This document shows, one piece after another, positions 1 to 64,000 of a stretch of 64,000 nucleotides of DNA; positions within the stretch are counted from its first letter, which is position 1, and the number at the start of each line of letters is the position of its first letter. Under the pieces are notes generated by a model. That model had not been told where the DNA came from, ran no database searches, and saw only the letters and a list, made by a program, of their open reading frames with translations. This stretch comes from Chloroflexota bacterium. GTDB taxonomy: Bacteria; Chloroflexota; Dehalococcoidia; SM23-28-2; RBG-16-64-32. The DNA lies in the NCBI GenBank assembly GCA_036732045.1, contig DAINDD010000002.1, positions 16,089 to 80,088 on the forward strand. Reading direction: 5' to 3'. Made by a program: the position numbers and the translations under genes.

Positions 1-1170
1 CGCACTGAGGACCTCTTCGTGCAGGCGGTTGAACAGCGCCATCAGCTCCGCTCGAGGCTCGGCTTCGGCATACATCCGGCGGTAGTAGGTGGTGAAGAGC
101 TCCGCGGCGGACAAGTGCTGGAGCTCGCTGCCGTCGTCTTGCGGCTTCTCGTCAGTGCGCTCGACGACGATGTCGACGGCGTTGGGGAGCAGCTCCCGCA
201 CCTGTTCAGCGAGCCCAGGGAGCGGACGTTCGACCTTGACGAACACCTTGAGGTACGCGTCGCCGACGTCGCCCGGCAGCGCCGCGATCTCATCGAGCGT
301 GACCCCTTTCTTCGCGAAGCCGATGTTCCGCAGCTCGCGGATCGAGGTCAGCGGGACAGACGTGACCTTGGCCTTGCGGCCGGGCGCGACGTCGATGATG
401 TTGACGCCCTTCTTGTGGATCGCCTCGCCGAAGTCGCACTTCAGCAGCGATCCGCAGTAGTGCGCATTGCTGAGGCCGACGTCCTGCGGCCCGTGGACGT
501 GGCCGAGCGCGATGTACTGCGGCTCTGTCGGCAGGCGCGCCGGCATGATCGTGTAAAGGGCGCCGATGTGCAGCGGACGCTCACCGCTTTCGGCGGGCAC
601 CTTCGCGCCGGCCACGAAGACGTGTGCCATCGCGACGTTAACGGTGTCCGAGCGAAAGCTCTTGCAGAGGTGAGAGAGCATCTGCGCCACGCCGTCGGCG
701 TACTGCTCGATGTGCTTGCCCTCGGTCATCAGCGATTCGAAGTCGCGGACCTTGCGCTCGCTGACCCAGGGGAGCGCGGCGATCACGGCGGTCTCGGAGC
801 CGTCGCGGGACGGCAGCTCAATAACGCCGCCCTCGGCAGCCAGCACGGGCTCACCGACGACGTGGATGCCGAGGCGGCCCAACACCGGCGCGTATGCGTT
901 CATGCGCTTCGGGTGGTCGTGGTTGCCGGCGATGATGACGGCCGGGATGCCGGCGCCGACGAGCTCGCCGGCGAAGTGAAAGAAGATGCGCTCGGCCTCC
1001 GGCGGAGGGACTGCGGAGTCGAACACGTCGCCGGCAACCAGCACGGCATCGACGCGCTCGTCCTTCGCGATCGAGAGCACTTCTTCCAGCGCGGCGATGT
1101 ACTCCGCGTCGCGCTTCTGGTTGCGGAGCGGCTTGCCGATGTGCCAGTCAGACGTATGCAGGAAGCGCAT
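1..1170 (-). CDS. sbcD: SbcD/Mre11-family DNA repair exonuclease (calcineurin-like phosphoesterase); C-terminus runs off the window start
   Basis: Reverse-complement from ATG at 1170 reads MRFLHTSDWHIGKPLRN..., with AGDVFD and IIAGNHDHP metallophosphoesterase motifs. Frame is open to position 1. Start lies 19 nt after the herA stop. Absent from the ORF track because it is truncated. Confidence 0.8.
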   Translation of the reverse strand, partial: MRFLHTSDWHIGKPLRNQKRDAEYIAALEEVLSIAKDERVDAVLVAGDVFDSAVPPPEAERIFFHFAGELVGAGIPAVIIAGNHDHPKRMNAYAPVLGRLGIHVVGEPVLAAEGGVIELPSRDGSETAVIAALPWVSERKVRDFESLMTEGKHIEQYADGVAQMLSHLCKSFRSDTVNVAMAHVFVAGAKVPAESGERPLHIGALYTIMPARLPTEPQYIALGHVHGPQDVGLSNAHYCGSLLKCDFGEAIHKKGVNIIDVAPGRKAKVTSVPLTSIRELRNIGFAKKGVTLDEIAALPGDVGDAYLKVFVKVERPLPGLAEQVRELLPNAVDIVVERTDEKPQDDGSELQHLSAAELFTTYYRRMYAEAEPRAELMALFNRLHEEVLSA

Positions 1171-1188
1171 GACGTTCGCGCCGCCGGT

Positions 1189-2841
1189 CTAGCGCCGGAA
1201 GCCCTTAGGGACTTCTTCGGTGGCGAGGACTTCGTCCGGGCGCGTCGCCCAGGACGGGAAGGGGAGCTGCAGCAGCAACGGCACGGGGATCTCCGGCTGG
1301 TGCATGAACATGCTGCCCGGCTTGAGCAGGGAGGCCCGGGCGCGCGCGGCTTCGGTCAGGAAGCCGTATTCGCCGCGCTGGGCCTCCGCGGTGTCCAGCC
1401 GGCCGACGATGCGATAGGCGGCGTTGGCGACGACGCGGCGCTCGACCTCGCTGGCGGTCTGCTGCGCACCGATCAGGATCACACCGAGGCTGCGGCCGCG
1501 CTCGGCGATATCGAGCACGACTTCCTTGATCGGCGACCAGCCTTCGCGCGGGGCGTACTTGTTCAGCTCATCGAGGACTACGAAGACCAGCGGCTGGCGG
1601 GTACCCTGCGTGTCTTTCTCCGCGAGCAGCTGCTTGAGGACGACGCCGACGACGAAGCGCTTGGCGCGGTCGTGGAGGCCGTGCAGGTCGATGACGTTGA
1701 GCTGGCTCGCGCCCCAGTCGATGCGGTGGCGCTTCTCGTCCTCTGCTGTGTCCAGGCGGCGGATCAGGTGACCGACCGAGTCGGCGACGCCGTGTAGCCG
1801 GCGCAGGAAGGCATCCTGGGTTCCGGTGGCGAGGCTGCCCCTCGAGAAGACGATTTCGCGATTGTCCGAGATATGCGCAACCATTTCTTCGAAAGTGGTG
1901 ATCCTCACGCCGTCCAGCTCTACCCATGATTGGGCGGACGGCTGGTTAAGCGTCGCTTCGAAGAGGTAGCGTTCGACGACGGTGACGGCGTACGAGAGCT
2001 GGCTCGTCTCCGAGTCGGCTTCGGCGAAGAGGAAGCGCAGGAGGCGGCCCTGGCAGAACTCACGTAACGACCAGACGTAAGCCGTGACGCCCTCCGTGCG
2101 GGAGCTGAGGCTGTGCGTGATCTCGAATCCGCCCTTGGCCGCCGGCGCCCAGAGGCCGACGTCGGCGAACGGACCGCACGGTAGGCCGAGCTGTTTGTAC
2201 TTCTTCTCATCGTCGAGGGATATGCGGTTGTTCGGCTTGTCGGCGAACATCAGATCTTCGCCCTTCACATTGAAGATGACCGCGCGCGCGTTGTGGCGGT
2301 TGGAGCCGAGCGCGTCGGAGTGGAAGAGCGAGTACAGCAGGAACATCGCGCACGAGGTCTTGGTGGCGACGCCGGAGATGCCGGAGACGTTGACGTGGGC
2401 GCCGCGCGTGCCGTCGAGGAACTCCAGGTTGCCCCAGATCACGTCGCCCTCGCGGGAGAGTCCGGCGGCGAAGCGGTTGCGCATCTGGTCGAAGTAGAGC
2501 GCCGTCTCGCGCTCAGCGTCGACGGCGCGACGGGCGGCCTGCCCCGGCTGCGGCGGTACGAAGATCTCCGGCTCGATGCGGGTCACCGAGACGTGCGCGG
2601 CCGTGGCGATGCCGACGGGTAGGACATCGGTGCGAAAGACGTCAGTGTCGAACTTAGCACCTTCGTACTTGGAGCGGACGATGTCCACGACACCGTAGAG
2701 CGTGATGTCGCCGCGGCCGGGCACCTGCGCATCTACGGCGACGATGTCATCGAGCTGGAGGTACGAGTCGTCGCCGACGCCGACCCAGAAGTCGAGTGGG
2801 AACGCGTCCTCGGTGCCGATCACGCGGCCGACTTCGGTCAT
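1189..2841 (-). CDS. herA: HerA-like FtsK/HerA-superfamily ATPase (DUF87 helicase)
   Basis: 550-aa ORF. Walker-B-like hhhhDE region (LVFVVLDELNKYAP), IGAQQTASEV and RIVGRLDTAEAQ arginine-finger-like segments typical of HerA/DUF87. Start overlaps the nurA stop (2838-2841). Confidence 0.75.
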   Translation of the reverse strand: MTEVGRVIGTEDAFPLDFWVGVGDDSYLQLDDIVAVDAQVPGRGDITLYGVVDIVRSKYEGAKFDTDVFRTDVLPVGIATAAHVSVTRIEPEIFVPPQPGQAARRAVDAERETALYFDQMRNRFAAGLSREGDVIWGNLEFLDGTRGAHVNVSGISGVATKTSCAMFLLYSLFHSDALGSNRHNARAVIFNVKGEDLMFADKPNNRISLDDEKKYKQLGLPCGPFADVGLWAPAAKGGFEITHSLSSRTEGVTAYVWSLREFCQGRLLRFLFAEADSETSQLSYAVTVVERYLFEATLNQPSAQSWVELDGVRITTFEEMVAHISDNREIVFSRGSLATGTQDAFLRRLHGVADSVGHLIRRLDTAEDEKRHRIDWGASQLNVIDLHGLHDRAKRFVVGVVLKQLLAEKDTQGTRQPLVFVVLDELNKYAPREGWSPIKEVVLDIAERGRSLGVILIGAQQTASEVERRVVANAAYRIVGRLDTAEAQRGEYGFLTEAARARASLLKPGSMFMHQPEIPVPLLLQLPFPSWATRPDEVLATEEVPKGFRR

Positions 2842-3824
2842 GCGGCCTCGGCTAGCCGATGGAAGTGTTCCGCGATGCTGTGGCGAATCCAGTCTCGGTC
2901 ACCTAAGTGGTGGTGAAGTCGCGATTCGAGCGCGCTGATGGGATATAGATTCTGCGGAGCTCGCGGGTCCCAAGCTGGTGTGGTCGCGAAGCGCGGCAGG
3001 ATTGCCGTTGAACAATTCGCAAGAAGCATGGCATCGTCCTTGCCGATCATTGCCGAAACTTCGATTCGGACGACGCCGGCAAGTGAGTAGTCGAGTCTTC
3101 CGCGGGGACCGACTCGCATGTACCAGGAGTAGCGACTACTCCCTTCAGTTCCGAACTGAAAGATTGGGGTGCGTGTCCCCGTTTCAAGAGCACTGAGTGT
3201 CCGCATTTGTTCGGCGTTCAAGTAATTCTTGGAGTGGGTCTTTACGTAGCCAAGAATAGCCTCTTCGAGTGGGAGAAGGTACGTAAGGGGTCCGTCTACG
3301 AACGTGAGCGCCGCGAGCCCAGCGCACTCGCGCGCGAGGTCTCCCTCCAATTTGCGCATGAGCACCTGCAACTGAGCCAAGACCTTGGCGCGGGTATTCT
3401 CTTTGACCCCGGCCCCCACGTAGTTGAGCGTCAGACTTCCTGCCGGGATGAGCATCGTCTCGTGCCTTCGATCCGCCCCGATGACGATTCGTCGTTGTAC
3501 TTCTTCGCGGTGAATCTCGGCCTTGCCGTGACGGTGGACGGTGACACCCGCTGCGTATGAACCGAGCAATCCGTACGCCAGCGAGTCATTCGCCTCGTCC
3601 ACGATGCCAGTATCGACGCGACGGACGCCGTCAATGAAGAAAATTGACTCGGGCGTTTCAGATGCAAGTGGCCGGATGACCTGCCAGTCATTCGTCTCGA
3701 CGAAGGCGTCTACATTGTCTGGCTCGTCGTCCTCAAGCTGCAACGCGGACTCGTATGTGGGAGTCCAGGGGTCGAGGCGAAGGGTGTGGGGCATACGTAG
3801 CCGATTGTCGCCCGCCGTTGTCAT
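2838..3824 (-). CDS. nurA: NurA-like 5'-3' nuclease
   Basis: 328 aa. N-terminal IFFIDGVRRVD Asp motif in a NurA-like position. Size, and operon position immediately upstream of and overlapping herA. Confidence 0.55.
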   Translation of the reverse strand: MTTAGDNRLRMPHTLRLDPWTPTYESALQLEDDEPDNVDAFVETNDWQVIRPLASETPESIFFIDGVRRVDTGIVDEANDSLAYGLLGSYAAGVTVHRHGKAEIHREEVQRRIVIGADRRHETMLIPAGSLTLNYVGAGVKENTRAKVLAQLQVLMRKLEGDLARECAGLAALTFVDGPLTYLLPLEEAILGYVKTHSKNYLNAEQMRTLSALETGTRTPIFQFGTEGSSRYSWYMRVGPRGRLDYSLAGVVRIEVSAMIGKDDAMLLANCSTAILPRFATTPAWDPRAPQNLYPISALESRLHHHLGDRDWIRHSIAEHFHRLAEAA

Positions 3825-4172
3825 AAGTCAACGGAAGCAGGCTGGAGATTTGTTGGCAAGGCCCTGATGTCACACTGGCACCGATAGCGCTAAAATCTCG
3901 AGCGACATTTCCGCTCATGCACGCGAGTTATGCTCCGGCAATGACTAAAGCCGAGAACAATCCGATCCCAACCACGACCCACAGCTTTGGCACTTCGCCG
4001 CCGTCGACGGTTGTAGGTATCTGTCCGACCTGCAGCTTCTGGCGCTGGCTCGAAGACCTTAAAAATCACGCCTGTCAACTCGGGTGACCAAGGAAGGAGC
4101 CCCCCAGCACTAACGCAGCGTTGAGTTGTCTGCGGACAAGAGCTTCCATGCTGTCTAACAAAGGAGGCCAGC

Positions 4173-4412
4173 ATGAAAGCGCTACCAATCCAATTCGACG
4201 AATCGATCCCCGCCTGGGAGAAGGCAATCGACGCCTTCTTGGCCGAGAAAGCGTGCCGCTCTGGCTCTATAGACATTCCGTTCGACGTGGCCATCTCCCC
4301 CGACCAAGTCCAACGCGCCAGGAATCCGCTGAACATAATGGCTGTTTTGGACGCCGAAACTGCATCCGTAATCGGTCAACCCCGAAGACCGTCCTCGCCG
4401 CTGCAGATATGA
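4173..4412 (+). CDS. hypothetical small protein (79 aa)
   Basis: Strong RBS AAAGGAGG 7 nt upstream of the ATG. Lies in a locally lower-GC patch. No recognizable domain. Confidence 0.35.
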   Translation: MKALPIQFDESIPAWEKAIDAFLAEKACRSGSIDIPFDVAISPDQVQRARNPLNIMAVLDAETASVIGQPRRPSSPLQI

Positions 4413-4578
4413 ATCGGCGTCGCCACGAGCTAATTCCGGAATTCGACGTAATCCCAAAAACATAAAATTACCAAACGAACTCCCAGTTTTGCCCACTTTC
4501 CCCCATTTCGCCTCTCCAGTCGCACCCTTGCCCCTTATCCCTTTAACGGCTCCCACGGCCGTGCCATCATTTTCATAG

Positions 4579-4887
4579 ATGATTTCGACGGGCCCCAAAT
4601 CCCAGCGTGGCAAAACCGTCTCCAGCCGCAACGCGGAGACGCACGGCATCCTCTCCAACGCACCGGTCCTCGACATCGAAGATCCCGCCGACTGGGACGC
4701 CCACCTCCAGGGCGTCCTCGAGAGTCTAGCGCCCGAAGGCTATCTCGAGACTACGATCGCCCACCGCGTCGCCACACTCCTCTGGCGAATGGCTCGCGTC
4801 GTCCGCTACGAGACCGAGATGATCAGCACCGGCATGGACTACAGGGCGACTTCAGCGAGCACTTGGTGTCGATTCCCGCTTCAATGA
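4579..4887 (+). CDS. hypothetical protein (102 aa)
   Basis: ORF in the low-GC patch. No recognizable motif. Confidence 0.2.
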   Translation: MISTGPKSQRGKTVSSRNAETHGILSNAPVLDIEDPADWDAHLQGVLESLAPEGYLETTIAHRVATLLWRMARVVRYETEMISTGMDYRATSASTWCRFPLQ

Positions 4888-4954
4888 CTCTCGGTGAGGT
4901 CTTTGGTCTTCCGGAAGGCTGGCCCTTTTTCGACCAAGAGCCCGACGAGGACGA

Positions 4955-6103
4955 CTAAAACGCGCTGACGCCCAAAAGTTCTCGGCCAAGGATCAACTTC
5001 TGGATCTGTGTCGTGCCCTCGTAGAGGGAGAGGCCGATGGCGTCGCGGAGGTAGGCCTCCACCGGGTACTCGGCCAGGTAGCCGACGCCGCCGTGCAGGG
5101 AGATCGCGGTGCGGGCGGCGCGGACGGCGGCCTCCGTCGCGAAGTGTTTGGCCATCACCACGTTCTTTGTCGCGGGCTCGCCGGCGTCGCGCTTGCGGGC
5201 CGCCTCGACCGTCAGCAGGCGCGCGGCCTCGCAGTCGGTGGCCATGTCGGCGACCATCTCCTGGATCAGTTGGTGGGCGGCGATCGGCTTGCCCCACTGC
5301 TCGCGGTGTCTGGCGTAGGCGATGCAGGCGTCCAGGCACGACTGGATGATGCCGACGGCGCAGGCGGCGGTGGACGTGCGCCCCGATTCGAGCGAAGTCT
5401 GGGCGATCTTGAAGCCGTCGCCCGCCTTACCGAGCAGACGGTCGTCGCTGACGTGGACGCCGTCGAAGAAGAGCGCGGCCGTGTTCGAGGCGAGGAGGCC
5501 GAGCTTCTCCGTGATCGGCTGCCGTTCCAGGCCGGGTGAGTTGCCGTCGACGAGGAAGGCGCTGATCCCTTTTGCGCGTGCGCCGGGGTCGGTCTTGGCG
5601 AAGACGACGATAATGTCGGCCTGACAGCCGTTGGAGATCCAGAACTTGCTGCCGGAGAGCACCCAGCCGCCCTCGTTGCGGACGGCGGCCAGCTCCATGC
5701 CGGCGGGGTCAGAGCCGGCGTTGGGCTCGGAGAGGGCGAAGGCGCCGATCTTCTTAGCGCCGAAGAGGTCCGGTAGCCAGCGGGCGCGCTGCTCGTCCGT
5801 GCCGAAGACGTGGATCGCGGTGCTGACGAGCGAGAGCTGGACAGTCAGCGCCGCCGTGAAGACAGAGGGGCTGGCGCCGCCGATCGCCTCGCAGAGGAGA
5901 ACGTAGGAGACGTTGTCGATGCCTGCGCCGCCGTGCGCCTCCGGGAACGGCCCGGCCAGCAGGCCGTTATCGGCGAGCTTACGCATGATCTCAAGCGGAA
6001 ACGATTCGTCGTTGGCGCGCTCGCGGACGTGGGGACGGATCTCGCGGTCGGCAAACGACTTCGCGGTCTGGTAGATGAGTCGTTGAGCTTCGGTCAGTTG
6101 CAT
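4955..6103 (-). CDS. acyl-CoA dehydrogenase
   Basis: ACAD signatures: GGxG, FxISNG, and the C-terminal YEGTTQIQ motif. Start taken at the internal MQLTEAQRL (M14 of the ORF). Confidence 0.9.
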   Translation of the reverse strand: MQLTEAQRLIYQTAKSFADREIRPHVRERANDESFPLEIMRKLADNGLLAGPFPEAHGGAGIDNVSYVLLCEAIGGASPSVFTAALTVQLSLVSTAIHVFGTDEQRARWLPDLFGAKKIGAFALSEPNAGSDPAGMELAAVRNEGGWVLSGSKFWISNGCQADIIVVFAKTDPGARAKGISAFLVDGNSPGLERQPITEKLGLLASNTAALFFDGVHVSDDRLLGKAGDGFKIAQTSLESGRTSTAACAVGIIQSCLDACIAYARHREQWGKPIAAHQLIQEMVADMATDCEAARLLTVEAARKRDAGEPATKNVVMAKHFATEAAVRAARTAISLHGGVGYLAEYPVEAYLRDAIGLSLYEGTTQIQKLILGRELLGVSAF

Positions 6104-6185
6104 GTGGGGCGCTCCTGCTCGTGGATGCGGCCAGTCTATCACCCGACGCTTTAACCTTCGCGCGCTCTAGGTCTAGACTGAGGTT

Positions 6186-7772
6186 GTGCGATCGAGCATC
6201 GCGAAACTGCGCTCGGCCGGCAGCTATCTCGCCTCGCTGGCGCTGGTGGCGTTGGTCTGCGGGCCGATAGCGGGTCTGCGCGAGGTCTCGGACGTCAGCA
6301 ACTCCTCGATGCTCTTCCTGCTGCCCGTTCTCGCCAGTGCCGTGTTATTCGGGCGCGGGCAGGCGATCTTCGCGGCGGTCGCCTCGTTCTTCGCCTACGA
6401 CTTTCTCTTCGTCGAGCCGCACTACACGTTCACGGTTTCGCACAGCGATGAGTACATGGCACTCGGACTGCTGCTGGTCACGGGCGTGATCACCGGCCAG
6501 CTCGCGGCGCTTCTCAGGCAGCGCGCGCTGGAGGCGGAGGCTCGTGAGAAGGAGGCCGTAGTTCTGTACGACGTTGTGCGGCTAATGGTCGAGCCGGAGC
6601 TTGAGCGCGCCCTGACGTCGGTCGCCGAAAGGCTGCGCCGGGAGCTGGCGCTGGCCGCCGTGCTGATCACGTTCGAGGAGCGGAACACGCCCAGCGTCCA
6701 GGCCGACGTAGGCGACATCGAAGCGATCAGGGTGGCGCAGCGGGCGGCGGGCGTGCCGGAGATGATCCTGGGCTCAGGGCAAGAGCCGACGGGCGCCGAG
6801 CGAGGCAAGCCCGGCCGCTGGATCCGGGTCGTTCCTCTGCACACCAGAGGCCCGGGCCCGCGTCCCGGGGGAGACCGCGCCCTCAGCATTCCGATCGATG
6901 TCGATGGGCGCCGCGCGGGCTCGATCGTACTCGTGCGGGGCGCGGGCGCGTCGCCTCTTTCGCGGGCCAACGACCGGCTGCTGATCGTCGTGGCCAACCA
7001 ACTCGGCCTGGCGATGCAGCGACTGCGGCTGCGGCGCGAGGCAACCGAAGCCGAGATCCTCCGCCGCACCGACGAACTGAGGACGGCGCTGCTCAACGCG
7101 GTCTCGCACGACCTGCGCACGCCTCTCTCATCGATCATCGCCTCGGCCGGCAGCCTCCTTCAGCGGGACGTGCAGTGGACGGAAGCCGAGCGCCGGGAGT
7201 TCACCCGAGCCATCGTCGAGGAGGCCGATCGGCTGAACCGGCTCGTCGGCAATCTGCTTGATCTTTCGCGCATCGAAGCCGGCAGCATCCGGCCGGAGAA
7301 GGGCTGGTACGACCTCGGCGCGCTGGTGGACGAAGTGGCCGGCCGCCTGCGTCGCATCTCTGCGGCGCACTCGCTGGTGCTGGACGTGCCCGAGCATCTG
7401 CCGCCGGCACATTTCGACTACGTGGAGATCGACCAGGTGATCTCTAACCTAATCGAAAACGCAGTCAAGTACACGCCGGAGGGGACGACGATCCGCGTTT
7501 CCGTTCGTGCCGCCGGAGACCAGGTAGAGATCGAGGTCGCAGACAGCGGCCCTGGCATCCCGGAGGATTCCCTTAGCGAGATCTTCCTTCCGTTTTACCG
7601 CGCGACTCCCGGCGCGGCAGCGCGGCCACAGGGGAGCGGCTTGGGACTGGCCGTCGCGCGCGGGCTGGTGGAGGCGCACGGCGGCCGCATTTGGGTAGAG
7701 AACCGTCGCGAGGGCGGCGCGCGCTTCGTCTTCACATTGCCGCTTTCGGACCGGCCGGCGGCGGCGGCATAG
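6186..7772 (+). CDS. sensor histidine kinase, KdpD C-terminal type (DUF4118 membrane domain + GAF + HisKA + HATPase_c)
   Basis: N-terminal 4-TM region is closely similar to the KdpD membrane domain (SSMLFLLPVLASAVLFGRG...DFLFVEPHYTF). H-box SHDLRTPLS. G1/G2 boxes (DSGPGIP, GSGLGLAVA). Confidence 0.85.
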   Translation: MRSSIAKLRSAGSYLASLALVALVCGPIAGLREVSDVSNSSMLFLLPVLASAVLFGRGQAIFAAVASFFAYDFLFVEPHYTFTVSHSDEYMALGLLLVTGVITGQLAALLRQRALEAEAREKEAVVLYDVVRLMVEPELERALTSVAERLRRELALAAVLITFEERNTPSVQADVGDIEAIRVAQRAAGVPEMILGSGQEPTGAERGKPGRWIRVVPLHTRGPGPRPGGDRALSIPIDVDGRRAGSIVLVRGAGASPLSRANDRLLIVVANQLGLAMQRLRLRREATEAEILRRTDELRTALLNAVSHDLRTPLSSIIASAGSLLQRDVQWTEAERREFTRAIVEEADRLNRLVGNLLDLSRIEAGSIRPEKGWYDLGALVDEVAGRLRRISAAHSLVLDVPEHLPPAHFDYVEIDQVISNLIENAVKYTPEGTTIRVSVRAAGDQVEIEVADSGPGIPEDSLSEIFLPFYRATPGAAARPQGSGLGLAVARGLVEAHGGRIWVENRREGGARFVFTLPLSDRPAAAA

Positions 7773-7774
7773 CG

Positions 7775-8473
7775 ATGAGCAAGGGCGCGCGAGTCCTCGT
7801 CGTCGATGACGAGCCGGGCATCACGAAAGCGATCAAGTCGAACCTGTCCGGGCACGGGTTCCAGGTGGAGATCGCCGAGAATGCCGCCTCCGCGCTCGAC
7901 GCCTACGATCGCAGCCGGCCGGACATTGTGATCCTCGACCTCGGCTTGCCCGATGTGGACGGGTCCGAGGTGATCCGCCGCGTCCGCGGCGACGGCAATA
8001 CACCGATCATCGTGCTCTCTGTTCGCGGCGCTGAGCGCGACAAGGTGGCGGCGCTGGACCTTGGTGCCGACGATTACCTGACGAAGCCGTTCGGCGTCGA
8101 GGAGCTGCTGGCTCGGATCCGGGTCGCTCTTCGCCACGCGGCGCACCCGGCGGCGGGGGCCGAACCCGTGTTCAAAACCGGCGACCTCGAAGTCGATCTC
8201 GAGCGGCGACGCGTCCGGACCTCGGGCCAGGAAGTCCACCTGACGCCCACGGAGTACGATCTGCTCCGCGCCTTCATTGAGAACCCGGACCGCGTGCTGA
8301 CCGACCGCATGTTGCTGCAAGCAGTATGGGGCGGTGAGTACGGGGACGAGGCGCACTATCTGCACGTCTACATGGCCCGCCTGCGCAAGAAGATCGAGCC
8401 GGACCCGCAGCGCCCGCGCTACCTGCAAACGGAGCCGGGCGTGGGCTACCGGATGACCACCACGACGGATTAG
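7775..8473 (+). CDS. OmpR/KdpE-family response regulator
   Basis: Receiver domain (VLVVDDEP, ILDLGLPDVDG, TKPF) plus winged-helix C-terminus (GYRM). Start is 2 nt after the kinase stop. Confidence 0.85.
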   Translation: MSKGARVLVVDDEPGITKAIKSNLSGHGFQVEIAENAASALDAYDRSRPDIVILDLGLPDVDGSEVIRRVRGDGNTPIIVLSVRGAERDKVAALDLGADDYLTKPFGVEELLARIRVALRHAAHPAAGAEPVFKTGDLEVDLERRRVRTSGQEVHLTPTEYDLLRAFIENPDRVLTDRMLLQAVWGGEYGDEAHYLHVYMARLRKKIEPDPQRPRYLQTEPGVGYRMTTTTD

Positions 8474-8662
8474 CGATCCGCGCCCCGCACCCTCCAACCC
8501 CGTGACCCGGAGCACCACCCACACCCTCTAGCGGGTGCCTCGGGCTCGCCCGCGGCCGCGTCAGAATCAGAGTTGCTCGCTCACAACGTTGAGTAATCAT
8601 TGATGGGCAGCGGCTCCTTGTTGGCGTGCCGTTGAGACGCCCTGCGGGACACTCGTCTTGCG

Positions 8663-9043
8663 ATGGGTATCGGCAAGAAAGTGCTCCTGGTAGAGGACGA
8701 GGCGACTCTGCGCGGCATCATCACCCGGAACCTCGCCGCGCGGGGCCATACGGTCACGGAAGCTGCCAGCGCGCGGGAAGCCCTGGCGCGGCTGAGCGAG
8801 GCGCGCCCCAACCTGATGCTGCTCGACATCAGCCTGCCGGACCGCTCGGGTTGGGACGTCCTGCGCGAGATGCGCCGCCAGGACAAGAACGTTCCGGTGG
8901 TGATCACTTCGGCTGTGCGCGTAAGCCAGGAGCGGATTGATGAGTTTCGGCCGCTGGCGTTTCTCCCCAAGCCCTTTTCGCTGGAGGCTCTCCTGCGCAT
9001 CGTTGCGGCGGCGCGGCCAAAGGAAGGCGAGCTGGTTCCGTAA
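8663..9043 (+). CDS. single-domain CheY-like response regulator
   Basis: 126 aa, receiver domain only (VLLVEDE...LLDISLPDRSG...PKPF). Confidence 0.8.
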   Translation: MGIGKKVLLVEDEATLRGIITRNLAARGHTVTEAASAREALARLSEARPNLMLLDISLPDRSGWDVLREMRRQDKNVPVVITSAVRVSQERIDEFRPLAFLPKPFSLEALLRIVAAARPKEGELVP

Positions 9044-9345
9044 TGGATGATCCTGAGCTAGATGAGGTCTGCGCACCGCGACGGGCGGAGCGGACTCGCG
9101 CTGATCGACGAATCACGCTTGGCCAGGCCGAAGCACTTTTGCGGTCGGCTTGCCTAATGCTTCGCGAGAAGCCCGGCGCAACGGTCAGCACGATGACCGT
9201 GAGCTTACCCCTCGACGAAGATCAAACGACTGATTACCTCGAAGGCCTGACTGCTCGTCTTGCGAGCGAGTACGGTTTGCTCGCTGAAACCGCGGAAAGC
9301 GGACTTCACTTGAAGGTGCGACTGCTGAGGGTAGCAGCCGAGTGA
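9043..9345 (+). CDS. hypothetical protein (100 aa)
   Basis: Sits between the receiver gene and the permease. Stop overlaps the permease start (ATGA). Confidence 0.35.
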   Translation: MDDPELDEVCAPRRAERTRADRRITLGQAEALLRSACLMLREKPGATVSTMTVSLPLDEDQTTDYLEGLTARLASEYGLLAETAESGLHLKVRLLRVAAE

Positions 9346-11579
9346 AGGGCGACCGCGGCCGCTTTTCGGTGCGCATACCGCGGCCGATTCGGTCCGAGGC
9401 CGGCGTCGCTGTCAAACAGCCCGTTCCGTCCGACGGAGAGAGCACGGCTTCCCGAACGTCGTCGGCATCGGCTGCGCCGGCACGACCAGCCGAGCCCAAG
9501 GATCTACACACGCGGATCGTCGTACCGCGCCAACAACGCTCGACTGAACGCGAGTTTCTTCCAGGGACCGAGCTGCGCGAAGTACGCTACGGCGCCGCCT
9601 CTCGCGGGCCCTATCTGCGAGTCTTGCGACACCAGCCGTTCACGCGGCCGGGCGGCGGCTATCTCCAAGCGACGATCGAGTCGAGCCAGCCTCGCGGTCG
9701 TCTAGAGCGCGCCGTCGCGATCGTCAAGCGCGCTGCGCTCGGCACCCCGTTCGCGACGGCCCGGTTGGCTCACGAGCGCCTGACGAAGGTACGCGCGCTG
9801 GGGGTCTTCTCATCCGACCCCCTCTCCTCCGCAGCGTACAGCGCAGAGGAGATCATGCTTGTCCTGCTGCTCGCCGGTACGGGCGCGCTCTATCTGACCC
9901 TGCCAATCACAGGGGCCCTCCTGGCGCTGCTCTGGACCGTGCGGCTCTCCTATATCCAGACGATCAAAGCTTACCCGAACGGCGGCGGCGCCTACATCGT
10001 CGCCCATGAGAACCTTGGGGTTACGCCAGCCCTTATCGCCGCAGCCGCATTGCTCGTGGACTACGTGCTGACGGTCTCGGTGAGCGTGGCGGCGGGTATT
10101 GCCGCGATAACCTCCGCGGCACCGGCGCTCTACAGCCTGCGGGTTGAGCTGGCGGTGCTGGCGATCGCCGTCATCACCTGGGGCAACTTGCGCGGGATTC
10201 GGGAGTCTGGCGCCATCTTCGGACTGCCCACCTATTTCTTCATCGTGACGTTCTCGACGATGATCCTGGTCGGCCTGGTAAAGCTCGCAATCGGCGACGC
10301 GCCGGGCACGCTGCTTCACTCTGCACCGACCACACAGCAAACAGTAGCGGTAAGCGGACTGAGCGTGTTCCTCGTCCTGCGTGCCTTCTCGTCGGGTGCT
10401 GCCGCGGTGACCGGCATCGAGGCGATATCAAACGGCGTGCCGGCGTTCAAGCCGCCGGAGCCACGTAATGCCCAAATCACGATGCAGTGGGAAGCCGCCT
10501 TTCTTGGCGTATTTCTGCTTGGCGTCGCCCTTCTCGCCACTCGCTACGGGATCGTCCCCAGGCCTGACGAGACAATGGTGTCTATCCTGGGGCGAGAAGT
10601 TCTGGGGAAGAATGTGCTGTACTACGCCTACCAGGTGGGGACGGCCGGCGTACTCTTGCTCGCCGCTAACACCGCTTATGCCGATTTCCCGCGATTGAGT
10701 GCCATCCTGGCGCGGGACCGGTTCGCACCGAGGCAGTTGGCGTTCCGGGGCGATCGGCTGGCGTTCTCGAACGGCATCATGTTCCTGGGAGCGACCGCCG
10801 CAGTCTTGCTCATTATCTTTCAAGCCGAGGTCACGAAGCTAATTCCGCTCTACATTCTGGGCGTGTTCATCTCGATGACGCTGTCCCAGTCCGGGATGGT
10901 CCGGCACTGGCTTCGCTTACGCGAGCGCGGTTGGCGGATGAGCCTCGCTCTAAACGGATTCGGCGCGGTGGCGACCTTCGTCGTGGTCTTGATCGTCGGC
11001 GCGACGAAGTTCACAGAGGGCGCCTGGATCTCAGTGCTCGCGATGCTCGCTCTGTTCATTGTGTTCACGCTGATCCACCGCCATTACGAGTGGTTCCAGC
11101 GACGCATCCGGATTGATGAGACCGCACCGACCGGGCCCACAACGGCATCGGTGGAGCTGTCCCGCGAACGCGTGATCATACCAGTCGACGATGTCAACCG
11201 GATCACAATGAACGCCGTCCAGGTCGCGCGTGAGATTTCGGACAACGTGACGGCGGTGCACATTACGGACGACACCGAGGAGGCGACCGCCGTCGGAGAG
11301 CGGTGGAAGCGAGCAGCGCCTGATATTCCGTTGCAGGTGATCGAGTCGCCCTACCGTTCGTTCACGGCGCCGCTTCTGGCATACGTTGAGTCCATAGCGG
11401 GCGCGGCCGGCGAGGTGCCGGGGCAGAAGGTCGTGGTTATTTTGCCGACATTCGCCCCGAGGCACTGGTGGGAGCGTGTACTTCACAACCGCGACGTCTT
11501 GCGCCTCAAGCCTTTCCTGAAGGCGAACGACGCCGTGCGCGTCATCGAATGCCCTTATCGGCATGACCGCCCGACCTAG
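9342..11579 (+). CDS. APC-superfamily permease with a C-terminal cytoplasmic domain (KimA-like K+ transporter candidate)
   Basis: 745 aa. Low-complexity N-terminal extension, about 12 TM segments (APC fold), roughly 170-aa soluble C-terminus. Architecture resembles KimA/YdaO. Confidence 0.65.
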   Translation: MKGDRGRFSVRIPRPIRSEAGVAVKQPVPSDGESTASRTSSASAAPARPAEPKDLHTRIVVPRQQRSTEREFLPGTELREVRYGAASRGPYLRVLRHQPFTRPGGGYLQATIESSQPRGRLERAVAIVKRAALGTPFATARLAHERLTKVRALGVFSSDPLSSAAYSAEEIMLVLLLAGTGALYLTLPITGALLALLWTVRLSYIQTIKAYPNGGGAYIVAHENLGVTPALIAAAALLVDYVLTVSVSVAAGIAAITSAAPALYSLRVELAVLAIAVITWGNLRGIRESGAIFGLPTYFFIVTFSTMILVGLVKLAIGDAPGTLLHSAPTTQQTVAVSGLSVFLVLRAFSSGAAAVTGIEAISNGVPAFKPPEPRNAQITMQWEAAFLGVFLLGVALLATRYGIVPRPDETMVSILGREVLGKNVLYYAYQVGTAGVLLLAANTAYADFPRLSAILARDRFAPRQLAFRGDRLAFSNGIMFLGATAAVLLIIFQAEVTKLIPLYILGVFISMTLSQSGMVRHWLRLRERGWRMSLALNGFGAVATFVVVLIVGATKFTEGAWISVLAMLALFIVFTLIHRHYEWFQRRIRIDETAPTGPTTASVELSRERVIIPVDDVNRITMNAVQVAREISDNVTAVHITDDTEEATAVGERWKRAAPDIPLQVIESPYRSFTAPLLAYVESIAGAAGEVPGQKVVVILPTFAPRHWWERVLHNRDVLRLKPFLKANDAVRVIECPYRHDRPT

Positions 11580-11648
11580 CATCATCCCATAGCGGACCGG
11601 TCGGTGCGCTCGGCTCACCAGGAAAAGCGAGCAGCGTGTTGCCCGCGC

Positions 11649-12251
11649 TCAATACTCGACGACGACATCAAACGCCGAAAGCAGTGACATTGCCTCTGGG
11701 TAAGAGAATTTCGCCTTCTTAGCCTTGTTGGCGGTGAGATCGATCGCATAGCCTTTCGCGCCGACGAAGTTTGCACCGCTGAGGTTGGTGTGCAGAAACT
11801 TGGCGCCGGTAAAGTCGGTCCGCTGGCAATCAGCTCCCGTCAGGTCGGCTTCCGAAAAATCGACTTCCAGCCCGCTGCAGTTGGACAGTCTCTTGAGCCT
11901 GAGGCCAAAGAAGCTCGAGTAGTCCAGCGCACACCGGTCGAAGGCTGCGGAGAACAGTAGCCGATCAGTCTTTGTAGAGCCAACGACTGTCCAATCAACG
12001 CCGGCCAGTTTCGAGTCGAGAAACTCCACGTCCACGAACCGGCAGTTCGGCGCGCTGAGAAGGCTCAGGTCGCAGGCCATAAACTTGCAATTGGTGAACC
12101 GGCAGTGGGAGAGTGCAGCCTCCGTCAGGATGCATCTCTCGAACGTGCAAGAGTCGAAATCGCTGGATGTAATCCGGACGCCCGGCAATTCGGCGCCCTT
12201 GAAGGTTACTCGTATATGGTTCTGGTGGCTTTCGGACAGCTCCACAGACAT
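11649..12251 (-). CDS. pentapeptide-repeat protein, Qnr/McbG/MfpA-like
   Basis: 200 aa. Two blocks of A(D/N)LxG pentapeptide repeats and a Qnr-like C-terminus (EAMSLLSAFDVVVEY compared with Qnr ...ASLLMERLGIAVIG). GC is lower than the neighbours. Confidence 0.7.
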   Translation of the reverse strand: MSVELSESHQNHIRVTFKGAELPGVRITSSDFDSCTFERCILTEAALSHCRFTNCKFMACDLSLLSAPNCRFVDVEFLDSKLAGVDWTVVGSTKTDRLLFSAAFDRCALDYSSFFGLRLKRLSNCSGLEVDFSEADLTGADCQRTDFTGAKFLHTNLSGANFVGAKGYAIDLTANKAKKAKFSYPEAMSLLSAFDVVVEY

Positions 12252-12331
12252 ATTGTAGGTGCAAGAAGTGCCGTCGCCGCGCCGGTGACGACGGGTGGCC
12301 CCTGATGGAATACTATTGCAAGGGAGACTGA

Positions 12332-13054
12332 ATGGTTCTCGGGAGGGTGGCTGAATCCCAGCGCGAGGAAGCGCCGCGTGTCCTTATCGTGGACGACGAC
12401 GAGTCGCTGCTCGCCGCCCTGGACCTGGCGCTGACGCGTCGCGGGTTCCGCATCGTCACGGCAAGGGAGGCCGGCGAAGCCTTCGGACGCCTGGAAGACG
12501 CCGGGCAAGTCGACTTGATAGTGCTGGACGTGATGATGCCCGGCATGGACGGCGTCACCCTCTGCCGCTTGCTGCGCGACAGGACGTCAACGCCGATGCT
12601 GATGCTGACCGCCCGCGACGCCGTCGCTGACCGCATCGCGGGACTGGAAGCGGGAGCAGACGACTACTTGCAGAAGCCGTTCGACCTGGACGAGCTGGTC
12701 GCGCGGCTGCTGGCGCTGCGCCGACGGGCGCTTCGGAACCAGGGCCCCGAAGGCGTCGAGCGCACCTACGAAGACATCACGCTGGACTCGCGCACCTGGT
12801 CGGCGCGCCGGGCCGGCCGGAACCTGGGCTTGACACCGACGGAGTTTCGCATCCTGGAGCAGTTGCTGCAGTCGCCGGAATCCGTGCGCAGGCGTGAGGA
12901 CCTGATGCGCGCGATTTGGGGAGAGAACTGGGTGGAGGCGGATTCCGGCACGCTGGAGGTGCACATCGCCAACCTCAGACAGAAACTGGAGCGCGGCGGT
13001 GGCTCGCGGCTGATCCACACGATCCGCGGCGTCGGCTACGTGCTGAAAGCGTAA
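12332..13054 (+). CDS. OmpR-family response regulator
   Basis: Receiver + trans_reg_C (VLIVDDDES, DVMMPGMDG, GVGYVLK). Confidence 0.9.
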   Translation: MVLGRVAESQREEAPRVLIVDDDESLLAALDLALTRRGFRIVTAREAGEAFGRLEDAGQVDLIVLDVMMPGMDGVTLCRLLRDRTSTPMLMLTARDAVADRIAGLEAGADDYLQKPFDLDELVARLLALRRRALRNQGPEGVERTYEDITLDSRTWSARRAGRNLGLTPTEFRILEQLLQSPESVRRREDLMRAIWGENWVEADSGTLEVHIANLRQKLERGGGSRLIHTIRGVGYVLKA

Positions 13055-13057
13055 GCG

Positions 13058-14458
13058 ATGTCGTTGCGGCTGCGGCTGACGTTCCTCTGCGTGGCCCTGG
13101 TGGCGGTCGTCATCGCCGGGTTCGCCGTGACGACGTATTTCATAGCACGGCACCGGATCTACAGCAGCTTCGACGATAGCCTCACCGCGCAGGCCAACGC
13201 GATCCTGGGGCTGCTGCCGGCCGGCACGCTCTCGGAGCCGCTGGTGCAGGGCCGGCGCCTGGAACTCGATCAGCAAGCGGCCGCAGGGGCGCTCTTCCAG
13301 ATCAGGACGACCGACGGCAACGTGCTCTACTCTTCCTTCCGCGGCTCGCCTGCACTGCTGCCGCGGAGCAAATCGCTCGATGTCCAGGCGTTCTTCGAAG
13401 GCAACGTTGCCGGTGGGCATTTGCGGTTCCTGTATCTGCCCGTCGACACACCGGACCACAACGGCGGCAGCATTGAGGTGGGCCGCTCAACGAACGAGAC
13501 GTTCGAAGCTCTATCGGAGATGCTGTACGCGCTTGTGGCGGGCAGCGTGCTTGCGCTGTTCCTGACGTTTGTGCCTGCCTACTACATCGCTGGACGGGCC
13601 CTTCGCCCGATCCGCGATGTCTCGCGCCTGGCCCGGCGGATCGAGCGCACCGGCGACTTCAGCCAGCGGTTGCAAGACCGTAAGACGAGCGACGAGACGG
13701 GCGAGCTAATCGCGACGTTCAACGAGATGATCGAGCGCGTCGACCAGACACTCGTCGCGCAGACGGAGTTCCTCGCCGACTCGTCCCACGAGATGCGTCG
13801 TCCGCTGACGATCCTCCGCACTAACCTCGACATCTTGCGCGATCCGGGGCTGCCCGCCGCCGACCGGGCGGCCTGCCTGGAGCGCATGTCCCGAGAGGCA
13901 CACGCGATGAGCGCCCTCGTCGGCGATCTCCTGCTCCTGACCCGCGACAAGACGCAGTCGTTGCAGCGCGTTCACGTAGATTTCTCGCGGCTCTGCGCAG
14001 ATGAGGTCTCGCGCATAGGCTTTGCGGACGGACAAGCGCCCATCGAACCGGACATCGAGCCGGGGCTGGTCGTGATCGGCGACGAAGAGCGGCTGCGCCA
14101 GGTGGTGAAGAATCTGCTCGAGAATGCGGTGAAGTACACTCCGAAAGACGGCCAGGTCCGCCTCCGATTGCACGGCGACGGCGACAACGTCCGTCTCGAA
14201 GTACAGGACACGGGCATCGGCATCCCGGAGGCCGAGCTGGCGCGCATCTTTGACCGCTTCTATCGAGGCACCGAGGCCCGCTCGATGCACGGTGAAGGCG
14301 TCGGGCTTGGCCTGGCGATCGTCAAGTACGTTGTCGAAGGCCACGGCGGTTCGATCAGTGCGTCCGCATCGCCGGGCGGCGGAGCGACGTTCGCTGTAGT
14401 GCTGCCGCGAGGGCCGGTGGTGTCAGAACCTCTTACGGATTTGTTGGCCGTCTCTTAA
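13058..14458 (+). CDS. sensor histidine kinase (TM + HAMP + HisKA + HATPase_c)
   Basis: H-box SHEMRRPLT, N-box LLENAVKYT, G-boxes DTGIGIP and GVGLGLAI. Start is 4 nt after the RR stop. Confidence 0.9.
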   Translation: MSLRLRLTFLCVALVAVVIAGFAVTTYFIARHRIYSSFDDSLTAQANAILGLLPAGTLSEPLVQGRRLELDQQAAAGALFQIRTTDGNVLYSSFRGSPALLPRSKSLDVQAFFEGNVAGGHLRFLYLPVDTPDHNGGSIEVGRSTNETFEALSEMLYALVAGSVLALFLTFVPAYYIAGRALRPIRDVSRLARRIERTGDFSQRLQDRKTSDETGELIATFNEMIERVDQTLVAQTEFLADSSHEMRRPLTILRTNLDILRDPGLPAADRAACLERMSREAHAMSALVGDLLLLTRDKTQSLQRVHVDFSRLCADEVSRIGFADGQAPIEPDIEPGLVVIGDEERLRQVVKNLLENAVKYTPKDGQVRLRLHGDGDNVRLEVQDTGIGIPEAELARIFDRFYRGTEARSMHGEGVGLGLAIVKYVVEGHGGSISASASPGGGATFAVVLPRGPVVSEPLTDLLAVS

Positions 14459-14566
14459 TGCTTCCTTAGGGTTTGGAAACAGCCTTCGCCCGTAACCTTC
14501 AATTGAGGCTTCCCTCGTATCGTTATAGCCTCTGAACAAATGGCTGAGGAGCAGGGAGGGGCTGGT

Positions 14567-15712
14567 ATGAAAGTACCCCCAGCGGCCGTCTACTTCCCGG
14601 AGGAAGACAAACCGCAGATCGCCGCACGCATCATCGAATGTCTGGAAAGCGGAGCACTGACGCTCGGCAAGTACGGGCGCCAGCTGGAGGAAGAGTTCGC
14701 GCGGCTCTGCGACGTCCCTTACGCCGTCGCCGTCAACAGCGGCACCAGCGCGCTGGAGATCATCCTGCGTGCGATCGGCGTCGAAGGGCGCGAGGTGATC
14801 GTGCCCAGCAACACCTTCTTCGCCACGGCGGCCGCGGTCCAGCATGCCGGCGGCCGCGTGCGCTTCGCCGATTGCGACCCGGACACCTTCGCGCTCGACG
14901 TGCAGAGCCTGCGCTCAAACCTGAACGCAAATACGGCGGCCGTAATCCTCGTCCACATCGGCGGCATCATCACGCCGCGCATCCGCGAGATCGAGAAGAT
15001 CTGCCGGCAGGTCGGCGTGCCGCTGGTCGAGGACGCGGCCCACGCGCACGGCTCGACACTGGAAGGCCGCCCGGCGGGCAGCTTCGGTCTGGCGGCGGCG
15101 TTCTCGTTCTACCCGACGAAGGTGATGACCAGCGGCGAAGGCGGCATCATAACGACGCGCGACGAGGCGATCCACCGTGAAGCGATGATCTATCGCGACC
15201 AGGGCAAGGAAGGGTTCACCACCAACTACCACGTTCGCCTGGGTTACAACTGGCGGATGAGCGAGCCCCACGCCGTGATCGGCCTCGCGCAGATGGCGCG
15301 CCTGCCCGAGTTTATCGCGAGGCGACAGGAGATCGCGGCGGAGTACGACGCCGGCATCGGCGCCCTGCGCGACCACATCCGGCCCGTGCGGCCGACGCGT
15401 GGCTCCGTCAGCAACTACTACAAGTACATGGCGATGATCGACGGCGTCGACCGCGCCGACCTCAAGCGCACGATGCGCGAGCAGTTCGACGTCGGCCTGA
15501 GCGGCGAGGTGTACGAGACGCCATGTCACTTGCAGCCGATCTTCGCCCAGTTCCTGGACGGCCCGCTGCCCCAGGCCGAGAAGATCTGCGCGGGCCACAT
15601 CTGCCTGCCGGTCTCCGCCAAGATGACCCTTGAGGACGCGCGTTACGTGCTGACATCGCTGGGCGCGGCGCTTGAGTCGCTCAAAGCGACGCCCGTAGAG
15701 GTGGGAGGCTAG
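14567..15712 (+). CDS. DegT/DnrJ/EryC1/StrS-family PLP-dependent sugar aminotransferase (ArnB-like)
   Basis: Family signature around the PLP lysine (FSFYPTKVMTSGEGG). GGAGG RBS before the ATG at 14567. Confidence 0.9.
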   Translation: MKVPPAAVYFPEEDKPQIAARIIECLESGALTLGKYGRQLEEEFARLCDVPYAVAVNSGTSALEIILRAIGVEGREVIVPSNTFFATAAAVQHAGGRVRFADCDPDTFALDVQSLRSNLNANTAAVILVHIGGIITPRIREIEKICRQVGVPLVEDAAHAHGSTLEGRPAGSFGLAAAFSFYPTKVMTSGEGGIITTRDEAIHREAMIYRDQGKEGFTTNYHVRLGYNWRMSEPHAVIGLAQMARLPEFIARRQEIAAEYDAGIGALRDHIRPVRPTRGSVSNYYKYMAMIDGVDRADLKRTMREQFDVGLSGEVYETPCHLQPIFAQFLDGPLPQAEKICAGHICLPVSAKMTLEDARYVLTSLGAALESLKATPVEVGG

Positions 15713-15713
15713 C

Positions 15714-16661
15714 GTGCGAGTTGGAGTAACGGGAGCCTCCGGTTTCATCGGGTCGCACGTGGTCGACGCGCTTATCGAAGCTGGCCACGAGGTCGCCGTG
15801 ATCGATCTGCGCGCGCCGCACCGTCCCGACGTTGAGCACCGCGAGGCGAGCATTCTGGACAGCGCGGCGATGAATGATGCCGTCGCCGGCCTCGCCGCGC
15901 TCTTCCACCTGGCCGCCGTCGCCGACGTCAACGATGTCGTCGCCGACCCGGTCGCCGCGATCGAGCTTAACGTCACGGGCACAGTCCGCGCGCTGGAAGC
16001 GGCGCGCAAGAACGGCGTCAAGCGCTTCTTGCTGGCCAGCACGGTCTGGGTCTACTCCTCGATCCCGCCGATGGATGGGGACACCGTGGACGAGACCGCG
16101 CTCGTCGACCCGGCCGCCGTTCGTCACGTCTACACGACATCGAAGGTCGCGGCGGAGATGCTCTGCCACGACTACTGGAACATGCACAAGCTCCCGTTCA
16201 CAGTTCTGCGTTACGGGATCCCCTACGGCCCGCGCATGCGGTTCTCTCTCGTCATCCCGGTCTTCGTGCGCAAAGCCTTGCGCGGCGAGGCGCTGACGCT
16301 GAGCGGGGACGGCAGCCAGCACCGCAAGTTCGTCTACGTGGAAGACCTGGCGCGGGCGCACGTGCTCGCGCTGGGCGACGCGGCGCAGAACCAGACGTAC
16401 AACCTGGACGGCGCTGAGAAGATCAGCATTCTCCGCATCGCTGAGACCGTCCTCCGCCTGACCGGCGCCGACCGGCCGATCGAGTTCATGCCCGCCCGTG
16501 CGGGCGATTACACCGGCAAGGACGTTGTCAGCGAGAAGGCGGCGCGGGAACTGGGCTGGGCGCCGCAGATCGACTTCGACGAAGGAATGAGGCGCACTGT
16601 GCCGTGGCTGGTCGAGCGGATTCGCGCGGGGGAGGAGACGGCAGCGGCGACTCCGCGATGA
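15714..16661 (+). CDS. NAD-dependent epimerase/dehydratase (SDR, GalE/ArnA-decarboxylase-like)
   Basis: VGVTGASGFIGSHVV Rossmann motif, YxxxK (YTTSK). GTG start right after the upstream stop. Confidence 0.85.
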   Translation: MRVGVTGASGFIGSHVVDALIEAGHEVAVIDLRAPHRPDVEHREASILDSAAMNDAVAGLAALFHLAAVADVNDVVADPVAAIELNVTGTVRALEAARKNGVKRFLLASTVWVYSSIPPMDGDTVDETALVDPAAVRHVYTTSKVAAEMLCHDYWNMHKLPFTVLRYGIPYGPRMRFSLVIPVFVRKALRGEALTLSGDGSQHRKFVYVEDLARAHVLALGDAAQNQTYNLDGAEKISILRIAETVLRLTGADRPIEFMPARAGDYTGKDVVSEKAARELGWAPQIDFDEGMRRTVPWLVERIRAGEETAAATPR

Positions 16662-18727
16662 CGATGCTTCAACGGGCGCCGGAAGCGCGCCCCAAAGCGA
16701 CGGGCCCCCGCAGAATCGCCGTCGTGCCTGTCTTCAACGAAGAGCCCACCGTCGTTGGCGTTCTTGAAGAGCTCCTGACGCTGGTCGACGAGATCGTCGT
16801 CGTCGATGACGGCTCAACCGACCGCTCGCGCGAGGTGATCCTCGACTGGTCGCTGGGACGCCAGCACGTACACACGATCCTCTTCAACCAGAACCAGGGC
16901 CTCTCCTCTGCGTACTTCGCAGCGTTCCGGGAGATCGGCGCCAGGCTGCACGCCGGGGAGCTGGCAGGTGACGATCTCGTGATCACCGTCGACGCCGACG
17001 GCCAGCACGACCCGACCGACCTCGATCGCCTTGCGGCGCGCGTGACCGAGGACGGCTACGACGCGGCCATCGCCCGCCGTGACATGTCCGGTTACAGCTT
17101 TGTCAAGCGCGCCGGCAACGGCTTGCTTTCGGTTTGGGCGTCGGTCTGGGCGGGGACGCGCCTCTACGATGTCGAGTCTGGATTCCGGGTATTTCGCGCC
17201 GGCCCGCTGGTGGAGGCTCTGCGGTACTACCACGGCTTTCGCTACAGCGAGACGGTGGAGGTCGCCGTCGTCCTGCCGCGTCTCGGGTACCGCATCGCCA
17301 ACGACGTCAGCGTGCCGGTGCCGGTGCAGCGCTCGCGGACGCGGATCAGCGACGGCATTATCGATGCGCTGGCGATGATTGGCGCCTGGTGGCGCGTTGT
17401 CGCCGGACGGCACAAGCCGGCGGACATGCCGGCCTGGTCGATGTACGTCGTGCCGGTGCTGGCGCTGCTGGCGCTTCTCTTCGGCGCTGGCGATATCCTG
17501 GCTCATCGGCTCTTCCTTGCCTCCGACTCGATGCACAACTACGCGCACATCTGGTACCTCAGCGATCAGATCTTCCACCACGCCACCATCCCGATCCACG
17601 TCTCGTTGCTGGACAGCGGCAAGGCTGCGACGTTCCCCTACGCGATCGGGCCGTACCTAGCCGGGGCGTTGATCTACCCGATCTTCGGGAACTGGGCCGT
17701 GAGCCTGCTGATGGCGATCGCGGTTGTCGGCACGGTCTGGGCGGCGGGCGTCGTCCGGCCGGCCATGCGCGACCCGTGGCTCATCGCGCTGTTCGTGCTC
17801 AACCCCTTCTTCATCGATGCCGCGTTCAGTTTTCAGTTCGCGTCGCTCTGGTCCGCCCTCTTCTTCTTTCTGTTCGTCCGCGCGTTCGAGCGGCAACAGG
17901 CAGTGCCCGCGGCCCTGCTCCTTTGGCTCTGCGTTAGCAGCCAGCCGGTGATGGGATCGCTGGCGGCCGGCGTCTACGGGCTGGCGATTCTCGCCCTGCA
18001 CCGGGAGCGCTTTGGCCGGTTGCTGATGATCGGCGCGCCCGTCGGCCTCGCTCTAATCCCGATCTACTGGATGACGTTGATGACCCCGTCGCTCTCCGAC
18101 AACACGGCTGCCTTCGTGCGCAGTACGGCGGGCTCGATCGCCGCGCGCGGGACGTTCTTCGCCGCCCCGTTCGCCCTTAGCGCTGCGGCCCCGCTCCTGC
18201 GGCGCTACTACCGGCCGGCGTTGTCGTTCGGAGTCGTATCGGCGGTCGTCGGCGTGCTTTTTATGGGTGGGATCATCCGCTTCTACCGCTCGCCCAGCGG
18301 CTACTACGGCGTCCTGCACGACAGCAGCGACGTCTATGCGCAGTACTTCGCTTCGCCGGCATTTCAGGCTGGCGCGACGTACAGAGTGCTGGAGCCGAGC
18401 GAGCGCGAGGACGGGATGTACCGCTTTATCCAGCACCGGGCGGTGCTCTCCAATGAGTTCTTTACGGAAAGCACGATGTTCCGCAACTGGAGCACCGATC
18501 AGTACGGCTGTTACGCGGCGTACAAAGGGATTGACTACGTGGTTGTGGAGCGCGCCTGGGAGGAGCGTAGCCACCTGAACGAGGGCCACCTCTTGCAGTC
18601 GCTGGTCAGCAGCGGTAGCGCCAGCGTTTCTTACACCGATCCGGGCGGGCGCTTCGTGGTCTACAATATCCAACCGTTCGTCTCCGTACGGCAGAAGCCC
18701 GCGGCGCTCTCCGGGTGTTCGCTCTGA
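16658..18727 (+). CDS. GT2 polyprenyl-phosphate sugar synthase-like domain (ArnC/DPM1/GtrB type) fused to a large polytopic membrane domain plus a soluble C-terminal domain
   Basis: N-terminus IAVVPVFNEE...VVVDDGSTDRS...VDADGQHDP (GT-A, DxD). Then about 10 predicted TM helices and a roughly 150-aa C-terminal soluble part. Start ATG overlaps the epimerase stop. Confidence 0.8.
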   Translation: MTMLQRAPEARPKATGPRRIAVVPVFNEEPTVVGVLEELLTLVDEIVVVDDGSTDRSREVILDWSLGRQHVHTILFNQNQGLSSAYFAAFREIGARLHAGELAGDDLVITVDADGQHDPTDLDRLAARVTEDGYDAAIARRDMSGYSFVKRAGNGLLSVWASVWAGTRLYDVESGFRVFRAGPLVEALRYYHGFRYSETVEVAVVLPRLGYRIANDVSVPVPVQRSRTRISDGIIDALAMIGAWWRVVAGRHKPADMPAWSMYVVPVLALLALLFGAGDILAHRLFLASDSMHNYAHIWYLSDQIFHHATIPIHVSLLDSGKAATFPYAIGPYLAGALIYPIFGNWAVSLLMAIAVVGTVWAAGVVRPAMRDPWLIALFVLNPFFIDAAFSFQFASLWSALFFFLFVRAFERQQAVPAALLLWLCVSSQPVMGSLAAGVYGLAILALHRERFGRLLMIGAPVGLALIPIYWMTLMTPSLSDNTAAFVRSTAGSIAARGTFFAAPFALSAAAPLLRRYYRPALSFGVVSAVVGVLFMGGIIRFYRSPSGYYGVLHDSSDVYAQYFASPAFQAGATYRVLEPSEREDGMYRFIQHRAVLSNEFFTESTMFRNWSTDQYGCYAAYKGIDYVVVERAWEERSHLNEGHLLQSLVSSGSASVSYTDPGGRFVVYNIQPFVSVRQKPAALSGCSL

Positions 18728-20733
18728 TGATCAAGTCCGCGTTCGGCGCTGCCAGCGATCTGCTCCGGCTCCTGCAGTCGGCGCGAGTGCGGCGCTACCT
18801 GGCGCTCACGTTCTTCGTCGATGCAGGGCTCGTCTTCGTCCTGCTTGTCGCCATCCAGTCCTACCTCCCGGAGCAGTACGGAGCCAGCGAGGCGCTCGCC
18901 GGCTACGTGCTGGCTGCGTACGGCGCAGCGAAGCTCGCAGGGCAGCTCGGCGCCGGCTGGGTGATCGACCGCGTCGGCCCGAGGCGGGGCCTGATCGCTG
19001 GACTTTGCCTGACGGGCGCAGGCCAGGCCACGATGATTCTCGGCATCGTGCAGCCGGAGGCGGTAATACCGGCGGCGCTTCTCTACGGCCTTGGTGGTGC
19101 GATGATCTGGCCGTCGGCCTACGCGCTGGCAGCTGGAGAGTTCGAGGAGAGTGAACGGGCGCGGCTCAGCGCGGGCATGACGGTAACGACGGGCGTTGCT
19201 CTGGCGACGGCGCTGTGCCTCGGCCTGGCGCTGCCGGCGAGCTTCCCGTACGCCGCGGCGATCGCAGTCTGCGTCGCTTGCACGGTTGGTGCTCTGGCGG
19301 CTGCGCGCAGCTTCCCGGCCGCCGCCGCGCGGGCCGACGAGGCGACGCGTGACGCTCGCCGCCAGCTTCTCGAATCAATCCGGGACATCGTTTCTGCGCG
19401 GCGGGTCGCTTTCTCGCTGATCATTCTCTTGCAGGCGGCCATCCTCGGCGCGCTGCTGGCGATCTTCCGCAGCTACGGCCGGGAGACGCTGCAGGTTTCG
19501 CTGCGAGAAGAGATGCTGATGCTGCTGCCCGCCGGGGCGATCGGCGCTGGGGCGGTTGTACTTGGCGGCCTGCTGGCTGACCGCTTCGGCCGCATACCTG
19601 TTCTGGGCAGCGGCTACCTGCTAGCCACGTTCTCGATTTGGGGACTCTCCACGACCACCGATCACAGCGCCGTTGTACCGCTGGCCGCTCTCTGCGCCGC
19701 CGGGCTCGGCCTCGCCTTGCCGTGTACGAGCGCGCTTTCGCTCGACCTTTCGCGGAGCGCCGGCACGGGCACGTTGCTTGGTTGGTTCCTGACGATGGAG
19801 GGCGCCGGACACGTGATCGGACCGGCCGCCGGAGCTTGGGTGAACCACAAGGGCGGCTCCGCGCCGGTGTTCTGGCTCGTTGGTGGACTCGCGGCGGCGA
19901 TCGCCGCCGTCGCACTCGTGCCGCCGATCTGGGCGCGGCGGCCCGACGTGGAGCCTGTACGCCATCGTCTTCGGGCGCTGCTCTCTGGCACCGCGAAGGG
20001 AGCGCTTGTCTTCAGTCTTGGCTTCCCGGTAATTGCGACGTACTTTGCGTGGGACCCTGGCTCGCAGCTCTACGGTGACATAATCACGCACGGTCCACGT
20101 GACCGCATGGAGGTCGCCATCACGTTCGATGACGGGCCGAACGACCCCTGGACGCTACGCATCGCCGACAAGCTCGACCAGTACAGCGTGAGAGGCACCT
20201 TCTTCATCGTCGGCCAGAATGCCGACGTCCATCCGGAGATCGTGCGGAACCTGGCGCAGCGCGGCGAGTTGATTGGCAACCACTCGTACCGGCACCGCAA
20301 ATCGGACGCCGTGACCCAGCTTGGCTACGGGGAGCTGTGGCGGGCCGAGACCGCTATCGCGCATGCAGCGGGCGTCTGCCCGGCCATTTACCGCCCTCCC
20401 AACGGCTTCCATACGCCGTGGCAGCTGCACACGGTGGCGAGGCACGGGATGAAGACGGTGACCTGGGACGTAATACCGCGTGACTGGAAAGACCCGCCGT
20501 CCGACGTGATCGTTAGCCGGGTGCTCGATTCGGTGCAGCCAGGTTCGATCATCCTCTTGCACGACGGCGACGACACGAACCAGGGCACTGACCGCTCGGC
20601 CACGCTGAACGCACTGCCCGGCATCATCGAAGGCCTGCGCGCCAAGGGCTACGACATCGTGCGACTCGATCAGTTGTTGTCCATCCAACCGTACTTGCCG
20701 ACGTGCGACGGATTGCAGGCGGTAAACTCATGA
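18715..20733 (+). CDS. MFS transporter fused to a CE4 (NodB-homology) polysaccharide deacetylase domain
   Basis: About 12 TM MFS N-terminal portion. C-terminus has NodB motifs TFDDGP, GNHSYRH, and ILLHDG. Confidence 0.8.
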   Translation: MFALMIKSAFGAASDLLRLLQSARVRRYLALTFFVDAGLVFVLLVAIQSYLPEQYGASEALAGYVLAAYGAAKLAGQLGAGWVIDRVGPRRGLIAGLCLTGAGQATMILGIVQPEAVIPAALLYGLGGAMIWPSAYALAAGEFEESERARLSAGMTVTTGVALATALCLGLALPASFPYAAAIAVCVACTVGALAAARSFPAAAARADEATRDARRQLLESIRDIVSARRVAFSLIILLQAAILGALLAIFRSYGRETLQVSLREEMLMLLPAGAIGAGAVVLGGLLADRFGRIPVLGSGYLLATFSIWGLSTTTDHSAVVPLAALCAAGLGLALPCTSALSLDLSRSAGTGTLLGWFLTMEGAGHVIGPAAGAWVNHKGGSAPVFWLVGGLAAAIAAVALVPPIWARRPDVEPVRHRLRALLSGTAKGALVFSLGFPVIATYFAWDPGSQLYGDIITHGPRDRMEVAITFDDGPNDPWTLRIADKLDQYSVRGTFFIVGQNADVHPEIVRNLAQRGELIGNHSYRHRKSDAVTQLGYGELWRAETAIAHAAGVCPAIYRPPNGFHTPWQLHTVARHGMKTVTWDVIPRDWKDPPSDVIVSRVLDSVQPGSIILLHDGDDTNQGTDRSATLNALPGIIEGLRAKGYDIVRLDQLLSIQPYLPTCDGLQAVNS

Positions 20734-21641
20734 GCCGCCGAGTGCTCGTAACGGGCGGCGCAGGGTTCATCGGCTCGCACGTCGCCCAGAGGCTGTACTC
20801 GCTCGGCTGGGATACGCACGTGTTAGACAGCCTGGCGACCGGTGATCGCGCCAACGTCCCGGCCGGCGTGCCGCTGCACATTGCGGACATCCGGGCCGAA
20901 GGAGAACTGCTGGCGGTCCTCCGCACAGGCTACGACGCGATCGTGCACTGCGCGGCCCAGACGAGCGTTGAGCGCTCGATGAAGGATCCCGAATTCGACC
21001 GCGAGGTAAATGTTACCGGTACCCGTCACCTGCTCGTAGCCGCGCGCGAGACCGGCGTCGGTCGCTTCGTGTTCATCTCGTCTGGAGGCGCGATTTACGG
21101 CGAGACTGCGGAGCCCGCTACGGAGGCCAGCGTCCCGGCGCCGCGCAGCTTCTATGGAATGCACAAGTACGTGGCCGAGGAGTTCGCGCGCGCAGCGGGT
21201 GTTCCGTTCGCGATCCTGCGCCCGTCCAACGTCTACGGCGCGCGCCAGCGTTCAGACGCCGAGGGTGGGGTTCTGTCGATCTTCCGCGAGAGTCTTATGG
21301 CCGGTCTGCCGATCGAGCTCCACGGCGACGGTCGGCAGGTACGCGACTTCGTCTATGTGGACGACATCGTCGATGCGGTCGTCCTCGCGGCAGACACACA
21401 GGCGGACGTGATCTGGAACGTCTGCAGCGGCGTCGCGACGACGGTCAGTGAAGCCGCGCGCATCATCGGCGCGGAAATCGGCTGCGATCCGGTCATAGAG
21501 CGGAAGCCGCGCCGGGCGGGGGACATCGACAAGTCGCTGCTCAGCCCGGCCCGCATCCTCGCGACCGACGCTTGGGGGCCGCCCGTTGCCCTCGACGCGG
21601 GGCTGCGACGGCTCGCTGCGGACGCTTCCGCCGTTGGTTAG
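20730..21641 (+). CDS. NAD-dependent epimerase/dehydratase (UDP-sugar 4-epimerase-like)
   Basis: VLVTGGAGFIGSHV, YGMHKY (YxxxK). ATG overlaps the upstream stop (ATGA). Confidence 0.85.
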   Translation: MSRRVLVTGGAGFIGSHVAQRLYSLGWDTHVLDSLATGDRANVPAGVPLHIADIRAEGELLAVLRTGYDAIVHCAAQTSVERSMKDPEFDREVNVTGTRHLLVAARETGVGRFVFISSGGAIYGETAEPATEASVPAPRSFYGMHKYVAEEFARAAGVPFAILRPSNVYGARQRSDAEGGVLSIFRESLMAGLPIELHGDGRQVRDFVYVDDIVDAVVLAADTQADVIWNVCSGVATTVSEAARIIGAEIGCDPVIERKPRRAGDIDKSLLSPARILATDAWGPPVALDAGLRRLAADASAVG

Positions 21642-22536
21642 CTAACGGCTGGCAGCGGACTTAGCCAATCTGCCAGCAGCGCGATCACGGCCAGCATTGT
21701 CGCCAGCCAGTGCACCCGCCGGATGTCGGCCCGGTCGCTGATTGATCGCCGCGACGAGTAGCGCAACCGACAGCGCGGAGAGCAGGCCGGGTGACCCACA
21801 GGAGGGCCACAACGCCAGCGCCAGCAGGTAACCCCACGGCAAGCGACGCCCAGCAGAGCAGCCGCGCCAGGGTCTCGCCGAGAGATGCCACCAGTCCCCG
21901 CGCGCCGAGCTGGCGGTCGCTCTCGATATCGATCATCGTGCCAGCGAGGTCGACGGATACGACGAGCGGCAGGCCGATGACGTAGGCTAGGCAGTAGCTG
22001 CGACCGATACTGGTGGACGAGCTCGAATGCGGCGATGGCCAGCGATGGGCAGGGCGAACCCAGAACGGAAGCCAGACGAAAGCTGTGCCCTTCAGCCGAG
22101 CGTTAGAGGCGAAGCCACGCGGGTGCCGACCGCTCCAAGTGCGACGAGGCGTGGCCCGAGCGGTAGCGCCAGCGCCAGCCCCAGGCCGGTCAAGACCAGT
22201 GCGAGCTCCAGGGCGAAGGGGGGCTGACGAGGCCGGGCGGGTAGCGCTTGCCATGGCATGGCGATGGCGTCGAGACGGCGGCCACAGTAGTCGTTGTGGA
22301 CGCCGATCGCCATCTGCGTGGCCAGCACGGCGAGCAGGTAGGGCGCGAGCTGGCCAGCGGGCGCCGCCATCGGCCGCTATGGTCGCGAAGGCCGTCGTCG
22401 CGAGCAGGACCATCAGGATCGGCGGCAGTGGGAACAGCTCGACGAAAGCGCGAAGGGCATATGTAGCTGGCACCGGCTGGAGGCGATGTACGTCGGTACC
22501 GCTGGATGGACGCATCGCAGCACTCTTCCGCCGCAT
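21642..22536 (-). pseudogene. UbiA-family polyprenyltransferase, disrupted by frameshifts
   Basis: The NDxxDxxxD-type motif (HNDYCGRRLDAI...PWQALP), a downstream DxxGDRAAG-like motif, and a TM-rich N-terminus lie in different reading frames (ORF-track pieces 22092-22370, 21642-21842 and 21685-22536). Confidence 0.4.
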
Positions 22537-22753
22537 TCTATGCCCGGATGAGCGCTTCGGACCATGGCCTCGATGATCGGCGGCCCCGGACGTCCTTCGA
22601 GCAACGTGAGGCTAGCTACTGGCGCCTGGTCGTCGCGAAACCCACGATCGGCAGGCCGAACCGGTTGACCACATGCGGCCCACCCAGGCCTATCGACGCA
22701 GCGAATGCGCGCGACCATACTTTCCAGAGAGACCGTCGCAAAGGGGAGGAACC

Positions 22754-23178
22754 GTGTCACTACACGCGGTGAACGTAAAGCTGCGCCATCAGCGCATCCT
22801 GGGCCAGAAGGCGGTCGATGAATTCACCAACGCCTTCGGGACGTGCACGAACATCATCCAGACCGTCGTCATCATTGTCTGGACGGCGACAAATGCGATT
22901 GGGATCATCTATAACTGGGATCCATACCCATTCATCCTCCTGAACCTCGGCTTCGGCGCGCAGGCCTCTTACGCGGCGCCGCTGATCCTGATGGCCTCCA
23001 ACCGCTCCGCCGAGTAGGACCGGATGACGCTGGAGCACGATTCCGAAGAGGTGGATGCGATCCTCCAGATCCAGGACCGCCAGATCGAGCTTCTGAAGCG
23101 ATCAAGGCCGAGACGGACCTTGTCAAGCAGCTCGTGGACCAGGCGACTAAACCCGCCTCAGACGCACAGCCCCGCTAG
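22754..23178 (+). pseudogene. DUF1003-family membrane protein with an in-frame TAG and a C-terminal frameshift
   Basis: WDPYPFILLNL...APLILMASNRSAE then TAG (23015-17), then in frame DRMTLEHDSEEVDAILQIQD. The coiled-coil tail (IKAETDLVKQLVDQ...) is in another frame. AGGGGAGG RBS before a GTG start. Confidence 0.5.
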
Positions 23179-23331
23179 GCGCTTCGTTGACAGCGTGCGG
23201 CCACAGACCTACGCTCGCCGTGATTTACCTCCCGCAGACGAGGGAATGATCTGAAAGCGGTCGGGGCGCGAACTAACTTCCATGATGATGACGGCATCGC
23301 AGCCGGCCTTCGACGCCGCGATCCGCTGGCC

Positions 23332-23823
23332 ATGGAAGCGCTATACGATCGTCTGAGCCGCCAGGCGTTTGGCCTGGCGTACCGGATGCTTGGCGATAGC
23401 CAGTCGGCCGAGGACGTAGTCCAGGACGCGTTTCTTTCGGTTTGGCGCGCGGTTGAGCGGATCGACGCCTCGCGCGGCAAGCTCCAGTCGTACGTCCTGA
23501 CTGTCGTACACCGCCGCGCGATCGACGTGCTGCGCGCCCGCAAGGCGCCGGTCGTGCAGTTGGGAGCCGACGACGCCCCGGACATTCGCGACGAACGGAG
23601 CGACGTTCTGGAGACGGTTACCATGGTGCTCGACGCGCAGGCCGTTCGCAATGCGCTGGGTGCCTTGCCCAAGGAACAGCGAAGGGTGGTGGAGATGGCG
23701 TACTTCCAGGGCCTGACGCACGTCGAAATCGCCGAAGGGTTAGCGCTTCCGCTCGGCACCGTGAAGAGCAGGCTGAGACTGGCTCTGGATAAGATCCGCG
23801 CCGCTCTGTCTGACCGGATATGA
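23332..23823 (+). CDS. ECF (sigma-70 family) RNA polymerase sigma factor
   Basis: Region 2 (AEDVVQDAFLSVW) and region 4 (VEMAYFQGLTHVEIAEGLALPLGTVKSR) motifs. Confidence 0.85.
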   Translation: MEALYDRLSRQAFGLAYRMLGDSQSAEDVVQDAFLSVWRAVERIDASRGKLQSYVLTVVHRRAIDVLRARKAPVVQLGADDAPDIRDERSDVLETVTMVLDAQAVRNALGALPKEQRRVVEMAYFQGLTHVEIAEGLALPLGTVKSRLRLALDKIRAALSDRI

Positions 23824-23826
23824 ACG

Positions 23827-24528
23827 ATGAGCTGCGAAGAGATCGACGAGCTGGCCGGCGCCTACGCGTTCGGGGCACTGCCCGATGCGCAACGCGCCGC
23901 AGTGGCCGCGCACCTCGCCTCCTGCGAGCGCCACCCGGAGATGCGGGAGCTCGAGGCTTTAGCCGCGAGCCTCGCGCTGGCCGCCGAAGAAATGGAGCCG
24001 CCGCCTGCGCTCGAGTCGCGGCTGATGGAGGCAATCCAGGCGGACAGGCGCGCCTCACAGTCCGCAACCTGCATTCTGATCTCGGTCCAAGGCAGCTTGT
24101 TCGATACGATTCGTGGCTGGTTCGCGAGTCCACCGTTGGGCTACGGATTGTCGGCCGCCCTGGCCGTTGCCGTTGTGGGCTTGCTGGCCTGGAACATCAG
24201 CCTGCAGGGCGGGTCTGCGGACCAGGTCGTCGTCAACGTGTCCGGCTCGGCATCCGGGCGCGTCATCTACCTGAAGGACGAGGGGCTGGCGGTGATGGAC
24301 GTGCGCGGCCTACCGGCCCTGCCCTCCGGCAAAGTTTACGAAGTCTGGTCGATGTCCTCCGGAAAGGCGACGCGCCTTGGCCTGCTGAACACCACCGCGA
24401 GCGGGGAGGCGAGCGCCTCGATGCCGTTCAACGATTCCGGCGTGAACCTGGTCGCCGTGACGGTGGAGCAGGCGCCGGGCGTCGACCAGCCGACGACCTC
24501 GCCGGTCTTCAGCGCCGCCTTCTCGTAA
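23827..24528 (+). CDS. anti-sigma factor (RskA/ChrR-like zinc-finger anti-sigma with one TM)
   Basis: Directly after the sigma gene. N-terminus ELAGAYAFGALPD...HLASCERH, a single TM, and an extracytoplasmic C-terminal domain. Confidence 0.75.
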   Translation: MSCEEIDELAGAYAFGALPDAQRAAVAAHLASCERHPEMRELEALAASLALAAEEMEPPPALESRLMEAIQADRRASQSATCILISVQGSLFDTIRGWFASPPLGYGLSAALAVAVVGLLAWNISLQGGSADQVVVNVSGSASGRVIYLKDEGLAVMDVRGLPALPSGKVYEVWSMSSGKATRLGLLNTTASGEASASMPFNDSGVNLVAVTVEQAPGVDQPTTSPVFSAAFS

Positions 24529-24680
24529 GGCGCCGCGGCCTCGCGACTGCTTTTCGCCAGTCGTTTGCAATATTCTTCACGCGCTGGTGATCTAGCGGCT
24601 GCATCTTCACGAAATACAAGCTGAAGATGCGGCCACGGCAACTGCCGTTGAGCCGGGAAACACCATAAGGAGGAGACTTT

Positions 24681-25988
24681 ATGTCCCTACTCACACGCAA
24701 CACCCGTGCCTTGACCACGGCGTTGTTCTTGTCCCTGGCAGTGCTCCTCGGCAGCACTGCTCTGCTGGCCCTGAACACCGTTCATGGCTCGGACCATCGG
24801 GATGGCCCAGCGACGACCGCGAACTCGCAGCTGGACATCACCGACCTCTACGCGTTCCGGAGCCCGACCAATAACGACGATCTGGTCGTGGCCCTGGGCG
24901 TGAATGGCCTGGTGACCCCGGACCAGAACGGCAACGTCAAGTTCAGCTCGACGGGGTCGTACACGATCCATGTCGACAACAACGTTGACTTCGTGGACAA
25001 AGCTACGGTCAAGGTCACCTTCGACAACAGCACGCCGCAGAAGTTCACAATCGCCGGACTGTCAGGTGGCTCGATCACCGGCGCCGTCACGGCACCCGGC
25101 GCGACGCCGAACATCGTGACGTCCGGCGGCATCAAGGCGTTTGCCGGCCTGCGCGACGACCCGTTCTTCTTCGACCTCACCGCCTTCAAGAAGTTTGTCG
25201 CCGGACCGTACGTGCCTGCGGCCGGACTCCGCGCGGCGGCTGACGGTGCGCCTGCGGACACCTTCGCCGGAACGAACGTACTGTACATGGCGCTCGAGTT
25301 CCCGATCACGGCGCTCACGGGCGGGACGGCGTCGAACACTGGCACGATCAGGGCCTGGGCCTCGACCGACACGGGCAGCGGCCAGTTGGACCGCGTCGGC
25401 ATCCCGGCCCTCAACACGGCGCTCGTCCACGGGGACGCTGCCAAAGACACCTACAACAAGGGCACTCCAGCGACCGACGTGGCCAACAACCTGGCCAACG
25501 CACAGACGTCCATCCAAGGACTGCGTGACGCGGTTGACCCGGTGCTCAACGGCCCTGTTGGGTCAGAGGACAACGGCCCGCTGGGCAACCTGACCTCGGC
25601 GCAGGTGGCGGGGGCATTGACCCCGGACATCGTAACTATCGACTTCTCCAAGCCCGTCGCTTTCCCCAATGGCCGGCAGCTGACAGACGATGTGATCGAC
25701 ACGGCTCTCCAGCTGATCCTCAACCGCAAGGCGGGCATCACCGACGGCATCAACGCCAACGACAAGACCTTCGGCACGACGTTCCCGTTCCTGGCTGACC
25801 CGTTCCTCCCTGCCGCGGCGACGGCGAGCGCCAGCCCAACGGTAACGCCCGGCAACCTGCCGAATACTGGTGGCGACCCGGGGAGCAGCAGTACAAACAT
25901 GCTGCTTGAGATGGCGATGATCGCAGCCGGAGTAATGCTGATAGTGTCTGGCGGCAGCCTGATCGTGGCCCGCCGAGGCAACCGCTAA
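24681..25988 (+). CDS. secreted DUF4331-family protein with a C-terminal LPXTG sortase anchor
   Basis: Signal peptide. DUF4331 N-terminal signature SDHRDGP...DITDLYAF. C-terminus LPNTGG + hydrophobic segment + RRGNR. Confidence 0.8.
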   Translation: MSLLTRNTRALTTALFLSLAVLLGSTALLALNTVHGSDHRDGPATTANSQLDITDLYAFRSPTNNDDLVVALGVNGLVTPDQNGNVKFSSTGSYTIHVDNNVDFVDKATVKVTFDNSTPQKFTIAGLSGGSITGAVTAPGATPNIVTSGGIKAFAGLRDDPFFFDLTAFKKFVAGPYVPAAGLRAAADGAPADTFAGTNVLYMALEFPITALTGGTASNTGTIRAWASTDTGSGQLDRVGIPALNTALVHGDAAKDTYNKGTPATDVANNLANAQTSIQGLRDAVDPVLNGPVGSEDNGPLGNLTSAQVAGALTPDIVTIDFSKPVAFPNGRQLTDDVIDTALQLILNRKAGITDGINANDKTFGTTFPFLADPFLPAAATASASPTVTPGNLPNTGGDPGSSSTNMLLEMAMIAAGVMLIVSGGSLIVARRGNR

Positions 25989-26017
25989 CCAACTGAACCA
26001 ATAGAAGGGACCGAGAG

Positions 26018-27358
26018 ATGAGAGTAGCGACGACCTGGAAACCGGGGCGAAGCCTGAGCGGACTCGCCTTGGCCCTCATCGGCGGAGCGCTGATCGCGTT
26101 CTCCATCGCTCGGATAGTGGCGAACGGCGGCGGCGGCTCCAGCAGCCCCGCCGCCGGCTCCGCCGCCGACCCGTACGCAGCGACCAGCGCGACCATCGCG
26201 TTCTGGGAAGCGCGCGTCCACTCCGACCCCGCCGACTTCACTGCCTACAACCACCTCGCCGAAGGCTATGTGCAGCGCGGCCGAGAGACTGGGGACGTCG
26301 GCGACTACACTCGCGCAGAGGCCGCCGTCGATGGCTCGCTAGCGTCGATCCCCGGCGAAAACTACACCGCCTACGCGCTCAAGGCCTATCTGCAGAACGT
26401 CCGGCACGACTTCACAAACTCGATGGCCACGGCACTCCACGCGGAGACGCTAAACTCGGCCGACCCGTACGCGTCGTCGGTTGTCGGCGACGACCAGGTC
26501 GCGCTCGGCCAGTACGACGCGGCTTTCCAGACGTACTCAGCGCTCGTTCAGAGCTCGCCCGATCTTTCGACGTTCAGCCGGATGGCGTTGATCTACGAGA
26601 TCCGCGGCGACCTCCCGAACGCCGAAAGCGCCTGGAAGAACGCGCTCGCGAATGACGCTGGCGGCAACCCAGAGAGCACGGCCTGGGCGCACACGCAGTA
26701 CGGCACGTTCCTATTCAACCGGAATCGCATCGACGAGGCGGACACGCAGTATGCCGAGGCCCTCAAGGCTTACCCAACCTACATTCACGCGCTGGCGGGT
26801 CAGGCCAGCGTCGCGGCGGCGCGGGGCGACTACGACCGCTCGATCGGCCTCTACACCCAGGTAACCGAGCGCCAGCCGCTACCGCAGTACGTCGCGGCAC
26901 TCGGCGACGTCTACGCTGTTGCGGGCAAGCAAACCCAAGCGGACCGCCAGTACGCGCTGATCGGCGCGATCGGACAGCTTTACCAGGCCAACGGAATCAA
27001 CGTTGACCTGCAGATGTCGCTCTTCTTCGCGGATCACGACAAGAGCATCAGCAATGCCGTGCAGCAGGCGCTGGCCGTGCGCCAGGCCCAGCCCGGCAGC
27101 ATCTACACGGCGGACGCCGTCGCCTGGGCCCTGTACAAAGCCGGCCAGTACGACCAGGCGCTTCTCTATGCGAACACCGCGCTGGCGGTGGGAACGCAAG
27201 ACGCGAGCCTCTTCTACCACGCCGGCATGATTCAGAAGGCGCTCGGCAACAAAGCCGCGGCGCAGGACGACCTGCAGAAGGCGATCGCGATCAACTCGCA
27301 CTTCTCGCCGCTGCAGGCGCCGATCGCGCAGCAGGCACTTTCGGAGCTGGCTGGATGA
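26018..27358 (+). CDS. TPR-repeat protein with an N-terminal membrane anchor
   Basis: N-terminal TM, then multiple TPR-like repeats (AxxxYxxAL...). Confidence 0.75.
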   Translation: MRVATTWKPGRSLSGLALALIGGALIAFSIARIVANGGGGSSSPAAGSAADPYAATSATIAFWEARVHSDPADFTAYNHLAEGYVQRGRETGDVGDYTRAEAAVDGSLASIPGENYTAYALKAYLQNVRHDFTNSMATALHAETLNSADPYASSVVGDDQVALGQYDAAFQTYSALVQSSPDLSTFSRMALIYEIRGDLPNAESAWKNALANDAGGNPESTAWAHTQYGTFLFNRNRIDEADTQYAEALKAYPTYIHALAGQASVAAARGDYDRSIGLYTQVTERQPLPQYVAALGDVYAVAGKQTQADRQYALIGAIGQLYQANGINVDLQMSLFFADHDKSISNAVQQALAVRQAQPGSIYTADAVAWALYKAGQYDQALLYANTALAVGTQDASLFYHAGMIQKALGNKAAAQDDLQKAIAINSHFSPLQAPIAQQALSELAG

Positions 27359-28884
27359 CGATTAGCATGGCGACTCGGCCGCTGATGCTTATTGGTGTCG
27401 TCGCAGCGCTGCTTGCGGTCGCATTACTCGCGCTGGCGGCGCCGCAGATCGCCAGCGCCCACCCGCTAGGCAACTTTACAGTCAACCGCTACAGCCGGAT
27501 TGAGGTCTACTCGGACAAACTACGCGTCAACTACGTGCTGGATATGGCTGAAATACCGACGTTCCAGGACGCCACGAACGTCGACACCAACGGCGATGGC
27601 ACCGTCTCCGACGCTGAGGCCCAGGCCTACGCCGCGAGCAAGGCAGTTGAGTTGGGAACGCACCTCGGGCTTCAACTGAACGGCGAGTCCCAGAAGCTGC
27701 ATCTGACCGACAGCCATGTCTCCTTTCCCGAAGGGCAGGGAGGCCTCCAGACGACGCGCCTGACCGCGACCTACGAAGCACCGGCGCCCTCCGGCCAGGT
27801 CGCGCTGGCGTACGTGGATGGCAACTTCGCGGATCGCCTCGGTTGGCGCGAAATCGTCGTTCTGCCGGGCACCGGAGCCGAGCTTACAGGAGATTTCCCG
27901 ACACAGGACGTGAGCCAGGCGCTGACGTCGTATCCCGGCGACAAAGTCGCAAGCCCGTTGGACAGCACAAGCGTCGCCTTCACTTTCAACGACGCCAGCG
28001 CGATGGCGGCTCCGGTTCTCTCCGGCATTCCCGTCGCGGCGAAGGCGCCGGAGCGTTCAGGCACGGCATTCGTCTCGCTGATCAACACCGATAACATCAC
28101 GCTCGAAGTGATCCTGCTGGCGCTGCTGGCAGCGTTCGGATTCGGCGCGTTGCACGCCGTCGAGCCAGGCCATGGCAAGACCATGGTGGCGGCGTACTTC
28201 GTCGGCGTGAAGGGAACCGCCCGGCAAGCGCTGTCGCTGGGGATGGTCGTCGCAATCACGCACACGATTGGCGTCTTAGGCATCGGCCTGGTCGCCATCT
28301 TCGGCTCGCAATGGATCCTGCCGGAGACGCTCTATCCCTGGCTGAGCCTCGCCTCAGGGCTGATGGTGCTGGCGTTGGGGTTACGGCTCATCGTACAGCG
28401 CAGCGGCGGCCAGCTGATGCACCGTCTTTCGCACCTGTCGATCTTCGGACACCACCACCACTCGCACGAGCACGACCCCACTGCATCGACTTCGACTGGC
28501 ATCCCGCCGTGGAAGACGCTGATCGCCGTCGGTCTCGCAGACGGTCTGACGCCGAGCCCCTCAGCGCTCGTTGTGCTGATCGCGGCGATCTCGCTGCACC
28601 GCGTCGGACTTGGCGTCGCGCTAATCGTCGCCTTCAGCATTGGCCTGGCGACAGTGCTGGCGTCGATCTCGCTCGGCCTGCTTTTCTTCCGCCAGGCTAT
28701 GGATGGCATCAGCCGCAGGGCCTCGACGACGCGCCTCCCACTTTTGTCGCGCATCGCGCCGTCCCTAACGAGCGAGGGACTCATCGTGCGCGCGCTGCCG
28801 ATGGCCGGTGCAATCGCTCTGGTGGCCGTTGGTCTCCTGCTGACGCTGCGCGCGCTCGGGCAGCCGGTCGGCGTTAGCATCTAG
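27355..28884 (+). CDS. RcnA/NicO-like nickel/cobalt permease fused to a roughly 230-aa N-terminal extracytoplasmic domain
   Basis: HAVEPGHGK signature, His-rich loop (HHHHSHEHD), 6 TM. Start overlaps the TPR stop (ATGA). Confidence 0.75.
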   Translation: MTISMATRPLMLIGVVAALLAVALLALAAPQIASAHPLGNFTVNRYSRIEVYSDKLRVNYVLDMAEIPTFQDATNVDTNGDGTVSDAEAQAYAASKAVELGTHLGLQLNGESQKLHLTDSHVSFPEGQGGLQTTRLTATYEAPAPSGQVALAYVDGNFADRLGWREIVVLPGTGAELTGDFPTQDVSQALTSYPGDKVASPLDSTSVAFTFNDASAMAAPVLSGIPVAAKAPERSGTAFVSLINTDNITLEVILLALLAAFGFGALHAVEPGHGKTMVAAYFVGVKGTARQALSLGMVVAITHTIGVLGIGLVAIFGSQWILPETLYPWLSLASGLMVLALGLRLIVQRSGGQLMHRLSHLSIFGHHHHSHEHDPTASTSTGIPPWKTLIAVGLADGLTPSPSALVVLIAAISLHRVGLGVALIVAFSIGLATVLASISLGLLFFRQAMDGISRRASTTRLPLLSRIAPSLTSEGLIVRALPMAGAIALVAVGLLLTLRALGQPVGVSI

Positions 28885-28949
28885 CACCCGGCCGGTGCCA
28901 ACCGTCTGCTCTCGCGGCCTCTGGGCGCACCCGTCTGCTTGCGGCGGCC

Positions 28950-29624
28950 TCATGAGCCGCGGCGGCGCATCAGCTCCTGGCGCACGAAGGGGTTCATCTC
29001 CTTCTCGGCGCCGATGCGCGTCTCCAGCATGTGGCCGGGAAGCACGACCGTCTCCTCAGGAAGCACGAGCAGTTTGTCGATAATGCTGGCCATCTCCTGC
29101 TCGTAGTCGCCGCCGGGCAGGTCCGTGCGTCCGATGGAGCCAGCGAAGAGGGTATCGCCGCTGAACAGCAGCCCGTCCGTGTAGTAGGACAAGCTGCCGG
29201 GCGTGTGGCCAGGAGTGTGGATAACACGCAGCTTGACGCCCTCAACCTCTATCTCGTCGCCGTCCTCGGGCGAGAAGTCGGGGTCCGGTGGGTCTTCGGC
29301 GGCTTGGCCGGTGAGGCGGAGCGCTGTCTGCGCCGCCATCGCGGCGATGGCACGCTCGCCCTGGTGCAGGTAGAACTTGGCGCCGGTCTGCCGCTGGACC
29401 TCACGCACGCCGAGGATGTGGTCGACGTGGGCGTGGGAGTTGGCGATGGCCTTGATGGCGACGCCCATGTCGCGCGCCATCGCCAGGATCTCCTCCGGCT
29501 GGTCGCCGGGGTCGATGCAGATGCCTTCGCCAGTGCGGCGGTTGCCGATGACCCAGCAGTTCTCCTGGAAGACCCCGACGACGATGCCGCGGACGATGAG
29601 CTCGGTAACTTGCGGTTCTGTCAT
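28950..29624 (-). CDS. MBL-fold metallo-hydrolase (glyoxalase II-like)
   Basis: HAHVDH and HTPGHTPGS metal-binding motifs. Confidence 0.85.
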   Translation of the reverse strand: MTEPQVTELIVRGIVVGVFQENCWVIGNRRTGEGICIDPGDQPEEILAMARDMGVAIKAIANSHAHVDHILGVREVQRQTGAKFYLHQGERAIAAMAAQTALRLTGQAAEDPPDPDFSPEDGDEIEVEGVKLRVIHTPGHTPGSLSYYTDGLLFSGDTLFAGSIGRTDLPGGDYEQEMASIIDKLLVLPEETVVLPGHMLETRIGAEKEMNPFVRQELMRRRGS

Positions 29625-29640
29625 GGGTACGAGCGCTATG

Positions 29641-30114
29641 TTACCCACCCACAAGCTGTGTCGCCAGAAGCGTCAGCATCGCCGCCAGGCAGACGAGGTG
29701 ATCGCGGAGGATGCTTCGGGCGATCGTGCTGCGCACATCCGTGGGATCCGTCGGTCGGCCCAACCGCCGGGCTCGTCCGAACACCCTCAGGCCGGCCAGC
29801 CCGAACCCCACGAGCGCCACTGCGATCGAGACGACGCTGACCCAAGCCGGAACGTCGCCGCGCGCTGCCTGGACGGTGAGCGCGACAAGCAGCGTAAGCA
29901 TTACAGTCGTGACCAGTCGTCCCATCGGCGAGGCGGTCTCAGTCACGCGGTGGTAGTACCCCGAGATCGAGTCGAGTACGGACTCCGGGACGGCTGGCTC
30001 GCGACGGTGGGCCAGCACCTGGACGTCAAACATCAGATCGAACCAGAGGACGGCGATTAGGAATCCGGCGCCGGCGGCAATGAGCTGCGAAAGGAGCATG
30101 GCGCCGCCAATCAT
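29641..30114 (-). CDS. hypothetical membrane protein
   Basis: 157 aa with four predicted TM helices. Confidence 0.45.
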   Translation of the reverse strand: MIGGAMLLSQLIAAGAGFLIAVLWFDLMFDVQVLAHRREPAVPESVLDSISGYYHRVTETASPMGRLVTTVMLTLLVALTVQAARGDVPAWVSVVSIAVALVGFGLAGLRVFGRARRLGRPTDPTDVRSTIARSILRDHLVCLAAMLTLLATQLVGG

Positions 30115-30127
30115 ACGTCAGAGCGCA

Positions 30128-30163
30128 TAAGAAAACGCCCGCCCGATTTGCACCGGGCGGGCG
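30128..30163 (-). terminator. rho-independent terminator downstream of the ALDH gene
   Basis: 10-bp GC stem (CGCCCGCCCG / CGGGCGGGCG) with an 8-nt loop, followed on the minus strand by TTTTCTT. Confidence 0.55.
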
Positions 30164-30186
30164 CTTCGATTGCTTTTCGTTTCAGC

Positions 30187-31638
30187 CTAGAGCTGGAGTG
30201 ACTTGACCTCGAGGTACTCCTCAAGACCGTACTTGCCAAGCTCGCGGCCGTGGCCGGACTGCTTGAAGCCACCGAACGGAGCGTTGACGTTGAAGCCGCC
30301 GCCGTTGATCTCCACCTGGCCTGTGCGCAGGCGGCGGGCGACGCGCTTGGCGCGCTCAGGGTCGCCGGACCAAACGCCACCGGCGAGGCCATATGGGGAG
30401 TCGTTGGCGATACGGATGGCGTCTTCTTCGTCCTTGTAGCCGATGATCGAAAGGACGGGCCCGAAGATCTCTTCCTGGGCGATCGCCATGTCGTTGCGCA
30501 CGTTGGAGAAGACCGTCGGCTCTACGAAGTAGCCGGTCTTGTGAGCGGTCTCAGCGCCGCCGGTGACCAGCTTCGCGCCTTCTTCCTGGCCCTTCTTGAT
30601 GTAGCCGCGGACGCGCTTGAACTGCGTCTCGGAGACCAGCGGACCGAGCAGGCTGCCTTCGGCGAAGGGGTCGCCGGTCTTGAAGTTGGCGGCGGCCTTG
30701 GCGGCGAACTTCTCGGCCTCAGCCATCTTTCCTTCGGGGACGAGCATGCGGGTGAGCGCGCTGCAAGTCTGGCCGGAGTTCTGGTAGCACTTGGCGACGC
30801 CGTCAGTCACGGCACGCTCAAAGTCAGCGTCATCCAGGATGATGTTGGCCGATTTGCCGCCGAGCTCCAGGGCGACTCGCTTGACGGTCTGCGCTGCCAG
30901 CTCGCTGACGCGCTTGCCGGCGCGAGTGGAGCCGGTGAAGGAGACCATGTCGACGTCGGGGTGTGAGGCGATCGCCTCACCGACGACGGGGCCGAAGCCG
31001 GTCACGAGGTTGAAGACGCCGGCGGGAAGCCCGGCCGCGTCAATGCACTCAGCGAGGATGAAGGCGTTGAGCGGTGCGACTTCACTGGGCTTCACGATGA
31101 CGGTACAGCCTGCAGCTAGCGCGGGCGCAACCTTGGCCGCGATCTGGTGCAGCGGGTAGTTCCACGGTGTGATGCAGCCGACGACTCCGACCGGTTCCCT
31201 GACGACGAGCGAGTTGCCGATCGTTTCTTCGAACTGCGTCTGACCGGCGTTCACTGAGGCCATGCTGAACGTCACGATCGGCACGCCAGCCTGAATGAAG
31301 CGGGACAGCGGGATCGGCATGCCGACCTCTCGTGCAATTGTGACGGCGATCTCTTCCTGCTTGGCCTGGAGGTTGGCGGTGATCTTCTGCAGGTAGGCGA
31401 CGCGCTCCTCGACTGTGGTCTGTGACCACGTCTCGAAGGCGGCCTTGGCGGCCATCACTGCCTTGTCGATGTCTTCGGCGGTGCCTTCTGGGACGCGCCC
31501 GACGACTTCTTCCGTTGTGGGGTTGATCACATCGATCATGCCTGCGCCGGTTGGCTCAACCCAGGCACCGTTAATGTAGAACTTGTCGCGGATCTGGGCA
31601 TCGCCGGCCGGGGCGGGCTTCGTTGCTTGCTGTGTCAT
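30187..31638 (-). CDS. NAD(P)-dependent aldehyde dehydrogenase
   Basis: ALDH family ([10 protein letters not shown]; catalytic Cys region GQTCSA). Confidence 0.9.
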
Positions 31639-31695
31639 TTGTGCTCTCCTTCTGGTGGAAGGGCCGAAGCCGCTCCGCTGCGTCTATATCCAGCC

Positions 31696-33156
31696 CTATT
31701 TCAGGGCCACCCAGACGGCCTTGTGCTCAGTGTACGAGTCGATCGCCTGGCGGCCTAGCTCGCGTCCGAAGCCGCTGTCCTTGTAGCCGCCCCATGGCGA
31801 GCGCGTGTCCGTAGCGCCGTACGTGTTCACCCAAACGGTGCCGGCGCGCAGTCTGTGTGCCACAGCATGCGCCTTGCCTACGTCCCTTGTCCAGACAGCG
31901 GCCGCCAGTCCGTATGGGGAGTCGTTGGCTATTCGCACGGCTTCGTCGAGGTCACTGACCGGTATTACGGAGGCAACCGGCCCGAAGATCTCTTCGCGGG
32001 CGATCCGCATGCTGTTGTTCACGTCCGCGAAAATCGTCGGCTGCACGAAGTAGCCGCGGTCGCCGATGCGTGAGCCGCCGGCGACGAGTTTCGCGCCCTC
32101 GCTGCGGCCGATGCCGATGTAGCTGAGCACGCGGTCGAACTGCTCTTCGGACACGATGGGGCCCATGTACGTCTTGGGGTCCAGCGGATCGCCGACACGA
32201 ATTGTCCTCGCGCGCTCGTTAAGGCCTTCGAGGAACGCCTCGTAGACCGACTTTTCGACGATAATGCGTGAGCCAGCGCTACAGACCTCGCCCTGGTTGA
32301 AGAAGATGCCGCCGCTGGCGCCGCGGATCGCCGCGTCCATATCAGCGTCGGCGAGGACGATGTTCGGGGACTTGCCGCCGAGCTCCAGCGAAACCTTCTT
32401 CAGCGAGGCGGCGGAAGCTCGGACGATGATGCGGCCGACCTCCGGGCTGCCGGTGAAGGCGATCTTGTTGACGTCCGGGTGCTCCACGAGCGCGGCCCCT
32501 GCATCGCCGAAGCCGGTCACGATGTTGACGACGCCGGCCGGAATGCCCGCCTCCAGGCAGAGCTCGCCTATCCTCAGCGCGGAGAGCGGCGACTGTTCCG
32601 CGGGCTTGAGGACGACGGTGCAGCCGCAGGCCAGCGCCGGCGCGAGTTTCCAGGACGCCATCATCACGGGGAAGTTCCAGGGGATGATCTGTCCGACGAC
32701 GCCCACCGGCTGCCGCAGTATGTAGGTGAACATCGGGCCGCGGACGGGGACGGTCTCGCCGTGGATCTTGTCCGCCCAACCGGCGTAGTACTCGAAGCAG
32801 TCGATGGCGGCCGGTAGGTCGACGCGCAGGCTGTTGGTCACGGGCTTGCCCGCGTCGATCGCGTCGATCTCGGCGAGATGCTGCGCGTTCTCGCGCACAA
32901 GCTCGCCCAGCTTGTACAGAAGCCGCCCCCGGTCCGCCGGATGCATCGCCGACCACTTCTCGAACGCCGCGCGTGCCGCCTTCACCGCCCGGTCGACGTC
33001 CTCAGCGCTCCCCTCCGCTACGCGCGCGATCGTTTCGCCGGTGCTGGGGTTCGGATCGTCGTAATACTTTCCGGAAGCGGGCGCGACCCATTCGCCGTTG
33101 ATCAGGATCTTCGTCGGGCTGGCGATGCCGGTTCTGTTATCGGTAACTTGTGTCAT
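31696..33156 (-). CDS. NAD(P)-dependent aldehyde dehydrogenase (paralog)
   Basis: ALDH family (ELGGKSPNIV, GEVCSAG). Confidence 0.9.
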   Translation of the reverse strand: MTQVTDNRTGIASPTKILINGEWVAPASGKYYDDPNPSTGETIARVAEGSAEDVDRAVKAARAAFEKWSAMHPADRGRLLYKLGELVRENAQHLAEIDAIDAGKPVTNSLRVDLPAAIDCFEYYAGWADKIHGETVPVRGPMFTYILRQPVGVVGQIIPWNFPVMMASWKLAPALACGCTVVLKPAEQSPLSALRIGELCLEAGIPAGVVNIVTGFGDAGAALVEHPDVNKIAFTGSPEVGRIIVRASAASLKKVSLELGGKSPNIVLADADMDAAIRGASGGIFFNQGEVCSAGSRIIVEKSVYEAFLEGLNERARTIRVGDPLDPKTYMGPIVSEEQFDRVLSYIGIGRSEGAKLVAGGSRIGDRGYFVQPTIFADVNNSMRIAREEIFGPVASVIPVSDLDEAVRIANDSPYGLAAAVWTRDVGKAHAVAHRLRAGTVWVNTYGATDTRSPWGGYKDSGFGRELGRQAIDSYTEHKAVWVALK

Positions 33157-33415
33157 ATGTGTGTATACCTCTGCGTGCTACTGTTGCGGGCCACGGGCGA
33201 GGTGTCAAGCGGGGTGGTGGGTCGACCCACGTGGGTAGAGACGTTCCACCGGGACGTCTCTAGGGCAATAATCTTTCTGGATCGCGCGTCCGTTCATCCG
33301 TTCCCGATCCGATCATAGCCAACCGCCGGACGTCGCAGATCCTCACCCCAGCCCCTCTCCCGCTGCGGCGGGCGAGCGGAGCTGCGATCGGGCGCGCTGA
33401 TACATGGGGCATGCC

Positions 33416-33612
33416 ATGGATGCTCTCAGAATCGAAATTCTCATCGAACGCAACGAGGAATGCCTGCACGCCTATTGCCCTGCGTTGAGGGGGCTCCTGT
33501 GGATGGTGATACGGTAGAAGAAGCCCTTCAAAACGCTTGCGAGGCCGTGATTCTGTATATCCAATGGTTTCGCAACCATGGAGAGCCTCTTCCTGTCGGG
33601 CTAAGGGCCTGA
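33416..33612 (+). pseudogene. HicB-like (UPF0150) antitoxin remnant with a frameshift
   Basis: MDALRIEILIERNEECLHAYCPALRG continues in another frame as ...DGDTVEEALQNACEAVILYIQWFRNHGEPLPVGLRA. No intact ORF of 60 aa or more appears in the ORF track. No hicA nearby. Confidence 0.4.
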
Positions 33613-33624
33613 CCACCGGGTCGG

Positions 33625-33912
33625 CTACCCCGTCACCCTCGCCCGCCTCCCACATTCGCCGCACGTCCAGCGCTCGTACGTCTTCTTCGGCCAGCCGGCG
33701 GACTCCGACTGGTAGATCAGGACGTCCGGGACGGCGAACAGAAGCTCGATCAGCCAGCGGGGCGTTGACTTGCGGCGCGACTCGACGGACCAGTAGCGGA
33801 CTCCGCAACGCTTGCAAGCAGGGGGTTCGTGCGAGGCGCTCAGGTTAGCGGAGCAGCTCGATGAGCTGGTGGAGCATGCGGGCGGTGGCGCCCCAGATGC
33901 GATGGCCGTCAT
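33625..33912 (-). CDS. small zinc-ribbon protein (CxxC...CxxC), start uncertain
   Basis: High GC3 coding frame with CKRCG...CGECG. The listed ATG overlaps the NUDIX 3' end by about 68 nt; the true start may be internal or non-canonical. Confidence 0.3.
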   Translation of the reverse strand: MTAIASGAPPPACSTSSSSCSANLSASHEPPACKRCGVRYWSVESRRKSTPRWLIELLFAVPDVLIYQSESAGWPKKTYERWTCGECGRRARVTG

Positions 33913-34429
33913 ATGAAAAGGCCGGGACTAGCACTTCCCGGCCCTGGTATTGGCGTACCTCCAGTTCCATGTTCCCTTCTTCGAGAAGAAAGCTGAGGGG
34001 GACTTCCACTACTCGCGCGACCTCATGGTCGTTGATCTTGTAGGGATACGCGCCCTCGAACTCCAGCACGCCCACGCAAGGCGTCACGCGAAAGTTGCTG
34101 ATCGTGACCATGTCGTCCAGGCAGCCGATCAACCGCACGTGCTCGCGCTCGACGCCGATCTCCTCCTGCGTTTCGCGTAGGGCGGTTGCCTCGCAGCAAT
34201 CGTCGGCGTCGTCGCAGGCGCCGCCGGGGAAGGACATCTGGCCCTTGTGGTGCTCGACGTGGTTCGTGCGCTCGGTGAAGATGACGTTGGGCTCGCCGGA
34301 GCACGGGTGGATGAGGACGAGTATAGCCGCCGGCGATGCTGTTGGCAGATCGATCTTGCGGGGAGTGTAATCGGCGAGCGCTTGCTCGACGCGTTCGACC
34401 AGTTCGTCGCTTCCCATGAGTACTGACAT
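33845..34429 (-). CDS. NUDIX hydrolase (CoA pyrophosphatase-like)
   Basis: Nudix box GGACDDADDCCEATALRETQEEIG. Confidence 0.85.
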   Translation of the reverse strand: MSVLMGSDELVERVEQALADYTPRKIDLPTASPAAILVLIHPCSGEPNVIFTERTNHVEHHKGQMSFPGGACDDADDCCEATALRETQEEIGVEREHVRLIGCLDDMVTISNFRVTPCVGVLEFEGAYPYKINDHEVARVVEVPLSFLLEEGNMELEVRQYQGREVLVPAFSYDGHRIWGATARMLHQLIELLR

Positions 34430-34430
34430 C

Positions 34431-34982
34431 TTATCGCTCCACTGCTGAGTTGTCGCTTGCAAGTTCCGCGCGCGCTTTGATGATACGCTCTCGGAACCCC
34501 GAGATGTCGAAGTACGACCAACCCCGGACGGCGACGCGGCGAAGGTGGCGATAAGCCTGCGCGCGGACCGAGGCCAGACTCTCCGTTCCCGGCTGGCCTT
34601 GCGTGTCCTCGATCAGCTCGAGGAGATCGGCGAGCGCGTCGCTGAGCTGGTCGTTTTCAGAGCTCAGGCTGGAGATGGCCAATCGCTTATCCCCAGCCTG
34701 AGCCAGCATCCCGCTGATCTTACTGACGAGCGCGGTAGCGACTTCGTTGCTCCGGCCGATCGAACGGAGGGCGGCGCGGCCTGCGCCCAGGATCTCACGA
34801 AGCCTGGCATTGTCGGCGCGCAGGTCTTCGGCGAGCGTGTCCCACTCTGCGAAGAGCGATTCCACGAGCATCGAGGCGGCGCTGGCGGACTCTATCGCGA
34901 AGAGCGACGTCAATTCCGGCGTCAGCTGCTCGGCGATGGCGCCCTGGATCGCGCGGAGGGACTCGGCGATCGTCGGCCTCAT
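34431..34982 (-). CDS. hypothetical protein
   Basis: 183 aa, alpha-helical and Ala/Leu rich. Translationally coupled to the upstream kinase-like gene (ATGA overlap). Confidence 0.45.
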   Translation of the reverse strand: MRPTIAESLRAIQGAIAEQLTPELTSLFAIESASAASMLVESLFAEWDTLAEDLRADNARLREILGAGRAALRSIGRSNEVATALVSKISGMLAQAGDKRLAISSLSSENDQLSDALADLLELIEDTQGQPGTESLASVRAQAYRHLRRVAVRGWSYFDISGFRERIIKARAELASDNSAVER

Positions 34983-35992
34983 ACGCCCATCAGGTCCATT
35001 AGCTCGAGCTCCAGGCGGCCGACGTTGCGACCGAGGAACGCCATCATCGCGCTGCGAGTGCGCCCCTCGCAGTAAGAGCGGCCGCCGGTGAGGAAGATCG
35101 CGGCGAGCTTGACGTTGCCCAGCACTTCCCAGAAGCGAACCGACTCATCATCGATCGTGATGCCGGACGCTGCTTCGTACATGCGATAGAAGTCGGCGCG
35201 ATCCATCAGGCCGCCGATGTACTCGGTGCCGATCCAGCGCCACGGCCGGATACAGGCCCAACCGACGTCTTCCAGAGGATCGCCGAGGTGGGTCATCTCC
35301 CAGTCCAGGATGCCGACGATCTCGCCTGTCGGTGCGGCGAGGAAGTTGCCGGTGCGGTAGTCGGCATGGACGAGCACGACCCGCTGGGCCGGCGTCGGCA
35401 GATTGCGCCGCAACCAGCGGAACGCCGCGCGCAGGACCGGCTGCGGCTCCAGCGACTCCCTGGCGACGATCGGCTCCCACTTCTCGACTTCGGTCAGGCT
35501 ACACGACTCCGGAGCGGGCGCGCCGAGGAAGTCGAGCCCGGCGGTGCGCCAATCGATTGCGTGGATGCGGGCGAGGATGTCCGCGAAATCGGCCGCCATG
35601 CGGGCGCGCCCCGGGAAGAACGCTGGGTCCGTCAGCACCTTCTGCGGACTCGCCTCACAGCTGTCCAGGCGTTCCATCAGCGCGAACGGCCGGTCCAGGT
35701 GTGAGGCGTCCTGTTCCAGCCAGAGCACCTCTGGGATGGGGACGCCCCGGCCGTGGACGGCCTGCATCACTCGGAACTCTGTCTCGCGGTCGCTTTCCAG
35801 GACGCTGGCGTCGGGGTCACGGCGGAGGACGAAGCCGCGCTGCGCCTGCTCCCCGGCCTGACTCCAGGCCGCATCGAACGACCAGGTCTCGCGCGACTGT
35901 CCACCTGGTATGCGGTATAGGTTGCTGACCGAGATCTCGGTTGCGTCTGAGATGCGGGACGACAGGTAGCGGGCGATCCGTTGTTCGAGCAC
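34979..35992 (-). CDS. phosphotransferase-family protein (APH/CHK kinase-like)
   Basis: HADYRTGNFL (Brenner motif HxDxxxxN) and DWEMTHLGDP. Confidence 0.8.
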   Translation of the reverse strand: MLEQRIARYLSSRISDATEISVSNLYRIPGGQSRETWSFDAAWSQAGEQAQRGFVLRRDPDASVLESDRETEFRVMQAVHGRGVPIPEVLWLEQDASHLDRPFALMERLDSCEASPQKVLTDPAFFPGRARMAADFADILARIHAIDWRTAGLDFLGAPAPESCSLTEVEKWEPIVARESLEPQPVLRAAFRWLRRNLPTPAQRVVLVHADYRTGNFLAAPTGEIVGILDWEMTHLGDPLEDVGWACIRPWRWIGTEYIGGLMDRADFYRMYEAASGITIDDESVRFWEVLGNVKLAAIFLTGGRSYCEGRTRSAMMAFLGRNVGRLELELMDLMGV

Positions 35993-36213
35993 GGCGTAGT
36001 CAGGTTAGCACAGGCTTGCGCATTCGGGGTTCGTAGCGTTCGCCAGCCGCCCGTCAGCGGTGTAAGATACGAATGCGCGAAGCGCGCGTGAACTCAAACA
36101 ACGACTGACTTACTCCACCGATCCCAAGCACCCGACCTAATTTGTCAGGCTGAACTGGCCTTTAGCGTTGTTCACTTGGCTGCATATCGGTCTACCGGCC
36201 GAGGAGGCTAACT

Positions 36214-37221
36214 TTGGTCTACACGATGTCCACACCCTGGACGATGCAGGGACGTGAGAATGCGATTCAAAAGGCGGTCGCAGCGGTTTACGAGCGGTAT
36301 TTCGCCAAGGGGCCGCGCTGGGTCGCCAAGCATTTGCCTCAGCGCGCTGAAATGCGCAAATACGGCGAATACGTCAGCCCCGAGTCGCGCGAGATCCTGA
36401 TTGGCGACTTCGGTGTGGAATCGTTCGTCGAGGACTACGCCCAATCGGCGATAAGCGCGTCGGGGGATAGCAAGGCCACCATGCAGACCTACGTGCAGTG
36501 GGTGTTCGACGAAACCCGGCACAGCAACGCCCTCTGGTACTGCCTCACCGACTCCGGACTCTGCACAACAGAGGAGCTGGACGCGTACAAGGACGAATGC
36601 GGCCAGGACACCTGGACGTTCGAGAGACAGACAGGCCACGAAGGCACCCCGGTTCGCGCCGCCGCGTATGCCATCGCGCAAGAACGCCAGACGAAGAAGA
36701 ATTACCACGAAATGCAAAAGCGCATCTGGGGCGAGTACGGCTCGCCGACGGATTCGGACGGGAAAGCAGTCTTCCCGGCGATCGCGGGAGTGTGCCAGAC
36801 GCTGTCAATCGACGAAGGGTTCCATGAAGGCGTCTTCCGACAGATCACGCGCGCTTACCTGAAGTACTGGCCCGACAAGGCCCTGCAGGCGATGTGGGAT
36901 GTCTACGAGAAGTACCGCATGCCGATCGTCAAGCTGCCGAACGCCGAGGCGTTCATCGACGCCGTGCTTACCAGCGGGATCGATTCGCCGCGGGCCGTCG
37001 TCAAGGATGTGCTGGAGCCGACGTACAACGCGATGGGGCTCGAGGGGCGGGGAGCGCTGCGCCGCGCGGCGCGGGAGAGCTGGGACCTGCCGGAGGGCTC
37101 GGTGCTGCAGATCGGCGAGGAGCCTATCGAGGGCATCTCGGAAGGTGCGATCGCCTACACAATGGCGTCCGACGGGCACCTGACGCGAGTTGTCCCGGAA
37201 CAGACCCCAGCGACCATCTAG
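36214..37221 (+). CDS. acyl-ACP desaturase (soluble di-iron, DesA-like)
   Basis: Two ExxH di-iron motifs (DETRHSNAL; DEGFHEG). GAGGAGG RBS. Confidence 0.85.
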   Translation: MVYTMSTPWTMQGRENAIQKAVAAVYERYFAKGPRWVAKHLPQRAEMRKYGEYVSPESREILIGDFGVESFVEDYAQSAISASGDSKATMQTYVQWVFDETRHSNALWYCLTDSGLCTTEELDAYKDECGQDTWTFERQTGHEGTPVRAAAYAIAQERQTKKNYHEMQKRIWGEYGSPTDSDGKAVFPAIAGVCQTLSIDEGFHEGVFRQITRAYLKYWPDKALQAMWDVYEKYRMPIVKLPNAEAFIDAVLTSGIDSPRAVVKDVLEPTYNAMGLEGRGALRRAARESWDLPEGSVLQIGEEPIEGISEGAIAYTMASDGHLTRVVPEQTPATI

Positions 37222-37246
37222 CGCGCTTTGGTGGGCCCGGCTGGAT
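37222..37246. repeat. distal copy of a ~25-bp direct repeat (partial tRNA 3' end; attL-like)
   Basis: CGCGCTTTGGTGGGCCCGGCTGGAT is identical to 38328-38352. Confidence 0.8.
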
Positions 37247-38327
37247 GGATATAATCCATATCCAGCATGCAAGATCGTGCCGGCGAACCAATCTCAACAG
37301 ACGAGTTCCTTCGAATCCTCGAGGAAACTGGCTCGCAGGGCGTCAACCTCTCACGGCGCAAACTAGCAAGCATCAACCTCGATGCGGCGACGTTAGCTGA
37401 CAAGCTTGGCGAGTACAGGGAATCACATGGTGACAGAACGCCAAAGTGGTGGAGTGACGTAGGAGACGTAGCTCGTCTCGATCTCCGCGGAATCATTCTC
37501 GAGGATGCAGATCTGATTCACGCGAAACTTCCCGGTGCGGATTTCTTCGACGCCCGTCTGAGGCTCGCCAATTTCGGAAGGGCCGATCTGTCAGGCTCCC
37601 TTTTGCTTTGGGCCGACCTCAGCGAGTCGTCTTTGATTAGCGCCAATCTGTCGAATGTTTCGCTGTACGGCGCAAACCTTCAAGGTGCAGACCTTACCTT
37701 CGCGAACACTGGAGGCGTACTCTGGGAGCGCGCGGCATTGGGCCGGACCAGACTATCTCGGGGACAATTGACGCCGTCGCTGCAGGACGAGGTAGAGGCG
37801 CGTAAAACAGCAAACTCAGAGAAGTTCCAAAAGGCCGCCGAGGCCTACGTAGAACATCGCCTCAACTTTCTCAGCCTAGGTCGGTATGATGACGCATCTT
37901 GGGGTCACGTTAAGGCCCAACGGCTGAAGACCGATTCAAATCGCCTTGACTTCCTAAATTACGAAAATACTTGGCGTTCAAGGACTGCTGCGTCCTTCAG
38001 ATGGATCTCAAGCAAGCTTTGGGATTGGCTGAGTGGATATGGCGAGACTCCACAAAAGCCGCTTGCCTGGGCGGGCGTACTCGCGTTGATTTTGTTTCCA
38101 CTGATCTATTGGATTGCTAGCGTCCCGGACCGGTCTGTCGGCGGTGATCCGTCGGCCATTGACTCGCTGACTTACAGCCTGACAACCTTCGGTACTCTGA
38201 GTTTCGATCGACTGCAGCCAACTACAACTGCCGCCAGTATTCTGTCCTCAACCGAGGCGTTTGCCGGGGTACTTCTCTTCTCGATGTTTATATTTACCCT
38301 GGGCAATCGAGTAGGCAAATAACGATT
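37247..38327. mobile_element. roughly 1.1-kb tRNA-associated islet bounded by direct repeats (degraded integrative-element remnant?)
   Basis: Delimited by a perfect 25-bp direct repeat, one copy of which forms the 3' end of the adjacent tRNA-Met. Carries a single cargo gene. No integrase. Confidence 0.55.
37267..38322 (+). CDS. pentapeptide-repeat protein fused to a C-terminal 2-TM pore-like (ion-channel-like) domain
   Basis: ADLxxAxLxGA repeats, then a TM-reentrant-TM region (TTFGTLSFD). Confidence 0.7.
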   Translation: MQDRAGEPISTDEFLRILEETGSQGVNLSRRKLASINLDAATLADKLGEYRESHGDRTPKWWSDVGDVARLDLRGIILEDADLIHAKLPGADFFDARLRLANFGRADLSGSLLLWADLSESSLISANLSNVSLYGANLQGADLTFANTGGVLWERAALGRTRLSRGQLTPSLQDEVEARKTANSEKFQKAAEAYVEHRLNFLSLGRYDDASWGHVKAQRLKTDSNRLDFLNYENTWRSRTAASFRWISSKLWDWLSGYGETPQKPLAWAGVLALILFPLIYWIASVPDRSVGGDPSAIDSLTYSLTTFGTLSFDRLQPTTTAASILSSTEAFAGVLLFSMFIFTLGNRVGK

Positions 38328-38352
38328 CGCGCTTTGGTGGGCCCGGCTGGAT
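38328..38352. repeat. proximal copy of the ~25-bp direct repeat (overlaps the tRNA 3' end; attR-like)
   Basis: Identical to 37222-37246. 17 nt are the tRNA acceptor/T-arm 3' end and 8 nt are flank. Confidence 0.8.
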
Positions 38353-38409
38353 TCGAACCAGCAACCGACCGGTTATGAGCCGGGCGCTCTGCCCTTGAGC
38401 TACGGGCCC
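38336..38409 (-). tRNA. tRNA-Met (anticodon CAU; could alternatively be the Ile2/lysidine type)
   Basis: Reverse complement is GGGCCCGTAGCTCAAGGGCAGAGCGCCCGGCTCATAACCGGTCGGTTGCTGGTTCGAATCCAGCCGGGCCCACCA. Cloverleaf with anticodon loop CUCAUAA, GTTCGAATC T-arm, and an encoded CCA. Confidence 0.85.
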
Positions 38410-38624
38410 GCCGGTACGCAGTTTAGCATTCAGCGCTCAGCTGTCAGCACTCAGCACAAGCATCGCCAGGTATGGTGAGACGTTAGGCCTGACATACCGC
38501 GGACTGAGTGCTCCCATCGTATTCCTTCTACGTTCGTGAGTTACGTGTAACACGATAGGCCGGGCGTCGTCTCAATATGTAGCCGCCGCTTTCGTGCGGC
38601 ATCGAACGTATAGCAGGGAGCGTT

Positions 38625-39485
38625 GTGAGCAAACCCAGTGATTACACGGGCGGTCATGTGATCGAGGTGGAACAGCCGGTACATGCTGACACGCGCAGCC
38701 TGACGCGCCACATCTGGCTGTCGCGGGCGATCGGCCTCGTGTTGCTTGTCAGCGCGCTCGGCGTGATCGCCGGCACTACCGGGTTCGGGAACACCAACTT
38801 CTTCGTGGACTCGATCGCGCTGGTCGCGTTCGCCTCGTACGTCTTCATCGCTGAAACCCGCGCCCGCAGCATTGCCGTCAACCTGGAGAAGCGTCTGCGC
38901 CTAGGCCTCCTCGTGCACAACATGGAGCTCGAGAATATGGCAATGCAGGACGACCTGACCCAGCTCTTCAACCGCCGCTATCTGTTCGAGCGGCTGGAGC
39001 GCGAGCTGGAGACGGCGAAAGCGTTCAGGCGTCCGCTGTCCGTGATCGTGATCGACCTGGACCTGATGAAGCAGGTCAACGACAACTTCGGCCACCGCGT
39101 CGGCGACGAATTGCTGACCGCGTTCGGGCGCTTTCTGCTCGACCACACGCGGACGAGCGACGTGCCGGCCCGAACGGGTGGCGACGAGTTTGCGATCATC
39201 CTGCCCGATACGTCCGACAAGGCGGCGCTGGCGCTGCGGGGAAGGCTGGCCAAGCGGCTGGAGAACATCGATCTGATCGAGAGCGACAACGTAACCATCA
39301 AGGTCACGGCGTCCTTCGGTGTTTCGAACTACCCGAAGGGCGGCGACACGGTGGACGAGATCATGCAGCAGGCTGACCTCGACATGTACGCCGAGAAGGG
39401 CCTGCGAAAGGCACAATCGACTCAGGCGCCGCAGCCTGTCGCAACCGGCGCGGGCAAGCCGCGCCTCACCAGAGCAGACGCCTAA
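38625..39485 (+). CDS. membrane-anchored diguanylate cyclase (GGDEF domain)
   Basis: Two N-terminal TM helices. GGDEF domain with RTGGDEF active site and RxxD I-site. Confidence 0.85.
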   Translation: MSKPSDYTGGHVIEVEQPVHADTRSLTRHIWLSRAIGLVLLVSALGVIAGTTGFGNTNFFVDSIALVAFASYVFIAETRARSIAVNLEKRLRLGLLVHNMELENMAMQDDLTQLFNRRYLFERLERELETAKAFRRPLSVIVIDLDLMKQVNDNFGHRVGDELLTAFGRFLLDHTRTSDVPARTGGDEFAIILPDTSDKAALALRGRLAKRLENIDLIESDNVTIKVTASFGVSNYPKGGDTVDEIMQQADLDMYAEKGLRKAQSTQAPQPVATGAGKPRLTRADA

Positions 39486-39541
39486 CAGTTACGAAGGCGT
39501 GACCGGGGGCGGGCAGAGCGCTGCGCCCTGGCCCGAGACTC

Positions 39542-40702
39542 TTAAGCCAATCCCGTCTTCTTGACCAGCGACTCCACGTAGCCGATGTCCGAGAACACGC
39601 GCTCCTTCATCGCTGGACGCTGCTCGTCGGGGACAGGTGCGGACGGCGCGTTCACCATGACAGCGAAGATGACGCCGCGGATCTGGAACTCGGCGATCGT
39701 TGCCAGGTCGTAGCCCCGGCGCCACTGTACGCGGTCAATCTTGTCGCCGAGGTGGCGCTCCAGCTCATCCAGGTAGTGGCTGATCATAGCCTCCAGGTCG
39801 TCTGGCTGCTGGTAGACCAGAAAGCGCACGACGTCGGAGCTGGAGATGCCTCGCCCCAGGATCTCCCAGTCGATCACTACCGTCCGCAGGCCGTCCGGAC
39901 CCTTTGCGATGCCGAGGTTGCGGTTGTCGAAGTCATAGTGGCAGAGCGTCATCGGCATCGACTCGACTTCCCGTAGCAGTGGCTCCGGCTGGCGGTACAA
40001 CTTCTCGACCGTGCGGCCCAGGTTCCGGGGCAGCTCCTTGATCAGGTTAACAACGCCCTCCGCCAGCCACGGCCAGCGCTCAGCGACGTAGACCGACGGC
40101 TCGGCCGGGTCCCTCCAGCCGTCGAGGATATCGACGATGCAGCGGTAGAAGTAGTCGACCGGGCGGCGCAGGCTCATCAGCCACGGCTGGTCGATGATGT
40201 CGTGGCGCTCCCAGAACGTCGCGTGGAAGGCGGCCAGGTGCGAGAGTATCGTCCGCACCACATCGTCCGGCACCTTGGCGTGCATGCCGAGAGCTTCCAT
40301 CTGGGGCCGCACATCGCGCAGCCAGGCCCAGTACTGGTGCCGCTCCGGGTGCAGGATCACTTCAACATAGGGGATGTCGAACGTGGCCGGTATTTCGGAG
40401 AGAAGACCGCACTGGAACGCCTTAAGCTCGCGGTGCTCCGTGTCACCGGTCAGCATCATCACGGCGTCCATCTCCGGCATCACGCGCAGGATGATCGACG
40501 ACTCGCCGTCGCAGGCCTTCGAGTGGTACCGGAAGGGGATCTCGTAGAACTCCTTCTGGCCGAATCGAGGGAACTCGAACGGGTCGTGGATCACCTCGAA
40601 GCTGGTAACCTCAACCGAGGGGTCGCCTAGCATCTTGCCGGCGACCTGTGAGAGGTACTCCTCCGTGATCTCTTCGATGCCGACGGGCTCTTTAGCGGCC
40701 AT
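39542..40702 (-). CDS. phosphotransferase-family protein (APH/CHK kinase-like)
   Basis: HYDFDNRN (HxDxxxxN) and DWE motifs. Confidence 0.75.
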   Translation of the reverse strand: MAAKEPVGIEEITEEYLSQVAGKMLGDPSVEVTSFEVIHDPFEFPRFGQKEFYEIPFRYHSKACDGESSIILRVMPEMDAVMMLTGDTEHRELKAFQCGLLSEIPATFDIPYVEVILHPERHQYWAWLRDVRPQMEALGMHAKVPDDVVRTILSHLAAFHATFWERHDIIDQPWLMSLRRPVDYFYRCIVDILDGWRDPAEPSVYVAERWPWLAEGVVNLIKELPRNLGRTVEKLYRQPEPLLREVESMPMTLCHYDFDNRNLGIAKGPDGLRTVVIDWEILGRGISSSDVVRFLVYQQPDDLEAMISHYLDELERHLGDKIDRVQWRRGYDLATIAEFQIRGVIFAVMVNAPSAPVPDEQRPAMKERVFSDIGYVESLVKKTGLA

Positions 40703-41122
40703 TCGCGCACCCCCTTGCAAATGATGTGTATCGTGTGCGAACGGATGGTATCACGGAGGGCTCCAAGAACCCAGAACGAAGAACCTAGAACCGGCGGAGA
40801 AGAGGGGCCTCGTGGGAGCGGTATAATCGTAGCGAGCCACTCGACGTCTTCGGCGTGAACTTCACGATACCTCGATCCCTCTGGAACCGATGATTGACCA
40901 AGGGGATTAGCGTTAGCGCGCGCGCCTAGTAATTCGTTGTCAGGTTAGCAATCAATATCCCCCTCTTCCCGAGATGCGATACTTGAGGCCGAGGTCAGGT
41001 TAAAGGACAAGTCAAGAAGCGACGATGTCAACGCCCGATTTCCGCCGGTGCAGGAGGAACGATGACGCCCGGTGCTATCAGAACCCCGAACCCGGAACTG
41101 GGGGATCGCTTCTTAGTCCTCC

Positions 41123-41980
41123 CTATGTCGCCAGGAATGCCTCGACGTGTCCCATGAACACGTCGAGCCGGTCGTGGTACACCCAGTGGCCCGCCTTCTC
41201 GACGATCACCGATTTGTGGTTCCGGATAACGTCGGCGCGGCCGGTCTTCTCCGGGTCGACGGCCCAGCTCTGGGCGCCCTTCACCAGCAGCGTCGGCGCC
41301 GCGATCTGCGACCAGATCACCATCGCATCGTCCAGGTTGAACTCGTAGGGCGAGCGGATGCGTACGTAGTTGTCGAACTTCCAGGTGTATGTGCCGTCCT
41401 CGTTGCGATTCGCGCCGTGGATCGTCAGGTGGCGGGCCATCTGTGGCGTCAGGAACGGGTTCGCCTCCAGCATGCGTTTTGTCGCGTCCTCAATCGTTGG
41501 GTAGCGGCGCGGCTGACGGCGCTCCACGTCGTGCATGTGGCCGATCCAGTCGCGCATTCGCTTGTGAGCGGGCACATGCTCCTGCATCGGCGGCCCCCAG
41601 CCTTCGACCGAGACGAGCTTCTCGATGCGCTCGGGGGCGGTGCCGGCATATTGCGCGGCGACTGCACCGCCCAGCGAGTGTCCGATGATCGTGAGCTTGC
41701 TCGCGATCATGTTGGCCAGTGTGGCGATGTCCAGCGTGAACTCCGGGATGCTGTACATGCCGCCGATCGCCCAGCCGCTGTCGCCGTGGCCGCGCAGGTC
41801 CGGCGCGTAGATCGTGTAGCGGCCCTCCAGCCGCTCGGCGACGAGGTCCCAGTTGCGCGAGTGGTCCTGGCCGCCGTGGATCAGGACGAGCGGCGGTTTG
41901 CCGCTGTCGGGATCGCCCCAGATGTTATAGTGCAGGCGGATGCGCTGCGATTCGTAGAATTCGGACAGCGGTTCGGTCAT
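41123..41980 (-). CDS. alpha/beta-fold hydrolase
   Basis: HGGQDHSRNW and GHSLGG nucleophile elbow. Internal ATG at 41980 (MTEPLSEFY). The upstream part of the 469-aa ORF is antisense noise. Confidence 0.85.
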   Translation of the reverse strand: MTEPLSEFYESQRIRLHYNIWGDPDSGKPPLVLIHGGQDHSRNWDLVAERLEGRYTIYAPDLRGHGDSGWAIGGMYSIPEFTLDIATLANMIASKLTIIGHSLGGAVAAQYAGTAPERIEKLVSVEGWGPPMQEHVPAHKRMRDWIGHMHDVERRQPRRYPTIEDATKRMLEANPFLTPQMARHLTIHGANRNEDGTYTWKFDNYVRIRSPYEFNLDDAMVIWSQIAAPTLLVKGAQSWAVDPEKTGRADVIRNHKSVIVEKAGHWVYHDRLDVFMGHVEAFLAT

Positions 41981-42465
41981 GCCGTACCTCCTCGCAAGTC
42001 GGCCAGGGAGCCGAAGATGCCGACCTCGCTGCCCGGAATGACGAAGGCGCCGACGGTCTTCTCGTAGAACTTCGCCGGGCCGACGCCGCCGATGATCGCG
42101 TAGGCGTAGCCCATCTCGCGCATCGAACTGAGGCAGGCGAGAAGCAGCGCCGCGCCGAGCCCATTGCCGCGCAGGTCCTCGCGCACGCCCGTTGGCCCGA
42201 AGTAGTCGCGCCGGGTGCACTCGTAGACCGCGAAGCCTCCGATCTCCGCGTCCTTCAGGCCGATGTAGCAGCTGATCGGGGTGGCGGCGAAGGCGCGATC
42301 CGCCTCCATCGCCCAGACGTCGTGAAAGTTCTTCCGCACGAACGCGATCACTGCGTCGCGGTCCCAGGGATCGGCGCGGCGGATGCGCAGACCGGCGGCG
42401 GCGATCCGCTGCAGGCCGGGCGCAGGATCGGGCAGGTCGTAGAGGCGGGCGAGCATGTCTGGCAT
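41977..42465 (-). CDS. GNAT-family N-acetyltransferase
   Basis: RGNGLGAALL acetyl-CoA-binding motif. Stop/start overlap with the hydrolase. Confidence 0.75.
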   Translation of the reverse strand: MPDMLARLYDLPDPAPGLQRIAAAGLRIRRADPWDRDAVIAFVRKNFHDVWAMEADRAFAATPISCYIGLKDAEIGGFAVYECTRRDYFGPTGVREDLRGNGLGAALLLACLSSMREMGYAYAIIGGVGPAKFYEKTVGAFVIPGSEVGIFGSLADLRGGTA

Positions 42466-42514
42466 GGCGGAGGCTATGATAGCAAGACTCGATAGCATGA
42501 GCGGAGATCACCCA

Positions 42515-42853
42515 ATGATTACAGGCGTGCATGCTCCTTTCTACACAACAGATCCTGAGGGCGCCCGGGCGTTCCTCAGGGACAAGCTTCAGCTTCCGCA
42601 GTTCGACGCCATGCCCGGTTGGCCGCTTTTCGACGCTCCGTCAGGCATCGTCGGCTGCCACCCCAGCGCCCAGCCTGCGCACGGAATTGCATTCTCCTGC
42701 GATGACATCCACGCCACGATCGCCGAACTACAGGGCCGCGGTGTGCGTTTCCTTGCCCCGGTGCAAGAAGAGCCCTGGGGCTGGACAACCGAGTTCGACG
42801 TTCCCGGGGCCGGCGCCGTTCAACTCTATCAGCCAAAGTACTCGCATCCCTGA
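42515..42853 (+). CDS. VOC-family (glyoxalase/bleomycin-resistance fold) protein
   Basis: About 110 aa, single VOC module (ITGVHAPFYTTDPEGARAF...). Start uncertain (42497 or 42515). Confidence 0.65.
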   Translation: MITGVHAPFYTTDPEGARAFLRDKLQLPQFDAMPGWPLFDAPSGIVGCHPSAQPAHGIAFSCDDIHATIAELQGRGVRFLAPVQEEPWGWTTEFDVPGAGAVQLYQPKYSHP

Positions 42854-42858
42854 TCCCG

Positions 42859-43128
42859 ATGCCTTACCTGACCGTCCGGGTCACACCCGGCGCCCGCGAC
42901 TCCACGGTGACCGGCTGGCAGGGCGATGTTCTCCTCGTGCGCGTCCGCGAGAAGGCCGAGAAAGGCCGCGCCAACGAGGCGGTGGCGAGGCTCCTCGCGA
43001 AGTCGCTCGGCGTGCCGGCGACCGCGGTCGCCCTCAAGCGCGGCCCGACATCCCGCGAGAAGCTGTTCGAGGTCGACGGGCTGGACGACGCTGAGGTCAG
43101 ACGGCGGCTTGGCGCGCCGATGCTCTAG
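42859..43128 (+). CDS. DUF167 (YggU/UPF0235)-family protein
   Basis: LTVRVTPGARDS...GDVLLVRV...RANEAV family signature. Confidence 0.7.
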   Translation: MPYLTVRVTPGARDSTVTGWQGDVLLVRVREKAEKGRANEAVARLLAKSLGVPATAVALKRGPTSREKLFEVDGLDDAEVRRRLGAPML

Positions 43129-43183
43129 AGGAATGGGAAACCGGAAGGTTTCCTTGTTCCCCGTTCCCAGTTCCTCCCGTTCC

Positions 43184-44383
43184 TTACTCAAAGTCCCAGG
43201 GGTTGCCCTGGCTGAATGACTGCAGCACCTTGCGCGCGACGACCATGCGGTGCACCTCGTCTGGGCCGTCGTAGATGCGGGCCGCGCGCGCTTGCCGGTA
43301 CATCGACTCCAGCGGGGTATCGCCGGAGACGCCGAGTGCGCCGTGCACCTGGATCGCGCGGTCGATCACGTCGTGCAGGATCTTCGCGCCAAAGAACTTG
43401 ATCAGCGAAATCTCGACGCGGGCTTCTGTTCCCTGGTCGACCTTTTGCGCGGCGTGGAGGGTCAAGAGGCGCGCGGCCTGGATCTCAGCTACCGAGTCGG
43501 CGATCCAGTTCTGCACCGTCTGCTTCTGGGCCAGCGTGCTGCCGAACGCTTGGCGGGTAAGCGCGCGAGTGCACATTAGATCGAAGGCGCGCTGCATCTG
43601 CCCGAGCCAGCGCATGCAGTGGTGGATGCGCCCCGGCCCCAGCCGCTTCTGGGCGATCATGAAGCCGTCGCCGGGCCGGCCGAGGGTGTTGGTCACCGGC
43701 ACGCGCACGTCGCGGTACATCACCTCGCAGTGGTTGCCGCGTGTCTCGCCCATCACCGGAACCGAGCGGACGATGTCGACGCCGGGCGTCTGCAGAGGGA
43801 CGATGATCTGGCTCATGCGGCGATGCGCATCGCCCTCAGGGTCGGAGACGCACATAACGATGGCGAATGTGGCCCCGATGGCACCGCTGGTGAACCACTT
43901 GTGGCCGTTAATCACCCAATCGTCGCCGTCGCGGGCGGAGCGCGTCTGCAGGCCAGTCGGGTCAGCGCCGGAGACTTCGGGTTCTGTCATCGAAAAGCAG
44001 GAGCGGATGTCGCCGTTGACGAGCGGCTTCAGCCACTGTGCCTTCTGCTCGTCCGAGCCGAACTGCCAGAGGATTTCGGCGTTGCCGGAGTCCGGCGCCT
44101 GGGAGCCGAACGCGCGCGGCGCCAGGTAGCTGCGGCCCAGGATCTCGTTCATGTAGACGTACGGCATGAAGCCGATGCCCATACCGCCGGCCTCCTTGGG
44201 CAGGTGCGGCGCCCAGTAGCCCATCTTCTTCGTGCGCGATTGTAGGTCGCGGATCAGCGACTCGGCCTGCTCCGGCGGCGCCTCCTCCAGAGCTTCTTCG
44301 TTCGGGTAAATGTGCTCGTCCATGAAGGCGCGCACGTTCGTGCGGATCTCGCGGATTTCGGGTGTAAGCGTGTAATCGGCCAT
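43184..44383 (-). CDS. acyl-CoA dehydrogenase
   Basis: ACAD N/M/C domains (WFTSGA, QVHGALG). Confidence 0.9.
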   Translation of the reverse strand: MADYTLTPEIREIRTNVRAFMDEHIYPNEEALEEAPPEQAESLIRDLQSRTKKMGYWAPHLPKEAGGMGIGFMPYVYMNEILGRSYLAPRAFGSQAPDSGNAEILWQFGSDEQKAQWLKPLVNGDIRSCFSMTEPEVSGADPTGLQTRSARDGDDWVINGHKWFTSGAIGATFAIVMCVSDPEGDAHRRMSQIIVPLQTPGVDIVRSVPVMGETRGNHCEVMYRDVRVPVTNTLGRPGDGFMIAQKRLGPGRIHHCMRWLGQMQRAFDLMCTRALTRQAFGSTLAQKQTVQNWIADSVAEIQAARLLTLHAAQKVDQGTEARVEISLIKFFGAKILHDVIDRAIQVHGALGVSGDTPLESMYRQARAARIYDGPDEVHRMVVARKVLQSFSQGNPWDFE

Positions 44384-44405
44384 GGGGCTCCTCCGTTTCG
44401 CTCCA

Positions 44406-45485
44406 TTAAACTGGTAGTCGACGAATTTTGTCCAAAAATGCTCCTATTTCGGTTGTCCAGAAGTTTTCATCTGTCCAGAACCACTTAGCTATTAGCAGAT
44501 CTGCTAGCTCTTCAGCTAATTGCACCTTGTTGACCTCGACACCCAGTATGCCATTGATAACTCCAACCACCGATGAGTCTGCGGGCCGTGACGCCACACG
44601 CGCGATGAAGTCTTGCAAGGTCAATGTACCGATCGCGCCCATCGACGATAGGGCGGCATAGAGATGCTCCGGGTCGAATGCGGATTCGAAGTCAATCTTG
44701 AATGAGAAGGTCTCGTCGACGTGGACGATGCCCTGCTTGACAAGTTGATCAAAGATATCTCTTACCTGCCCATCATTGTCGCCTTGAAGAAAGAGTCGGT
44801 AACCTTGCTTTTTCAACTGATTGGCAAGGGCGAGGAGTTTGGTCGGCTGGCGATTACCTGCTCCGTAGTAGGAGTCGATGTCTAGATGAAGGAACCAGAG
44901 AAGGCGAGTCCTCTTCAGCCGTTCGACAAAGGCTTTTTCGCTGGCACCCTCAGTGAGAATCTTGCAACTGCCGGTGCTGAACTCAGGGATGGCCTGAAGC
45001 TGAGACGCGAAATGATCTAAGTGCTTCCGCAGTTGGCCTGTCCAGCCAAAGAACGCGGCTCGGTTTTCGTCTGTCCCCCACCAATCCAAGTGGTCCTTCC
45101 AGAGCATCCGGCCGATGTGAATCTCCGTCCCGTATACGAACTGGACAAATGAATACGAAGCATCCAGCCACGCTTGTAGTTCCTCGGGACTTCGCTGTTT
45201 GAGAATGCCGAAGACGCCACTGACGTAGTTTCGGATGATTTCGGAGGCGACCCCGCACCGGATTTCGGCTAATCGACTTGGCCGCCCGTAAGGGTCCGGC
45301 TGGGTGTACTTACAGTAGTCACTTCTTCCGCACTTCCTGTCGCATTCCATATAAGGAATCCACGTGTCGATAAAGAGCTCCGACAATTCGTCAGGCCCGT
45401 ACTCGCCGGTCAACGCGGACTTATCCAGTTCGTCGAGCATCAGAGAGAGCCCGGTTAGGTCGATGGTGGATGCCTTATCGTCCAC
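44406..45485 (-). CDS. hypothetical protein in a low-GC segment (ORFan; Cys-cluster MECDRKCGRSDYC)
   Basis: About 345-360 aa depending on the start (GTG 45485 or ATG 45440). GC is markedly lower than the flanks. No recognizable domain. The high-GC N-terminal extension in the ORF track overlaps the upstream gene and is rejected. Confidence 0.5.
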   Translation of the reverse strand: MDDKASTIDLTGLSLMLDELDKSALTGEYGPDELSELFIDTWIPYMECDRKCGRSDYCKYTQPDPYGRPSRLAEIRCGVASEIIRNYVSGVFGILKQRSPEELQAWLDASYSFVQFVYGTEIHIGRMLWKDHLDWWGTDENRAAFFGWTGQLRKHLDHFASQLQAIPEFSTGSCKILTEGASEKAFVERLKRTRLLWFLHLDIDSYYGAGNRQPTKLLALANQLKKQGYRLFLQGDNDGQVRDIFDQLVKQGIVHVDETFSFKIDFESAFDPEHLYAALSSMGAIGTLTLQDFIARVASRPADSSVVGVINGILGVEVNKVQLAEELADLLIAKWFWTDENFWTTEIGAFLDKIRRLPV

Positions 45486-45495
45486 GTGGGGTTCG

Positions 45496-46500
45496 TCAGC
45501 GCGGCGCGAGGGCCCGGAAGGCGGCGAGACTTTGCTCTCGCTGACCCTCGGGGTCTCGCGCGGTCGGGATGATGTTGATGATGGGCGTGGTGATGCCATT
45601 CTCGCAGTACGCCTTGATCTTGTCGCGGCAGTCGGCCGGGCTGCCAAAGACGAAGATGTCTTCGACGACCTGCGGCGGCACGAGGCCGACGGCGCCCTGG
45701 CGGTCGCCGGCCTGCCAGGCCTTCATCATTGGCGCCAGGACCTCGCCGCGCCCCAGCCACTCGTGGAAGGCGTAATAGAATGGCGTGGTCAGATAGGCGG
45801 ATACGATGAAGCGGCCGATCATCTGCGCGGCCTGCGCGTCTTCCGTCCAGATGACGAAGATGCGGCAGGCCAGGTCGAACACGGCGGCGTTCCTGCTGGC
45901 GGCCGCCGCTGCTTCCGAAGCGATCCGCGAGATGCGGACGGCGTCGTAAGGGGCGATGTAGTTCGTGATAGCGCCGTCGGCCTGCTCGGCGGCGAGGCGC
46001 AGCATCTTCTCACGGAGCGCGGCGATGTACAGCTTAGGCGGTACGGGGGGCGCGCGGCCCAGGCGAAAGCCCTTGACGTCGTACGGGCCGACCTTCGTCA
46101 CCATCTTCTCGCCGGCCCACGCTTGCTTGAGGAAGGCGATCGTCTCGCGCATGCGGCGCATCGGCTGCTCTAGCGGGACGCCGTTCCACCGCTCGACGAT
46201 GGCGGGCGAGCTAGTGCCGATGCCCAGGCAGAAGCGCCCGGGCGCCAGTTCTTCGAGTGCGGCCGCGGTCTGCGCGAGCAGCGTTGGGGTGCGCGTGTAG
46301 ACGCTGGCTATGGCGCAGCCGAGGCGCGTCTTCGGCGCCCAGGCGGCGAAGGCGGCCAGCGGCGTGAAGGCGTCGTTCGACTCCACCTCAGCCGACCAAG
46401 CGTCAGTGTAGCCCAGATCCTCCGCTTCCTTGAGGATCGGGCCGTGCTCGGACAGCGAGATGCCCTGCAGCGGATAGGTCAGGCCCCAGCGCGCCGTCAT
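45496..46500 (-). CDS. luciferase-like monooxygenase (LLM class, F420/flavin-dependent oxidoreductase)
   Basis: TIM-barrel LLM family pattern (GLGTSSPAIVERWNG...). Confidence 0.8.
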   Translation of the reverse strand: MTARWGLTYPLQGISLSEHGPILKEAEDLGYTDAWSAEVESNDAFTPLAAFAAWAPKTRLGCAIASVYTRTPTLLAQTAAALEELAPGRFCLGIGTSSPAIVERWNGVPLEQPMRRMRETIAFLKQAWAGEKMVTKVGPYDVKGFRLGRAPPVPPKLYIAALREKMLRLAAEQADGAITNYIAPYDAVRISRIASEAAAAASRNAAVFDLACRIFVIWTEDAQAAQMIGRFIVSAYLTTPFYYAFHEWLGRGEVLAPMMKAWQAGDRQGAVGLVPPQVVEDIFVFGSPADCRDKIKAYCENGITTPIINIIPTARDPEGQREQSLAAFRALAPR

Positions 46501-47297
46501 CTGCTGAAGTTCGGCTCGCGCTTCTCGAGGAACGCCTTCACGGCCTCGGCGTGCTCCGGCTGGCGGCGGGCCTCGCGGATCGAGTAGCCCTCACGCGTGA
46601 CGACGCGACGCAGGTCCGGCTCGACGGCGTTCTCGTGGATGATGCGCTTGGCGGCCCAGACTGCAGAGGCCGGGTTTGCGGCGATCTCTTCGGCCAGCGC
46701 CATCGCCTCATCCATCAGCTTTTCGTGCGGGACGATGCGGTCGATCAGGCCGCGCCGCAGCGCCTCGTCCGCCTCGATGATGCGGCCGGTGAGCGCCATG
46801 TAGAGCGCGTTGCTGATTCCCGCTACGAGCGGTAGGTAGCGCGTGCTGCCGCACTCAGGCGTCAGGCCCACCTTCACGAAGCGCACAGAGAACTTCGCCT
46901 TATCGGAGGCGAGGCGGATGTCGCAGGCCAGCGGCATCGTGAGGCCGATGCCGACGGCGTGGCCGTTGATCGCGGCGATGACGGGCTTGCTGCGGGAGAG
47001 CGCTATCGGCACCTCCGGGCTGCCGTCTTCGGCGGTCAGCGGCGACGGCCCGCGGGGCCCGTTGCGAGCGCCCAGCGCTTCGTTGAAGCCGCTGATGTCG
47101 CCGCCGGCGCAGAACGCTCGCCCGGCCCCCGTGACGACGATGACGTGAACGGACGGGTCGGCGTTGAGCGCCTCGAGCGCGGCGAGGAACTCCTGCTCGA
47201 GCTTCCAGTTCCAGGCGTTGAGTTTGTCCGGCCGGTTGAGCGTGAGGAGGGCGATGCGGCCCTTGTTTTCGACGAGCAGCGTTTCGTAGGTAGCCAT
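46497..47297 (-). CDS. enoyl-CoA hydratase/isomerase (crotonase)
   Basis: Crotonase fold; AINGHAVGIGLTMPLACDIR oxyanion region. Confidence 0.85.
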   Translation of the reverse strand: MATYETLLVENKGRIALLTLNRPDKLNAWNWKLEQEFLAALEALNADPSVHVIVVTGAGRAFCAGGDISGFNEALGARNGPRGPSPLTAEDGSPEVPIALSRSKPVIAAINGHAVGIGLTMPLACDIRLASDKAKFSVRFVKVGLTPECGSTRYLPLVAGISNALYMALTGRIIEADEALRRGLIDRIVPHEKLMDEAMALAEEIAANPASAVWAAKRIIHENAVEPDLRRVVTREGYSIREARRQPEHAEAVKAFLEKREPNFSR

Positions 47298-47400
47298 GGT
47301 GCACCTCTTTCTAGCGGCGGTTCGCACTTTATCAGGCGCGAGGGTGAACTGGGAACTGGGAAACGATACTCTGGGCGATCTCTCGCAGGTCCAAGATTGG

Positions 47401-47620
47401 GGCGCCCTTCTGTGGAAGTCTTGAAGTGGAAGGACTTGAGTGCGTTTGACTGCCCGGCTGAGCCCGAGGCCCAGGCTTGAGGCCGGGTCTCTCCAGTAGG
47501 CGTGCTGTGCTATGGGTCAAAAGTGCGGGTGGAAGCGGGGGCTCCGTTCGACGTGGTCGCCAGTCGGGTCGCCGTTCTGGAGGGGCGAGATTCTTCGCGC
47601 GGCTCAGAATGCACGCGTTG
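47401..47620. repeat. dispersed copy (A) of the GIY-YIG/hmgL-associated repeat family
   Basis: Contains a plus-orientation fragment encoding KWKDLSAFDCPAEP (GIY-YIG C-terminus) and the motif GTCGCCGTTCTGGAGGGGCGAGATTCTTCGCGCGGCTCAGAATGCACG, shared with 49016-49068 and 49666-49718. Confidence 0.6.
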
Positions 47621-47689
47621 TCCGTCGCTATGGACACGTTTTGCGCGTCGAGTATCAATGCCCATTCGGCGACTCAGAGGGGGAAAGCG

Positions 47690-47870
47690 GGTTGATTCGG
47701 TTTGGTAAATTTCGTGTTTTGCGATTACGGCGCGAATCTAGAAGTGCAGTGCGTGTCGAGCAGGGCAATCTCTGCGGATTGCCACGAGTGTTTTGAGTGT
47801 TTACAATTTCGTGCTTTTGAGAATTACGTGTAGATTCTGGAATTGTGGTGCGCGTCTAGCTCATGGCCTA
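47690..47870. repeat. AT-rich tandem direct repeat (2-3 units of about 56 bp)
   Basis: AAATTTCGTGTTTTGCGATTACGGCGCGAATCTAGAAGTGCAGTGCGTGTCGAG versus CAATTTCGTGCTTTTGAGAATTACGTGTAGATTCTGGAATTGTGGTGCGCGTCTAG. Confidence 0.6.
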
Positions 47871-47977
47871 AAGATGCCGTCGTACCCCCGACGTCGCGCC
47901 CCAAGATCGCCTGATCCATTCAGATCAAAGGACGCCATTCAAGCTGTTGGAGATCATGGTCGGCGTCTAGCGGCAGT

Positions 47978-48706
47978 TTAGCCAGCGGTGGTCGACGACT
48001 TCGACTGTGCGGGCTCGGCATCAAGCATGTAGCCGATACCCTGCATCGTCTTGATGATGACCGGCGTGCTCGGATTCGGCTCGAGCTTCCGGCGCAGCCG
48101 GGAAACCCAGACGCGCAGGTATTGCACATCGTCGTGATATTCCGGGCCCCACACCTTGCTCAACAGCTCAGCGTTTAGCATCACTTTGCCGGCATTGGCG
48201 GCAAGGTATTGCAGGAGCAGCCACTCGGTCCGGGTGAGCGAGACGGCTTCCCCGCCGCGGGTCATGATGCGGCGGTCGAGGTCGATTTCGACGTTCTGGA
48301 CTTTGATCACACGCTCGATGCCCTGATTGCCGATCGCGCGACGGAGGACAGCGCGGATGCGGGCGCCCATCTCCTCGGGGCTGAACGGTTTGACGATGTA
48401 GTCGTCGGCGCCCATTTCGAGGCCGCGCACCTTGTCCTGGTCGCTGTCCTTGGCGGCGACCAGGATGATCGGCACGTTCGTCTGCTCGCGGATGCGGCGC
48501 ATGACCTCGAGGCCGGTCATCTCAGGCATGATGACGTCGAGGAGGACGACGTCCGGCCGCTGCTCTTCGACGAGCTTGAGCGCCTCTTCGCCGGTGGCGG
48601 CGGTGATGACTCGGAAGCCCTGGCCCGTGAGCTCCAGCTTCATCAGGCGCAGGATGCCTGCTTCGTCGTCTACGGCGAGTACCAAGGGCTCAGGCGTCAC
48701 AAGCAC
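47978..48706 (-). CDS. OmpR-family response regulator (orphan, no adjacent kinase)
   Basis: Receiver (LAVDDEAG, DVIMPEMTG) + trans_reg_C (GIGYML). Confidence 0.9.
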   Translation of the reverse strand: MLVTPEPLVLAVDDEAGILRLMKLELTGQGFRVITAATGEEALKLVEEQRPDVVLLDVIMPEMTGLEVMRRIREQTNVPIILVAAKDSDQDKVRGLEMGADDYIVKPFSPEEMGARIRAVLRRAIGNQGIERVIKVQNVEIDLDRRIMTRGGEAVSLTRTEWLLLQYLAANAGKVMLNAELLSKVWGPEYHDDVQYLRVWVSRLRRKLEPNPSTPVIIKTMQGIGYMLDAEPAQSKSSTTAG

Positions 48707-48860
48707 TCCTTTTCGGCGCCGGGTCAGAGTCGCTCTCTCTGGCGGGCTGTCTCCGTCGATGACAGCACCAAGTAAACACCACGTAATACAGCCGTTATTG
48801 TAACCGAGCAGCCGTTAGCGCGGCCAGTGACTAGGCGATTGTGCCATGTTGAGGCTACGA

Positions 48861-49160
48861 ACGCGTCGCGGTGCGCTTGACGCGGCCTTCCAGCGGGCGA
48901 TCTGTCATGCTGAGGCGACCGCAGGCCAGTCCGAAGTTGCGAACCTGGAGAGACGGTATTCCGGATCAAACGCGGGTCGGCGGCGGGCATCCGTTTCGAT
49001 GTGATCGCCAGCCGGGTCGTCGTTCCGCAGGGCGAGATTCTTCGCTGCGGCTCAGAAGGACACGCATGGGCGGCTACAGACGCGTCGCGGTGCGCTTGAC
49101 GCGGCCTTCCAGCGGGCGATCTGTCATGTTGAGGCGGTCGCAGGCCAACCCGAAGCATCT
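48861..49160. repeat. two tandem ~220-bp units, each beginning with a ~35-bp duplicate of the hmgL 3' end
   Basis: CGCGTCGCGGTGCGCTTGACGCGGCCTTCCAGCGGGCGATCTGTCATGCTGAGGCGACCGCAGGCCAGTCCGAAG at 48861 and again at 49081. The GCGCTTGACGCGGCCTTCCAGCGGGCG part is identical to hmgL codons at 49733-49766. Unit 1 also carries a GIY-YIG 3'-end fragment and the GAGATTCTTCGCTGCGG hairpin motif. Confidence 0.7.
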
Positions 49161-49163
49161 CGC

Positions 49164-49486
49164 CTACCTGGAAAGACGGTACTCCGGGTCAAACGCGGGC
49201 TCGGTGGGGCAGTCGAACGCACTCAGATCTTTCCACTTGGGATTCTGCGCGGCCACGAGCGCGATCTCCGCCGGACCCAGCCCTTGATCTGCTTCTCCCG
49301 CTCGATCGCGGCAAGGGCGTCGCCGCCCACTTCGAAGTACACGAGGCGAGTCATCTTGTACCGGCTGGTAAATCCCTTCGTGGCTCCGCTCTTGTGTTCC
49401 GTGACGCGGCGTATGAGGTTGTTGGTCACGCCAACATAGAGCGTTCCCGAGTTGTTGGTCATGATGTAGACATAGTAGTCGCGCAC
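49164..49486 (-). pseudogene. GIY-YIG nuclease-family small protein (COG2827 type) with a frameshift
   Basis: N-terminus YYVYIMTNNSGTLYVGVTNNLIRRVTEHK...IEREKQIKGW is in one frame (ORF 49223-49663). The expected C-terminus IALVAAQNPKWKDLSAFDCPTEPAFDPEYRLSR is in another (ORF 49164-49535). Confidence 0.5.
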
Positions 49487-49536
49487 GCCCGGACTGTACG
49501 CAGTGTGGCCGGTTCCCGGAAGTGGCAAATGGCAAT

Positions 49537-49732
49537 GCGACGACATGTCATGCTGAGGCTGCCGCAGGCCAGTCCGAAGCATCTCGCCCAACCGCGAAGA
49601 CGACGACGCTCGCTGGTGAAAGACGCGGCGTTGGGGGACGGGCATCTTTGGCGTTGCCCCCAATTCGGGTCGTCGTTCTGCAGGGCGAGATTCTTCGCTG
49701 CGGTTCAGAATGACACGGGGCGCGGCGCGGTG
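49537..49732. repeat. third unit of the repeat family, between GIY-YIG and hmgL
   Basis: TGTCATGCTGAGGCTGCCGCAGGCCAGTCCGAAGCATCTCGCC ... GTCGTCGTTCTGCAGGGCGAGATTCTTCGCTGCGGTTCAGAATGACACG, matching the units at 48901 and 49121. Confidence 0.6.
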
Positions 49733-50613
49733 CGCTTGACGCGGCCTTCCAGCGGGCGGCCGATGATGTCCTCCGCAAGCCAGGCGGCATCCAGGAGCGC
49801 CATCTCGTCCACACCGGTGGCGATCCCCATACGGTGCAGCATCGACACCATGTCCTCCGTCGCAACGTTACCGGAGGCGCCCGGTGCGTACGGGCAGCCG
49901 CCAAGGCCGCCGATCGAGCCGTCAAACTGCGCCGCGCCGGCTTGCATCGCGGTGACGACGTTGGCCAGCGCCATCCCGCGCGTGTCATGGAAGTGCAGTC
50001 GTATCTCGACCGCCGGCATCTGCTCAGCGAGGCGCGTGACAAGCTCGAACACCTGGCGCGGGTTGCCGACGCCGATCGTATCGCCCAGCGCGATGGCGCT
50101 GGCGCCGCCGTCCCGCAGCTCACGGGCGATCTCCAGCACGCGCTCCGGGGCGACCTCGCCCTCGTACGGGCAGCCGAAGGCCGTCGAGATGTAACCGCTC
50201 CAAGGGACCCCTGCTTCGGTCGCCAGCGCGGCGACGTTGCGGATCGCCTCCAGCGACTCGGCGACGCTGCGGTTGACGTTGGCGCGGTTGTGCGCTTCGC
50301 TGGCGGAGACGACGACGGCGATCTCGTCGACGCGCGCCTCGATGGCGTTCCGCGCGCCGGTCTCGTTTGGGACAAGGCCGATGTAGGTCACGCCGGGCCG
50401 GCGCTCGATCGCGGCCATCACCTCGGAGGCGTTGGTCATCTGGGGGATCGCCTTCGCGCTCACAAAAGACGCTGCTTCAATGCGCGCGATGTCGGTCCGC
50501 GAGAGCGCATCGATCAGCCGCACTTTGTCTTCGAGCGAGATGATGCGCGACTCGTTCTGCAGTCCGTCGCGCGGGCCGACTTCGGTGATGGTGACGTGTG
50601 GCGGCCACTTCAC
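49705..50613 (-). CDS. hydroxymethylglutaryl-CoA lyase
   Basis: TIM-barrel HMGL family (VTITEVGPRDGLQNE...). Confidence 0.9.
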   Translation of the reverse strand: MKWPPHVTITEVGPRDGLQNESRIISLEDKVRLIDALSRTDIARIEAASFVSAKAIPQMTNASEVMAAIERRPGVTYIGLVPNETGARNAIEARVDEIAVVVSASEAHNRANVNRSVAESLEAIRNVAALATEAGVPWSGYISTAFGCPYEGEVAPERVLEIARELRDGGASAIALGDTIGVGNPRQVFELVTRLAEQMPAVEIRLHFHDTRGMALANVVTAMQAGAAQFDGSIGGLGGCPYAPGASGNVATEDMVSMLHRMGIATGVDEMALLDAAWLAEDIIGRPLEGRVKRTAPRPVSF

Positions 50614-52592
50614 GCGGGCTCCTCCTGCTTGTCCTGGTCGAGCTCGACCAGCAGCTGGCCTTCGGAGACGCGGCCGCCCTCTGCGCAGTGCACGGCCTTG
50701 ACGACGCCGTCGTGCGGCGCCTCTATCGAATGCTCCATCTTCATTGCTTCCAGCACGACAAGCGTCTGGTGGGCACGCACTCTGTCGCCGGGCTTGACCA
50801 GCACCTTGAGCACGAGCCCGGGCATCGGCGCCATCAGGCCGTGCTGGCGGTGATCGACGGCGGAGCGAACGCGGTCTCCGGACGTCCAGGCGAACTGATA
50901 ACGGTGGGCGGCGGTCATCACCTCGATGCCGCTGGCGCCGACTGACACGCGGGCGCTGACGGCCTGTCCGTCGTGCTCGACCAGGATGTGGTCGCCGGCC
51001 GCGCGGGAGAAGCGGACGTTCCGCGCCTCCTGGCGGTCGACGGCGACGTTCCAGAGGTGACGCTCGCCCGGGGCGCGCTGCGCAAGAAGGACACGCACGA
51101 CCCCGGCGTACTCAAGGTCGAGGCGGGCGACGCCGCCGGCCCCGGTCGGCCCGGCGGCGCGCCAGGGATCAGCCTGGTCGTCGGCGACCAGGAGGAAGCC
51201 CAACGCGGCCGTCATCGCCTCGTCCGCTGTCGCGGGCGGCGCTTCGGCGGAGAGCTGCGTGTCGAGGAAGTCGGTTGTTACCCGGCCCGCGCGGAATACT
51301 GGATGCGTGACGATGGTCTGCAGGAATTCGAGGTTCGTCTTCACGCCTTCGACCCGGTAGCGGGACAGCGCGCGCTCCATGCGCTCGATCGCCTCTACCC
51401 GGCTCGGCGCGAACGTGAGCAGCTTCGAGATCATCGGGTCGTAGTACGTCGAGATCTCGTCGCCTTCGTAGGTGCCGACGTCGTTGCGGACGCCGCGGCC
51501 GCGCGGCAGGCGCACCTTCGTGATCGTGCCAGGGCTCGGAAGGTAGCCCTTTTGCGGGTCCTCGGCGTAGACGCGGCATTCGATGGCGTGGCCGTCGAAG
51601 CGCACGCCGTCCTGGGCGAAGGGCAGGGGCTGGCCGGACGCGATCGACAGTTGCTGCGCGACGAGGTCGAGGCCGGTGCGCAGCTCCGTGACGCCGTGCT
51701 CCACCTGTAGGCGGGTGTTCATCTCCAGGAAGTAGAATTCGCCGCCCGCGTCCAGCATGAACTCGACGGTGCCGGCGTTGACATAACCCACCGCCGACGC
51801 CAGCCGCACCGCCGCCTCGCCCATCCGTGTGCGCAGCGCCTCATCGACGGCGGGCGATGGCGACTCTTCGATCACTTTCTGGTGGCGGCGCTGCGTCGAG
51901 CAGTCGCGCTCACCGAGGTGGACGACGTTGCCGCGGGAGTCGGCGAGCACCTGGATCTCGATGTGGCGCCCGCCGACGATGGCCTTCTCCAGGATCAGGG
52001 CGCCGTTTCCGAACGCACGGTCGGCCTCCCGGCGCGCGCTCTCCGCCGCTTCCGCGAACGCCTTCTTCGACTCGACGAGGCGCATGCCGCGGCCACCCCC
52101 GCCGGCTGCCGCCTTGATCATCACCGGCCAGCCGATCTGCTGTGCGCGCGCCTGCAGCGCCTCGATCGTCTGCTCCTCGCCGTCGTAGCCGGGGACCGTC
52201 GGGACGTCGTGCGCCTGCGCGAGGCGGCGCGCCGCGGCCTTGTCGCCCATTGTGCGGATGACCTGCGCCGGCGGGCCGATGAACGTGATCCCGGCCGCTT
52301 CGCAGGCTTCGGGGAGCGCGGGGTTCTCGGAGAGCAGGCCGTAGCCGGGGTGCAGCGCGTCGGCCTTCGTGTCGAGCGCGGCCTTGATGATCGCTTCGAT
52401 GTTCAGGTAGCTCTCGCTGGCCGGCGACGGGCCGATGTAGACGGCGCGGTCGCACTCCAGCACGTGCAGCGCGCGCCGGTCCGCGTCCGAGTAAACGGCC
52501 ACGGTCTCGATGCCGAGCGCGCGGCAGGTCTTGGCGATGCGGACGGCGATCTCGCCGCGGTTGGCGATGAGGACGCGGGTGATGGCGGTCAT
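50610..52592 (-). CDS. biotin-dependent acyl-CoA carboxylase alpha subunit (biotin carboxylase + BCCP; methylcrotonyl-CoA carboxylase-like)
   Basis: Biotin carboxylase ATP-grasp domain. C-terminal biotinyl domain with EAMKME. Start at the internal MTAITRVLIANRGEIA. Confidence 0.9.
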   Translation of the reverse strand: MTAITRVLIANRGEIAVRIAKTCRALGIETVAVYSDADRRALHVLECDRAVYIGPSPASESYLNIEAIIKAALDTKADALHPGYGLLSENPALPEACEAAGITFIGPPAQVIRTMGDKAAARRLAQAHDVPTVPGYDGEEQTIEALQARAQQIGWPVMIKAAAGGGGRGMRLVESKKAFAEAAESARREADRAFGNGALILEKAIVGGRHIEIQVLADSRGNVVHLGERDCSTQRRHQKVIEESPSPAVDEALRTRMGEAAVRLASAVGYVNAGTVEFMLDAGGEFYFLEMNTRLQVEHGVTELRTGLDLVAQQLSIASGQPLPFAQDGVRFDGHAIECRVYAEDPQKGYLPSPGTITKVRLPRGRGVRNDVGTYEGDEISTYYDPMISKLLTFAPSRVEAIERMERALSRYRVEGVKTNLEFLQTIVTHPVFRAGRVTTDFLDTQLSAEAPPATADEAMTAALGFLLVADDQADPWRAAGPTGAGGVARLDLEYAGVVRVLLAQRAPGERHLWNVAVDRQEARNVRFSRAAGDHILVEHDGQAVSARVSVGASGIEVMTAAHRYQFAWTSGDRVRSAVDHRQHGLMAPMPGLVLKVLVKPGDRVRAHQTLVVLEAMKMEHSIEAPHDGVVKAVHCAEGGRVSEGQLLVELDQDKQEEPA

Positions 52593-53446
52593 TCGCGGCC
52601 GCCCGAGACGTCCCGCCGGGACGAGACGTCCCACCGGGACGTCTCTACATTCGTCGCCCACGCTGGCTGGCGCTTTTCGAGGAATGCTGCGACGCCCTCG
52701 CGTCCTTCGGCTGACGCGCGGATGGCCGAGATTAGCTCGGACGTGTAGGCGTCAACGGCAGCGTCAGGGCTGGGGCCCTGACCCATGAGCCTTGTCACAC
52801 GCCGCACGAGCGTCTTGATCGACGCCTGCGCCGCCGGACTGCCCGCGAGCAGCGCTTCGACCGTTGAGGCGACGGTGGCGTCCAGCTCGGCGTCCGCGAC
52901 GGCGCGGTGGACTAGGCCAATGCGCTCGGCGCAGGCGGCGTCGAACCGCTCGCCCGTCAGGAATAGCGGCAGCGCGCGACCGAGGCCGATCTTCTCGATG
53001 ACGTGCGGGGCGATGGTCGCCGGCGCGAGGCCGAGGCGGACTTCTGAAAACGCAAACATCGCCGACTCCGCTGCGATCGCAATGTCAGCGGCTGCCGCAA
53101 GCCCTGCGCCACCTCCTATCGCTGCACGTTGCACGCGCGCAACGACCGGCTTCGGACATTCGGAGACGGCGCGGAGCATCGCGGCGAGGCGCTGGGCGTC
53201 GGCGCGGTTGTCGGCTTCGCTGGCAGAGGCCATGCGGCGCATCCAGTCGAGGTCAGCGCCGGCGGAGAACGACTTGCCGTCGCCGGCGAGCACGATGACG
53301 CGCACGGCGTCGTCCGCGCTGAGCTCCTGGAAGGTGGCGTGCAGTTCGGCGATCAGCGCCTCGTTGAAAGCGTTGTGCACCTCTGGCCGCGCCATCGTGA
53401 CGGTGGCGACGGGGCCGCGCTGGGAGACGGTTAGATGTTCGCCCAT
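52589..53446 (-). CDS. enoyl-CoA hydratase (methylglutaconyl-CoA hydratase-like)
   Basis: Crotonase fold. Stop/start overlap with the carboxylase alpha gene. Confidence 0.85.
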   Translation of the reverse strand: MGEHLTVSQRGPVATVTMARPEVHNAFNEALIAELHATFQELSADDAVRVIVLAGDGKSFSAGADLDWMRRMASASEADNRADAQRLAAMLRAVSECPKPVVARVQRAAIGGGAGLAAAADIAIAAESAMFAFSEVRLGLAPATIAPHVIEKIGLGRALPLFLTGERFDAACAERIGLVHRAVADAELDATVASTVEALLAGSPAAQASIKTLVRRVTRLMGQGPSPDAAVDAYTSELISAIRASAEGREGVAAFLEKRQPAWATNVETSRWDVSSRRDVSGGRE

Positions 53447-53524
53447 GTTTCGATTGCCTGGCCTAAACCGCCAGCCTGATTCAGTTGGTTCAGGCCGATG
53501 AACTCGAATCTTTCGATTCCCCGA

Positions 53525-53811
53525 TCATAGATGATGTTCAACCTCCACGAGGTTCCATGAGAGGCGGAACCACCCGGGACGGTCGACCGTCGCCTTCTTT
53601 ACAGCGGACTTGTCGATTGTCACCCGTCCGAAGCCGAACTGAACCCACGATGGCGTCCAGATCAGTCTAGATGACGTCAGATGGAGATCTCCGAGAACGC
53701 AACCACCGAATACTCTCCGAAAGCACAGCGACGATGAGATGATCTCTTCCCCACTAGCGAGGCTCACCTTTCTGGTCGACCAGTGCCCGGCATATCGCCG
53801 TTCGGCCATCA
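53525..53811 (-). CDS. hypothetical small protein (95 aa), translationally coupled to the carboxyltransferase gene
   Basis: ATGATG start abuts the upstream TGA. Lower-GC, aromatic-rich tail (LIWTPSWVQFGFGRVTIDKS...). The remainder of the 358-aa track ORF is an out-of-frame overlap and is rejected. Confidence 0.3.
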
Positions 53812-55485
53812 TCACATACGGAACACGCCGAACTGCGTGTCCGGGATCGGTGCGTTGGCGGCGGCGGCGAGGCCCAGCGCCAGGTGCATGCGCGTGTCCA
53901 GCGGGTCGATGATGCCGTCGTCCCAGAGGCGGGCCGTGCTGTAGTAGGCGCTGCCCTCCTTCTCGTACTTGTCGAGGATCGGGGCCATGAACTCGTCTTG
54001 CTCTTCGGTCGTCATGTCGTGGCCGTCCGCGCGCATGTTCTCCAGCCGCACGGAGAGCAGCACGCTGGAGGCCTGCGCGCCGCCCATCACGCTGATCTGC
54101 GCGTTGGGCCACATCCAGAGGAAGCGCGGCGCGTACGCGCGGCCGCACATCGCGTAGTTGCCCGCGCCGAACGAGCCACCGACGATAAGGGTGAACTTCG
54201 GAACCTCGGCGGAGGCGACGGCGGTCACCATCTTCGCGCCGTGCTTGGCTATGCCTTCGTGCTCGTACTTCTTGCCGACCATAAAGCCGGTGATGTTCTG
54301 CAGAAAGACGAGCGGGATTTTGCGGCGGCAGCACATCTCGATGAAGTGCGCCCCCTTGAGCGCGCTTTCGGAGAACAGGATGCCGTTGTTGGCGATGATC
54401 CCCACCGGGTAACCCATCACCCGCGCGAAGCCGCAGACCAGCGTCATCCCGTAAGTCGACTTGAACTCGTGGAAGCGACTGCCATCCACTATGCGGGCGA
54501 TAATCTCGCGCACGTCGTAGGAGCGGCGGGGGTCGTGCGGGACGACGCCGTATAACTCGTCCGCGTCGTAGGCGGGCGGCTCCGGCGGCGTCAGCTCCCA
54601 CGGCAGCTCTCGCGGCGGCTTGCCGAGGTTGGCGACGATGCTGCGAACGATCGAGAGCGCCTCCGCGTCGTTCTCCGCGAAGTGGTCGGCGACGCCAGAG
54701 ATCGCGGTGTGCACCTCGGCGCCGCCGAGATCTTCCGCTGTCACTTGCTCGCCGGTCGCGGCCTTCACGAGAGGCGGCCCGCCGAGGAAGATCGTGCCGG
54801 TGCCTTCGACGATGACGGTCTCGTCGCTCATGGCCGGGACGTAGGCGCCGCCGGCCGTGCAGGAGCCCATGACGGCGGCGACCTGCGGGATGCCTTTCGC
54901 GGACATCCGAGCCTGGTTATAGAAGATGCGGCCGAAGTGGTCGCGGTCCGGGAAGACGTCGGCCTGCATCGGCAGAAAGGCGCCGCCCGAATCGACCAGG
55001 TAGATGCACGGCAGATGGTTCTGCTCGGCGATCTCCTGCGCGCGGACGTGCTTCTTGACCGTCAGCGGGTAGTAGGTGCCGCCTTTCACGGTGGCGTCGT
55101 TGGCGATGATCACGCACTCGCGCCCGCAGACGCGGCCAACGCCGGTGACGATGCCCGCGGAGGGGGCCTCGCCGCCGTACAGGTCGGTAGCCGCCAGCGG
55201 ACTCAGCTCGAGGAAGCCGGTGCCGGGATCGAGCAGCCGGTGGACGCGCTCGCGTGCGGTCATCTTGCCGCGAGAGCGATGCCGCCGCACCTGCACGCGT
55301 CCGCCGCCTTCGCGGACGACGCGGAGGGCCGCCTGCAGCCCTTCGACGAGCGAGGCCATGTGCTCGCGGTTGACCTTGAACTCTGGATCTGCGGCGCTAA
55401 TGGTCGTCGGCAGGACGGGCACCGCCGCGCTCTCCAGGAAGGCCCGGGCGTCAGCGCCATCACGATGCTGGCCGGTGGTTGTCAC
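53812..55485 (-). CDS. acyl-CoA carboxylase carboxyltransferase (beta) subunit (methylcrotonyl-CoA carboxylase beta-like)
   Basis: Carboxyl transferase N/C domains, characteristic pattern. Confidence 0.9.
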
Positions 55486-56189
55486 GACACCGGTTCCGCG
55501 CGCATCCGGGAGGCGACGGGGAGTCCGAGGGACACGTCTTCGCCGTTTACATGCAGGACGAGTAGGCCAGCGGAGGGCACGCGGTCGTTGACTACCACCG
55601 GCTGGCCCGGCTTGAGGCCGTGCTTGTCCAGGTAGTGCAGAAGCTCGAGGTCCTCCTCCAGCTCTTCGGAGATGAAGCGCACCGTCATCCGCTCGCCCAC
55701 CTCGAACGTGTCCATCGGGCGCCAGGACGGGTCCAGCGTGGCGCCCGTGCCGGGGATCGGGCTGCCGTGCGGGCAGGTCGTCGGATTGCCGAGCAGCTTG
55801 ACGATGCTGGCCTCGATCACAGGCGTCATGCCGTGCTCGAAGTGGTGCGCCTCTTCGTGCGCCTCCGCCCAGCCCAGGCCGAGTACGTCGTTTAGAAAGC
55901 GCTCTGAAAGGCGGTGCCGGCGCGCGACGCTCTCCGCCAACTCGCGGCCGTGGGGAGTCAGGTGGATCGTCTTCTTGTCGTCGATCTCGACCATGCCGCT
56001 TTTGTGCATCCGCTGGACAGTGGCCCAGGCCGTCGGCGGGGTCACTCGCATCCAGCGTGCCAGCCGGGCCGAGATGATGCGCTCGCCTTCCGTCTCAAGG
56101 CTATACATCGACTGAAGGTAGTCTTCGATCGTCGCGGACGGACGCTCGTCCGCGTTTTCGTGTGGCATCGGGACCTCCGAGGCCAGCAT
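55482..56189 (-). CDS. DtxR/MntR/IdeR-family metal-dependent transcriptional regulator with a C-terminal FeoA/SH3-like domain
   Basis: HTH ([20 protein letters not shown]) and metal-site residues (EEAHHFEH). Confidence 0.8.
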
Positions 56190-56249
56190 ATGCTTACCCA
56201 GAAGGCGCGCCTAGAGAGCGGTGAGGATATTAGTAAAGCTTAGCAAATG

Positions 56250-56861
56250 CTAAGATGCCGCCGGCGTCAGATAGCCGGGGCGGTGCTTCTCGAAGTCCGA
56301 GATCTCGTCGCCGATCTGCAGAGTCGCCCCGATCTCGTCGAGCCCCTCCAGCAGCCGCTTCCGGACGAAGGGGTCGATCTCGAACGTCTCCTCGAACCCT
56401 TCGGAGTCATACAGCGTTTGTGCCTCAAGGTTCACCGTCAGGCGGTAGCCGGGCTTGCGTTCGGCGCGGCGGATGATCTCCTGCACCTGCTCCTCGGGGA
56501 GCACGACGGGCAGCATGCCGTTCTGGATGCAGTTGTTGTTGAAGATGTCCGCGAACGACGATGCGATAAGCACCGTGAACCCCATCTCCCGCAGGGCCCA
56601 CGGCGCGTGCTCCCGAGACGACCCGCAGCCGAAATTGCGCCCGGTGACAAGAATCTCCGCGTGCTGGTACTTCGGGTTGTTGAGCTCGAAGCCGGGGTTG
56701 GGCGAGCCGTCCGGCAGGTAGCGCCAGTCGTAGAATGCGAACTCCCCGAAGCCCGTCCGCTCAATGCGCTTCAGGAACTGCTTGGGGATGATCTGGTCCG
56801 TATCGACGTTCGGCCTGTTGAGCGGCGCAACGATGCCGGAGACTTTCTTCAGCGGCTCCAT
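56250..56861 (-). CDS. leuD: 3-isopropylmalate dehydratase small subunit (LeuD/aconitase swivel domain)
   Basis: GRNFGCGSSREHAPWAL signature. Start at internal MEPLKK. Confidence 0.8.
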   Translation of the reverse strand: MEPLKKVSGIVAPLNRPNVDTDQIIPKQFLKRIERTGFGEFAFYDWRYLPDGSPNPGFELNNPKYQHAEILVTGRNFGCGSSREHAPWALREMGFTVLIASSFADIFNNNCIQNGMLPVVLPEEQVQEIIRRAERKPGYRLTVNLEAQTLYDSEGFEETFEIDPFVRKRLLEGLDEIGATLQIGDEISDFEKHRPGYLTPAAS

Positions 56862-57012
56862 GGTGGTTCCTCGTGCAACTTGGGTGGTTGGTTGTGCAAG
56901 ACCCATTATAAGGTGCGCCGTGGACAACCCGCCCAGAGCCCGCCGAAGGCGGAGCGAAGGGCCTGTCCACGTAGACTGTTTGCCGCAACGAAACGGAACC
57001 GGGACTCTGCAG

Positions 57013-57315
57013 ATGAGAACGACCCAGCACTACGTCTACATCGCCACTAACCACTCAGGCACGCTCTACACAGGAATGACAAGCGACCTTGAGCACCGTC
57101 TCGCGCAACACCGCGCGGGATTGTCACATTTCACGGCAAAGTACCGGATTGGGCGGCTGCTGTACTTCGAGGTAGCAGCTGATCGATACACGGCTCTGGA
57201 ACGCGAGTGGGCGATCAAGCGTTGGAATCGGGCCAAGAAGCTCGCGCTTGTCCGAAGCGTCAATCCGAGGCTGCGAGACTTGAGCCGCGATCTTGGATAT
57301 GCCCTTGGTCCGTGA
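57013..57315 (+). CDS. GIY-YIG nuclease-family small protein (COG2827 type), intact
   Basis: HYVYIATNHSGTLYTGMTSDLEHRLAQH...REWAIKRWNRAKKLALV...NPRLRDL. Paralog of the frameshifted copy at 49164-49486. Confidence 0.8.
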   Translation: MRTTQHYVYIATNHSGTLYTGMTSDLEHRLAQHRAGLSHFTAKYRIGRLLYFEVAADRYTALEREWAIKRWNRAKKLALVRSVNPRLRDLSRDLGYALGP

Positions 57316-57551
57316 GACAGGACGGCTGACGAGACGCCTCCTATGGTTCCTGGCGTTGCTACGTCGTGGCCTGCCCGATGTGATGGCAGAGTCCCGCGAT
57401 GAATGACTCTTGGGCAACGAGTTCTGGGACAGGCCCTTCGTTCCGCCTCGCGGCGGACTCAGGGCGGGTAGCCGACCGCGTCGAGTCATCCGGACAGGTC
57501 CTTGGCTATGCTCGAGAACGACAGATGGCCGCCGTGTATCATTGATCCTGC

Positions 57552-58502
57552 GTGCCTGATCTGTCGATCGACCTTGTTCCCGGCGGCAAGCGCAGCCTGG
57601 CGCTGCGCAATCCGGTGATGACGGCGTCCGGCACCTTCGGTAACGGGCTTGAATACGCCCGCATCTTCGACATCCAGCGGCTCGGGGCCATCATCTCCAA
57701 GGCGATCACGCGCAAGCCGCGCAAGGGCAACGTTCAGCCGCGGATCGCTGAGACGGCGGCCGGCATGATCAACTCGATCGGCCTGCAGAACATCGGCATC
57801 GAGGCGATCCTCAAGGACGTCGCGCCGATCTGGGCGACATGGGAAGTGCCAGTGATTGCCAACATCGCCGGCGAGACGTTGAACGACTACGCGGAGCTCG
57901 CGGCGCGGCTGGACGGCGTCGCCGGCGTCTCCGGGCTCGAGATGAATATCAGCTGCCCGAACGTCGAAAGCGGGATGGAGTTCGGAGTCGATCCGCGCGC
58001 CGCCGCCGAGGTAACGGCGGCCGCCCGGCGTCAGAGCGGGCTGCCGCTCATCGTCAAGCTCACGCCGAACGTGAACGACATCGTTGGCATCGCGGAAGCG
58101 GTAGCGGACGCCGGTGCCGACGCACTCACTCTCATCAACACCTATCCGGCGATGAAGATCGACGTACGCACGCGGCGGCCGGCGCTCGGCTGGGGCTCCG
58201 GCGGGCTGTCCGGCCCTGCGCTCAAGCCGATCGCGATCCGCCTCGTCTACCAGCTCGCGCGCGCGGTTAGCGTCCCGATCATCGGCTGCGGTGGCATCAC
58301 GACCGGCGAGGACGCCGTCGAGTTCCTGATGGCCGGGGCCTCGGCAGTACAAGTCGGCACAGCCACGTTCACGAACCCGCGCGCCTGCCTTGACGTGCTG
58401 GAAGGTGTCGAGGCGTTCATGCGCGACACCGGCGTGGAGCGCGTGGGGGAGTTGATCGGCGCGGCGCTGCCGGACGTAGCGATGATGCCGGCCCCGGGCT
58501 AG
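57552..58502 (+). CDS. pyrD: dihydroorotate dehydrogenase catalytic subunit (class 1-type PyrD)
   Basis: NISCPN active-site Cys region, GGLSG, and GCGGI FMN-binding motifs. Confidence 0.9.
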   Translation: MPDLSIDLVPGGKRSLALRNPVMTASGTFGNGLEYARIFDIQRLGAIISKAITRKPRKGNVQPRIAETAAGMINSIGLQNIGIEAILKDVAPIWATWEVPVIANIAGETLNDYAELAARLDGVAGVSGLEMNISCPNVESGMEFGVDPRAAAEVTAAARRQSGLPLIVKLTPNVNDIVGIAEAVADAGADALTLINTYPAMKIDVRTRRPALGWGSGGLSGPALKPIAIRLVYQLARAVSVPIIGCGGITTGEDAVEFLMAGASAVQVGTATFTNPRACLDVLEGVEAFMRDTGVERVGELIGAALPDVAMMPAPG

Positions 58503-58641
58503 GAACCTTGAAACTTCGCGACACACTACGTTCTCTTGTCCAGCCGGAGCCATCACAGCCTCAGCTAAATCCCGGCGAGAGCCTCATTGCGGAAGACGGT
58601 GTGACCTTCTCGCGGGCTACTTCGGCGCAAGGACGGGGAGG

Positions 58642-58917
58642 TTGTATTTGACTAACGAACGACTAATGTGGCATGAACCGGGACGCCGCCTCTGGCCATT
58701 CAAGGCGCGGTGCGGCCAAATCAACCTATTTGACGTGCGCCGTGTAGGATCCAACGGGTTCATCGGATGGATTCTCGGCGGTAGACGCCTGAAGGTTTGG
58801 GCGTCCAATGGCAAGACGTATTTGTTTTGGCCGGGTTGGGCTTCCCTACAAGTTTGGGTTGAAGCGGTTCGAGAGGGCAGCGAAAAAGCCCGCGCGATGG
58901 GACTACGGCGTGGGTGA
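58642..58917 (+). CDS. hypothetical small protein
   Basis: 91 aa, Trp-rich. GGGGAGG upstream of a non-ATG start. Confidence 0.3.
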   Translation: MYLTNERLMWHEPGRRLWPFKARCGQINLFDVRRVGSNGFIGWILGGRRLKVWASNGKTYLFWPGWASLQVWVEAVREGSEKARAMGLRRG

Positions 58918-59602
58918 CCTCACGGTAGTCCACAGCTCCGACCTGCACATCGACGGCCGTCATTCGGAGGCTTTCCACCCGCTGTGCAAGGTGCTGGACG
59001 CCGCCCGCCGCGGACGCGCGGACGTACTGTTGCTGGCCGGCGACATCTTCGACCACAACCGGCTGCCGCTGGCGCAGATCGACCGCGCGGCGCGGCTGCT
59101 GGACGACGCTGGCTTCCCGGTGGTCATTCTGCCGGGCAACCACGATTGCCTGGCGCCGGACTCGGTCTACCGGCGCGGCGGCGTGGCCGAGGTGCCGGGG
59201 GTGCACGTCCTCGGCGTCAGCAGCGAGGAGGCGTTTGCCTGGCCGGAGCGAGATCTCGAGGTCTGGGGGCGCCCGCACCTTGACTACGCGGACTACTCTC
59301 CGCTGGCGGAGCCTCGGCCTCGTACTACACGCTGGCAGATCGCGATGGCGCACGGCCACTGGGTCCGCGCCGACGCCGACCGGCACCGAAGCTGGCTCAT
59401 CCATTCGGATGACATCGCCGCGACCCGGGCAGACTACGTCGCCCTCGGCCACTGGCCCGCGCCCGGCCCTGCCGGCGACGGGCGTGTGCCGGCCTACTAC
59501 TCTGGTTCGCCGGACCTGGCGCAGACCGTGAACGTAGTGCGCCTCAGCGACGGCGGCGGCGTGGAAGTGACTCGGGCGCAGCTCTCGGCCGATTCGGCAT
59601 AA
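58910..59602 (+). CDS. metallophosphoesterase (calcineurin-like)
   Basis: DLTVVHSSDLHID, LLAGDIFD, and ILPGNHD motifs. Start uncertain (GTG 58910 or ATG 58808). Confidence 0.75.
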   Translation: MGDLTVVHSSDLHIDGRHSEAFHPLCKVLDAARRGRADVLLLAGDIFDHNRLPLAQIDRAARLLDDAGFPVVILPGNHDCLAPDSVYRRGGVAEVPGVHVLGVSSEEAFAWPERDLEVWGRPHLDYADYSPLAEPRPRTTRWQIAMAHGHWVRADADRHRSWLIHSDDIAATRADYVALGHWPAPGPAGDGRVPAYYSGSPDLAQTVNVVRLSDGGGVEVTRAQLSADSA

Positions 59603-59651
59603 GCGAAGGCCCTCGCGCAAGGCGAGGGACTTCGTCGGGTTGCGTGTTCGA

Positions 59652-59957
59652 CTAAACGGCTAGCTGGTGCTGGCCGGTGCGAGACGACGCGGCCATCTCG
59701 TCGTCGTCCGGCGTCTTTGGCCCGGAGCGGACACCCCGCCACGGGCTGTAGCCGCTGCCGGAGTCATTGTCCCAAACGTAGTCGCTGGTGGAATTGCGGA
59801 ACTCGCGCTCCTCGCCACAGATCTTGCACTGACCGGCGCTGAGTGCGCCGCGCGGCGACTCGATGATCCAATGGTGCTGGCAAGTCGGCTCATCGCTGAC
59901 GACCGGCGTCTCGACCGCTATTGTTTTTCGTTTCTCTGCTACCTGGCTCTTGCCCAT
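59652..59957 (-). CDS. hypothetical zinc-ribbon protein
   Basis: CQHH...CKICGEE. GGAGG 8 nt upstream of the ATG at 59957. Confidence 0.45.
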   Translation of the reverse strand: MGKSQVAEKRKTIAVETPVVSDEPTCQHHWIIESPRGALSAGQCKICGEEREFRNSTSDYVWDNDSGSGYSPWRGVRSGPKTPDDDEMAASSRTGQHQLAV

Positions 59958-60123
59958 CTCACTCAAACCTCCGTTACTTGCTCAGAAAGATGGCTTTCAT
60001 ACGGAATACGTTACAGAGTCTGGATGAGGATTCGATTAAAGGCAGGTTTCTACTTTATTTACTGCGCAATCCTCACGTCTGGCTGTGTATACTTATTAAC
60101 GGGCCTCAAGGCAAAAAGTTTCC

Positions 60124-60825
60124 ATGCAAACGACGAAAGAGAACATCCTCGCCTATCTCAAACGCGGTGGCGGCTGCAGCATCGACGCGCTCGCCCGCGA
60201 GTTCGGGCTGGCCAAGATGACGATTCGCCAGCACCTGGCCGCGCTCGAGCGTGACCACTTCGTCGTCTCGCGGGAAGAGCGCCGCAAGACTGGCCGCCCG
60301 CATCTGCTCTATCGCCTGACCGAGAGCGGCGAAGAGCTCTTCCCACGCCGTTACGAGCGCCTGGCTGAGCTCGCGCTGGAGGAAGTCGCCTTTCTTGACG
60401 CGGACGAGATCGCCGGCCTGTCGCCGGTCGACAAGAAGCGCCTGCTGTTGATGAAGATGGCCGAGCGAGTCTTTCGCGATCACGAGTCGAAGGTGCGAGA
60501 GAAGCTGCTGCCGGACCGTGTGCAGATCGTGACGGACATCCTGCGCGAAGAGGGCGGCTTCGCGGACTGGAAGGCCAACGAAGACGGATTCGAGATCGCC
60601 GACCACAACTGTGCTTACCGGCGCGTCGTGGACACTCACCCGGACCTCTGCGACTGGCATCTCTCGCTGCTCGGGAGGTTGCTCGGCACGGAAGTGGAGT
60701 GTCGCCAGTTCATCCGCGAGGGCGCCGATGCCTGCCGGTTCCTGGTGAAAGACGAAACAGGCGCCGCCGAGACTGCGGCGCCGCCAACCGACGCCCTTGT
60801 CGCAGGAAGGAAAGCCCGCCCGTGA
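60124..60825 (+). CDS. winged-helix transcriptional regulator (ArsR/SufR-like) with a C-terminal Cys-containing domain
   Basis: N-terminal wHTH (ILAYLKRGGGCSIDALAREFGLAKMTIRQHLAALE). C-terminal Cys residues (CAYRR...CDWH...C). Confidence 0.6.
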   Translation: MQTTKENILAYLKRGGGCSIDALAREFGLAKMTIRQHLAALERDHFVVSREERRKTGRPHLLYRLTESGEELFPRRYERLAELALEEVAFLDADEIAGLSPVDKKRLLLMKMAERVFRDHESKVREKLLPDRVQIVTDILREEGGFADWKANEDGFEIADHNCAYRRVVDTHPDLCDWHLSLLGRLLGTEVECRQFIREGADACRFLVKDETGAAETAAPPTDALVAGRKARP

Positions 60826-61913
60826 CCAACGCCACCGAGACAACGCGCGAGGCAGTCCTCGCCGCGCTGAGCCAGATCCAGGACCCGGACCTGCACCGGG
60901 ACATCGTCTCGCTGGGGTTCGTGCCGGACGACGGCATCAAGGTCTGCGGCGACAGCATCTCCGTGCGCATCGTCCTGACCACGCCGGCCTGCCCGGTGCG
61001 GGAGGAGATGAAGACTCAGGCTGAAGGGTTGCTGCTGGCCCTTCCGGGCGTCGCTCATGCAGAAGTGCAGATGGATGCCACCGTGCGCTCAACCGGCGTG
61101 GGACGCGGCCCGAAGGTGATCCCGGGCGTGCGCAACATCATCGCCGTCGCCTCCAACAAGGGCGGCGTCGGCAAGTCCACGGTCGCCGTCAACCTGGCAA
61201 TCGCCCTGCGGAAGTTCGGCGCGCGCGTGGGGTTGCTCGACGCGGACATCACCGGACCCAACGTGCCGACTATGCTCGGCCTGGAGGTCGGCTTCCAGGC
61301 GGATACCGGGCTTGCCATCGTCGAAAGGTACGGCATCGACGTTGCTTCGCTGGGCTTTGTGCTGAAGCGCGGGCTGCCCGTCGTCTGGCGCGGGCCGATG
61401 ATCGGCACCGGCGTGCGACAGCTCATGCACGACCTGCCGTGGGCGCAGGACGGCGAGCTGGACTATCTCGTGCTGGACCTGCCGCCCGGCACGAGCGACG
61501 CCTCGATGAGCGCGGCCGGCGAGGCGCCGATAGCCGGAGCCGTGATCGTGACGACGCCTAATGCGGTCTCGGTTGAAGACGCCACGAAGGCCGTGACGAT
61601 GTTCGAGAAGCTGAGCGTGCCGGTCTTTGGGCTGATCGAGAACATGAGCTACTTCATCTGCCCCCACTGTGGCGAGCGCACGGAGATCTTCGGGCATGGC
61701 GGCGGCTTGGCGATGGCCGACGAACTCGGCATCGACTTCCTGGGCGAGATTCCGCTCCAGGCGGACGTCCGCGCCGCCTCCGACCGGGGCGTCCCGACCG
61801 TCGAGAGCGACCCCGGTTCGCCGGTCGCGCAGGCGTTCTCAGCGATCGCGCAGCGCGTCGCCGCGAAGACCAGCGTCCAGCATTTCTTCGCTGAGTCCGC
61901 CGCCAGCGCTTAG
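60822..61913 (+). CDS. apbC: Mrp/ApbC/NBP35-family Fe-S cluster carrier ATPase with an N-terminal DUF59 (MIP18) domain
   Basis: IAVASNKGGVGKST P-loop, CPHC cluster-ligand motif. GTG start overlaps the upstream stop. Confidence 0.9.
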   Translation: MTNATETTREAVLAALSQIQDPDLHRDIVSLGFVPDDGIKVCGDSISVRIVLTTPACPVREEMKTQAEGLLLALPGVAHAEVQMDATVRSTGVGRGPKVIPGVRNIIAVASNKGGVGKSTVAVNLAIALRKFGARVGLLDADITGPNVPTMLGLEVGFQADTGLAIVERYGIDVASLGFVLKRGLPVVWRGPMIGTGVRQLMHDLPWAQDGELDYLVLDLPPGTSDASMSAAGEAPIAGAVIVTTPNAVSVEDATKAVTMFEKLSVPVFGLIENMSYFICPHCGERTEIFGHGGGLAMADELGIDFLGEIPLQADVRAASDRGVPTVESDPGSPVAQAFSAIAQRVAAKTSVQHFFAESAASA

Positions 61914-62046
61914 CCAGGCCCGGAGGAGCGCTTTCAGCTTAGCCGCGGCGAAGCGCCGTTTCACGGCGTCCGTAACATGGCCTTAATGTAGATGCAACAT
62001 TCCCGCAATCGGTAGGTAACCGTGGCTTCCTATTGTCGATCCCAGG

Positions 62047-62418
62047 ATGTCTAGCATCACGCTCGGCAACGTGACGATAGATCGAGACCGGTTCGAAGTC
62101 TGGATCGATGTTCACCGCGTCGACCTCACGTTCTCTGAATTCGAACTCCTGTACACGCTGGCCAAGAGCGCAGGCAAAGTCGTCGCCCGCTCAAAGCTGA
62201 TGGAGCTCGTTTGGAACGAGCCGTCGCGGGGACAAGACCGAAAGCTGACGGTGCACATGTCTCGCCTACGCAAAAAGATGCACGGCAGCAGGCCCTGGCA
62301 CATTGAAACGATCACAAAGCGCGGCTATGCCCTGGCGGGTGACAAGAAGGTTGGATCGGACAGGGCCCCGCACCGGGGCGGACCGCGACCTACCCCGCGG
62401 CTCGGCGGGCTGGCCTGA
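62047..62418 (+). CDS. stand-alone OmpR/PhoB-type winged-helix DNA-binding domain protein (no receiver domain)
   Basis: trans_reg_C-like LTFSEFELLYTLAKSAGKVVARSKLMELVW...VHMSRLRKK. Confidence 0.55.
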   Translation: MSSITLGNVTIDRDRFEVWIDVHRVDLTFSEFELLYTLAKSAGKVVARSKLMELVWNEPSRGQDRKLTVHMSRLRKKMHGSRPWHIETITKRGYALAGDKKVGSDRAPHRGGPRPTPRLGGLA

Positions 62419-62534
62419 TGCCGAACTTGGCCAGGGCCAGCCCGGCGTAGGACTGGCCCCAAAAATCGCAACGACAATCGATCGAACAGCGGGGGATAGC
62501 GGGCTCGAAAGACACTCCGCAGGAGGGAAGGAAA

Positions 62535-64000
62535 ATGGGAACCTCATTCACTGGGCTGCAGAAGCTAGTAGCCCTGTCACTCATAACTCTGGTCGCTCTG
62601 ATAGCGGTCTCACAGTTCACCAAAGGTGACGCGTCGGGCACCGCGACGGGGACCGCCTCAGACGCGGCCACGTTCTCGGGCAACGGCGGCACCGGGTTCA
62701 CAGACCCGAACTGTGCGTTGAACGGCACCACTCCGCCGACAGACGTCGGCGGCGCCGTGCAGCAGTGTTCGCAGCAAGATCCAGGACAGCTCGCGACACA
62801 AGTGGGTCACGACAAGATCGCGCTCAACTTCACGTGGCTCTTGATCATGGGCTCCTTCGTGCTCTTTATGCAGGCAGGCTTCGCTCTCCTGACTACGGGA
62901 CTGACGCGGGCCAAGAATGCCGGCCACATGATGATGCTGAACTTTGCAGCGTTTGTGATCGCCTGGATCGCCTACTTCGCGGTCGGCTTCGCCTTCCAGT
63001 TCGGAGGCGCGGCGATAAACGCGGCGCCAGGCAACTTAGGCGGCGCGATGGTGCTGGGCCATCTGTTACAGGTCTCGGGCAGCCATTGGGGCCTGCTCGG
63101 GCTGCACGGCTTCTTCCTGCAGTCGGGCCACACTTATGACGTTGGCGCTCTCGCCCTCTTCTTCTTCGAAGTCGTCTTCATGGAGACGGCGGGGTACATC
63201 ATCGTTGGCGCGATCGCCGAGCGGATCAACTTCAAGACGTTCATCCTGGCCGAGCTGGCAATCGGCGGCATCATCTATCCGATCTATGGGAACTGGCTGT
63301 GGGGAGGAGGTTGGCTTTCCCAGATCGGGAGCAGTATGAGCCTGGGCCACGGCGCGGTCGACTTCGCGGGATCCGGCGTCGTGCACTCGATCGGTGGCTG
63401 GACGGCGCTATCGCTCGCAATACTCCTTGGCCCGCGCCTCGGTAAGTTCAATAAGGACGGCAAGCCCAACGCCATTCCCGGTCACAGTATCCCGTTCGTT
63501 GTGGTTGGGACGTTCATCCTGCTCTTCGGCTGGATGGGGTTCAATCCGGGGTCGACGCTTGGCTCGTCGGACCTGCGCATCTCCGTAATCATCGAGAACA
63601 CGGCAACGGCCTCGGTCTTTGGGGCGGCAGCCGCGATGGCTTACACGGCCTTCAGGTACGGCAAACCTGACATCTCGATGTCCTGTAATGGCATGTTAGC
63701 GGGGTTGGTCGCGATCACGGCGCCGTGCGCCTTCGTCGCGCCGTACGCCGCGGCGATCATCGGAGGCGTCGCGGGCCTGCTTGTCTGCATCAGCGTTTGG
63801 TTCTGGGACAACGTGGCTCACGTCGACGACCCCTGCGGCGCGGTTTCCGTGCACGGCGTCTGCGGCGCCTGGGGAGTTATCGCCGTAGGCCTGTTCGCCG
63901 ACGGCACCTACGGAGCTAGCTGGAATGGCATCAGTGGCAACGTATCCGGCCTCTTTTATGGAGACGCCGGGCAACTCGGCGCGCAAGCCATCAGCGTCGT
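62535..64000 (+). CDS. amt: ammonium transporter (Amt family); 3' end runs off the window
   Basis: AGGAGGGAAGG RBS. Amt signatures (FMQAGFALLTTG, VDFAGSGVVH, FGWMGFNPGS). No stop within the window. Confidence 0.85.
   Translation, partial: MGTSFTGLQKLVALSLITLVALIAVSQFTKGDASGTATGTASDAATFSGNGGTGFTDPNCALNGTTPPTDVGGAVQQCSQQDPGQLATQVGHDKIALNFTWLLIMGSFVLFMQAGFALLTTGLTRAKNAGHMMMLNFAAFVIAWIAYFAVGFAFQFGGAAINAAPGNLGGAMVLGHLLQVSGSHWGLLGLHGFFLQSGHTYDVGALALFFFEVVFMETAGYIIVGAIAERINFKTFILAELAIGGIIYPIYGNWLWGGGWLSQIGSSMSLGHGAVDFAGSGVVHSIGGWTALSLAILLGPRLGKFNKDGKPNAIPGHSIPFVVVGTFILLFGWMGFNPGSTLGSSDLRISVIIENTATASVFGAAAAMAYTAFRYGKPDISMSCNGMLAGLVAITAPCAFVAPYAAAIIGGVAGLLVCISVWFWDNVAHVDDPCGAVSVHGVCGAWGVIAVGLFADGTYGASWNGISGNVSGLFYGDAGQLGAQAISV

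Follow-up and report, generated by a model that had tools for sequence, protein, structure and literature searches.

The nickel/cobalt efflux protein RcnA of E. coli, which acts with RcnB and has a NicO-type (PF03824) transmembrane domain, is regulated by RcnR, while in the Isd-type relay of Gram-positives wall-anchored capture proteins feed a membrane transporter. The ATCUN motif is an amino-terminal NH2-X-X-His sequence that binds Cu(II) or Ni(II). On the regulatory side, the SigK-RskA pair of Mycobacterium tuberculosis (ECF19; clade ECF18/19/214) adjoins a small regulon whose products are secreted or lie at the surface, and in CnrYXH and other ECF metal systems, as in FecIRA-type surface signalling, an ECF sigma factor and a membrane anti-sigma factor control an adjacent metal-transport operon. 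In 2025, HupE/UreJ-2 permeases were described to which a metal-capture domain with an N-terminal His is appended (Franco Cairo et al., PMC12537917), and the Ang domains of these anglerase-permease fusions (Ang-1/Ang-2; PDB 9GCE) were reported to bind Cu and then Ni in vitro (PMC12537917). Here, we describe a gene unit in a 64,000-nucleotide stretch of DNA from an uncultured Chloroflexota bacterium (the window), which we read, with a probability of about one half, as a relay for the extracytoplasmic capture and the uptake of a metal under ECF control, its metal binding being inferred along with the metal, the hand-over and the direction.

A five-gene unit and its ECF-type promoters

Positions 23332 to 28884 of the window carry five co-directional open reading frames, as originally predicted, and Pfam and NCBIfam profile searches upheld the domain calls of all five. 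Their features are as follows.

23247 to 23274, forward strand: ECF-type promoter of the sigma gene, TGATC-N17-CGAACT (motif match)
23332 to 23823, forward strand: ECF sigma factor, SigK-like, 163 aa (Pfam Sigma70_r2 and r4_2)
23827 to 24528, forward strand: RskA-type single-pass anti-sigma factor (Pfam zf-HC2 and RskA_C, both passing)
24588 to 24615, forward strand: ECF-type promoter TGATC-N17-CGAAAT, serving the DUF4331-TPR-permease operon (92 nt before the DUF4331 start codon, ATG)
24601 to 24629, forward strand: 9-bp inverted repeat GCATCTTCA-N11-TGAAGATGC (read from the sequence)
24681 to 25988, forward strand: DUF4331 surface protein, 435 aa (PF14224, 157 bits)
24789 to 24797, forward strand: codons of the ATCUN-like S-D-H with which mature DUF4331 is predicted to begin (conservation)
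26018 to 27358, forward strand: membrane-anchored extracytoplasmic TPR protein, 446 aa (multiple TPR Pfam families)
27355 to 28884, forward strand: two-domain metal permease, 509 aa (Pfam NicO passes)
27460 to 27999, forward strand: Ang-like N-terminal metal-capture domain of the permease, aa 36-215 (conservation, AF2 model, Foldseek)
28102 to 28881, forward strand: RcnA/NicO-type transmembrane domain of the permease (profile matches, alignment)

The sigma and anti-sigma genes are separated by 3 nt (ACG), as read from the sequence, and not by 4 nt as had been stated. A 152-nt intergenic region lies upstream of the DUF4331 gene, the TPR gene follows after 29 nt, and its stop codon overlaps the permease start in the sequence ATGA, an overlap already noted in the original prediction. 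The genes flanking the unit in the window are housekeeping and polysaccharide genes, unrelated to it.

The sigma factor passes TIGR02937 at 99 bits, and its best-scoring subfamily is SigK (NF007228), at 142.8 bits, under the cut-off of 226. The anti-sigma factor, which passes NF052375 (114 bits versus a cut-off of 100), comprises a cytoplasmic zf-HC2 domain (C3, H29-x3-C33-x2-H36), a single transmembrane helix at aa 104-122 and an extracytoplasmic RskA_C domain whose invariant residues (Y171, W174, G185, E214, G218 and P222) include no His or Cys. SigK-RskA is thus resembled in sigma subfamily, in anti-sigma architecture, in the proximity of a small set of genes for secreted or surface proteins and in the implied autoregulation. 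However, the sigma factor stays under the SigK model cut-off, it has no cysteines and therefore lacks the redox disulfide described for SigK, and its target genes are not mpt70/mpt83 but those for DUF4331, the TPR protein and the permease.

The original prediction called for an ECF-type promoter upstream of the DUF4331 gene, and one is present both there and ahead of the sigma gene. TGATC-N17-CGAA occurs three times in the window, against 0.58 expected, and two of the three occurrences are these promoters. Among the close orthologues L001 to L012, the motif precedes DUF4331 at a similar distance in all 10 assessable loci; more widely, clade-specific variants are found upstream of DUF4331 in 50 of 69 loci versus 2.4% of random 250-nt windows. 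Ahead of the sigma gene, where its presence implies autoregulation, the motif is shared by 12 of 14 loci of the close clade. The inverted repeat covers the -10 element of the DUF4331 promoter together with the probable start of transcription; it is not kept in L006 or L001, and its region gave no Rfam match.

Conservation of the unit across phyla

The comparative sample consisted of 80 DUF4331 loci from nine phyla. The unit is conserved across at least eight bacterial phyla, the loci spanning Chloroflexota, Actinomycetota, Gemmatimonadota, Planctomycetota, Bacteroidota, Acidobacteriota, Verrucomicrobiota and Alphaproteobacteria, and the order of the genes is repeated in dozens of independent genomes, far more than chance could account for. 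DUF4331 is directly followed by a TPR gene in 63 of the 80 loci according to ORF clustering, and phmmer finds one within 10 kb in 72. Sigma orthologues adjoin DUF4331 in 43 to 46 of the 80 and the sigma/anti-sigma pair in 40 to 46; about 40% of the loci have DUF4331-TPR with an ECF-type promoter but without a nearby sigma gene.

A metal permease follows DUF4331-TPR in 43 of the 80 loci. It is RcnA-like in Chloroflexota and Actinomycetota (the RcnA-type fusion accounts for 36 to 39 loci, which supports the co-conservation of DUF4331, TPR protein and permease that the original prediction called for) and of the HupE/UreJ-2 type in some diderms, among them the Bacteroidota loci L061 and L067, with short HupE/UreJ-2 genes. 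No permease was found within 10 kb in the Gemmatimonadota, Planctomycetota and Acidobacteriota loci. Seven diderm loci (six of the seven from Bacteroidota and one from Gemmatimonadales) include a TonB-dependent receptor of a shared family. Neither a metalloregulator gene among the conserved neighbours nor recurring genes for nickel- or cobalt-dependent enzymes nearby could be detected.

The unit recalls CnrYXH and FecIRA in having an ECF sigma factor and a membrane anti-sigma factor beside a metal-transport operon, with a TonB-dependent receptor belonging to the locus in the diderm versions. It differs from them in that the anti-sigma factor is of the RskA type and not CnrY/CnrX or FecR, the targets include import-type parts, and the only receptor domains are CarboxypepD_reg, Plug and barrel, with no signalling extension identified.

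DUF4331, the TPR protein and the permease

DUF4331 begins with a signal peptide (aa 1-36), followed by a predicted mature N-terminus S37-D38-H39, and its body consists of a beta-sandwich (Ig-like) and a helical domain with many invariant Asp and Asn residues. The sequence D-H-x-D stands directly after the signal peptide in all 67 proteins compared, and [AGS][AS]DHxD is found in 94 of 150 family representatives, the rest being mostly apparent fragments, as judged from profile coordinates. The single invariant His of the family always falls within this [A/S]-D-H-x-D. The predicted N-terminus, (A/S)-D-H in every DUF4331 protein examined, is ATCUN-like. However, the cleavage site was derived from the -3/-1 rule, without a predictor and without protein data: cleavage giving X-D-H fits 66 of the 67 proteins and cleavage one residue later, which would give D-H with His at position 2, fits 41, and no binding data exist. 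The tail has low pLDDT in the predicted model, which is consistent with a flexible segment. Besides His39, only Asp, Asn and Arg are invariant. Being hard ligands, they would suit Ca2+ or a site of structural or enzymatic function just as well as one for a transition metal, and this counts against a relay. Structure comparison returned no solved relative and no catalytic fold.

The DUF4331 C-terminus, with LPNTG (aa 393-397), a hydrophobic or transmembrane stretch (aa 411-430) and RRGNR, appears by eye to be an LPXTG-like sorting signal. The proposed sortase anchoring stands to this extent only: no NCBIfam LPXTG model matches at E<=0.01, the window contains no ORF with a sortase-like TLxTC, and the anchor is specific to the clade of Dehalococcoidia-type members and not a core trait. 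The TPR protein, taken to be the obligate partner of DUF4331, has an N-terminal transmembrane helix (aa 13-34), and its residues H130, D158, G164, R188 and G197 are 100% conserved in 65 sequences.

The permease consists of a signal peptide (aa 1-35), a beta-sandwich domain starting at His36, a linker and a six-helix RcnA/NicO-type domain, to which its profile matches are confined (NicO to residues 257-350, the RcnA-type model to 259-374); its first ~250 aa have no Pfam match. The N-domain, suspected at the outset of being possibly a mere signal or linker region, is modelled by AF2 as a beta-sandwich with pLDDT 80-93, in which beta1-beta2 are followed by three helices and then by beta3 onward. 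It starts with H-P-L-G-N-F, the invariant His36 standing directly after the A-x-A that ends the signal peptide, and harbors an EF-hand-like loop at D77-E88; H36 to N40, D63, A65, E66, P68, D155 and G163 are 100% conserved in 36 loci. Its top Foldseek match is 9GCE, the Cu-bound Ang-1 (E 5.7e-4, probability 1.0, TM 0.49). The likeness is at the fold level only, as no similarity to Ang-1 was detected by sequence and profile comparison.

Shared with the anglerase fusions are thus the signal peptide followed by an invariant His, the Ig-like sandwich in which three helices separate beta2 from beta3, and a flexible linker to a multi-pass divalent-metal permease; moreover, in L070 and L021 the place of the permease in the operon is taken by a true Ang-HupE/UreJ-2 gene. 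The differences are the RcnA/NicO-type permease, the undetectable sequence similarity and the EF-hand-like loop. The transmembrane domain instead resembles RcnA, with HAVEPGHGKT (aa 267-276), matching HAxEPGHGK, GLADGLTPSPSA (aa 393-404), matching GLxxGLxPxPxA, and HHHHSHEH (aa 366-373) as its central, His-rich cytoplasmic loop. Its best NCBIfam match is named a nickel/cobalt efflux transporter, but it reaches only 93 bits against the RcnA model NF007454 (cut-off 195). Further differences from RcnA are the added 215-aa extracytoplasmic capture domain, the ECF sigma factor in place of RcnR, and genomic partners that point to import.

The proposed relay and its alternatives

In the relay that we propose, the two transcription units and their one ECF sigma factor would form a self-contained regulon. 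The RskA-type anti-sigma factor would hold the SigK-like sigma factor at the membrane until a signal, whose nature we can only infer, is sensed; once released, the sigma factor would transcribe its own operon as well as that of DUF4331, TPR protein and permease, which has a second promoter of this type. The products of the latter operon would act outside the cytoplasmic membrane in transition-metal capture and uptake: DUF4331, surface-anchored in this clade, would offer Cu(II) or Ni(II) its flexible X-Asp-His tail, the TPR protein, tethered to the membrane, would pair with it, and the anglerase-type N-terminal-His domain of the permease would feed the ion to the RcnA/NicO-type channel, the order of hand-over being inferred. 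As to the metal, Ni(II) is the simplest assumption, with Cu(II) and Co(II) as alternatives, and nickel is the common denominator of the parts (Ni/Co for RcnA/NicO, Ni for HupE/UreJ, Cu(II)/Ni(II) for ATCUN, Cu then Ni for Ang). Import is favoured over export on comparative evidence only, namely the non-orthologous displacement of the permease by HupE/UreJ-2 and the TonB-dependent receptors of diderms, which point to metal uptake.

Export would instead be the task of the unit if the ECF pair sensed an envelope excess of Ni, Co or Cu, as CnrYXH does, and induced an RcnA-type exporter, with the N-domain, DUF4331 and the TPR protein binding or buffering the expelled metal at the surface in the manner of RcnB. 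We deem this scheme as a whole unlikely, but deserving of consideration: the RcnA-like motifs (HAxEPGHGKT and GLxxGLxPxPxA) with the His-rich loop, the efflux name of the best NCBIfam match and the existence of heavy-metal-resistance ECF groups with RskA-like anti-sigma factors (e.g., ECF290) speak for it, whereas the score against the RcnA model does not reach half the cut-off, the outward N-terminal-His capture domain is known from uptake permeases (PMC12537917), and diderm DUF4331-TPR pairs sit with HupE/UreJ-2 and TonB-dependent receptors, both import machinery. The same receptors, arguing for import from outside, weigh on the somewhat less plausible idea of metalloprotein maturation, in which DUF4331 would be an extracytoplasmic metalloprotein or enzyme, supplied with metal through the membrane by the permease and assembled by the TPR protein, a chaperone like CcmI and NrfG for cytochromes. 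Such a role would suit the strict pairing of the DUF4331 and TPR genes (63/80), the ATGA coupling of TPR and permease translation, the TPR invariants H130, D158 and R188, which suggest a specific binding site, and the many invariant Asp, Asn and Arg of DUF4331, consistent with an active or structural site; yet no catalytic fold or solved homologue of DUF4331 was found, and many loci have no permease.

DUF4331 and the TPR protein could also convey a ligand or the envelope state to the RskA anti-sigma factor, the permease being a secondary target. This is compatible with uptake, and the adjacent sigma/anti-sigma pair (40 to 46 of 80 loci) and the anti-sigma ectodomain without conserved His or Cys for direct metal binding, which makes a protein partner plausible as its signal, lend it some support; we give it only little weight, as evidence of interaction is absent and the sigma gene is not nearby in the ~40% of loci mentioned above. 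Least probable, and quite improbable, is a generic envelope-stress regulon in which DUF4331, a surface or adhesin protein stabilised by Ca2+, would be linked to metal permeases only incidentally. The Asp/Asn-rich, Ig-like and, in this clade, wall-anchored DUF4331 and the unrelated flanking genes would agree with it, but metal permeases of two unrelated families repeatedly take the same place beside DUF4331-TPR, and invariant N-terminal His motifs occur in both DUF4331 and the permease.

The uptake relay is itself burdened by the lack of experimental data for any component, by the exporter RcnA being the closest characterised relative of the transmembrane domain and by ECF control of Ni or Cu uptake being unusual. 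The relay has further against it the missing metalloregulator and nickel- or cobalt-enzyme genes, the phyla whose loci show no permease within 10 kb, the purely fold-level likeness to Ang-1 and a cleavage site that rests on a rule. It would share with the Isd-type relay a sortase-signal surface protein, encoded with a membrane transporter and acting upstream of it, and the sequence of surface capture and hand-over, but NEAT domains, haem and an ABC transporter are absent, and the wall anchor is limited to the Dehalococcoidia-type clade. The suggestion of a metal-handling surface apparatus thus gains from the co-conservation, the promoters and the N-domain fold, while its function remains an inference. 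Its novelty holds in part: the permease with an N-terminal-His capture domain is no longer undescribed, but the published work (PMC12537917) does not connect such fusions with DUF4331, with TPR proteins or with ECF sigma factors, and no paper in the literature searched mentions the DUF4331 family. Without any prior study, DUF4331 and its TPR partner are the core proteins of a unit that may serve the capture and uptake of a transition metal.

Gene set and conservation of the DUF4331 unit

According to our analysis, five ORFs lie on the + strand where the original prediction had placed them, and their translations fit the families claimed for them when compared with Pfam and NCBIfam models.

Genes of the unit (window coordinates, strand, predicted product, and supporting match)
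23332-23823, +, predicted ECF sigma factor; passes TIGR02937, best subfamily SigK (NF007228)
23827-24528, +, predicted RskA-type anti-sigma factor; passes zf-HC2, RskA_C, and NF052375
24681-25988, +, DUF4331 protein; PF14224
26018-27358, +, TPR protein with an N-terminal TM helix; family match of the translation
27355-28884, +, 509-aa permease; only the C-terminal half matches NicO/RcnA models

The spacing of the five genes is operon-like. The sigma and anti-sigma genes are separated by 3 nt instead of the 4 nt first reported, an intergenic region of 152 nt precedes the DUF4331 gene, a gap of 29 nt separates the latter from the TPR gene, and the reported overlap between the TPR stop and the permease start is indeed found, in the sequence ATGA. 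The next gene downstream of the permease is convergent and encodes a metallo-beta-lactamase-fold protein. Close homologues of the unit's proteins carry the names of Chloroflexota or Dehalococcoidia MAGs. Elsewhere in the window, positions 18715-20733 encode a 672-aa fusion of an MFS transporter domain and a polysaccharide deacetylase domain, and this gene sits at the end of a sugar-nucleotide/glycosyltransferase cluster (14540-21641).

A genome scan with the DUF4331 alignment, considering one genome per species, identified 80 loci (L001 to L080) in Chloroflexota, Actinomycetota, Gemmatimonadota, Planctomycetota, Bacteroidota, Acidobacteriota, Verrucomicrobiota, Alphaproteobacteria, and one Thermoplasmata archaeon. 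When these were searched by tblastn with the window proteins, a TPR homologue was detected directly 3' of DUF4331 in most loci, both permease halves came after the TPR gene in Chloroflexota and Actinomycetota, and the sigma/anti-sigma pair adjoined the DUF4331-TPR genes in co-directional or divergent orientation. Unsupervised clustering of all locus ORFs recovered five real recurrent families; the remaining large clusters consisted of antisense shadow ORFs.

Recurrence of the five families in the 80 loci (ORF clustering; phmmer count where available)
DUF4331: 80/80
TPR protein: 63/80; phmmer, 72
Sigma factor: 43/80; phmmer, 46
Anti-sigma factor: 40/80; phmmer, 40
Permease fusion: 36/80; phmmer (RcnA-like), 39

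Many of the gene absences fall at contig ends. The grouping of DUF4331, TPR protein, and permease would have been refuted had they not been co-conserved elsewhere, and the comparison shows it to be recurrent. Genes for Ni, Co, or Cu enzymes recurring near the loci were not found.

Predicted metal-capture and permease domains

The DUF4331 protein matches PF14224 with 157.5 bits (gathering threshold, 27). The family has 6,335 representatives at 50% identity (E ≤ 1e-3), or 2,687 at E ≤ 1e-10; in the literature searched, no paper mentioning DUF4331 was found, and searches for DUF4331 and DUF1007 returned nothing useful. When 60 full-length proteins representing eight phyla are compared, nearly every invariant residue is an Asp, Asn, Arg, Phe, or Pro (e.g., RDDPFFFD and NGRxLxDDV); just one His is invariant, and neither Cys nor Met is conserved. 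This His is always found in the pattern [A/G]-[A/S]-D-H-x-D straight after the signal peptide. The core [A/S]-D-H is present in 67/67 DUF4331 proteins, and X-D-H cleavage fits the -3/-1 rule in 66 of the 67, against 41/67 for the next site. The full pattern is also present in 94 of the 150 best family representatives, the others being, as judged by profile coordinates, apparently mostly fragments. A free N terminus of the form NH2-X-X-His, without Pro at position 2, constitutes an ATCUN motif, a binding site for Cu(II) and Ni(II). The mature N terminus of DUF4331 is predicted to be ATCUN-like, the cleavage site being inferred from the -3/-1 rule and not from a signal-peptide predictor or N-terminal sequencing; the tail is modelled with low pLDDT, as expected of a flexible tag.

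The protein had also been described as LPXTG anchored. By eye, its C terminus shows an LPXTG-like signal, in which LPNTG (aa 393-397) is followed by a hydrophobic segment (aa 411-430) and then by RRGNR; clade relatives have [LAP]P[NSQK]TG motifs. No NCBIfam LPXTG model matched the protein at E ≤ 0.01 and no sortase gene (TLxTC-type ORF) was found within the 64-kb window. The signal is common to the Dehalococcoidia-type clade and absent from the Actinomycetota, Chloroflexia-type, and diderm versions, which end at FPYLAxP(H/N). DUF4331 is divided between two neighbouring genes in Bacteroidota and in a single Gemmatimonadales genome (L077:9923-11152; L061, L067, L075, L078, L079, and L036). The upstream gene encodes the N-terminal sandwich half, which has a Sec signal and ADH, and the downstream gene the C-terminal helical half, which has a separate lipoprotein signal peptide. 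This arrangement argues that the halves are separate interacting modules.

The TPR protein is inferred to be anchored N-in by one helix, with its repeats facing outward, since basic residues precede the helix. Residues H130, D158, G164, R188, and G197 are 100% conserved in 65 sequences, and this invariance suggests a specific site, putatively ligand or peptide binding or catalytic, rather than a passive scaffold, although the ligand is unidentified. The codons of H130, D158, and R188 lie within window positions 26402-26584, and their conservation across many phyla is unusual for a pure scaffold.

The C-terminal half of the permease is predicted from its sequence to be of the NicO/RcnA type, with a NicO score of 43.2 bits against 27.7 and characteristic motifs (HxxEPGHGK and a His-rich loop) at aa 267-276, 366-373, and 393-404. 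Against the RcnA efflux model NF007454 it reaches 93 bits, where membership requires 195.

Were the N-terminal region of the permease only a long signal or linker, the proposed fusion would not hold; in the AF2 model, residues 40-180 instead form a beta-sandwich with pLDDT 80-93, in the order beta1, beta2, three helices, and beta3 onward. Directly after A-x-A, the sequence H-P-L-G-N-F is invariant in 30 database homologues and 36 loci; A33-x-A35 followed by H36 is 88-100% conserved in these two sets, and cleavage before H36 is inferred from the A-x-A rule. Further invariant residues are D63, A65, E66, P68, D155, and G163. A Foldseek search against the PDB gave a single match below 1e-3, namely 9GCE, the structure of the Cu-bound Ang-1 "anglerase" domain of a HupE/UreJ-2 protein (E = 5.7e-4; probability, 1.0; TM[target], 0.49), followed by weak matches to the Zn-binding proteins PA4063 and ZrgA. 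Ang domains bind Cu(II) with a Kd of ~60-70 nM, and Ang-1 binds Ni(II) at ~220 nM; the authors of 9GCE proposed that Ang domains fish for metal ions and feed the attached permease (PMC12537917). NicO, RcnA, Chloroflexota, TPR proteins, sigma factors, and sortase are not mentioned in that work.

Like the modelled N-domain, Ang-1 has three helices between beta2 and beta3, albeit with only moderate overall similarity, and the first mature residue of Ang domains is a fully conserved His, as it is in the N-domain by inferred cleavage. On the other hand, neither a profile nor a single-sequence search with the N-domain recovered 9GCE from the PDB, and hhalign gave probabilities of only 6.6% and 0.8% against the N-domains of the HupE/UreJ-2 proteins of L021 and L070, respectively, so that no Ang homology was detected at the sequence level. 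Judging from the model, we deem the N-domain to work like an anglerase while failing two features, the permease type and sequence homology; its binding of Cu or Ni, which in anglerases involves a mono-histidine brace, is inferred. The sole sequence feature found in it is an EF-hand-like loop, D77-E88. This loop (DTNGDGTVSDAE, window positions 27583-27618, permease aa 77-88) is canonical, sits in the helical insertion, and is nearly invariant among homologues; the L021 Ang-HupE protein has a similar loop, DMDGDGAVTWGE. The permease loop may bind Ca2+.

Known anglerases are fused to HupE/UreJ-2 permeases (PF13795), whereas the window permease is of the NicO/RcnA type and shows no PF13795 match. 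A HupE/UreJ-2 version was found in L070 and in the alphaproteobacterial locus L021, whose Ang-HupE/UreJ-2 protein reads GA|HRPSD... and contains the loop noted above. Short HupE/UreJ-2 genes are present in L061 and L067 (Bacteroidota), and their products likewise start with His after the signal peptide. One TonB-dependent receptor family is encoded in 6/7 Bacteroidota loci and in one Gemmatimonadales locus; NCBIfam assigns it no substrate. The same operon position is held by two unrelated divalent-metal permease families, each preceded by an N-terminal His. Such a replacement is a classic signature of shared function and is the most informative comparative result of this analysis; together with the outer-membrane importer of diderms it favours uptake, the direction itself being inferred. 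In Actinomycetota, the gene for the Ang-like-RcnA fusion is immediately followed by another NicO-like gene, a short one of ~230 aa (L016:6415-7119(-), L037:13916-14611(+), and 5 further actinobacterial loci).

Sigma factor, anti-sigma factor, and promoters

The first gene is predicted to encode an ECF sigma factor (sigma-70 group 4, with regions 2 and 4 only), matching Sigma70_r2 (73.9 bits), r4_2 (55 bits), and TIGR02937 (99.4 bits; cut-off, 42.9). NF007228 (SigK/ECF19) is the highest-scoring subfamily, yet its 142.8 bits remain below the membership threshold of 226. In M. tuberculosis SigK, a conserved Cys pair forms a redox-sensing disulfide (PMC7826278), whereas the 163-aa sigma factor of the window has no cysteine at all, so the SigK-type redox disulfide is absent. 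Its putative partner is assigned by profile matches to the RskA-type anti-sigma factors (zf-HC2, 35.1 bits against 22.2; RskA_C, 68.3 against 29.4; NF052375, 114.4 against 100), with an N-terminal zf-HC2 domain, a single TM helix (aa 104-122), and a C-terminal RskA_C ectodomain in which homologue comparison found no conserved His or Cys.

An ECF-type promoter was expected upstream of DUF4331. Alignment of this region from close relatives revealed TGATCC-N16-CGAA(C/T), and TGATC-N17-CGAA has three matches in the 64-kb window, where 0.58 are expected. Two of them precede genes of the unit.

23247-23272, +, TGATC-N17-CGAA upstream of the sigma gene
24588-24613, +, TGATC-N17-CGAA 92 nt upstream of DUF4331

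The third, 46722-46747(-), lies inside ORF 46497-47327(-) and is probably due to chance, although an internal promoter is not excluded. The motif precedes DUF4331 in 10/10 assessable loci among L001-L012 and is also found before 12/14 close-clade sigma genes. Other clades show variants of it.

Promoter variants before DUF4331
Actinomycetota: GAACC-N16-CGAA, frequently as back-to-back divergent promoters
Second Dehalococcoidia clade: TGATCA-N16-CGTAAAG
Chloroflexia-type: (G/C)ATCC-N16-CG(T/A)A
Bacteroidota: AATCC-N16-CGTA

A relaxed pattern that accommodates these variants is present in 50/69 DUF4331 upstream regions against 2.4% of random 250-nt windows; it was defined post hoc from inspected data, so the nominal P-value is optimistic, and the motif is purely empirical. 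The expected promoter motif is present and conserved in orthologous loci. Its -35/-10 pair, shared by the sigma gene and the target operon, is predicted to reflect ECF autoregulation, while transcription itself is inferred.

A scan for sigma-70 promoters and intrinsic terminators gave background levels only and was uninformative. By eye, TTGACA-N17-TACGCT is found at window positions 23187-23215, ahead of the sigma gene's ECF promoter, and might act as a weak housekeeping promoter that sustains basal sigma expression; the consensus scan made no call there. The Rfam scan of window positions 22000-30000 and of one sister-clade leader returned nothing meaningful, which rules out a known riboswitch in the intergenic region. 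A 9-bp inverted repeat, GCATCTTCA-N11-TGAAGATGC (24601-24629), runs across the -10 element of the DUF4331 promoter and its probable transcription start and is not conserved in the closest loci, L006 and L001; a GCGGCCAC box is common to the leaders of the window and these two loci. In the sister Dehalococcoidia clade, a hairpin, GCGGG..CCAAGGTGCACCGG..CCCGC, lies between the ECF promoter (TGATCA-N16-CGTAAAG) and the DUF4331 start. Alignment of this clade (A4) shows it to be conserved just before the ribosome-binding site (L034:9880-9991, L052, L071, L080, L038, L042, L030, L062, and L066); without an Rfam match, it could be a cis-regulatory RNA or an operator. Nine actinobacterial loci (L016, L019, L022, L025, L029, L032, L035, L037, and L041) carry a GGTTCGAACC-like palindrome ~40-80 nt upstream of DUF4331, which provides back-to-back GAACC -35 boxes, each with CGAA at N16 on its respective strand. 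Apparently, these boxes belong to divergent ECF promoters, one serving DUF4331 and the other the sigma or TPR-permease operon.

Proposed metal relay and its alternatives

The reading we put forward, about as likely as not, is an ECF-controlled relay that captures a metal ion outside the membrane and takes it up. A bolder version, with a probability of only about 0.35, makes DUF4331 and the TPR protein the core of a hitherto unrecognised route of metal acquisition in many phyla, a widespread proteinaceous-metallophore relay. In this version the ATCUN tail of a secreted or surface-anchored DUF4331 protein would carry Ni(II) or Cu(II) and pass the ion via the TPR protein to a permease bearing an anglerase-type domain, RcnA-like in monoderms and HupE/UreJ-2 with a TonB-dependent receptor in diderms, all under a SigK/RskA-type ECF switch. 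In the mechanism proposed, an envelope signal, unidentified and itself an inference, would free the sigma factor from the RskA-type anti-sigma factor, and the freed sigma factor would transcribe both the operon that encodes it and the DUF4331-TPR-permease operon. On the outer side of the membrane, the N-terminal tail of DUF4331 would capture an ion of the Cu(II)/Ni(II) type, DUF4331 would pair with the TPR protein, and the Ang-like domain would receive the ion on His1 and deliver it to the RcnA-type channel, an order of hand-over which is inferred. The analysis directly shows the gene set, its synteny, the promoters, the folds, and the invariant residues, whereas metal binding and the direction of transport are inferences. 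The identity of the metal is likewise inferred, Ni(II) being favoured because the chemistries of RcnA/NicO, HupE/UreJ, ATCUN, and Ang have it in common.

Efflux under ECF control is the strongest rival, given that RcnA exports metal and that cases of metal resistance governed by ECF sigma factors are known; the association with HupE/UreJ-2 permeases and TonB-dependent receptors speaks against it. DUF4331 could also be a metalloprotein for which the other genes provide a maturation pathway, DUF4331 and the TPR protein could have a signalling role, or the unit could serve a non-metal envelope function.

As for the uptake relay, a permease with an appended N-terminal-His capture domain was already published in 2025, and ECF-controlled metal systems and wall-anchored capture relays are known kinds. 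New here are the combination with a permease of the RcnA/NicO type, the presence of two core partners that have not been characterised (DUF4331 and its TPR protein), the predicted ATCUN-like tag on DUF4331, SigK/RskA-type control with a defined promoter, and the breadth across phyla. A large family without literature or solved structure is thereby linked, together with its dedicated TPR protein, to two unrelated metal-permease families, TonB-dependent receptors, and an ECF switch, and so acquires a testable function. The 2025 anglerase concept gains a second permease superfamily (RcnA/NicO), reaches into Chloroflexota and Actinomycetota, and comes to include multi-protein relays, and RskA-type ECF systems gain a defined regulon and promoter motif. 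The stimulus of M. tuberculosis SigK, the founding RskA-type member, is listed as still to be elucidated. In the soil and aquatic bacteria that carry the unit, key enzymes are limited by the supply of trace metals (Ni, Co, and Cu). If true, the bolder version of the relay would identify for the first time a concrete physiological input and output of the SigK/RskA-type family, which has long been enigmatic, and would mean that RcnA-type permeases are able to act as importers.

Follow-up and report, generated by a model that had tools for sequence, protein, structure and literature searches.

Islands and prophages integrated into tRNA genes classically share with their host an identity block that runs from a point inside the tRNA gene to its 3′ end; the tRNA is restored upon integration and a displaced partial copy of it marks the far end of the element. 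Elements devoid of integration functions have been described at such boundaries. In the tandems of integrative elements (ICEs and IMEs) of streptococci, cis-mobilizable elements (CIMEs) are defined as those that retain attL and attR without integration and transfer genes (PMC5704250). For Dehalococcoides, McMurdie et al. (2011; PMC3146451) list 15 genomic islands at ssrA without an integration module, and some of the islands lacking an integrase were proposed to be cis-mobilizable. Here we describe a one-gene islet at the tail of a tRNA gene of an uncultured member of the Dehalococcoidia (Chloroflexota), located in the window, i.e., the whole 64-kb stretch of DNA that was analysed.

The islet is bounded by a 25-bp direct repeat, CGCGCTTTGGTGGGCCCGGCTGGAT, of which the window contains exactly two copies, both on the + strand (37222–37246 and 38328–38352). 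A sequence-only reading of the locus had announced this repeat in direct orientation, and an exact recount returned the full 25 bp rather than a match shorter than ~15 bp. It had also considered a chance origin of the repeat in 64 kb essentially impossible; in 100 shuffles, 0 matches were expected. No further copy was found in the rest of the window when up to 3 mismatches were tolerated, and the two copies have no matching bases beyond the 25-mer. Since ARAGORN places an intact tRNA-Met(cat), the target of integration, on the minus strand at 38335–38409 (Rfam RF00005, 68.1 bits), the right, attR-like copy (38328–38352) corresponds to tRNA nucleotides 59–76, i.e., 18 nt at the 3′ end of the functional tRNA, plus a flank of 7 nt, CGCGCTT (38328–38334). 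The earlier assignment of this copy to the 3′ end of the minus-strand tRNA was thus correct, but its flank of 8 nt was one nucleotide too long. The tRNA-derived 18 nt comprise two T-loop bases, the 3′ strand of the T-stem, the 3′ strand of the acceptor stem, the discriminator base and the encoded CCA, the boundary lying in the T-loop between A58 and A59. A block of 18 nt that starts in the T-loop fits the T-loop class of integration sublocations reportedly distinguished by Williams (2002); these sublocations are also cited in PMC3146451. The 75 nt of the tRNA do not differ among the window and two relatives, L033 and L034. A promoter-like site lies upstream of the tRNA on the minus strand (CTGACA, 16 nt, TAAACT; 38420–38447), as a consensus match only.

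The left, attL-like copy (37222–37246), in which the native flank CGCGCTT precedes an 18-nt copy of tRNA nucleotides 59–76, begins immediately 3′ of the stop codon (TAG, 37219–37221) of an acyl-ACP-desaturase-like gene on the + strand (36214–37221; Pfam FA_desaturase_2, E 3.9e-9; acyl-ACP desaturase by source annotation). This gene forms the left host flank and its synteny is kept in every relative examined; the right host flank is formed by a GGDEF diguanylate cyclase gene (38625–39485, + strand; Pfam GGDEF, E 3.5e-41), which is also syntenic in relatives. Between the repeats lie 1,081 bp (37247–38327, + strand), matching the ~1.08 kb given previously and consisting of 20 nt, one ORF (37267–38322) and 5 nt. 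The GC content of the islet is 54.1% vs. 64.7% for the window (sd 3.2 in windows of equal size), and the GC3 of its ORF is 57.7% vs. 82–85% in the neighbouring genes. This context, with the exact protein encoded by the ORF, recurs on 13 contigs that derive from different samples (JGI, ENA, NCBI and Logan assemblies). Metagenomes of carriers are JGI 3300013772, 3300040980 and 3300001538, ENA ERZ272486xx, and SRR1586279 and SRR1586324, and the locus is contained in the MAGs GCA_036564515.1, GCA_041643075.1, GCA_936414845.1 and GCA_030155345.1. Two diverged strains, L024 and L033, have both repeats as well, so that the repeats are perfect in three lineages altogether.

The islet is an insertion, since relatives have the desaturase gene, the tRNA and the GGDEF gene adjacent to each other with nothing between them. 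The comparison with relatives that had been proposed as a check found the site unoccupied in L034 and L043, which belong to the same 90% protein cluster and have the order desaturase, 6–8 nt, tRNA, GGDEF, and in the more distant L011 (8-nt spacer) and L015 (~50–90 nt spacer), where gene order is the same. The flank at the empty site of L034 reads CGCGGCTT, and across relatives the flank at this position reads CGCGGCTT, CGCGAT, CGCCGAT, CACGGT or CGAGAGCT. CGCGCTT itself also occurs 3′ of the desaturase stop codon in L031 and L032, both of which are without the islet of the window.

The site is occupied by unrelated inserts in at least four other strains; these span 0.2–4.7 kb and are bounded by tRNA-tail copies of ~12, 13, 26, 61 and 68 nt. 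The same 25-bp duplication around unrelated content, as expected from an ancient local duplication, was therefore not what relatives contain: they have other tRNA-tail copies of ~12–68 nt, other inserts, or nothing. In L031 and L042 the inserts stand in tandem arrays, in which the older tRNA-tail copies have gained mutations, and these two strains have a left end of ~150 nt in common, made up of the 61-nt tRNA-tail copy and ~90 nt. An arm of ~45 nt adjoining the intact tRNA is conserved at 85–90% across L030, L031, L039 and L042 despite their different cargo (pattern ACTGAGCCGGT..CGTATCTGG..AGCG.CCGGTCA). Because the ends of the inserts are conserved around variable cargo, the data fit ends that are recognised by a recombinase. 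The islet of the window is without this arm and has only tRNA-derived bases in common with the other inserts; its own ends (GGATATAATCC… and …AATAACGATT) do not form inverted repeats. An insert remnant of 185 nt is present in L031 and L032, with a homologue in L042, and the array of L042 also holds a duplicated 3′ end of the desaturase gene, indicative of shuffling that was not site-specific. In all, nine strains with flank divergences of 4–9% are covered: the site is empty in two of them, three lineages have the one islet, and the other inserts number at least four. In this Dehalococcoidia species the tRNA(CAU) tail is thus a hot spot at which integration recurs. The earlier interpretation of the repeats as attL and attR of site-specific integration into the tRNA 3′ end gains support from the empty sites, the foreign composition and the lack of an integrase hit in the islet and in the larger window ORFs tested. 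That interpretation had proposed two forms for the islet, a severely degraded island or a minimal mobilizable cassette.

The single gene of the islet encodes a protein of 351 aa that combines a pentapeptide-repeat domain (approximately residues 66–170; PF00805, tandem A(D/N)LXX, E 8e-16, 57.7 bits vs. a cut-off of 20.2) with a C-terminal two-helix pore resembling that of K+ channels (approximately residues 270–349; Ion_trans_2, 25.1 bits vs. a cut-off of 22.5). Pentapeptide proteins in the PDB match it at E 5e-19, and a profile of its family matches the NaK and KirBac pores at E ~1e-9. The protein thus has the architecture of the uncharacterised pentapeptide-repeat plus Ion_trans_2 family, but its selectivity filter is non-canonical, TTFGTLSFD vs. 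the family consensus TFTTxGYGD; SFDR takes the place of the GYGD motif, and the canonical TxGYGD is absent. Its protein cluster has four members, all in the same locus context. The nearest homologue (P0002) shares 45% identity and is located, without a tRNA in its vicinity, between mreB and a Rex-like gene, an unrelated context that leaves the idea of a family travelling as tRNA-flanked cassettes unsupported. Neither the 13 contigs nor the protein database yielded a larger parental element with this gene. The pore region gives a faint match to HalA, the effector of the Hailong system, at best a distant lead; at 15.4 bits, far under the NCBIfam equivalog cut-off of 250, the protein is not HalA. 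A role as a defence gene was likewise rejected in view of this score and of a PADLOC search in which the protein had no match. What support there is for such a role is circumstantial, namely that TIR and TRADD-N domains occur in fusion with relatives of the pentapeptide domain.

The gene is probably transcribed from a candidate promoter at the attL junction (37228–37255, + strand), read from the sequence as TTGGTG within the repeat, 16 nt, and a perfect TATAAT (37250–37255). The consensus promoter scan omitted it because its −35 hexamer has only 3/6 matches. As the ATG lies only 11 nt 3′ of the −10 box, almost no leader would precede the coding region of the mRNA. An imperfect hairpin (GCTGGATGGAT-ATA-ATCCAT-ATCCAGC; 37240–37266, + strand), the sole element in the centroid fold, can form where the left repeat meets the islet, from the final 7 nt of the former and the initial bases of the latter. 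A structured RNA is not supported here: shuffled sequences fold just as well as the whole segment (z = 0.10), and Rfam, at gathering score, found the tRNA alone.

Recombinases were sought with Pfam on the larger ORFs of the window (1–64000), supplemented with precomputed Pfam calls for 27–48 kb and 52–58 kb. There was no integrase or recombinase match in the islet, as previously stated from its single ORF, which indeed encodes only the pentapeptide/Ion_trans_2 protein, nor in the larger window ORFs tested, although several of these are without a hit of any kind and might include a highly divergent recombinase. Transposase, Cas1 and reverse transcriptase were not found by Pfam among the tested window ORFs either. 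For the other inserts, Pfam and PHROGs searches of 9–10 ORFs detected no integrase, and no recombinase-like features were seen when the proteins of L039 and L042 were read by eye. An empty site would read …GCGACCATCTAG-CGCGCTTTGGTGGGCCCGGCTGGAT-TCGAACCAGCAACC… (attB) and a circle junction …GTAGGCAAATAACGATT-CGCGCTTTGGTGGGCCCGGCTGGAT-GGATATAATCCATATCCAGCATG… (attP; also written …AACGATT-25mer-GGATATAATCC…); a search of metagenome contigs with the 25-mer recovered neither, the sole match being the occupied site of L024. The 18-mer has four matches in phage and provirus contigs. Those in L036 (in what was read as a portal-type gene) and L038 (with a Walker-A ATPase motif) were discarded as att sites because they have no tRNA call and represent chance coding matches. 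The other two lie inside a called tRNA-Met (L035) and at a contig end (L037).

The islet and its surroundings differ strongly in divergence. Compared with the window, the islet of L024 differs at 7/1081 positions (0.65%) vs. 57/1008 in the desaturase gene (Fisher p = 5e-12), and that of L033 at 11/1081 (1.0%) vs. 84/1141 in the flanking genes (p = 1e-14), while the spacer of L033 differs at 40/215 (18.6%). With flanks in L024 and L033 that differ from the window by 4.6–8.3%, the islet is ~5–9 times less diverged. The flanks of the islet carriers are 4.6–8.8% apart, and strains whose site is empty or holds another insert are at least as close to them. Flank divergence in L024 comes as close as 15 nt to the left repeat; in L033 it starts again 22 nt past the tRNA. 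As the islet is far less diverged than the flanks in both strains, either the islet or its flanks have been exchanged recently between lineages. Over the final 101 nt of the desaturase gene, the window and L033 have 0 mismatches, with at least 4 in all other pairs. Since ~100 nt of host flank is thus also identical in L033, at least one exchange points to homologous recombination rather than to the action of an integrase.

We consider it probable, with moderate confidence, that the islet is a non-autonomous element of the CIME type, flanked by copies of its attachment site. An insertion event, presumably mediated by a recombinase and involving a circular intermediate, would have left the complete tRNA at one end and the 25-bp tail copy at the other, and because the islet has no recombinase gene it would represent either a remnant of a larger element or a passenger relying on a recombinase encoded elsewhere. 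After its arrival it has probably passed between diverged lineages that occur together, on at least one occasion along with ~100 nt of flank, one route of spread being homologous recombination across the conserved tRNA and the desaturase end. Several observations count against reading it as an att element: no cognate recombinase and no attP circle junction were found in our searches, the 45-nt arm of the other inserts is not shared, and there is neither a larger parental element nor a homologue closer than the one at 45% identity in its unrelated context. Furthermore, because the repeat includes 7 nt of species-specific flank, the incoming att site must, on this reading, have matched the host flank beforehand, and with only 20 + 5 nt outside the ORF there is no non-coding space for arm-type binding sites. 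Repeated replacement of the flanks by recombination could equally produce the contrast in divergence.

The preference for a non-autonomous element has to be weighed against several other explanations. The islet could be an active minimal cassette that is excised as a circle of 1,106 bp, made up of the islet and a single 25-mer, and re-enters empty tRNA sites by means of a recombinase acting in trans, from elsewhere in the genome or from a helper element; such an enzyme would need only a short core site, like the large serine recombinase DsiB, and spread would be site-specific. This would account for the perfect state of both repeats in three lineages, for the divergence in L024 and L033 that sets in so close to the left repeat and the tRNA, as if the transferred unit ended at the att sites, and for the conserved ends of the other inserts around variable cargo without an integrase hit. 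The end of the repeat in the T-loop and its length of ~20 bp also resemble the serine-recombinase islands at ssrA described by McMurdie et al. (2011). However, the recombinase, the circle junction and the helper element were all unseen in the searches, the 101 nt of host flank identical between the window and L033 are not predicted by site-specific transfer, and the ends of the islet are unlike those of the other inserts; we therefore regard this possibility as unlikely. A fixed, decayed remnant seems to us quite unlikely as well. Here, a larger, integrase-bearing island integrated once, was cut by deletions to one gene and is now without att mobility, its presence in multiple lineages being due to homologous recombination of the region or its flanks in a freely recombining species. 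Decay of this kind is in line with the lack of an integrase hit, the near absence of non-coding DNA, the signature of homologous recombination in L033 and the clear remnants elsewhere at the site (the 185-nt remnant of L031 and L032 with its homologue in L042, and the duplicated desaturase end of the latter), but deletions must then have left no more than 20 nt and 5 nt on the two sides of the ORF and yet have spared both perfect repeats, and neither the 13 contigs nor the protein database contain a larger relative of the island. This explanation overlaps with the CIME-type element and differs from it solely by denying present att-dependent mobility. A bolder extension, which we judge improbable, sees the tRNA(CAU) tail as a platform for cassette exchange, where a dedicated recombinase, its gene lying elsewhere, would capture, stack and swap small integrase-less units of ~0.5–4.7 kb, the smallest a bare ORF, integron-like but on a tRNA 3′ end; the cassette of the window would then deliver a one-protein membrane-channel effector, possibly in conflict with phages or between cells. 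The islet was rejected as an integron cassette proper, since just 5 nt follow the ORF for an attC and the tested window ORFs contain no integrase hit.

Very improbable is a target-site duplication by other machinery (a transposase, a casposase-like enzyme or a system based on reverse transcription), in which the 25 bp would be host target duplicated through staggered cuts. The 7 nt of host-specific flank would thereby be accounted for, and the repeat is wholly native to the empty site of the host, flank included. Its tRNA part is, moreover, exactly the 3′-terminal 18 nt, stopping before A58, and 18 nt is the length of a retroviral primer-binding site, possibly by coincidence. Casposons and transposons were nevertheless rejected: the islet has no terminal inverted repeats, and no transposase, Cas1 or reverse transcriptase was hit in the tested window ORFs. 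We know of no bacterial transposition system that makes 25-bp duplications, and the repeats of the neighbouring inserts (12–68 nt), together with the conserved arms of these elements, fit att identity blocks, not duplications of fixed length. Reverse transcription primed by a tRNA was rejected because a mature tRNA primer does not contain the genomic flank (7 nt) that the repeat includes and because the tested ORFs gave no reverse transcriptase. An assembly artefact, or an old local duplication without insertion, has nothing beyond the short size of the repeat to recommend it and is refuted, since the 13 contigs, which come from different samples, assemblers and sources, and the two diverged strains all agree, and the empty sites, the alternative inserts and the foreign composition speak against it too.

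The islet and its hot spot provide a strain-resolved natural example of a tRNA tail as a site of gene exchange in uncultured Chloroflexota. The islet itself, a single foreign gene at a tRNA tail, is of a familiar kind and very small. If a trans-acting recombinase exists, few known mobilisable units bounded by att sites would be as small as these inserts, and the idea developed for the ssrA islands would extend to tRNA genes and to non-dehalogenating relatives. If there is none, the locus would show how integration remnants circulate through homologous recombination. Because the family of the encoded protein is widespread and uncharacterised, the islet also offers a natural series of gain and loss by which the role of this protein may be probed.

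The inserts at this site, at 0.2–4.7 kb, differ in size from the ssrA islands of Dehalococcoides, which are reportedly ~10–30 kb. Their target is a tRNA(CAU) gene and not a tmRNA gene, and their cargo is not a reductive dehalogenase. The arrangement in which integration at ssrA is accompanied by a DsiB-type serine recombinase module next to attL is absent here, no recombinase hit having been obtained in the islet or in any other insert. Nevertheless, both fall in the same class: according to the ssrA study (PMC3146451), these islands also have a direct repeat of ~20 bp derived from the 3′ end of a tRNA-like gene, with a boundary in the T-loop, occur in tandem, carry strain-specific cargo of low GC content and in some cases lack an integrase. 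With the tycheposon islands of Prochlorococcus (bioRxiv 10.1101/2020.12.28.424599), another lineage in which other tRNAs are involved, the locus has in common the hot spots adjacent to a tRNA, the displacement of older elements away from it, the partial tRNA copies in between and the degenerate, integrase-less cargo remnants; tycheposons are, however, defined by their own integrase and replication modules, neither of which is present here.

Compared with classical tRNA-integrated islands, the locus shows the tRNA-tail repeat at the far boundary, the intact tRNA at the near one, the empty site in relatives and the foreign composition, whereas no integrase gene lies inside the islet next to the tRNA and the identity block extends 7 nt into host-specific flank. 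The islet differs from the streptococcal CIMEs in that it is far smaller, with one ORF and 20 nt + 5 nt of non-coding DNA, that it has no identified parental ICE or IME and no adjacent integrase-encoding partner in the window, and that its host is an uncultured member of the Dehalococcoidia without known conjugative elements at the site. It agrees with them in being bounded by attL and attR with the end of the target tRNA, in carrying no integration or transfer genes, and in occupying a site that stacks elements in tandem, as is the case in L031 and L042.

The 25-mer CGCGCTTTGGTGGGCCCGGCTGGAT occurs exactly twice in the whole window, at 37222-37246 and 38328-38352, both on the + strand, so that the perfect direct repeat claimed in the sequence-only reading was recovered by exact search; no further match with up to 3 mismatches was present in the window, and none is expected by chance. 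According to ARAGORN, the window's only tRNA is a minus-strand tRNA-Met(cat) (38335-38409; Rfam concurs, 68 bits). Given this call, the right copy of the repeat consists of tRNA nucleotides 59-76 (the last 18 nt, with the encoded CCA) and 7 nt of downstream flank (CGCGCTT), not the 8 nt of flank counted earlier. A desaturase-like gene (36214-37221) ends in a TAG stop directly before the left copy, and the sequences immediately outside the two copies are unrelated to each other. The exact protein encoded between the repeats was found in identical context in 13 contigs from JGI, ENA, NCBI and Logan assemblies, which excludes an assembly artefact; JGI 3300013772 contig Ga0120158_10000173 is 100% identical to the window. 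The tRNA has a paired G1:C72 and is, therefore, not an initiator. It may decode Ile instead of Met, since it carries C4-G69 and C5-G68, which are marks of tRNA-Ile2 in E. coli. The CAU anticodon of E. coli tRNA-Ile2 carries a lysidine modification. A Hammerhead_II match at 39013-39080, inside the neighboring GGDEF gene, is most likely due to chance (25 bits, below the gathering score of 37; E 0.05).

The islet between the repeats, hosted by an uncultured Dehalococcoidia (Chloroflexota) bacterium, is an insertion. An empty tRNA site, the comparison proposed in the sequence-only reading, was found in four relatives. In L034 and L043, contigs in the same 90%-identity protein clusters as the window, the junctions read TAG-CGCGGCTT-tRNA and TAG-CGCGAT-tRNA, respectively, with no insert. 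In L011, with a desaturase protein 80% identical to that of the window, 8 nt separate the desaturase stop from the tRNA, after which comes the GGDEF gene, and L015 has the same gene order.

The islet (37247-38327) comprises 1,081 bp, i.e., 20 nt, one ORF of 351 aa (37267-38322) and 5 nt. Its composition is foreign, with a GC content of 54.1% (64.7% for the window) and a GC3 of 57.7%, vs. 82-85% in adjacent genes. The encoded protein has a pentapeptide-repeat domain (PF00805, Pfam E 8e-16) and a C-terminal Ion_trans_2 pore scoring barely over the Pfam cut-off; a profile of its family (26 members) matched NaK and KirBac pores at E about 1e-9. At the filter position it has TTFGTLSFD where the family has TFTTxGYGD, which makes a canonical K+-selective channel unlikely. 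The nearest homologue among 5.8 billion proteins is 45% identical, PADLOC gave no match for the protein, and an assignment as HalA was rejected (its model matches faintly, at 15 bits, the cut-off being 250). A perfect TATAAT (37250-37255) lies 16 nt past a TTGGTG within the repeat and 11 nt ahead of the ATG, from which we infer a predicted junction promoter that would drive the gene with a near-leaderless transcript; this pair was not among the sites listed by a consensus promoter scan. The hairpin formed by the repeat end and islet start is statistically unremarkable. A second, unrelated pentapeptide-repeat protein without a channel domain (200 aa; 11649-12251, minus strand) is encoded 25 kb from the islet, adjoining two-component system genes.

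The tRNA site is a hot spot: strains with flanks 91-96% identical to those of the window hold other content between the same two flanking genes. The L030 contig has a left tRNA-tail copy of ~26 nt and a 4.6-kb insert with six ORFs, and L039 has a 68-nt copy and two ORFs with no assigned function. In L031/L032, copies of 15 and 72 nt lie on either side of a 185-nt remnant, and the 72-nt copy is followed by a 1.9-kb insert encoding a DnaJ-domain protein. L042 holds an array with four tRNA-tail copies, in which one tRNA fragment has a mutated anticodon. At this site, arrays with mutations in their older, more distal copies are consistent with successive integrations into the intact tRNA. Within the L042 array (7263-7309), the final ~32 nt of the desaturase gene recur with the stop codon, the flank and 13 nt of the tRNA tail; next to this second copy is a module that directly follows the true desaturase gene in L041. 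This second desaturase end shows that host flank was shuffled among strains along with the inserts, through recombination of a homologous or illegitimate kind in addition to att-site exchange. According to a module map and alignment, a ~45-nt arm beside the intact tRNA is conserved in L030, L031, L039 and L042 despite their differing cargo, and L031 and L042 share a left end of ~150 nt; the window islet has only tRNA-derived bases in common with the other inserts (module map). None of the insert ORFs at the tRNA site matched an integrase or recombinase family, nor was there an integrase match among the window ORFs tested.

Small strain-specific inserts also occur elsewhere in this neighborhood. 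L039 carries a hicBA toxin-antitoxin pair (5872-6419; HicB-like antitoxin, then HicA toxin) between aldehyde dehydrogenase and NUDIX genes, which the window lacks. A second insertion of the window (44393-45491, ~1.1 kb, GC about 53%) lies between acyl-CoA dehydrogenase and luciferase-like genes and is missing in L034, where its flanks are joined at position 14039; it has one ORF (44406 to about 45440, minus strand) with no Pfam match, and no tRNA or terminal direct repeat was found at it. At 48853-49795, the last ~50 nt of an HMGL-like gene (49705-50613, minus strand) are present in three copies, the third (49712-49795) lying within the 3' end of the gene itself. A repeated motif (…TGTCATGCTGAGGC..GCAGGCC..CCGAAG…) comes after each of the two upstream copies and is present once more at 49541-49602, and a candidate small GIY-YIG-type ORF, read by eye, lies between the copies on the reverse strand (about 49240-49480). 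The arrangement suggests that a small element inserted repeatedly at the 3' end of the gene, with a new copy of that end made at each event. A further stretch with GC <57% lies at 3401-4700, around which ORFs 1189-2841 and 2838-3824 gave no Pfam match. Several long direct repeats of the window are due to two tandem paralogous aldehyde dehydrogenase genes (30187-33156), about 65% identical overall (blastn) with local segments of 70-87% identity.

Two diverged strains, L024 and L033, carry the same islet and 25-bp repeats. Between L024 and the window, 57/1008 positions of the desaturase gene differ, mainly third codon positions, and 7/1081 of the islet (Fisher, p = 5e-12). L033 differs at 13/285 positions of the desaturase gene, 40/215 of the tRNA-GGDEF spacer and 71/856 of the GGDEF gene, and at 11/1081 of the islet (p = 1e-14), 2 of these 11 being single-base homopolymer indels and possible sequencing errors. 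These insertions, in T and A runs at ~563 and 1355 of L033 (window 37498 and 38289), break the frame and stem either from decay of the gene in the L033 lineage or from sequencing errors in homopolymers. Flank distances among the three carriers (4.6-8.8%) are as large as those to strains with empty sites or other inserts, so that the copies of the islet trace back to a much more recent common ancestor than the DNA around them. On these short contigs, it is possible that this contrast arose by repeated replacement of the flanks while the islet stayed put. Between the window and L033, the final 101 nt of the desaturase gene have 0 mismatches (4-26 in all other pairs), which shows that ~100 nt of flank moved with the islet, as is typical of homologous recombination. 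The L024 boundary, with its final flank mismatch 15 nt upstream of the repeat, is compatible with homologous as well as site-specific exchange. We consider it rather unlikely that the islet is still mobile via its att sites, and quite unlikely that it is a fixed remnant spread by homologous recombination alone.

The islet has the anatomy of Campbell-type integration at a tRNA tail, with the complete tRNA on one side and a displaced copy of its tail on the far side, and several other elements at the same site share this anatomy, with identity blocks of differing length. It seems probable that the islet was made by a recombinase and is now non-autonomous. This leaves unexplained that hardly any non-coding DNA is available to house arm sites, and that the 7-nt flank within the repeat varies among relatives, so that the incoming att site would already have matched this host. 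A target duplication by another insertion mechanism would account for such a host-specific flank, but it comes without enzyme, inverted repeats or precedent and is highly improbable.

The islet has the structure that defines tRNA-integrated islands, the integrase excepted, and agrees with the descriptive definition of CIMEs (cis-mobilizable elements). It stands out by its minimal size and the strain-level signs of recent exchange; its kind is already known and unlikely to surprise a specialist. Among known elements, it comes closest to CIMEs, integrase-less Dehalococcoides ssrA islands and degenerate tycheposon remnants. The arrays at this tRNA site resemble the pattern of successive tRNA integration in tycheposon islands (bioRxiv 10.1101/2020.12.28.424599), that of CIME/IME accretion (PMC5704250) and that of the Dehalococcoides ssrA islands, 15 of which are without an integration module and which have a 20-bp repeat and a T-loop boundary (PMC3146451).

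Follow-up and report, generated by a model that had tools for sequence, protein, structure and literature searches.

A predicted Ssn-family nuclease gene and its hairpin repeats form an array downstream of hmgL in a Chloroflexota genome

The window analyzed here is a 64,000-nucleotide stretch of DNA from a Chloroflexota metagenome-assembled genome. Downstream of the HMG-CoA lyase gene hmgL, a gene for a small GIY-YIG protein is embedded among hairpin repeats and copies of the hmgL 3' end. Read along the minus strand, the order is hmgL, the in-gene 3' end (T0), a 597-bp composite element (E), a displaced hmgL 3' end (T2), a 163-bp gene-less derivative (X2), another hmgL 3' end (T1), a 17-nt remnant, native spacer, and a response regulator. 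The features are listed below in window coordinates, where SRM stands for Ssn-related hairpin motif and bit scores refer to the covariance model R1.

49705-50613, minus: hmgL (HMG-CoA lyase, 302 aa; Pfam PF00682, E 1e-52)
49716-49758, minus: T0, in-gene hmgL 3' end (exact core 49726-49758)
49119-49715, minus: composite element E, 597 bp, with left SRM, long hairpin, second SRM, 5' leader, ssn pseudogene, and right SRM
49682-49717, minus: SRM IR-L (TGTCATTCTGAACCGCAGCGAAGAATCTCGCCC; 43.2 bits, E 4e-10)
49544-49590, plus: SRM with expanded inner loop (39.9 bits)
49164-49486, minus: ssn pseudogene (GIY-YIG, predicted Ssn family; GTG start at 49486; PF01541, E 9e-16)
49120-49166, plus: SRM at the right end of E (34.4 bits), a direct repeat of 49544-49590
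49063-49118, minus: T2, displaced hmgL 3' end (native-type stop TAG plus 11 nt)
48900-49062, minus: X2, gene-less derivative, 163 bp, with left SRM, about 50 nt, the last ~11 ssn codons, and a degenerate right SRM
49029-49064, minus: left SRM of X2 (37.3 bits)
48855-48899, minus: T1, hmgL 3' end copy (native stop TAG)
48838-48854, minus: remnant of a further right SRM end, 17 nt (CCTCAACATGGCACAAT), then native downstream sequence
47978-48700, minus: OmpR-type response regulator (240 aa from the second GTG; PF00072, PF00486)
47424-47615, plus: separate rearranged remnant in the regulator-to-enoyl-CoA-hydratase spacer, with the last 18 ssn codons (47424-47480), about 100 nt, and an SRM (47582-47615, modelled strand minus)
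56916-57480, plus: second Ssn-family locus (intact gene 57014-57315, 100 aa)

The array is an SRM-ssn-SRM element directly 3' of hmgL, accompanied by the derived gene-less inverted repeat X2 and by displaced hmgL 3' copies. An initial annotation of the sequence had described a repeat-laden region downstream of hmgL with a flanked, frameshifted GIY-YIG gene, and the region proved genuine. The hmgL segment that it put at about 35 bp has an exact shared core of 33 nt present three times (48867-48899, 49086-49118, and 49726-49758). Likewise, the 27-mer GCGCTTGACGCGGCCTTCCAGCGGGCG has three exact copies (48873, 49092, and 49732), a triple occurrence found in none of 100 shuffles. The element of about 45 bp, said to place the gene between direct repeats, was recovered as copies of ~45 to 62 nt at 48898, 49117, and 49541, and the hairpin motif reported at least three times is represented by the 16-mer GGGCGAGATTCTTCGC, exact at 47583, 49030, and 49683. 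In addition, a 52-nt motif at 49013 matches 49666 with 94% identity, and copies of an 84-nt repeat family lie 219 and 640 nt apart. The proposed tandem array of ~220-bp units held in that a 219-bp unit, consisting of X2 plus T, is repeated. Yet there are only about two diverged units, which is why Tandem Repeats Finder did not report a 219-bp period. Right-end motifs at 49120 and 48901 are 219 bp apart, the latter being degenerate and undetected by the model, while left-end motifs at 49717 and 49064 are separated by 653 nt on the hmgL-sense strand. The 17-nt remnant was called by eye against the right end of E (CCTCAACATGACAGAT) and the empty site of relative L033.

The response regulator had been placed inside the array, which our comparisons contradict. 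It lies between the array and the separate remnant (47424-47614) and occurs in all orthologous loci, the empty site included; it is a conserved native neighbor outside the array. In the remnant, the ssn codons match at 93% over 14 aa (tblastn) and the SRM scores 29.4 bits; the spacer that holds it measures 680 bp here versus 215 bp in L008 and 107 bp in L010. Fragments of the GIY-YIG C terminus had been read in both orientations. This stands for 47424-47466 (plus), which is 84% complementary to 49196-49238, but the supposed fragment at 48944 lacks KWKDLSAF and consists of the last ~11 codons alone (PAFDPEYRLSR).

Comparison with relatives at the region downstream of hmgL, as the annotation had proposed, revealed that the array is an insertion. 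In L033, the hmgL stop is followed by 119 bp and then the regulator, with no copy of E. Near-identical strains differ by precisely one 219-bp unit: the window shares the two-unit form with L004, L005, and the NCBI metagenome-assembled genome L001, whereas L002 and L003 carry one unit, their deletion endpoints falling within a 48-nt identical stretch. L010 has three units. Diverged orthologous arrays with matching junctions occur in L008, L010, L017, and L031, and the element is retained at the hmgL locus down to 68% Ssn identity. A second site is represented by L035, where the same ssn lineage (92%), again with this 5' leader, sits between cysS and a cupredoxin gene. These patterns hardly leave room for an assembly artefact, in which short-read assemblers would have expanded or collapsed the repeats. 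It is true that all of the assemblies are short-read metagenome assemblies, that contigs L004 and L006 begin within T copies, and that the difference of exactly one unit would fit such an error. Nevertheless, the identical two-unit form appears in at least four assemblies from different samples, the between-unit identity of 48 nt is shorter than the final k of 119 to 141, and the junctions recur in the diverged arrays.

The insertion has also altered hmgL itself. Its last codons and stop (..PRPVSF*) come from the junction and the first hairpin motif, while relatives have a native end, ..RTAPRL* or ..RS*, at 298 to 299 aa; in L031, the native stop is retained 8 nt ahead of the motif. The T1 junction is also found in L008, L017, and L031, and in the same three loci, as here, a 45- to 48-nt direct repeat of hmgL sequence flanks the array. 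Neither L037 nor L035, at the cysS site, shows a flanking hmgL-type duplication. Given its absence from these other insertion sites, the duplication appears to be specific to this sub-clade rather than a general signature of the element or its mechanism.

The gene within E encodes a predicted member of the Ssn family, a group of hairpin-specific single-strand DNA nucleases. Compared with intact relatives, the window copy lacks 4 nt at about 49267/49268, so that the reading frame changes beyond ..EKQIKGWVRR and the conserved C-terminal RxKKIALxxxxNPxWxDL segment falls out of frame. The deletion is common to four independent assemblies of the strain, which bears out the frameshift that had been called, and tblastn recovers the gene as two pieces at 96 to 97% to the reconstruction. 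The reconstructed protein has 107 aa, compared with 94 to 105 aa for intact relatives (P0001 to P0003) and 100 aa for the second gene, and a Pfam search found no domain beyond PF01541. Homology with the 94-aa Neisseria gonorrhoeae SsnA ortholog is full length (43% identity, pairwise E 1e-25). Furthermore, P0003 matches the N. gonorrhoeae chromosome at a tblastn E of 6e-16 in a 7.3-Gb search, below the E of 1e-10 to Neisseria SsnA that serves as the published homology threshold (PMC11893778). The matching gonococcal open reading frame has 9 canonical NTS repeats around it within 2.3 kb. The catalytic residues of SsnA, Y6, Y17, and E64, align here (VYI, LYVG, and REKQ), and in the window copy they precede the frameshift.

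When orthologous loci are compared, the dN/dS of the nuclease core is 0.04 to 0.13, similar to that of the adjoining regulator. With purifying selection of this strength, the frameshift here must be recent. The region had been called decaying, and this is too strong a word for an element with a constrained core that has been kept at one locus through deep divergence. It had also been read as the product of a selfish GIY-YIG element; insertion relative to the empty site and the gain and loss of whole units agree with that, but the protein belongs to the Ssn family and is not a generic homing endonuclease. A classical free-standing GIY-YIG homing endonuclease (I-TevI or Seg-like), cutting an hmgL target, spreading by double-strand-break repair, and now in the decay phase of its cycle, is in our view very unlikely. 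Such an enzyme would have a GIY-YIG domain, presence/absence polymorphism, and separate frameshift or nonsense alleles, which we see in the window, L008, L015, and L031, and TIGR01453, a model of group I intron endonucleases, gives a weak match (E 3.6e-4). But that match scores 20.6 bits against a cutoff of 56, the protein of only ~100 aa has no DNA-binding domain, there is neither intron nor intein, and the core has been under long-term purifying selection at a fixed locus. Moreover, homing does not produce 45-nt flanking duplications, and characterized relatives do not cut double-stranded DNA (PMC11893778).

The hairpin motif, ~35 nt long, opens with TGTCA and closes with TC; between them lie a stem of 5 bp that covaries, tandem G·A, and a GC-closed loop. 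All 29 aligned copies agree at four positions, G4, T5, C6, and C29, which correspond to the GTC tag and the C directly after the stem. The stem covaries (ATTCT/AGAAT, ATGCT/AGCAT, ACTCT/AGAGT, ACCCT/AGGGT, GTCCT/AGGAT), and the inner pair is G-C or A-T. Any pairing percentage is partly by construction, some copies having been chosen with a pairing filter; the unfiltered count, from flank-defined copies, is four with one mismatch. Nearest-neighbor folding of the small hairpins was no better than that of shuffles, and the case for the motif structure is therefore based on covariation. On a larger scale, the SRM at 49544-49590 pairs with IR-L to give a hairpin of ~175 nt (49545-49718; -78 kcal/mol, z -3.3).

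When the covariance model was run over the 64-kb window, it returned five copies, every one in this region. Among four distant loci picked by protein alone, 27 of 32 matches fell within 800 bp on either side of an ssn gene, a span that makes up 10.6% of the sequence, for an enrichment of about 46-fold. Motif copies also occur without an adjacent gene (L011, L012, and L014). We examined the idea that the motifs act as structured RNA in the hmgL operon (terminators, mRNA stabilizers, or cis-regulatory RNA) and that the link with the GIY-YIG gene is incidental. The hairpins are indeed situated at the 3' ends of genes, where they overlap stop codons, and G-U-compatible stem variants are seen. Yet there is no Rfam match, there are no terminator-like sites, and the motifs are found in both orientations. 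Together with the enrichment around ssn genes and the binding of SsnA to single-stranded DNA and not to RNA (PMC11893778), this makes an RNA role improbable, about as much so as homing.

Ssn nucleases are single-domain GIY-YIG proteins of ~95 to 105 aa. They were described, together with their NTS/SRM hairpin repeats, by Chenal et al. (Nat Commun 2025; PMC11893778), and the family defined there (cd10448) comprises proteins of about 94 aa that carry no further domain. Ssn cleaves only single-stranded DNA, a few nucleotides upstream of a specific hairpin. In that system, bases on the GTC side matter to cutting and the C that follows the palindrome matters to binding, and the NTS-ssnA-NTS arrangement was remarked upon as insertion-sequence-like (PMC11893778). 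Our locus, known from sequence, shares the single-domain protein, the bracketing of the gene by oriented repeats, the (C/T)GTCA tag, a stem beginning with AT, the conserved C after the stem, and repeats that cluster at the gene with some away from it. Given the anatomy of the motif and the full-length homology to SsnA, this is therefore an Ssn nuclease locus with SRMs: a new example of the system described in 2025, not a new kind of system. It differs in that tandem G·A mismatches replace two base pairs of the stem, with a GC(GNA/CGCA)GC core; the locus comes from a Chloroflexota metagenome-assembled genome labelled Dehalococcoidia; the gene is frameshifted; and the array carries duplicated host-gene 3' ends plus a gene-less derivative that keeps ssn codons. 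The published SRM pattern, HGTCWYN(0-2)YYVSBRHN(0-5)WNVSBRGN(0-2)RNCYNB, recognizes the canonical NTS, along with 9 sites surrounding the gonococcal gene, but finds no motif copy in the window or in L007 to L026, because TGAG/CGAA takes the place of paired bases in the G·A variant.

Other repeat systems offer partial parallels. The CGTC-tagged REP superfamily (Neisseria dRS3 and Rickettsia RPE-4/6; Di Nocera et al. 2013, PMC3733652) has an unpaired CGTC/TGTC tag at one end, an 8- to 9-position stem starting with A-T pairs, a short loop and tail, mostly inverted dimers, and occasional insertion in gene ends. No dedicated enzyme was found for those repeats (PMC3733652), whereas here and in PMC11893778 there is a GIY-YIG partner gene; the stems here are also broken by G·A, and copy number is low in the 64-kb window. 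Exact-pattern scans produced just four genome matches and three metagenome matches, the latter all at the present locus, and by this measure the element is not obviously multi-copy. Repetitive extragenic palindromes (REPs) can be associated with a tyrosine transposase (RAYT) or arranged as mosaic arrays (BIMEs). As in REP/REPIN-RAYT systems and BIMEs, tagged hairpins here form inverted doublets and alternating-orientation arrays at gene 3' ends, X2 has the shape of a miniature inverted-repeat element (MITE) or an inverted REP-palindrome pair (REPIN), and, as with RAYTs, a single nuclease gene, passed on vertically and kept under purifying selection, has its own repeats on its flanks. The enzyme, however, is a hydrolytic GIY-YIG nuclease and not an HUH/Y1 (IS200/IS605-like) transposase; since a GIY-YIG gene is the only gene inside the element, REPIN-RAYT proper is excluded. 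Like insertion sequences and MITEs, the element has terminal inverted repeats, one gene, an internally deleted gene-less copy, filled and empty sites, and two loci. Unlike insertion sequences, it has no known transposase fold, its ends are often direct as well as inverted, and its flanking direct repeat of 45 to 48 nt is seen at the hmgL locus only.

We consider it likely that the region is an Ssn/SRM locus, an ssn gene with a cluster of oriented hairpin repeats, whose units are predicted to turn over through nuclease action and repair. When DNA becomes single stranded during replication, repair, or cruciform extrusion, the motif would fold into a 5-bp stem with tandem sheared G·A and a GC-closed tri- or tetraloop. 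Ssn supplied by the window copy, by an intact relative, or by the gene at 57014 could bind through the invariant GTC tag and the post-stem C and cut a few nucleotides 5' of the tag, the site of the element/T junctions. Repair of the break among neighboring repeats would then add or remove whole units and, rarely, might copy the element into a new site directly after a stop codon. The initial hmgL duplication of ~45 to 48 nt would be one old event.

Alternatively, Ssn could be a bystander, with units and hmgL copies arising through replication slippage or unequal homologous recombination and the nuclease acting elsewhere, for example by restricting incoming single-stranded DNA as in Neisseria. 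We regard this as a serious possibility, albeit one short of an even chance. The deletion in L002 and L003 ends inside identical sequence; microhomology (ATCG(G)CC / GAT|CGCC) recurs where T begins, where the element ends, and where native downstream sequence starts; T copies appear homogenized within a genome; ssn is inherited vertically under purifying selection; and the sole demonstrated biological role is modulation of transformation (PMC11893778). Yet such processes leave unexplained how the element arrived at the hmgL and cysS sites and why the junctions match the expected cut position a few nucleotides outside the tag. In any case, the bystander account is compatible with turnover at an Ssn/SRM locus and not exclusive of it.

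More tentatively, SRM-ssn-SRM units may be truly mobile in a REPIN/RAYT-like manner, driven by a hydrolytic GIY-YIG single-strand nuclease, and the tandem-G·A hairpin may be an unrecognized class of SRM that is widespread in metagenome-assembled genomes of Chloroflexota and Planctomycetota type. We know of no covalent strand-transfer chemistry for a GIY-YIG nuclease of this kind, so any mobility would need host repair or ligation. If the units do move, the filled and empty sites, the gene-less derivative with ssn codons, the two chromosomal sites, and the polymorphism in unit number would be the first natural-history evidence of it, and the tandem-G·A class would have been overlooked by current SRM searches. 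To our knowledge, the Ssn family has been characterized in Neisseria and Wolbachia only. Our findings extend it to Chloroflexota, with a hairpin variant invisible to the published search pattern. The empty site, the second locus, the deletion derivative, and the polymorphism in unit number also provide comparative evidence that a gene-plus-repeat unit inserts, yields copies lacking the gene, and remodels a metabolic gene at its 3' end, which bears on whether the repeats are mobile or domesticated. New enzyme/site pairs are thereby on offer for single-stranded DNA tools.

The second ssn gene in the window lies between 53-nt inverted repeats (56916-56968 and 57427-57480) that carry a different G·A-bulged hairpin (fold z -3.8). 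Its product is 42% identical to N. gonorrhoeae SsnA (E 1e-21).

The repeats that the initial annotation described downstream of hmgL are real and were well read. A 27-mer of the hmgL 3' end occurs in three exact copies (48873, 49092 and 49732; none in shuffles), and the exact core common to the three 3'-end copies is 33 nt. The repeats were further confirmed by an 84-nt family with copies spaced 219 and 640 nt apart, a 45-62-nt element with copies at 48898, 49117 and 49541, a 16-mer (GGGCGAGATTCTTCGC) that is exact at 47583, 49030 and 49683, and a GIY-YIG open reading frame split between two frames. The 219-bp period was not reported by Tandem Repeats Finder. On the minus strand, on which hmgL, the GIY-YIG gene and the response regulator are all encoded, the region reads as a series of hmgL 3'-end copies (T0, T2 and T1) separated by an element carrying the nuclease gene (E, 597 bp) and a gene-less derivative (X2), which together with one T makes a 219-bp unit. 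A separate remnant lies beyond the regulator.

50613→49705, minus strand: hmgL
49758→49716, minus strand: T0, the hmgL 3'-end copy that lies within the gene
49715→49119, minus strand: element E
49118→49063, minus strand: T2, with native-type TAG stop
49062→48900, minus strand: X2, 163 bp
48899→48855, minus strand: T1, with TAG
48854→48838, minus strand: 17-nt remnant of another right end
48700→47978, minus strand: response regulator, preceded by the native spacer
47424-47615: separate rearranged remnant, with 18 C-terminal codons of an ssn gene and a motif

The first motif of E, TGTCATTCTGAACCGCAGCGAAGAATCTCGCCC, and an inverted, expanded counterpart that ends at 49546 form a hairpin of ~175 nt (-78 kcal/mol, z -3.3). 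The element then continues with a 5' leader, the GIY-YIG gene (49486→49164) and another right-end motif. In X2, a left motif and ~50 nt precede the final ~11 codons of the GIY-YIG gene and a degenerate right motif; it derives from an E-like element by internal deletion.

The locus is a member of the Ssn system described in 2025, with a hairpin variant. The Ssn family consists of GIY-YIG nucleases of ~94 aa with a single domain (Chenal et al. 2025, PMC11893778). Their target is an oriented hairpin, called NTS in Neisseria and SRM in other organisms, which they bind only as single-stranded DNA, cutting a few nucleotides upstream of it; bases just 5' of the palindrome are needed for cutting, and the C just after it for binding (PMC11893778). 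An SRM lies near 71% of Ssn homolog genes, and Chenal et al. called the NTS-ssnA-NTS layout insertion-sequence-like, drawing an analogy to REP/RAYT (PMC11893778). Palindromes tagged with CGTC/TGTC had been described without a known enzyme (Di Nocera et al. 2013, PMC3733652). An intact ortholog of the split nuclease (P0003) matches a 94-aa open reading frame of N. gonorrhoeae (E 6e-16; 43% identity and E 1e-25 pairwise) that has nine canonical NTS repeats in the 2.3 kb around it, and the catalytic Y, Y and E align with those of SsnA. PADLOC returned no defence-system match, and a search of the literature on GIY-YIG genes with MITE, REPIN, RAYT, COG2827 or the motif strings found nothing relevant.

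The motif consists of an unpaired (C/T)GTCA tag, a 5-bp stem, tandem G·A and a G-C/C-G-closed loop (GNA, CGCA or a 17-nt expansion), followed by TC. An alignment of 29 distinct copies, drawn from 14 loci, shows no variation in the GTC of the tag or in the C that follows the stem, in agreement with the published mutagenesis (PMC11893778). Two-sided changes occur at stem positions 2 and 3 and at the inner pair (UA/CG, UA/CG/GC, GC/AU). Part of this set was chosen with a pairing filter, so there is some circularity in the paired percentage; of the copies identified only from their flanks, four have a single mismatch. The case for the predicted structure is comparative, and small single-motif hairpins were not favoured over shuffles by thermodynamic folding. 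The published SRM search pattern (PMC11893778) matches 0 copies here, since two of the base pairs are substituted by G·A; the copies thus represent an SRM variant that escapes this pattern. The locus is a new member of the system, and adds this hairpin variant and useful comparative evidence on mobility.

Other identities for the motif were considered. Rfam gave no match in 46500-50500 (E ≤ 1), a terminator scan found no terminators, and the translated hairpin element used as a peptide query gave no candidates. A hammerhead or other ribozyme reading of CUGA...GAA was rejected by eye, given that the CUGANGA core is absent. The Pedo-repair RNA, considered for a supposed link to small UvrC-like genes, is unrelated; its paper describes a radC/mcrC 5'-UTR motif in Pedobacter.

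The association of the motif with the nuclease gene is general. The protein family has thousands of members (4,761 at E ≤ 1e-3), many with motif-encoded C-terminal tails, for example DPSLRSG, DSSLRSE and ETLRSAQGD. At four distant loci, fetched by protein identity only, 27 of 32 covariance-model matches fell within ±800 bp of the gene, a zone making up 10.6% of the sequence. All five significant matches of R1, the covariance model of the motif, to the window lie in this region. Motif doublets also occur with no gene nearby (L011, L012 and L014). Exact-pattern scans returned four matches in genome contigs, one by chance in Aurantimicrobium, and three in metagenome contigs, all from one orthologous locus; the pattern is too specific to gauge dispersal. 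A protein scan of viral contigs found no relatives.

Comparison of the region downstream of hmgL among relatives, proposed earlier as a check, recovered both orthologous arrays and an empty site. Array and frameshift are unchanged in three independent assemblies of the same strain (L001, L004 and L005). Arrays with the same element/T junction occur in L008/L009, L010, L015, L017 and L031; L010 has three hairpin units and three T copies, while L031 keeps the native hmgL stop 8 nt before the motif and has a nonsense codon in its nuclease gene. At the empty site (L033, hmgL 86% identical), the hmgL stop is followed by 119 bp and the regulator, with a single T. The regulator, initially annotated as an orphan embedded in the array, is a bystander and is present there too. 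The locus is still occupied where the nuclease is only 68% identical. The same nuclease lineage (92%) also occupies a second locus, in L035, where it has the same leader and is flanked by cysS and a cupredoxin gene; there too it directly follows a stop codon, with no host-gene duplication. The hmgL duplication is also absent from L037, a more distant orthologous locus. A long target duplication, missing at other sites, is unsupported as a general hallmark; spacer S of L007 was weighed as a target duplication of independent origin and rejected, since it is homologous, though diverged, to T2' of L031.

The frameshift, a 4-nt deletion in the window's ssn, is not shared by L015, whose first 72 codons show no synonymous difference; this makes the deletion a recent event. 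dN/dS was 0.04-0.13 for the nuclease core vs 0.08-0.18 for the regulator, with dS somewhat higher for the nuclease (0.5-1.0 vs 0.26-0.6).

These comparisons show what the parts are, that they were inserted (as judged from an empty site), that unit number varies, that a second locus is occupied and that the gene is under selection. Cleavage of single-stranded DNA beside the hairpin is taken from the literature; a part for such cuts in reshaping the array is inferred. Element/flank junctions fall 0-3 nt outside TGTC tags, where Ssn enzymes would be expected to cut. Left-end motifs succeed each other on the hmgL-sense strand at 49717 and 49064, 653 nt apart, and the 219-bp period would correspond to the spacing of the paired right-end motif, whose second copy (48901) is degenerate and was missed by R1. 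Two further assemblies grouped with the same strain (L002 and L003) are short of exactly one 219-bp unit, with endpoints within a 48-nt identical stretch. Breaks at the junctions, repaired among nearby repeats, would gain or lose such units; ordinary slippage or unequal recombination could do so with the nuclease unneeded. The first duplication of the hmgL end (~45-48 nt) is probably a single old event, for which staggered breaks with fill-in and microhomology-mediated template switching are candidate origins. The microhomology ATCG(G)CC / GAT|CGCC is found at all three relevant junctions.

Several minor observations were made. Within T, 49726-49745 holds CGTCAAGCGCACCGCGCC, a CGTCA tag, small GCGC/GCGC hairpin and C, which might be a weak pseudo-site for the nuclease and could equally be chance in GC-rich DNA. 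Many hmgL homologs of the clade (P0121-P0240, 72-100% identical, 301-318 aa) have tails that look encoded by the motif (..PVSF, ..RPSS, ..HVS, ..YVP, ..EVS), the native end being ..RTAPRL/RS at 298-299 aa; overlap of hairpin motifs with the hmgL stop codon may therefore be recurrent in different lineages. Downstream of the regulator, 47690-47880 is AT-richer (47% GC vs 65% for the window) and contains a ~55-nt imperfect direct repeat (~47708-47761 and 47805-47860; alignment score 38 vs <=21 in shuffles) and the sole sigma-70-like site of the region (47779-47807, plus strand). This stretch is missing from the shorter spacers of L008 and L010. In L037 (3584-3913), the regulator downstream of the ssn element is a C-terminal DNA-binding domain only (109 aa, Trans_reg_C only).

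A second Ssn-family gene, which is intact (57014-57315, plus strand, 100 aa), is flanked by leuD and pyrD; its product shares 52% identity with the first and 42% with the N. gonorrhoeae protein. Its bracketing 53-nt inverted repeats (56916-56968 and 57427-57480) hold another kind of hairpin with G·A bulges, GCCCT-GA-...-GA-AGGGC, bounded by GTGGACA/TGTCCAC; R1 did not detect it (56916-57480). The chromosomal ssnA locus of N. gonorrhoeae is carried by a PLSDB 'plasmid', p2022NG-0076_1 (NZ_CP119140.1, L034; 2.17 Mb and almost without annotation), which appears to be a misfiled chromosome. Short tandem arrays made up of just the 3' half-motif (CTCAGAATGACA plus ~10 nt), with a period of 21-24 nt, lie downstream of distant ssn genes (L018 10310-10640, L021 10459-10538, L026 10359-10421), and copy number varies between near-identical contigs (three in L026 vs two in L027). 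Finally, in L014, a Chloroflexia metagenome-assembled genome, motif doublets are central in longer perfect palindromes (7150-7450 and 1500-1650) whose arms reach 12 to ~60 nt past the TGTCA tags, which points to either a larger repeat unit in that genome or inverted copying of the flanks.
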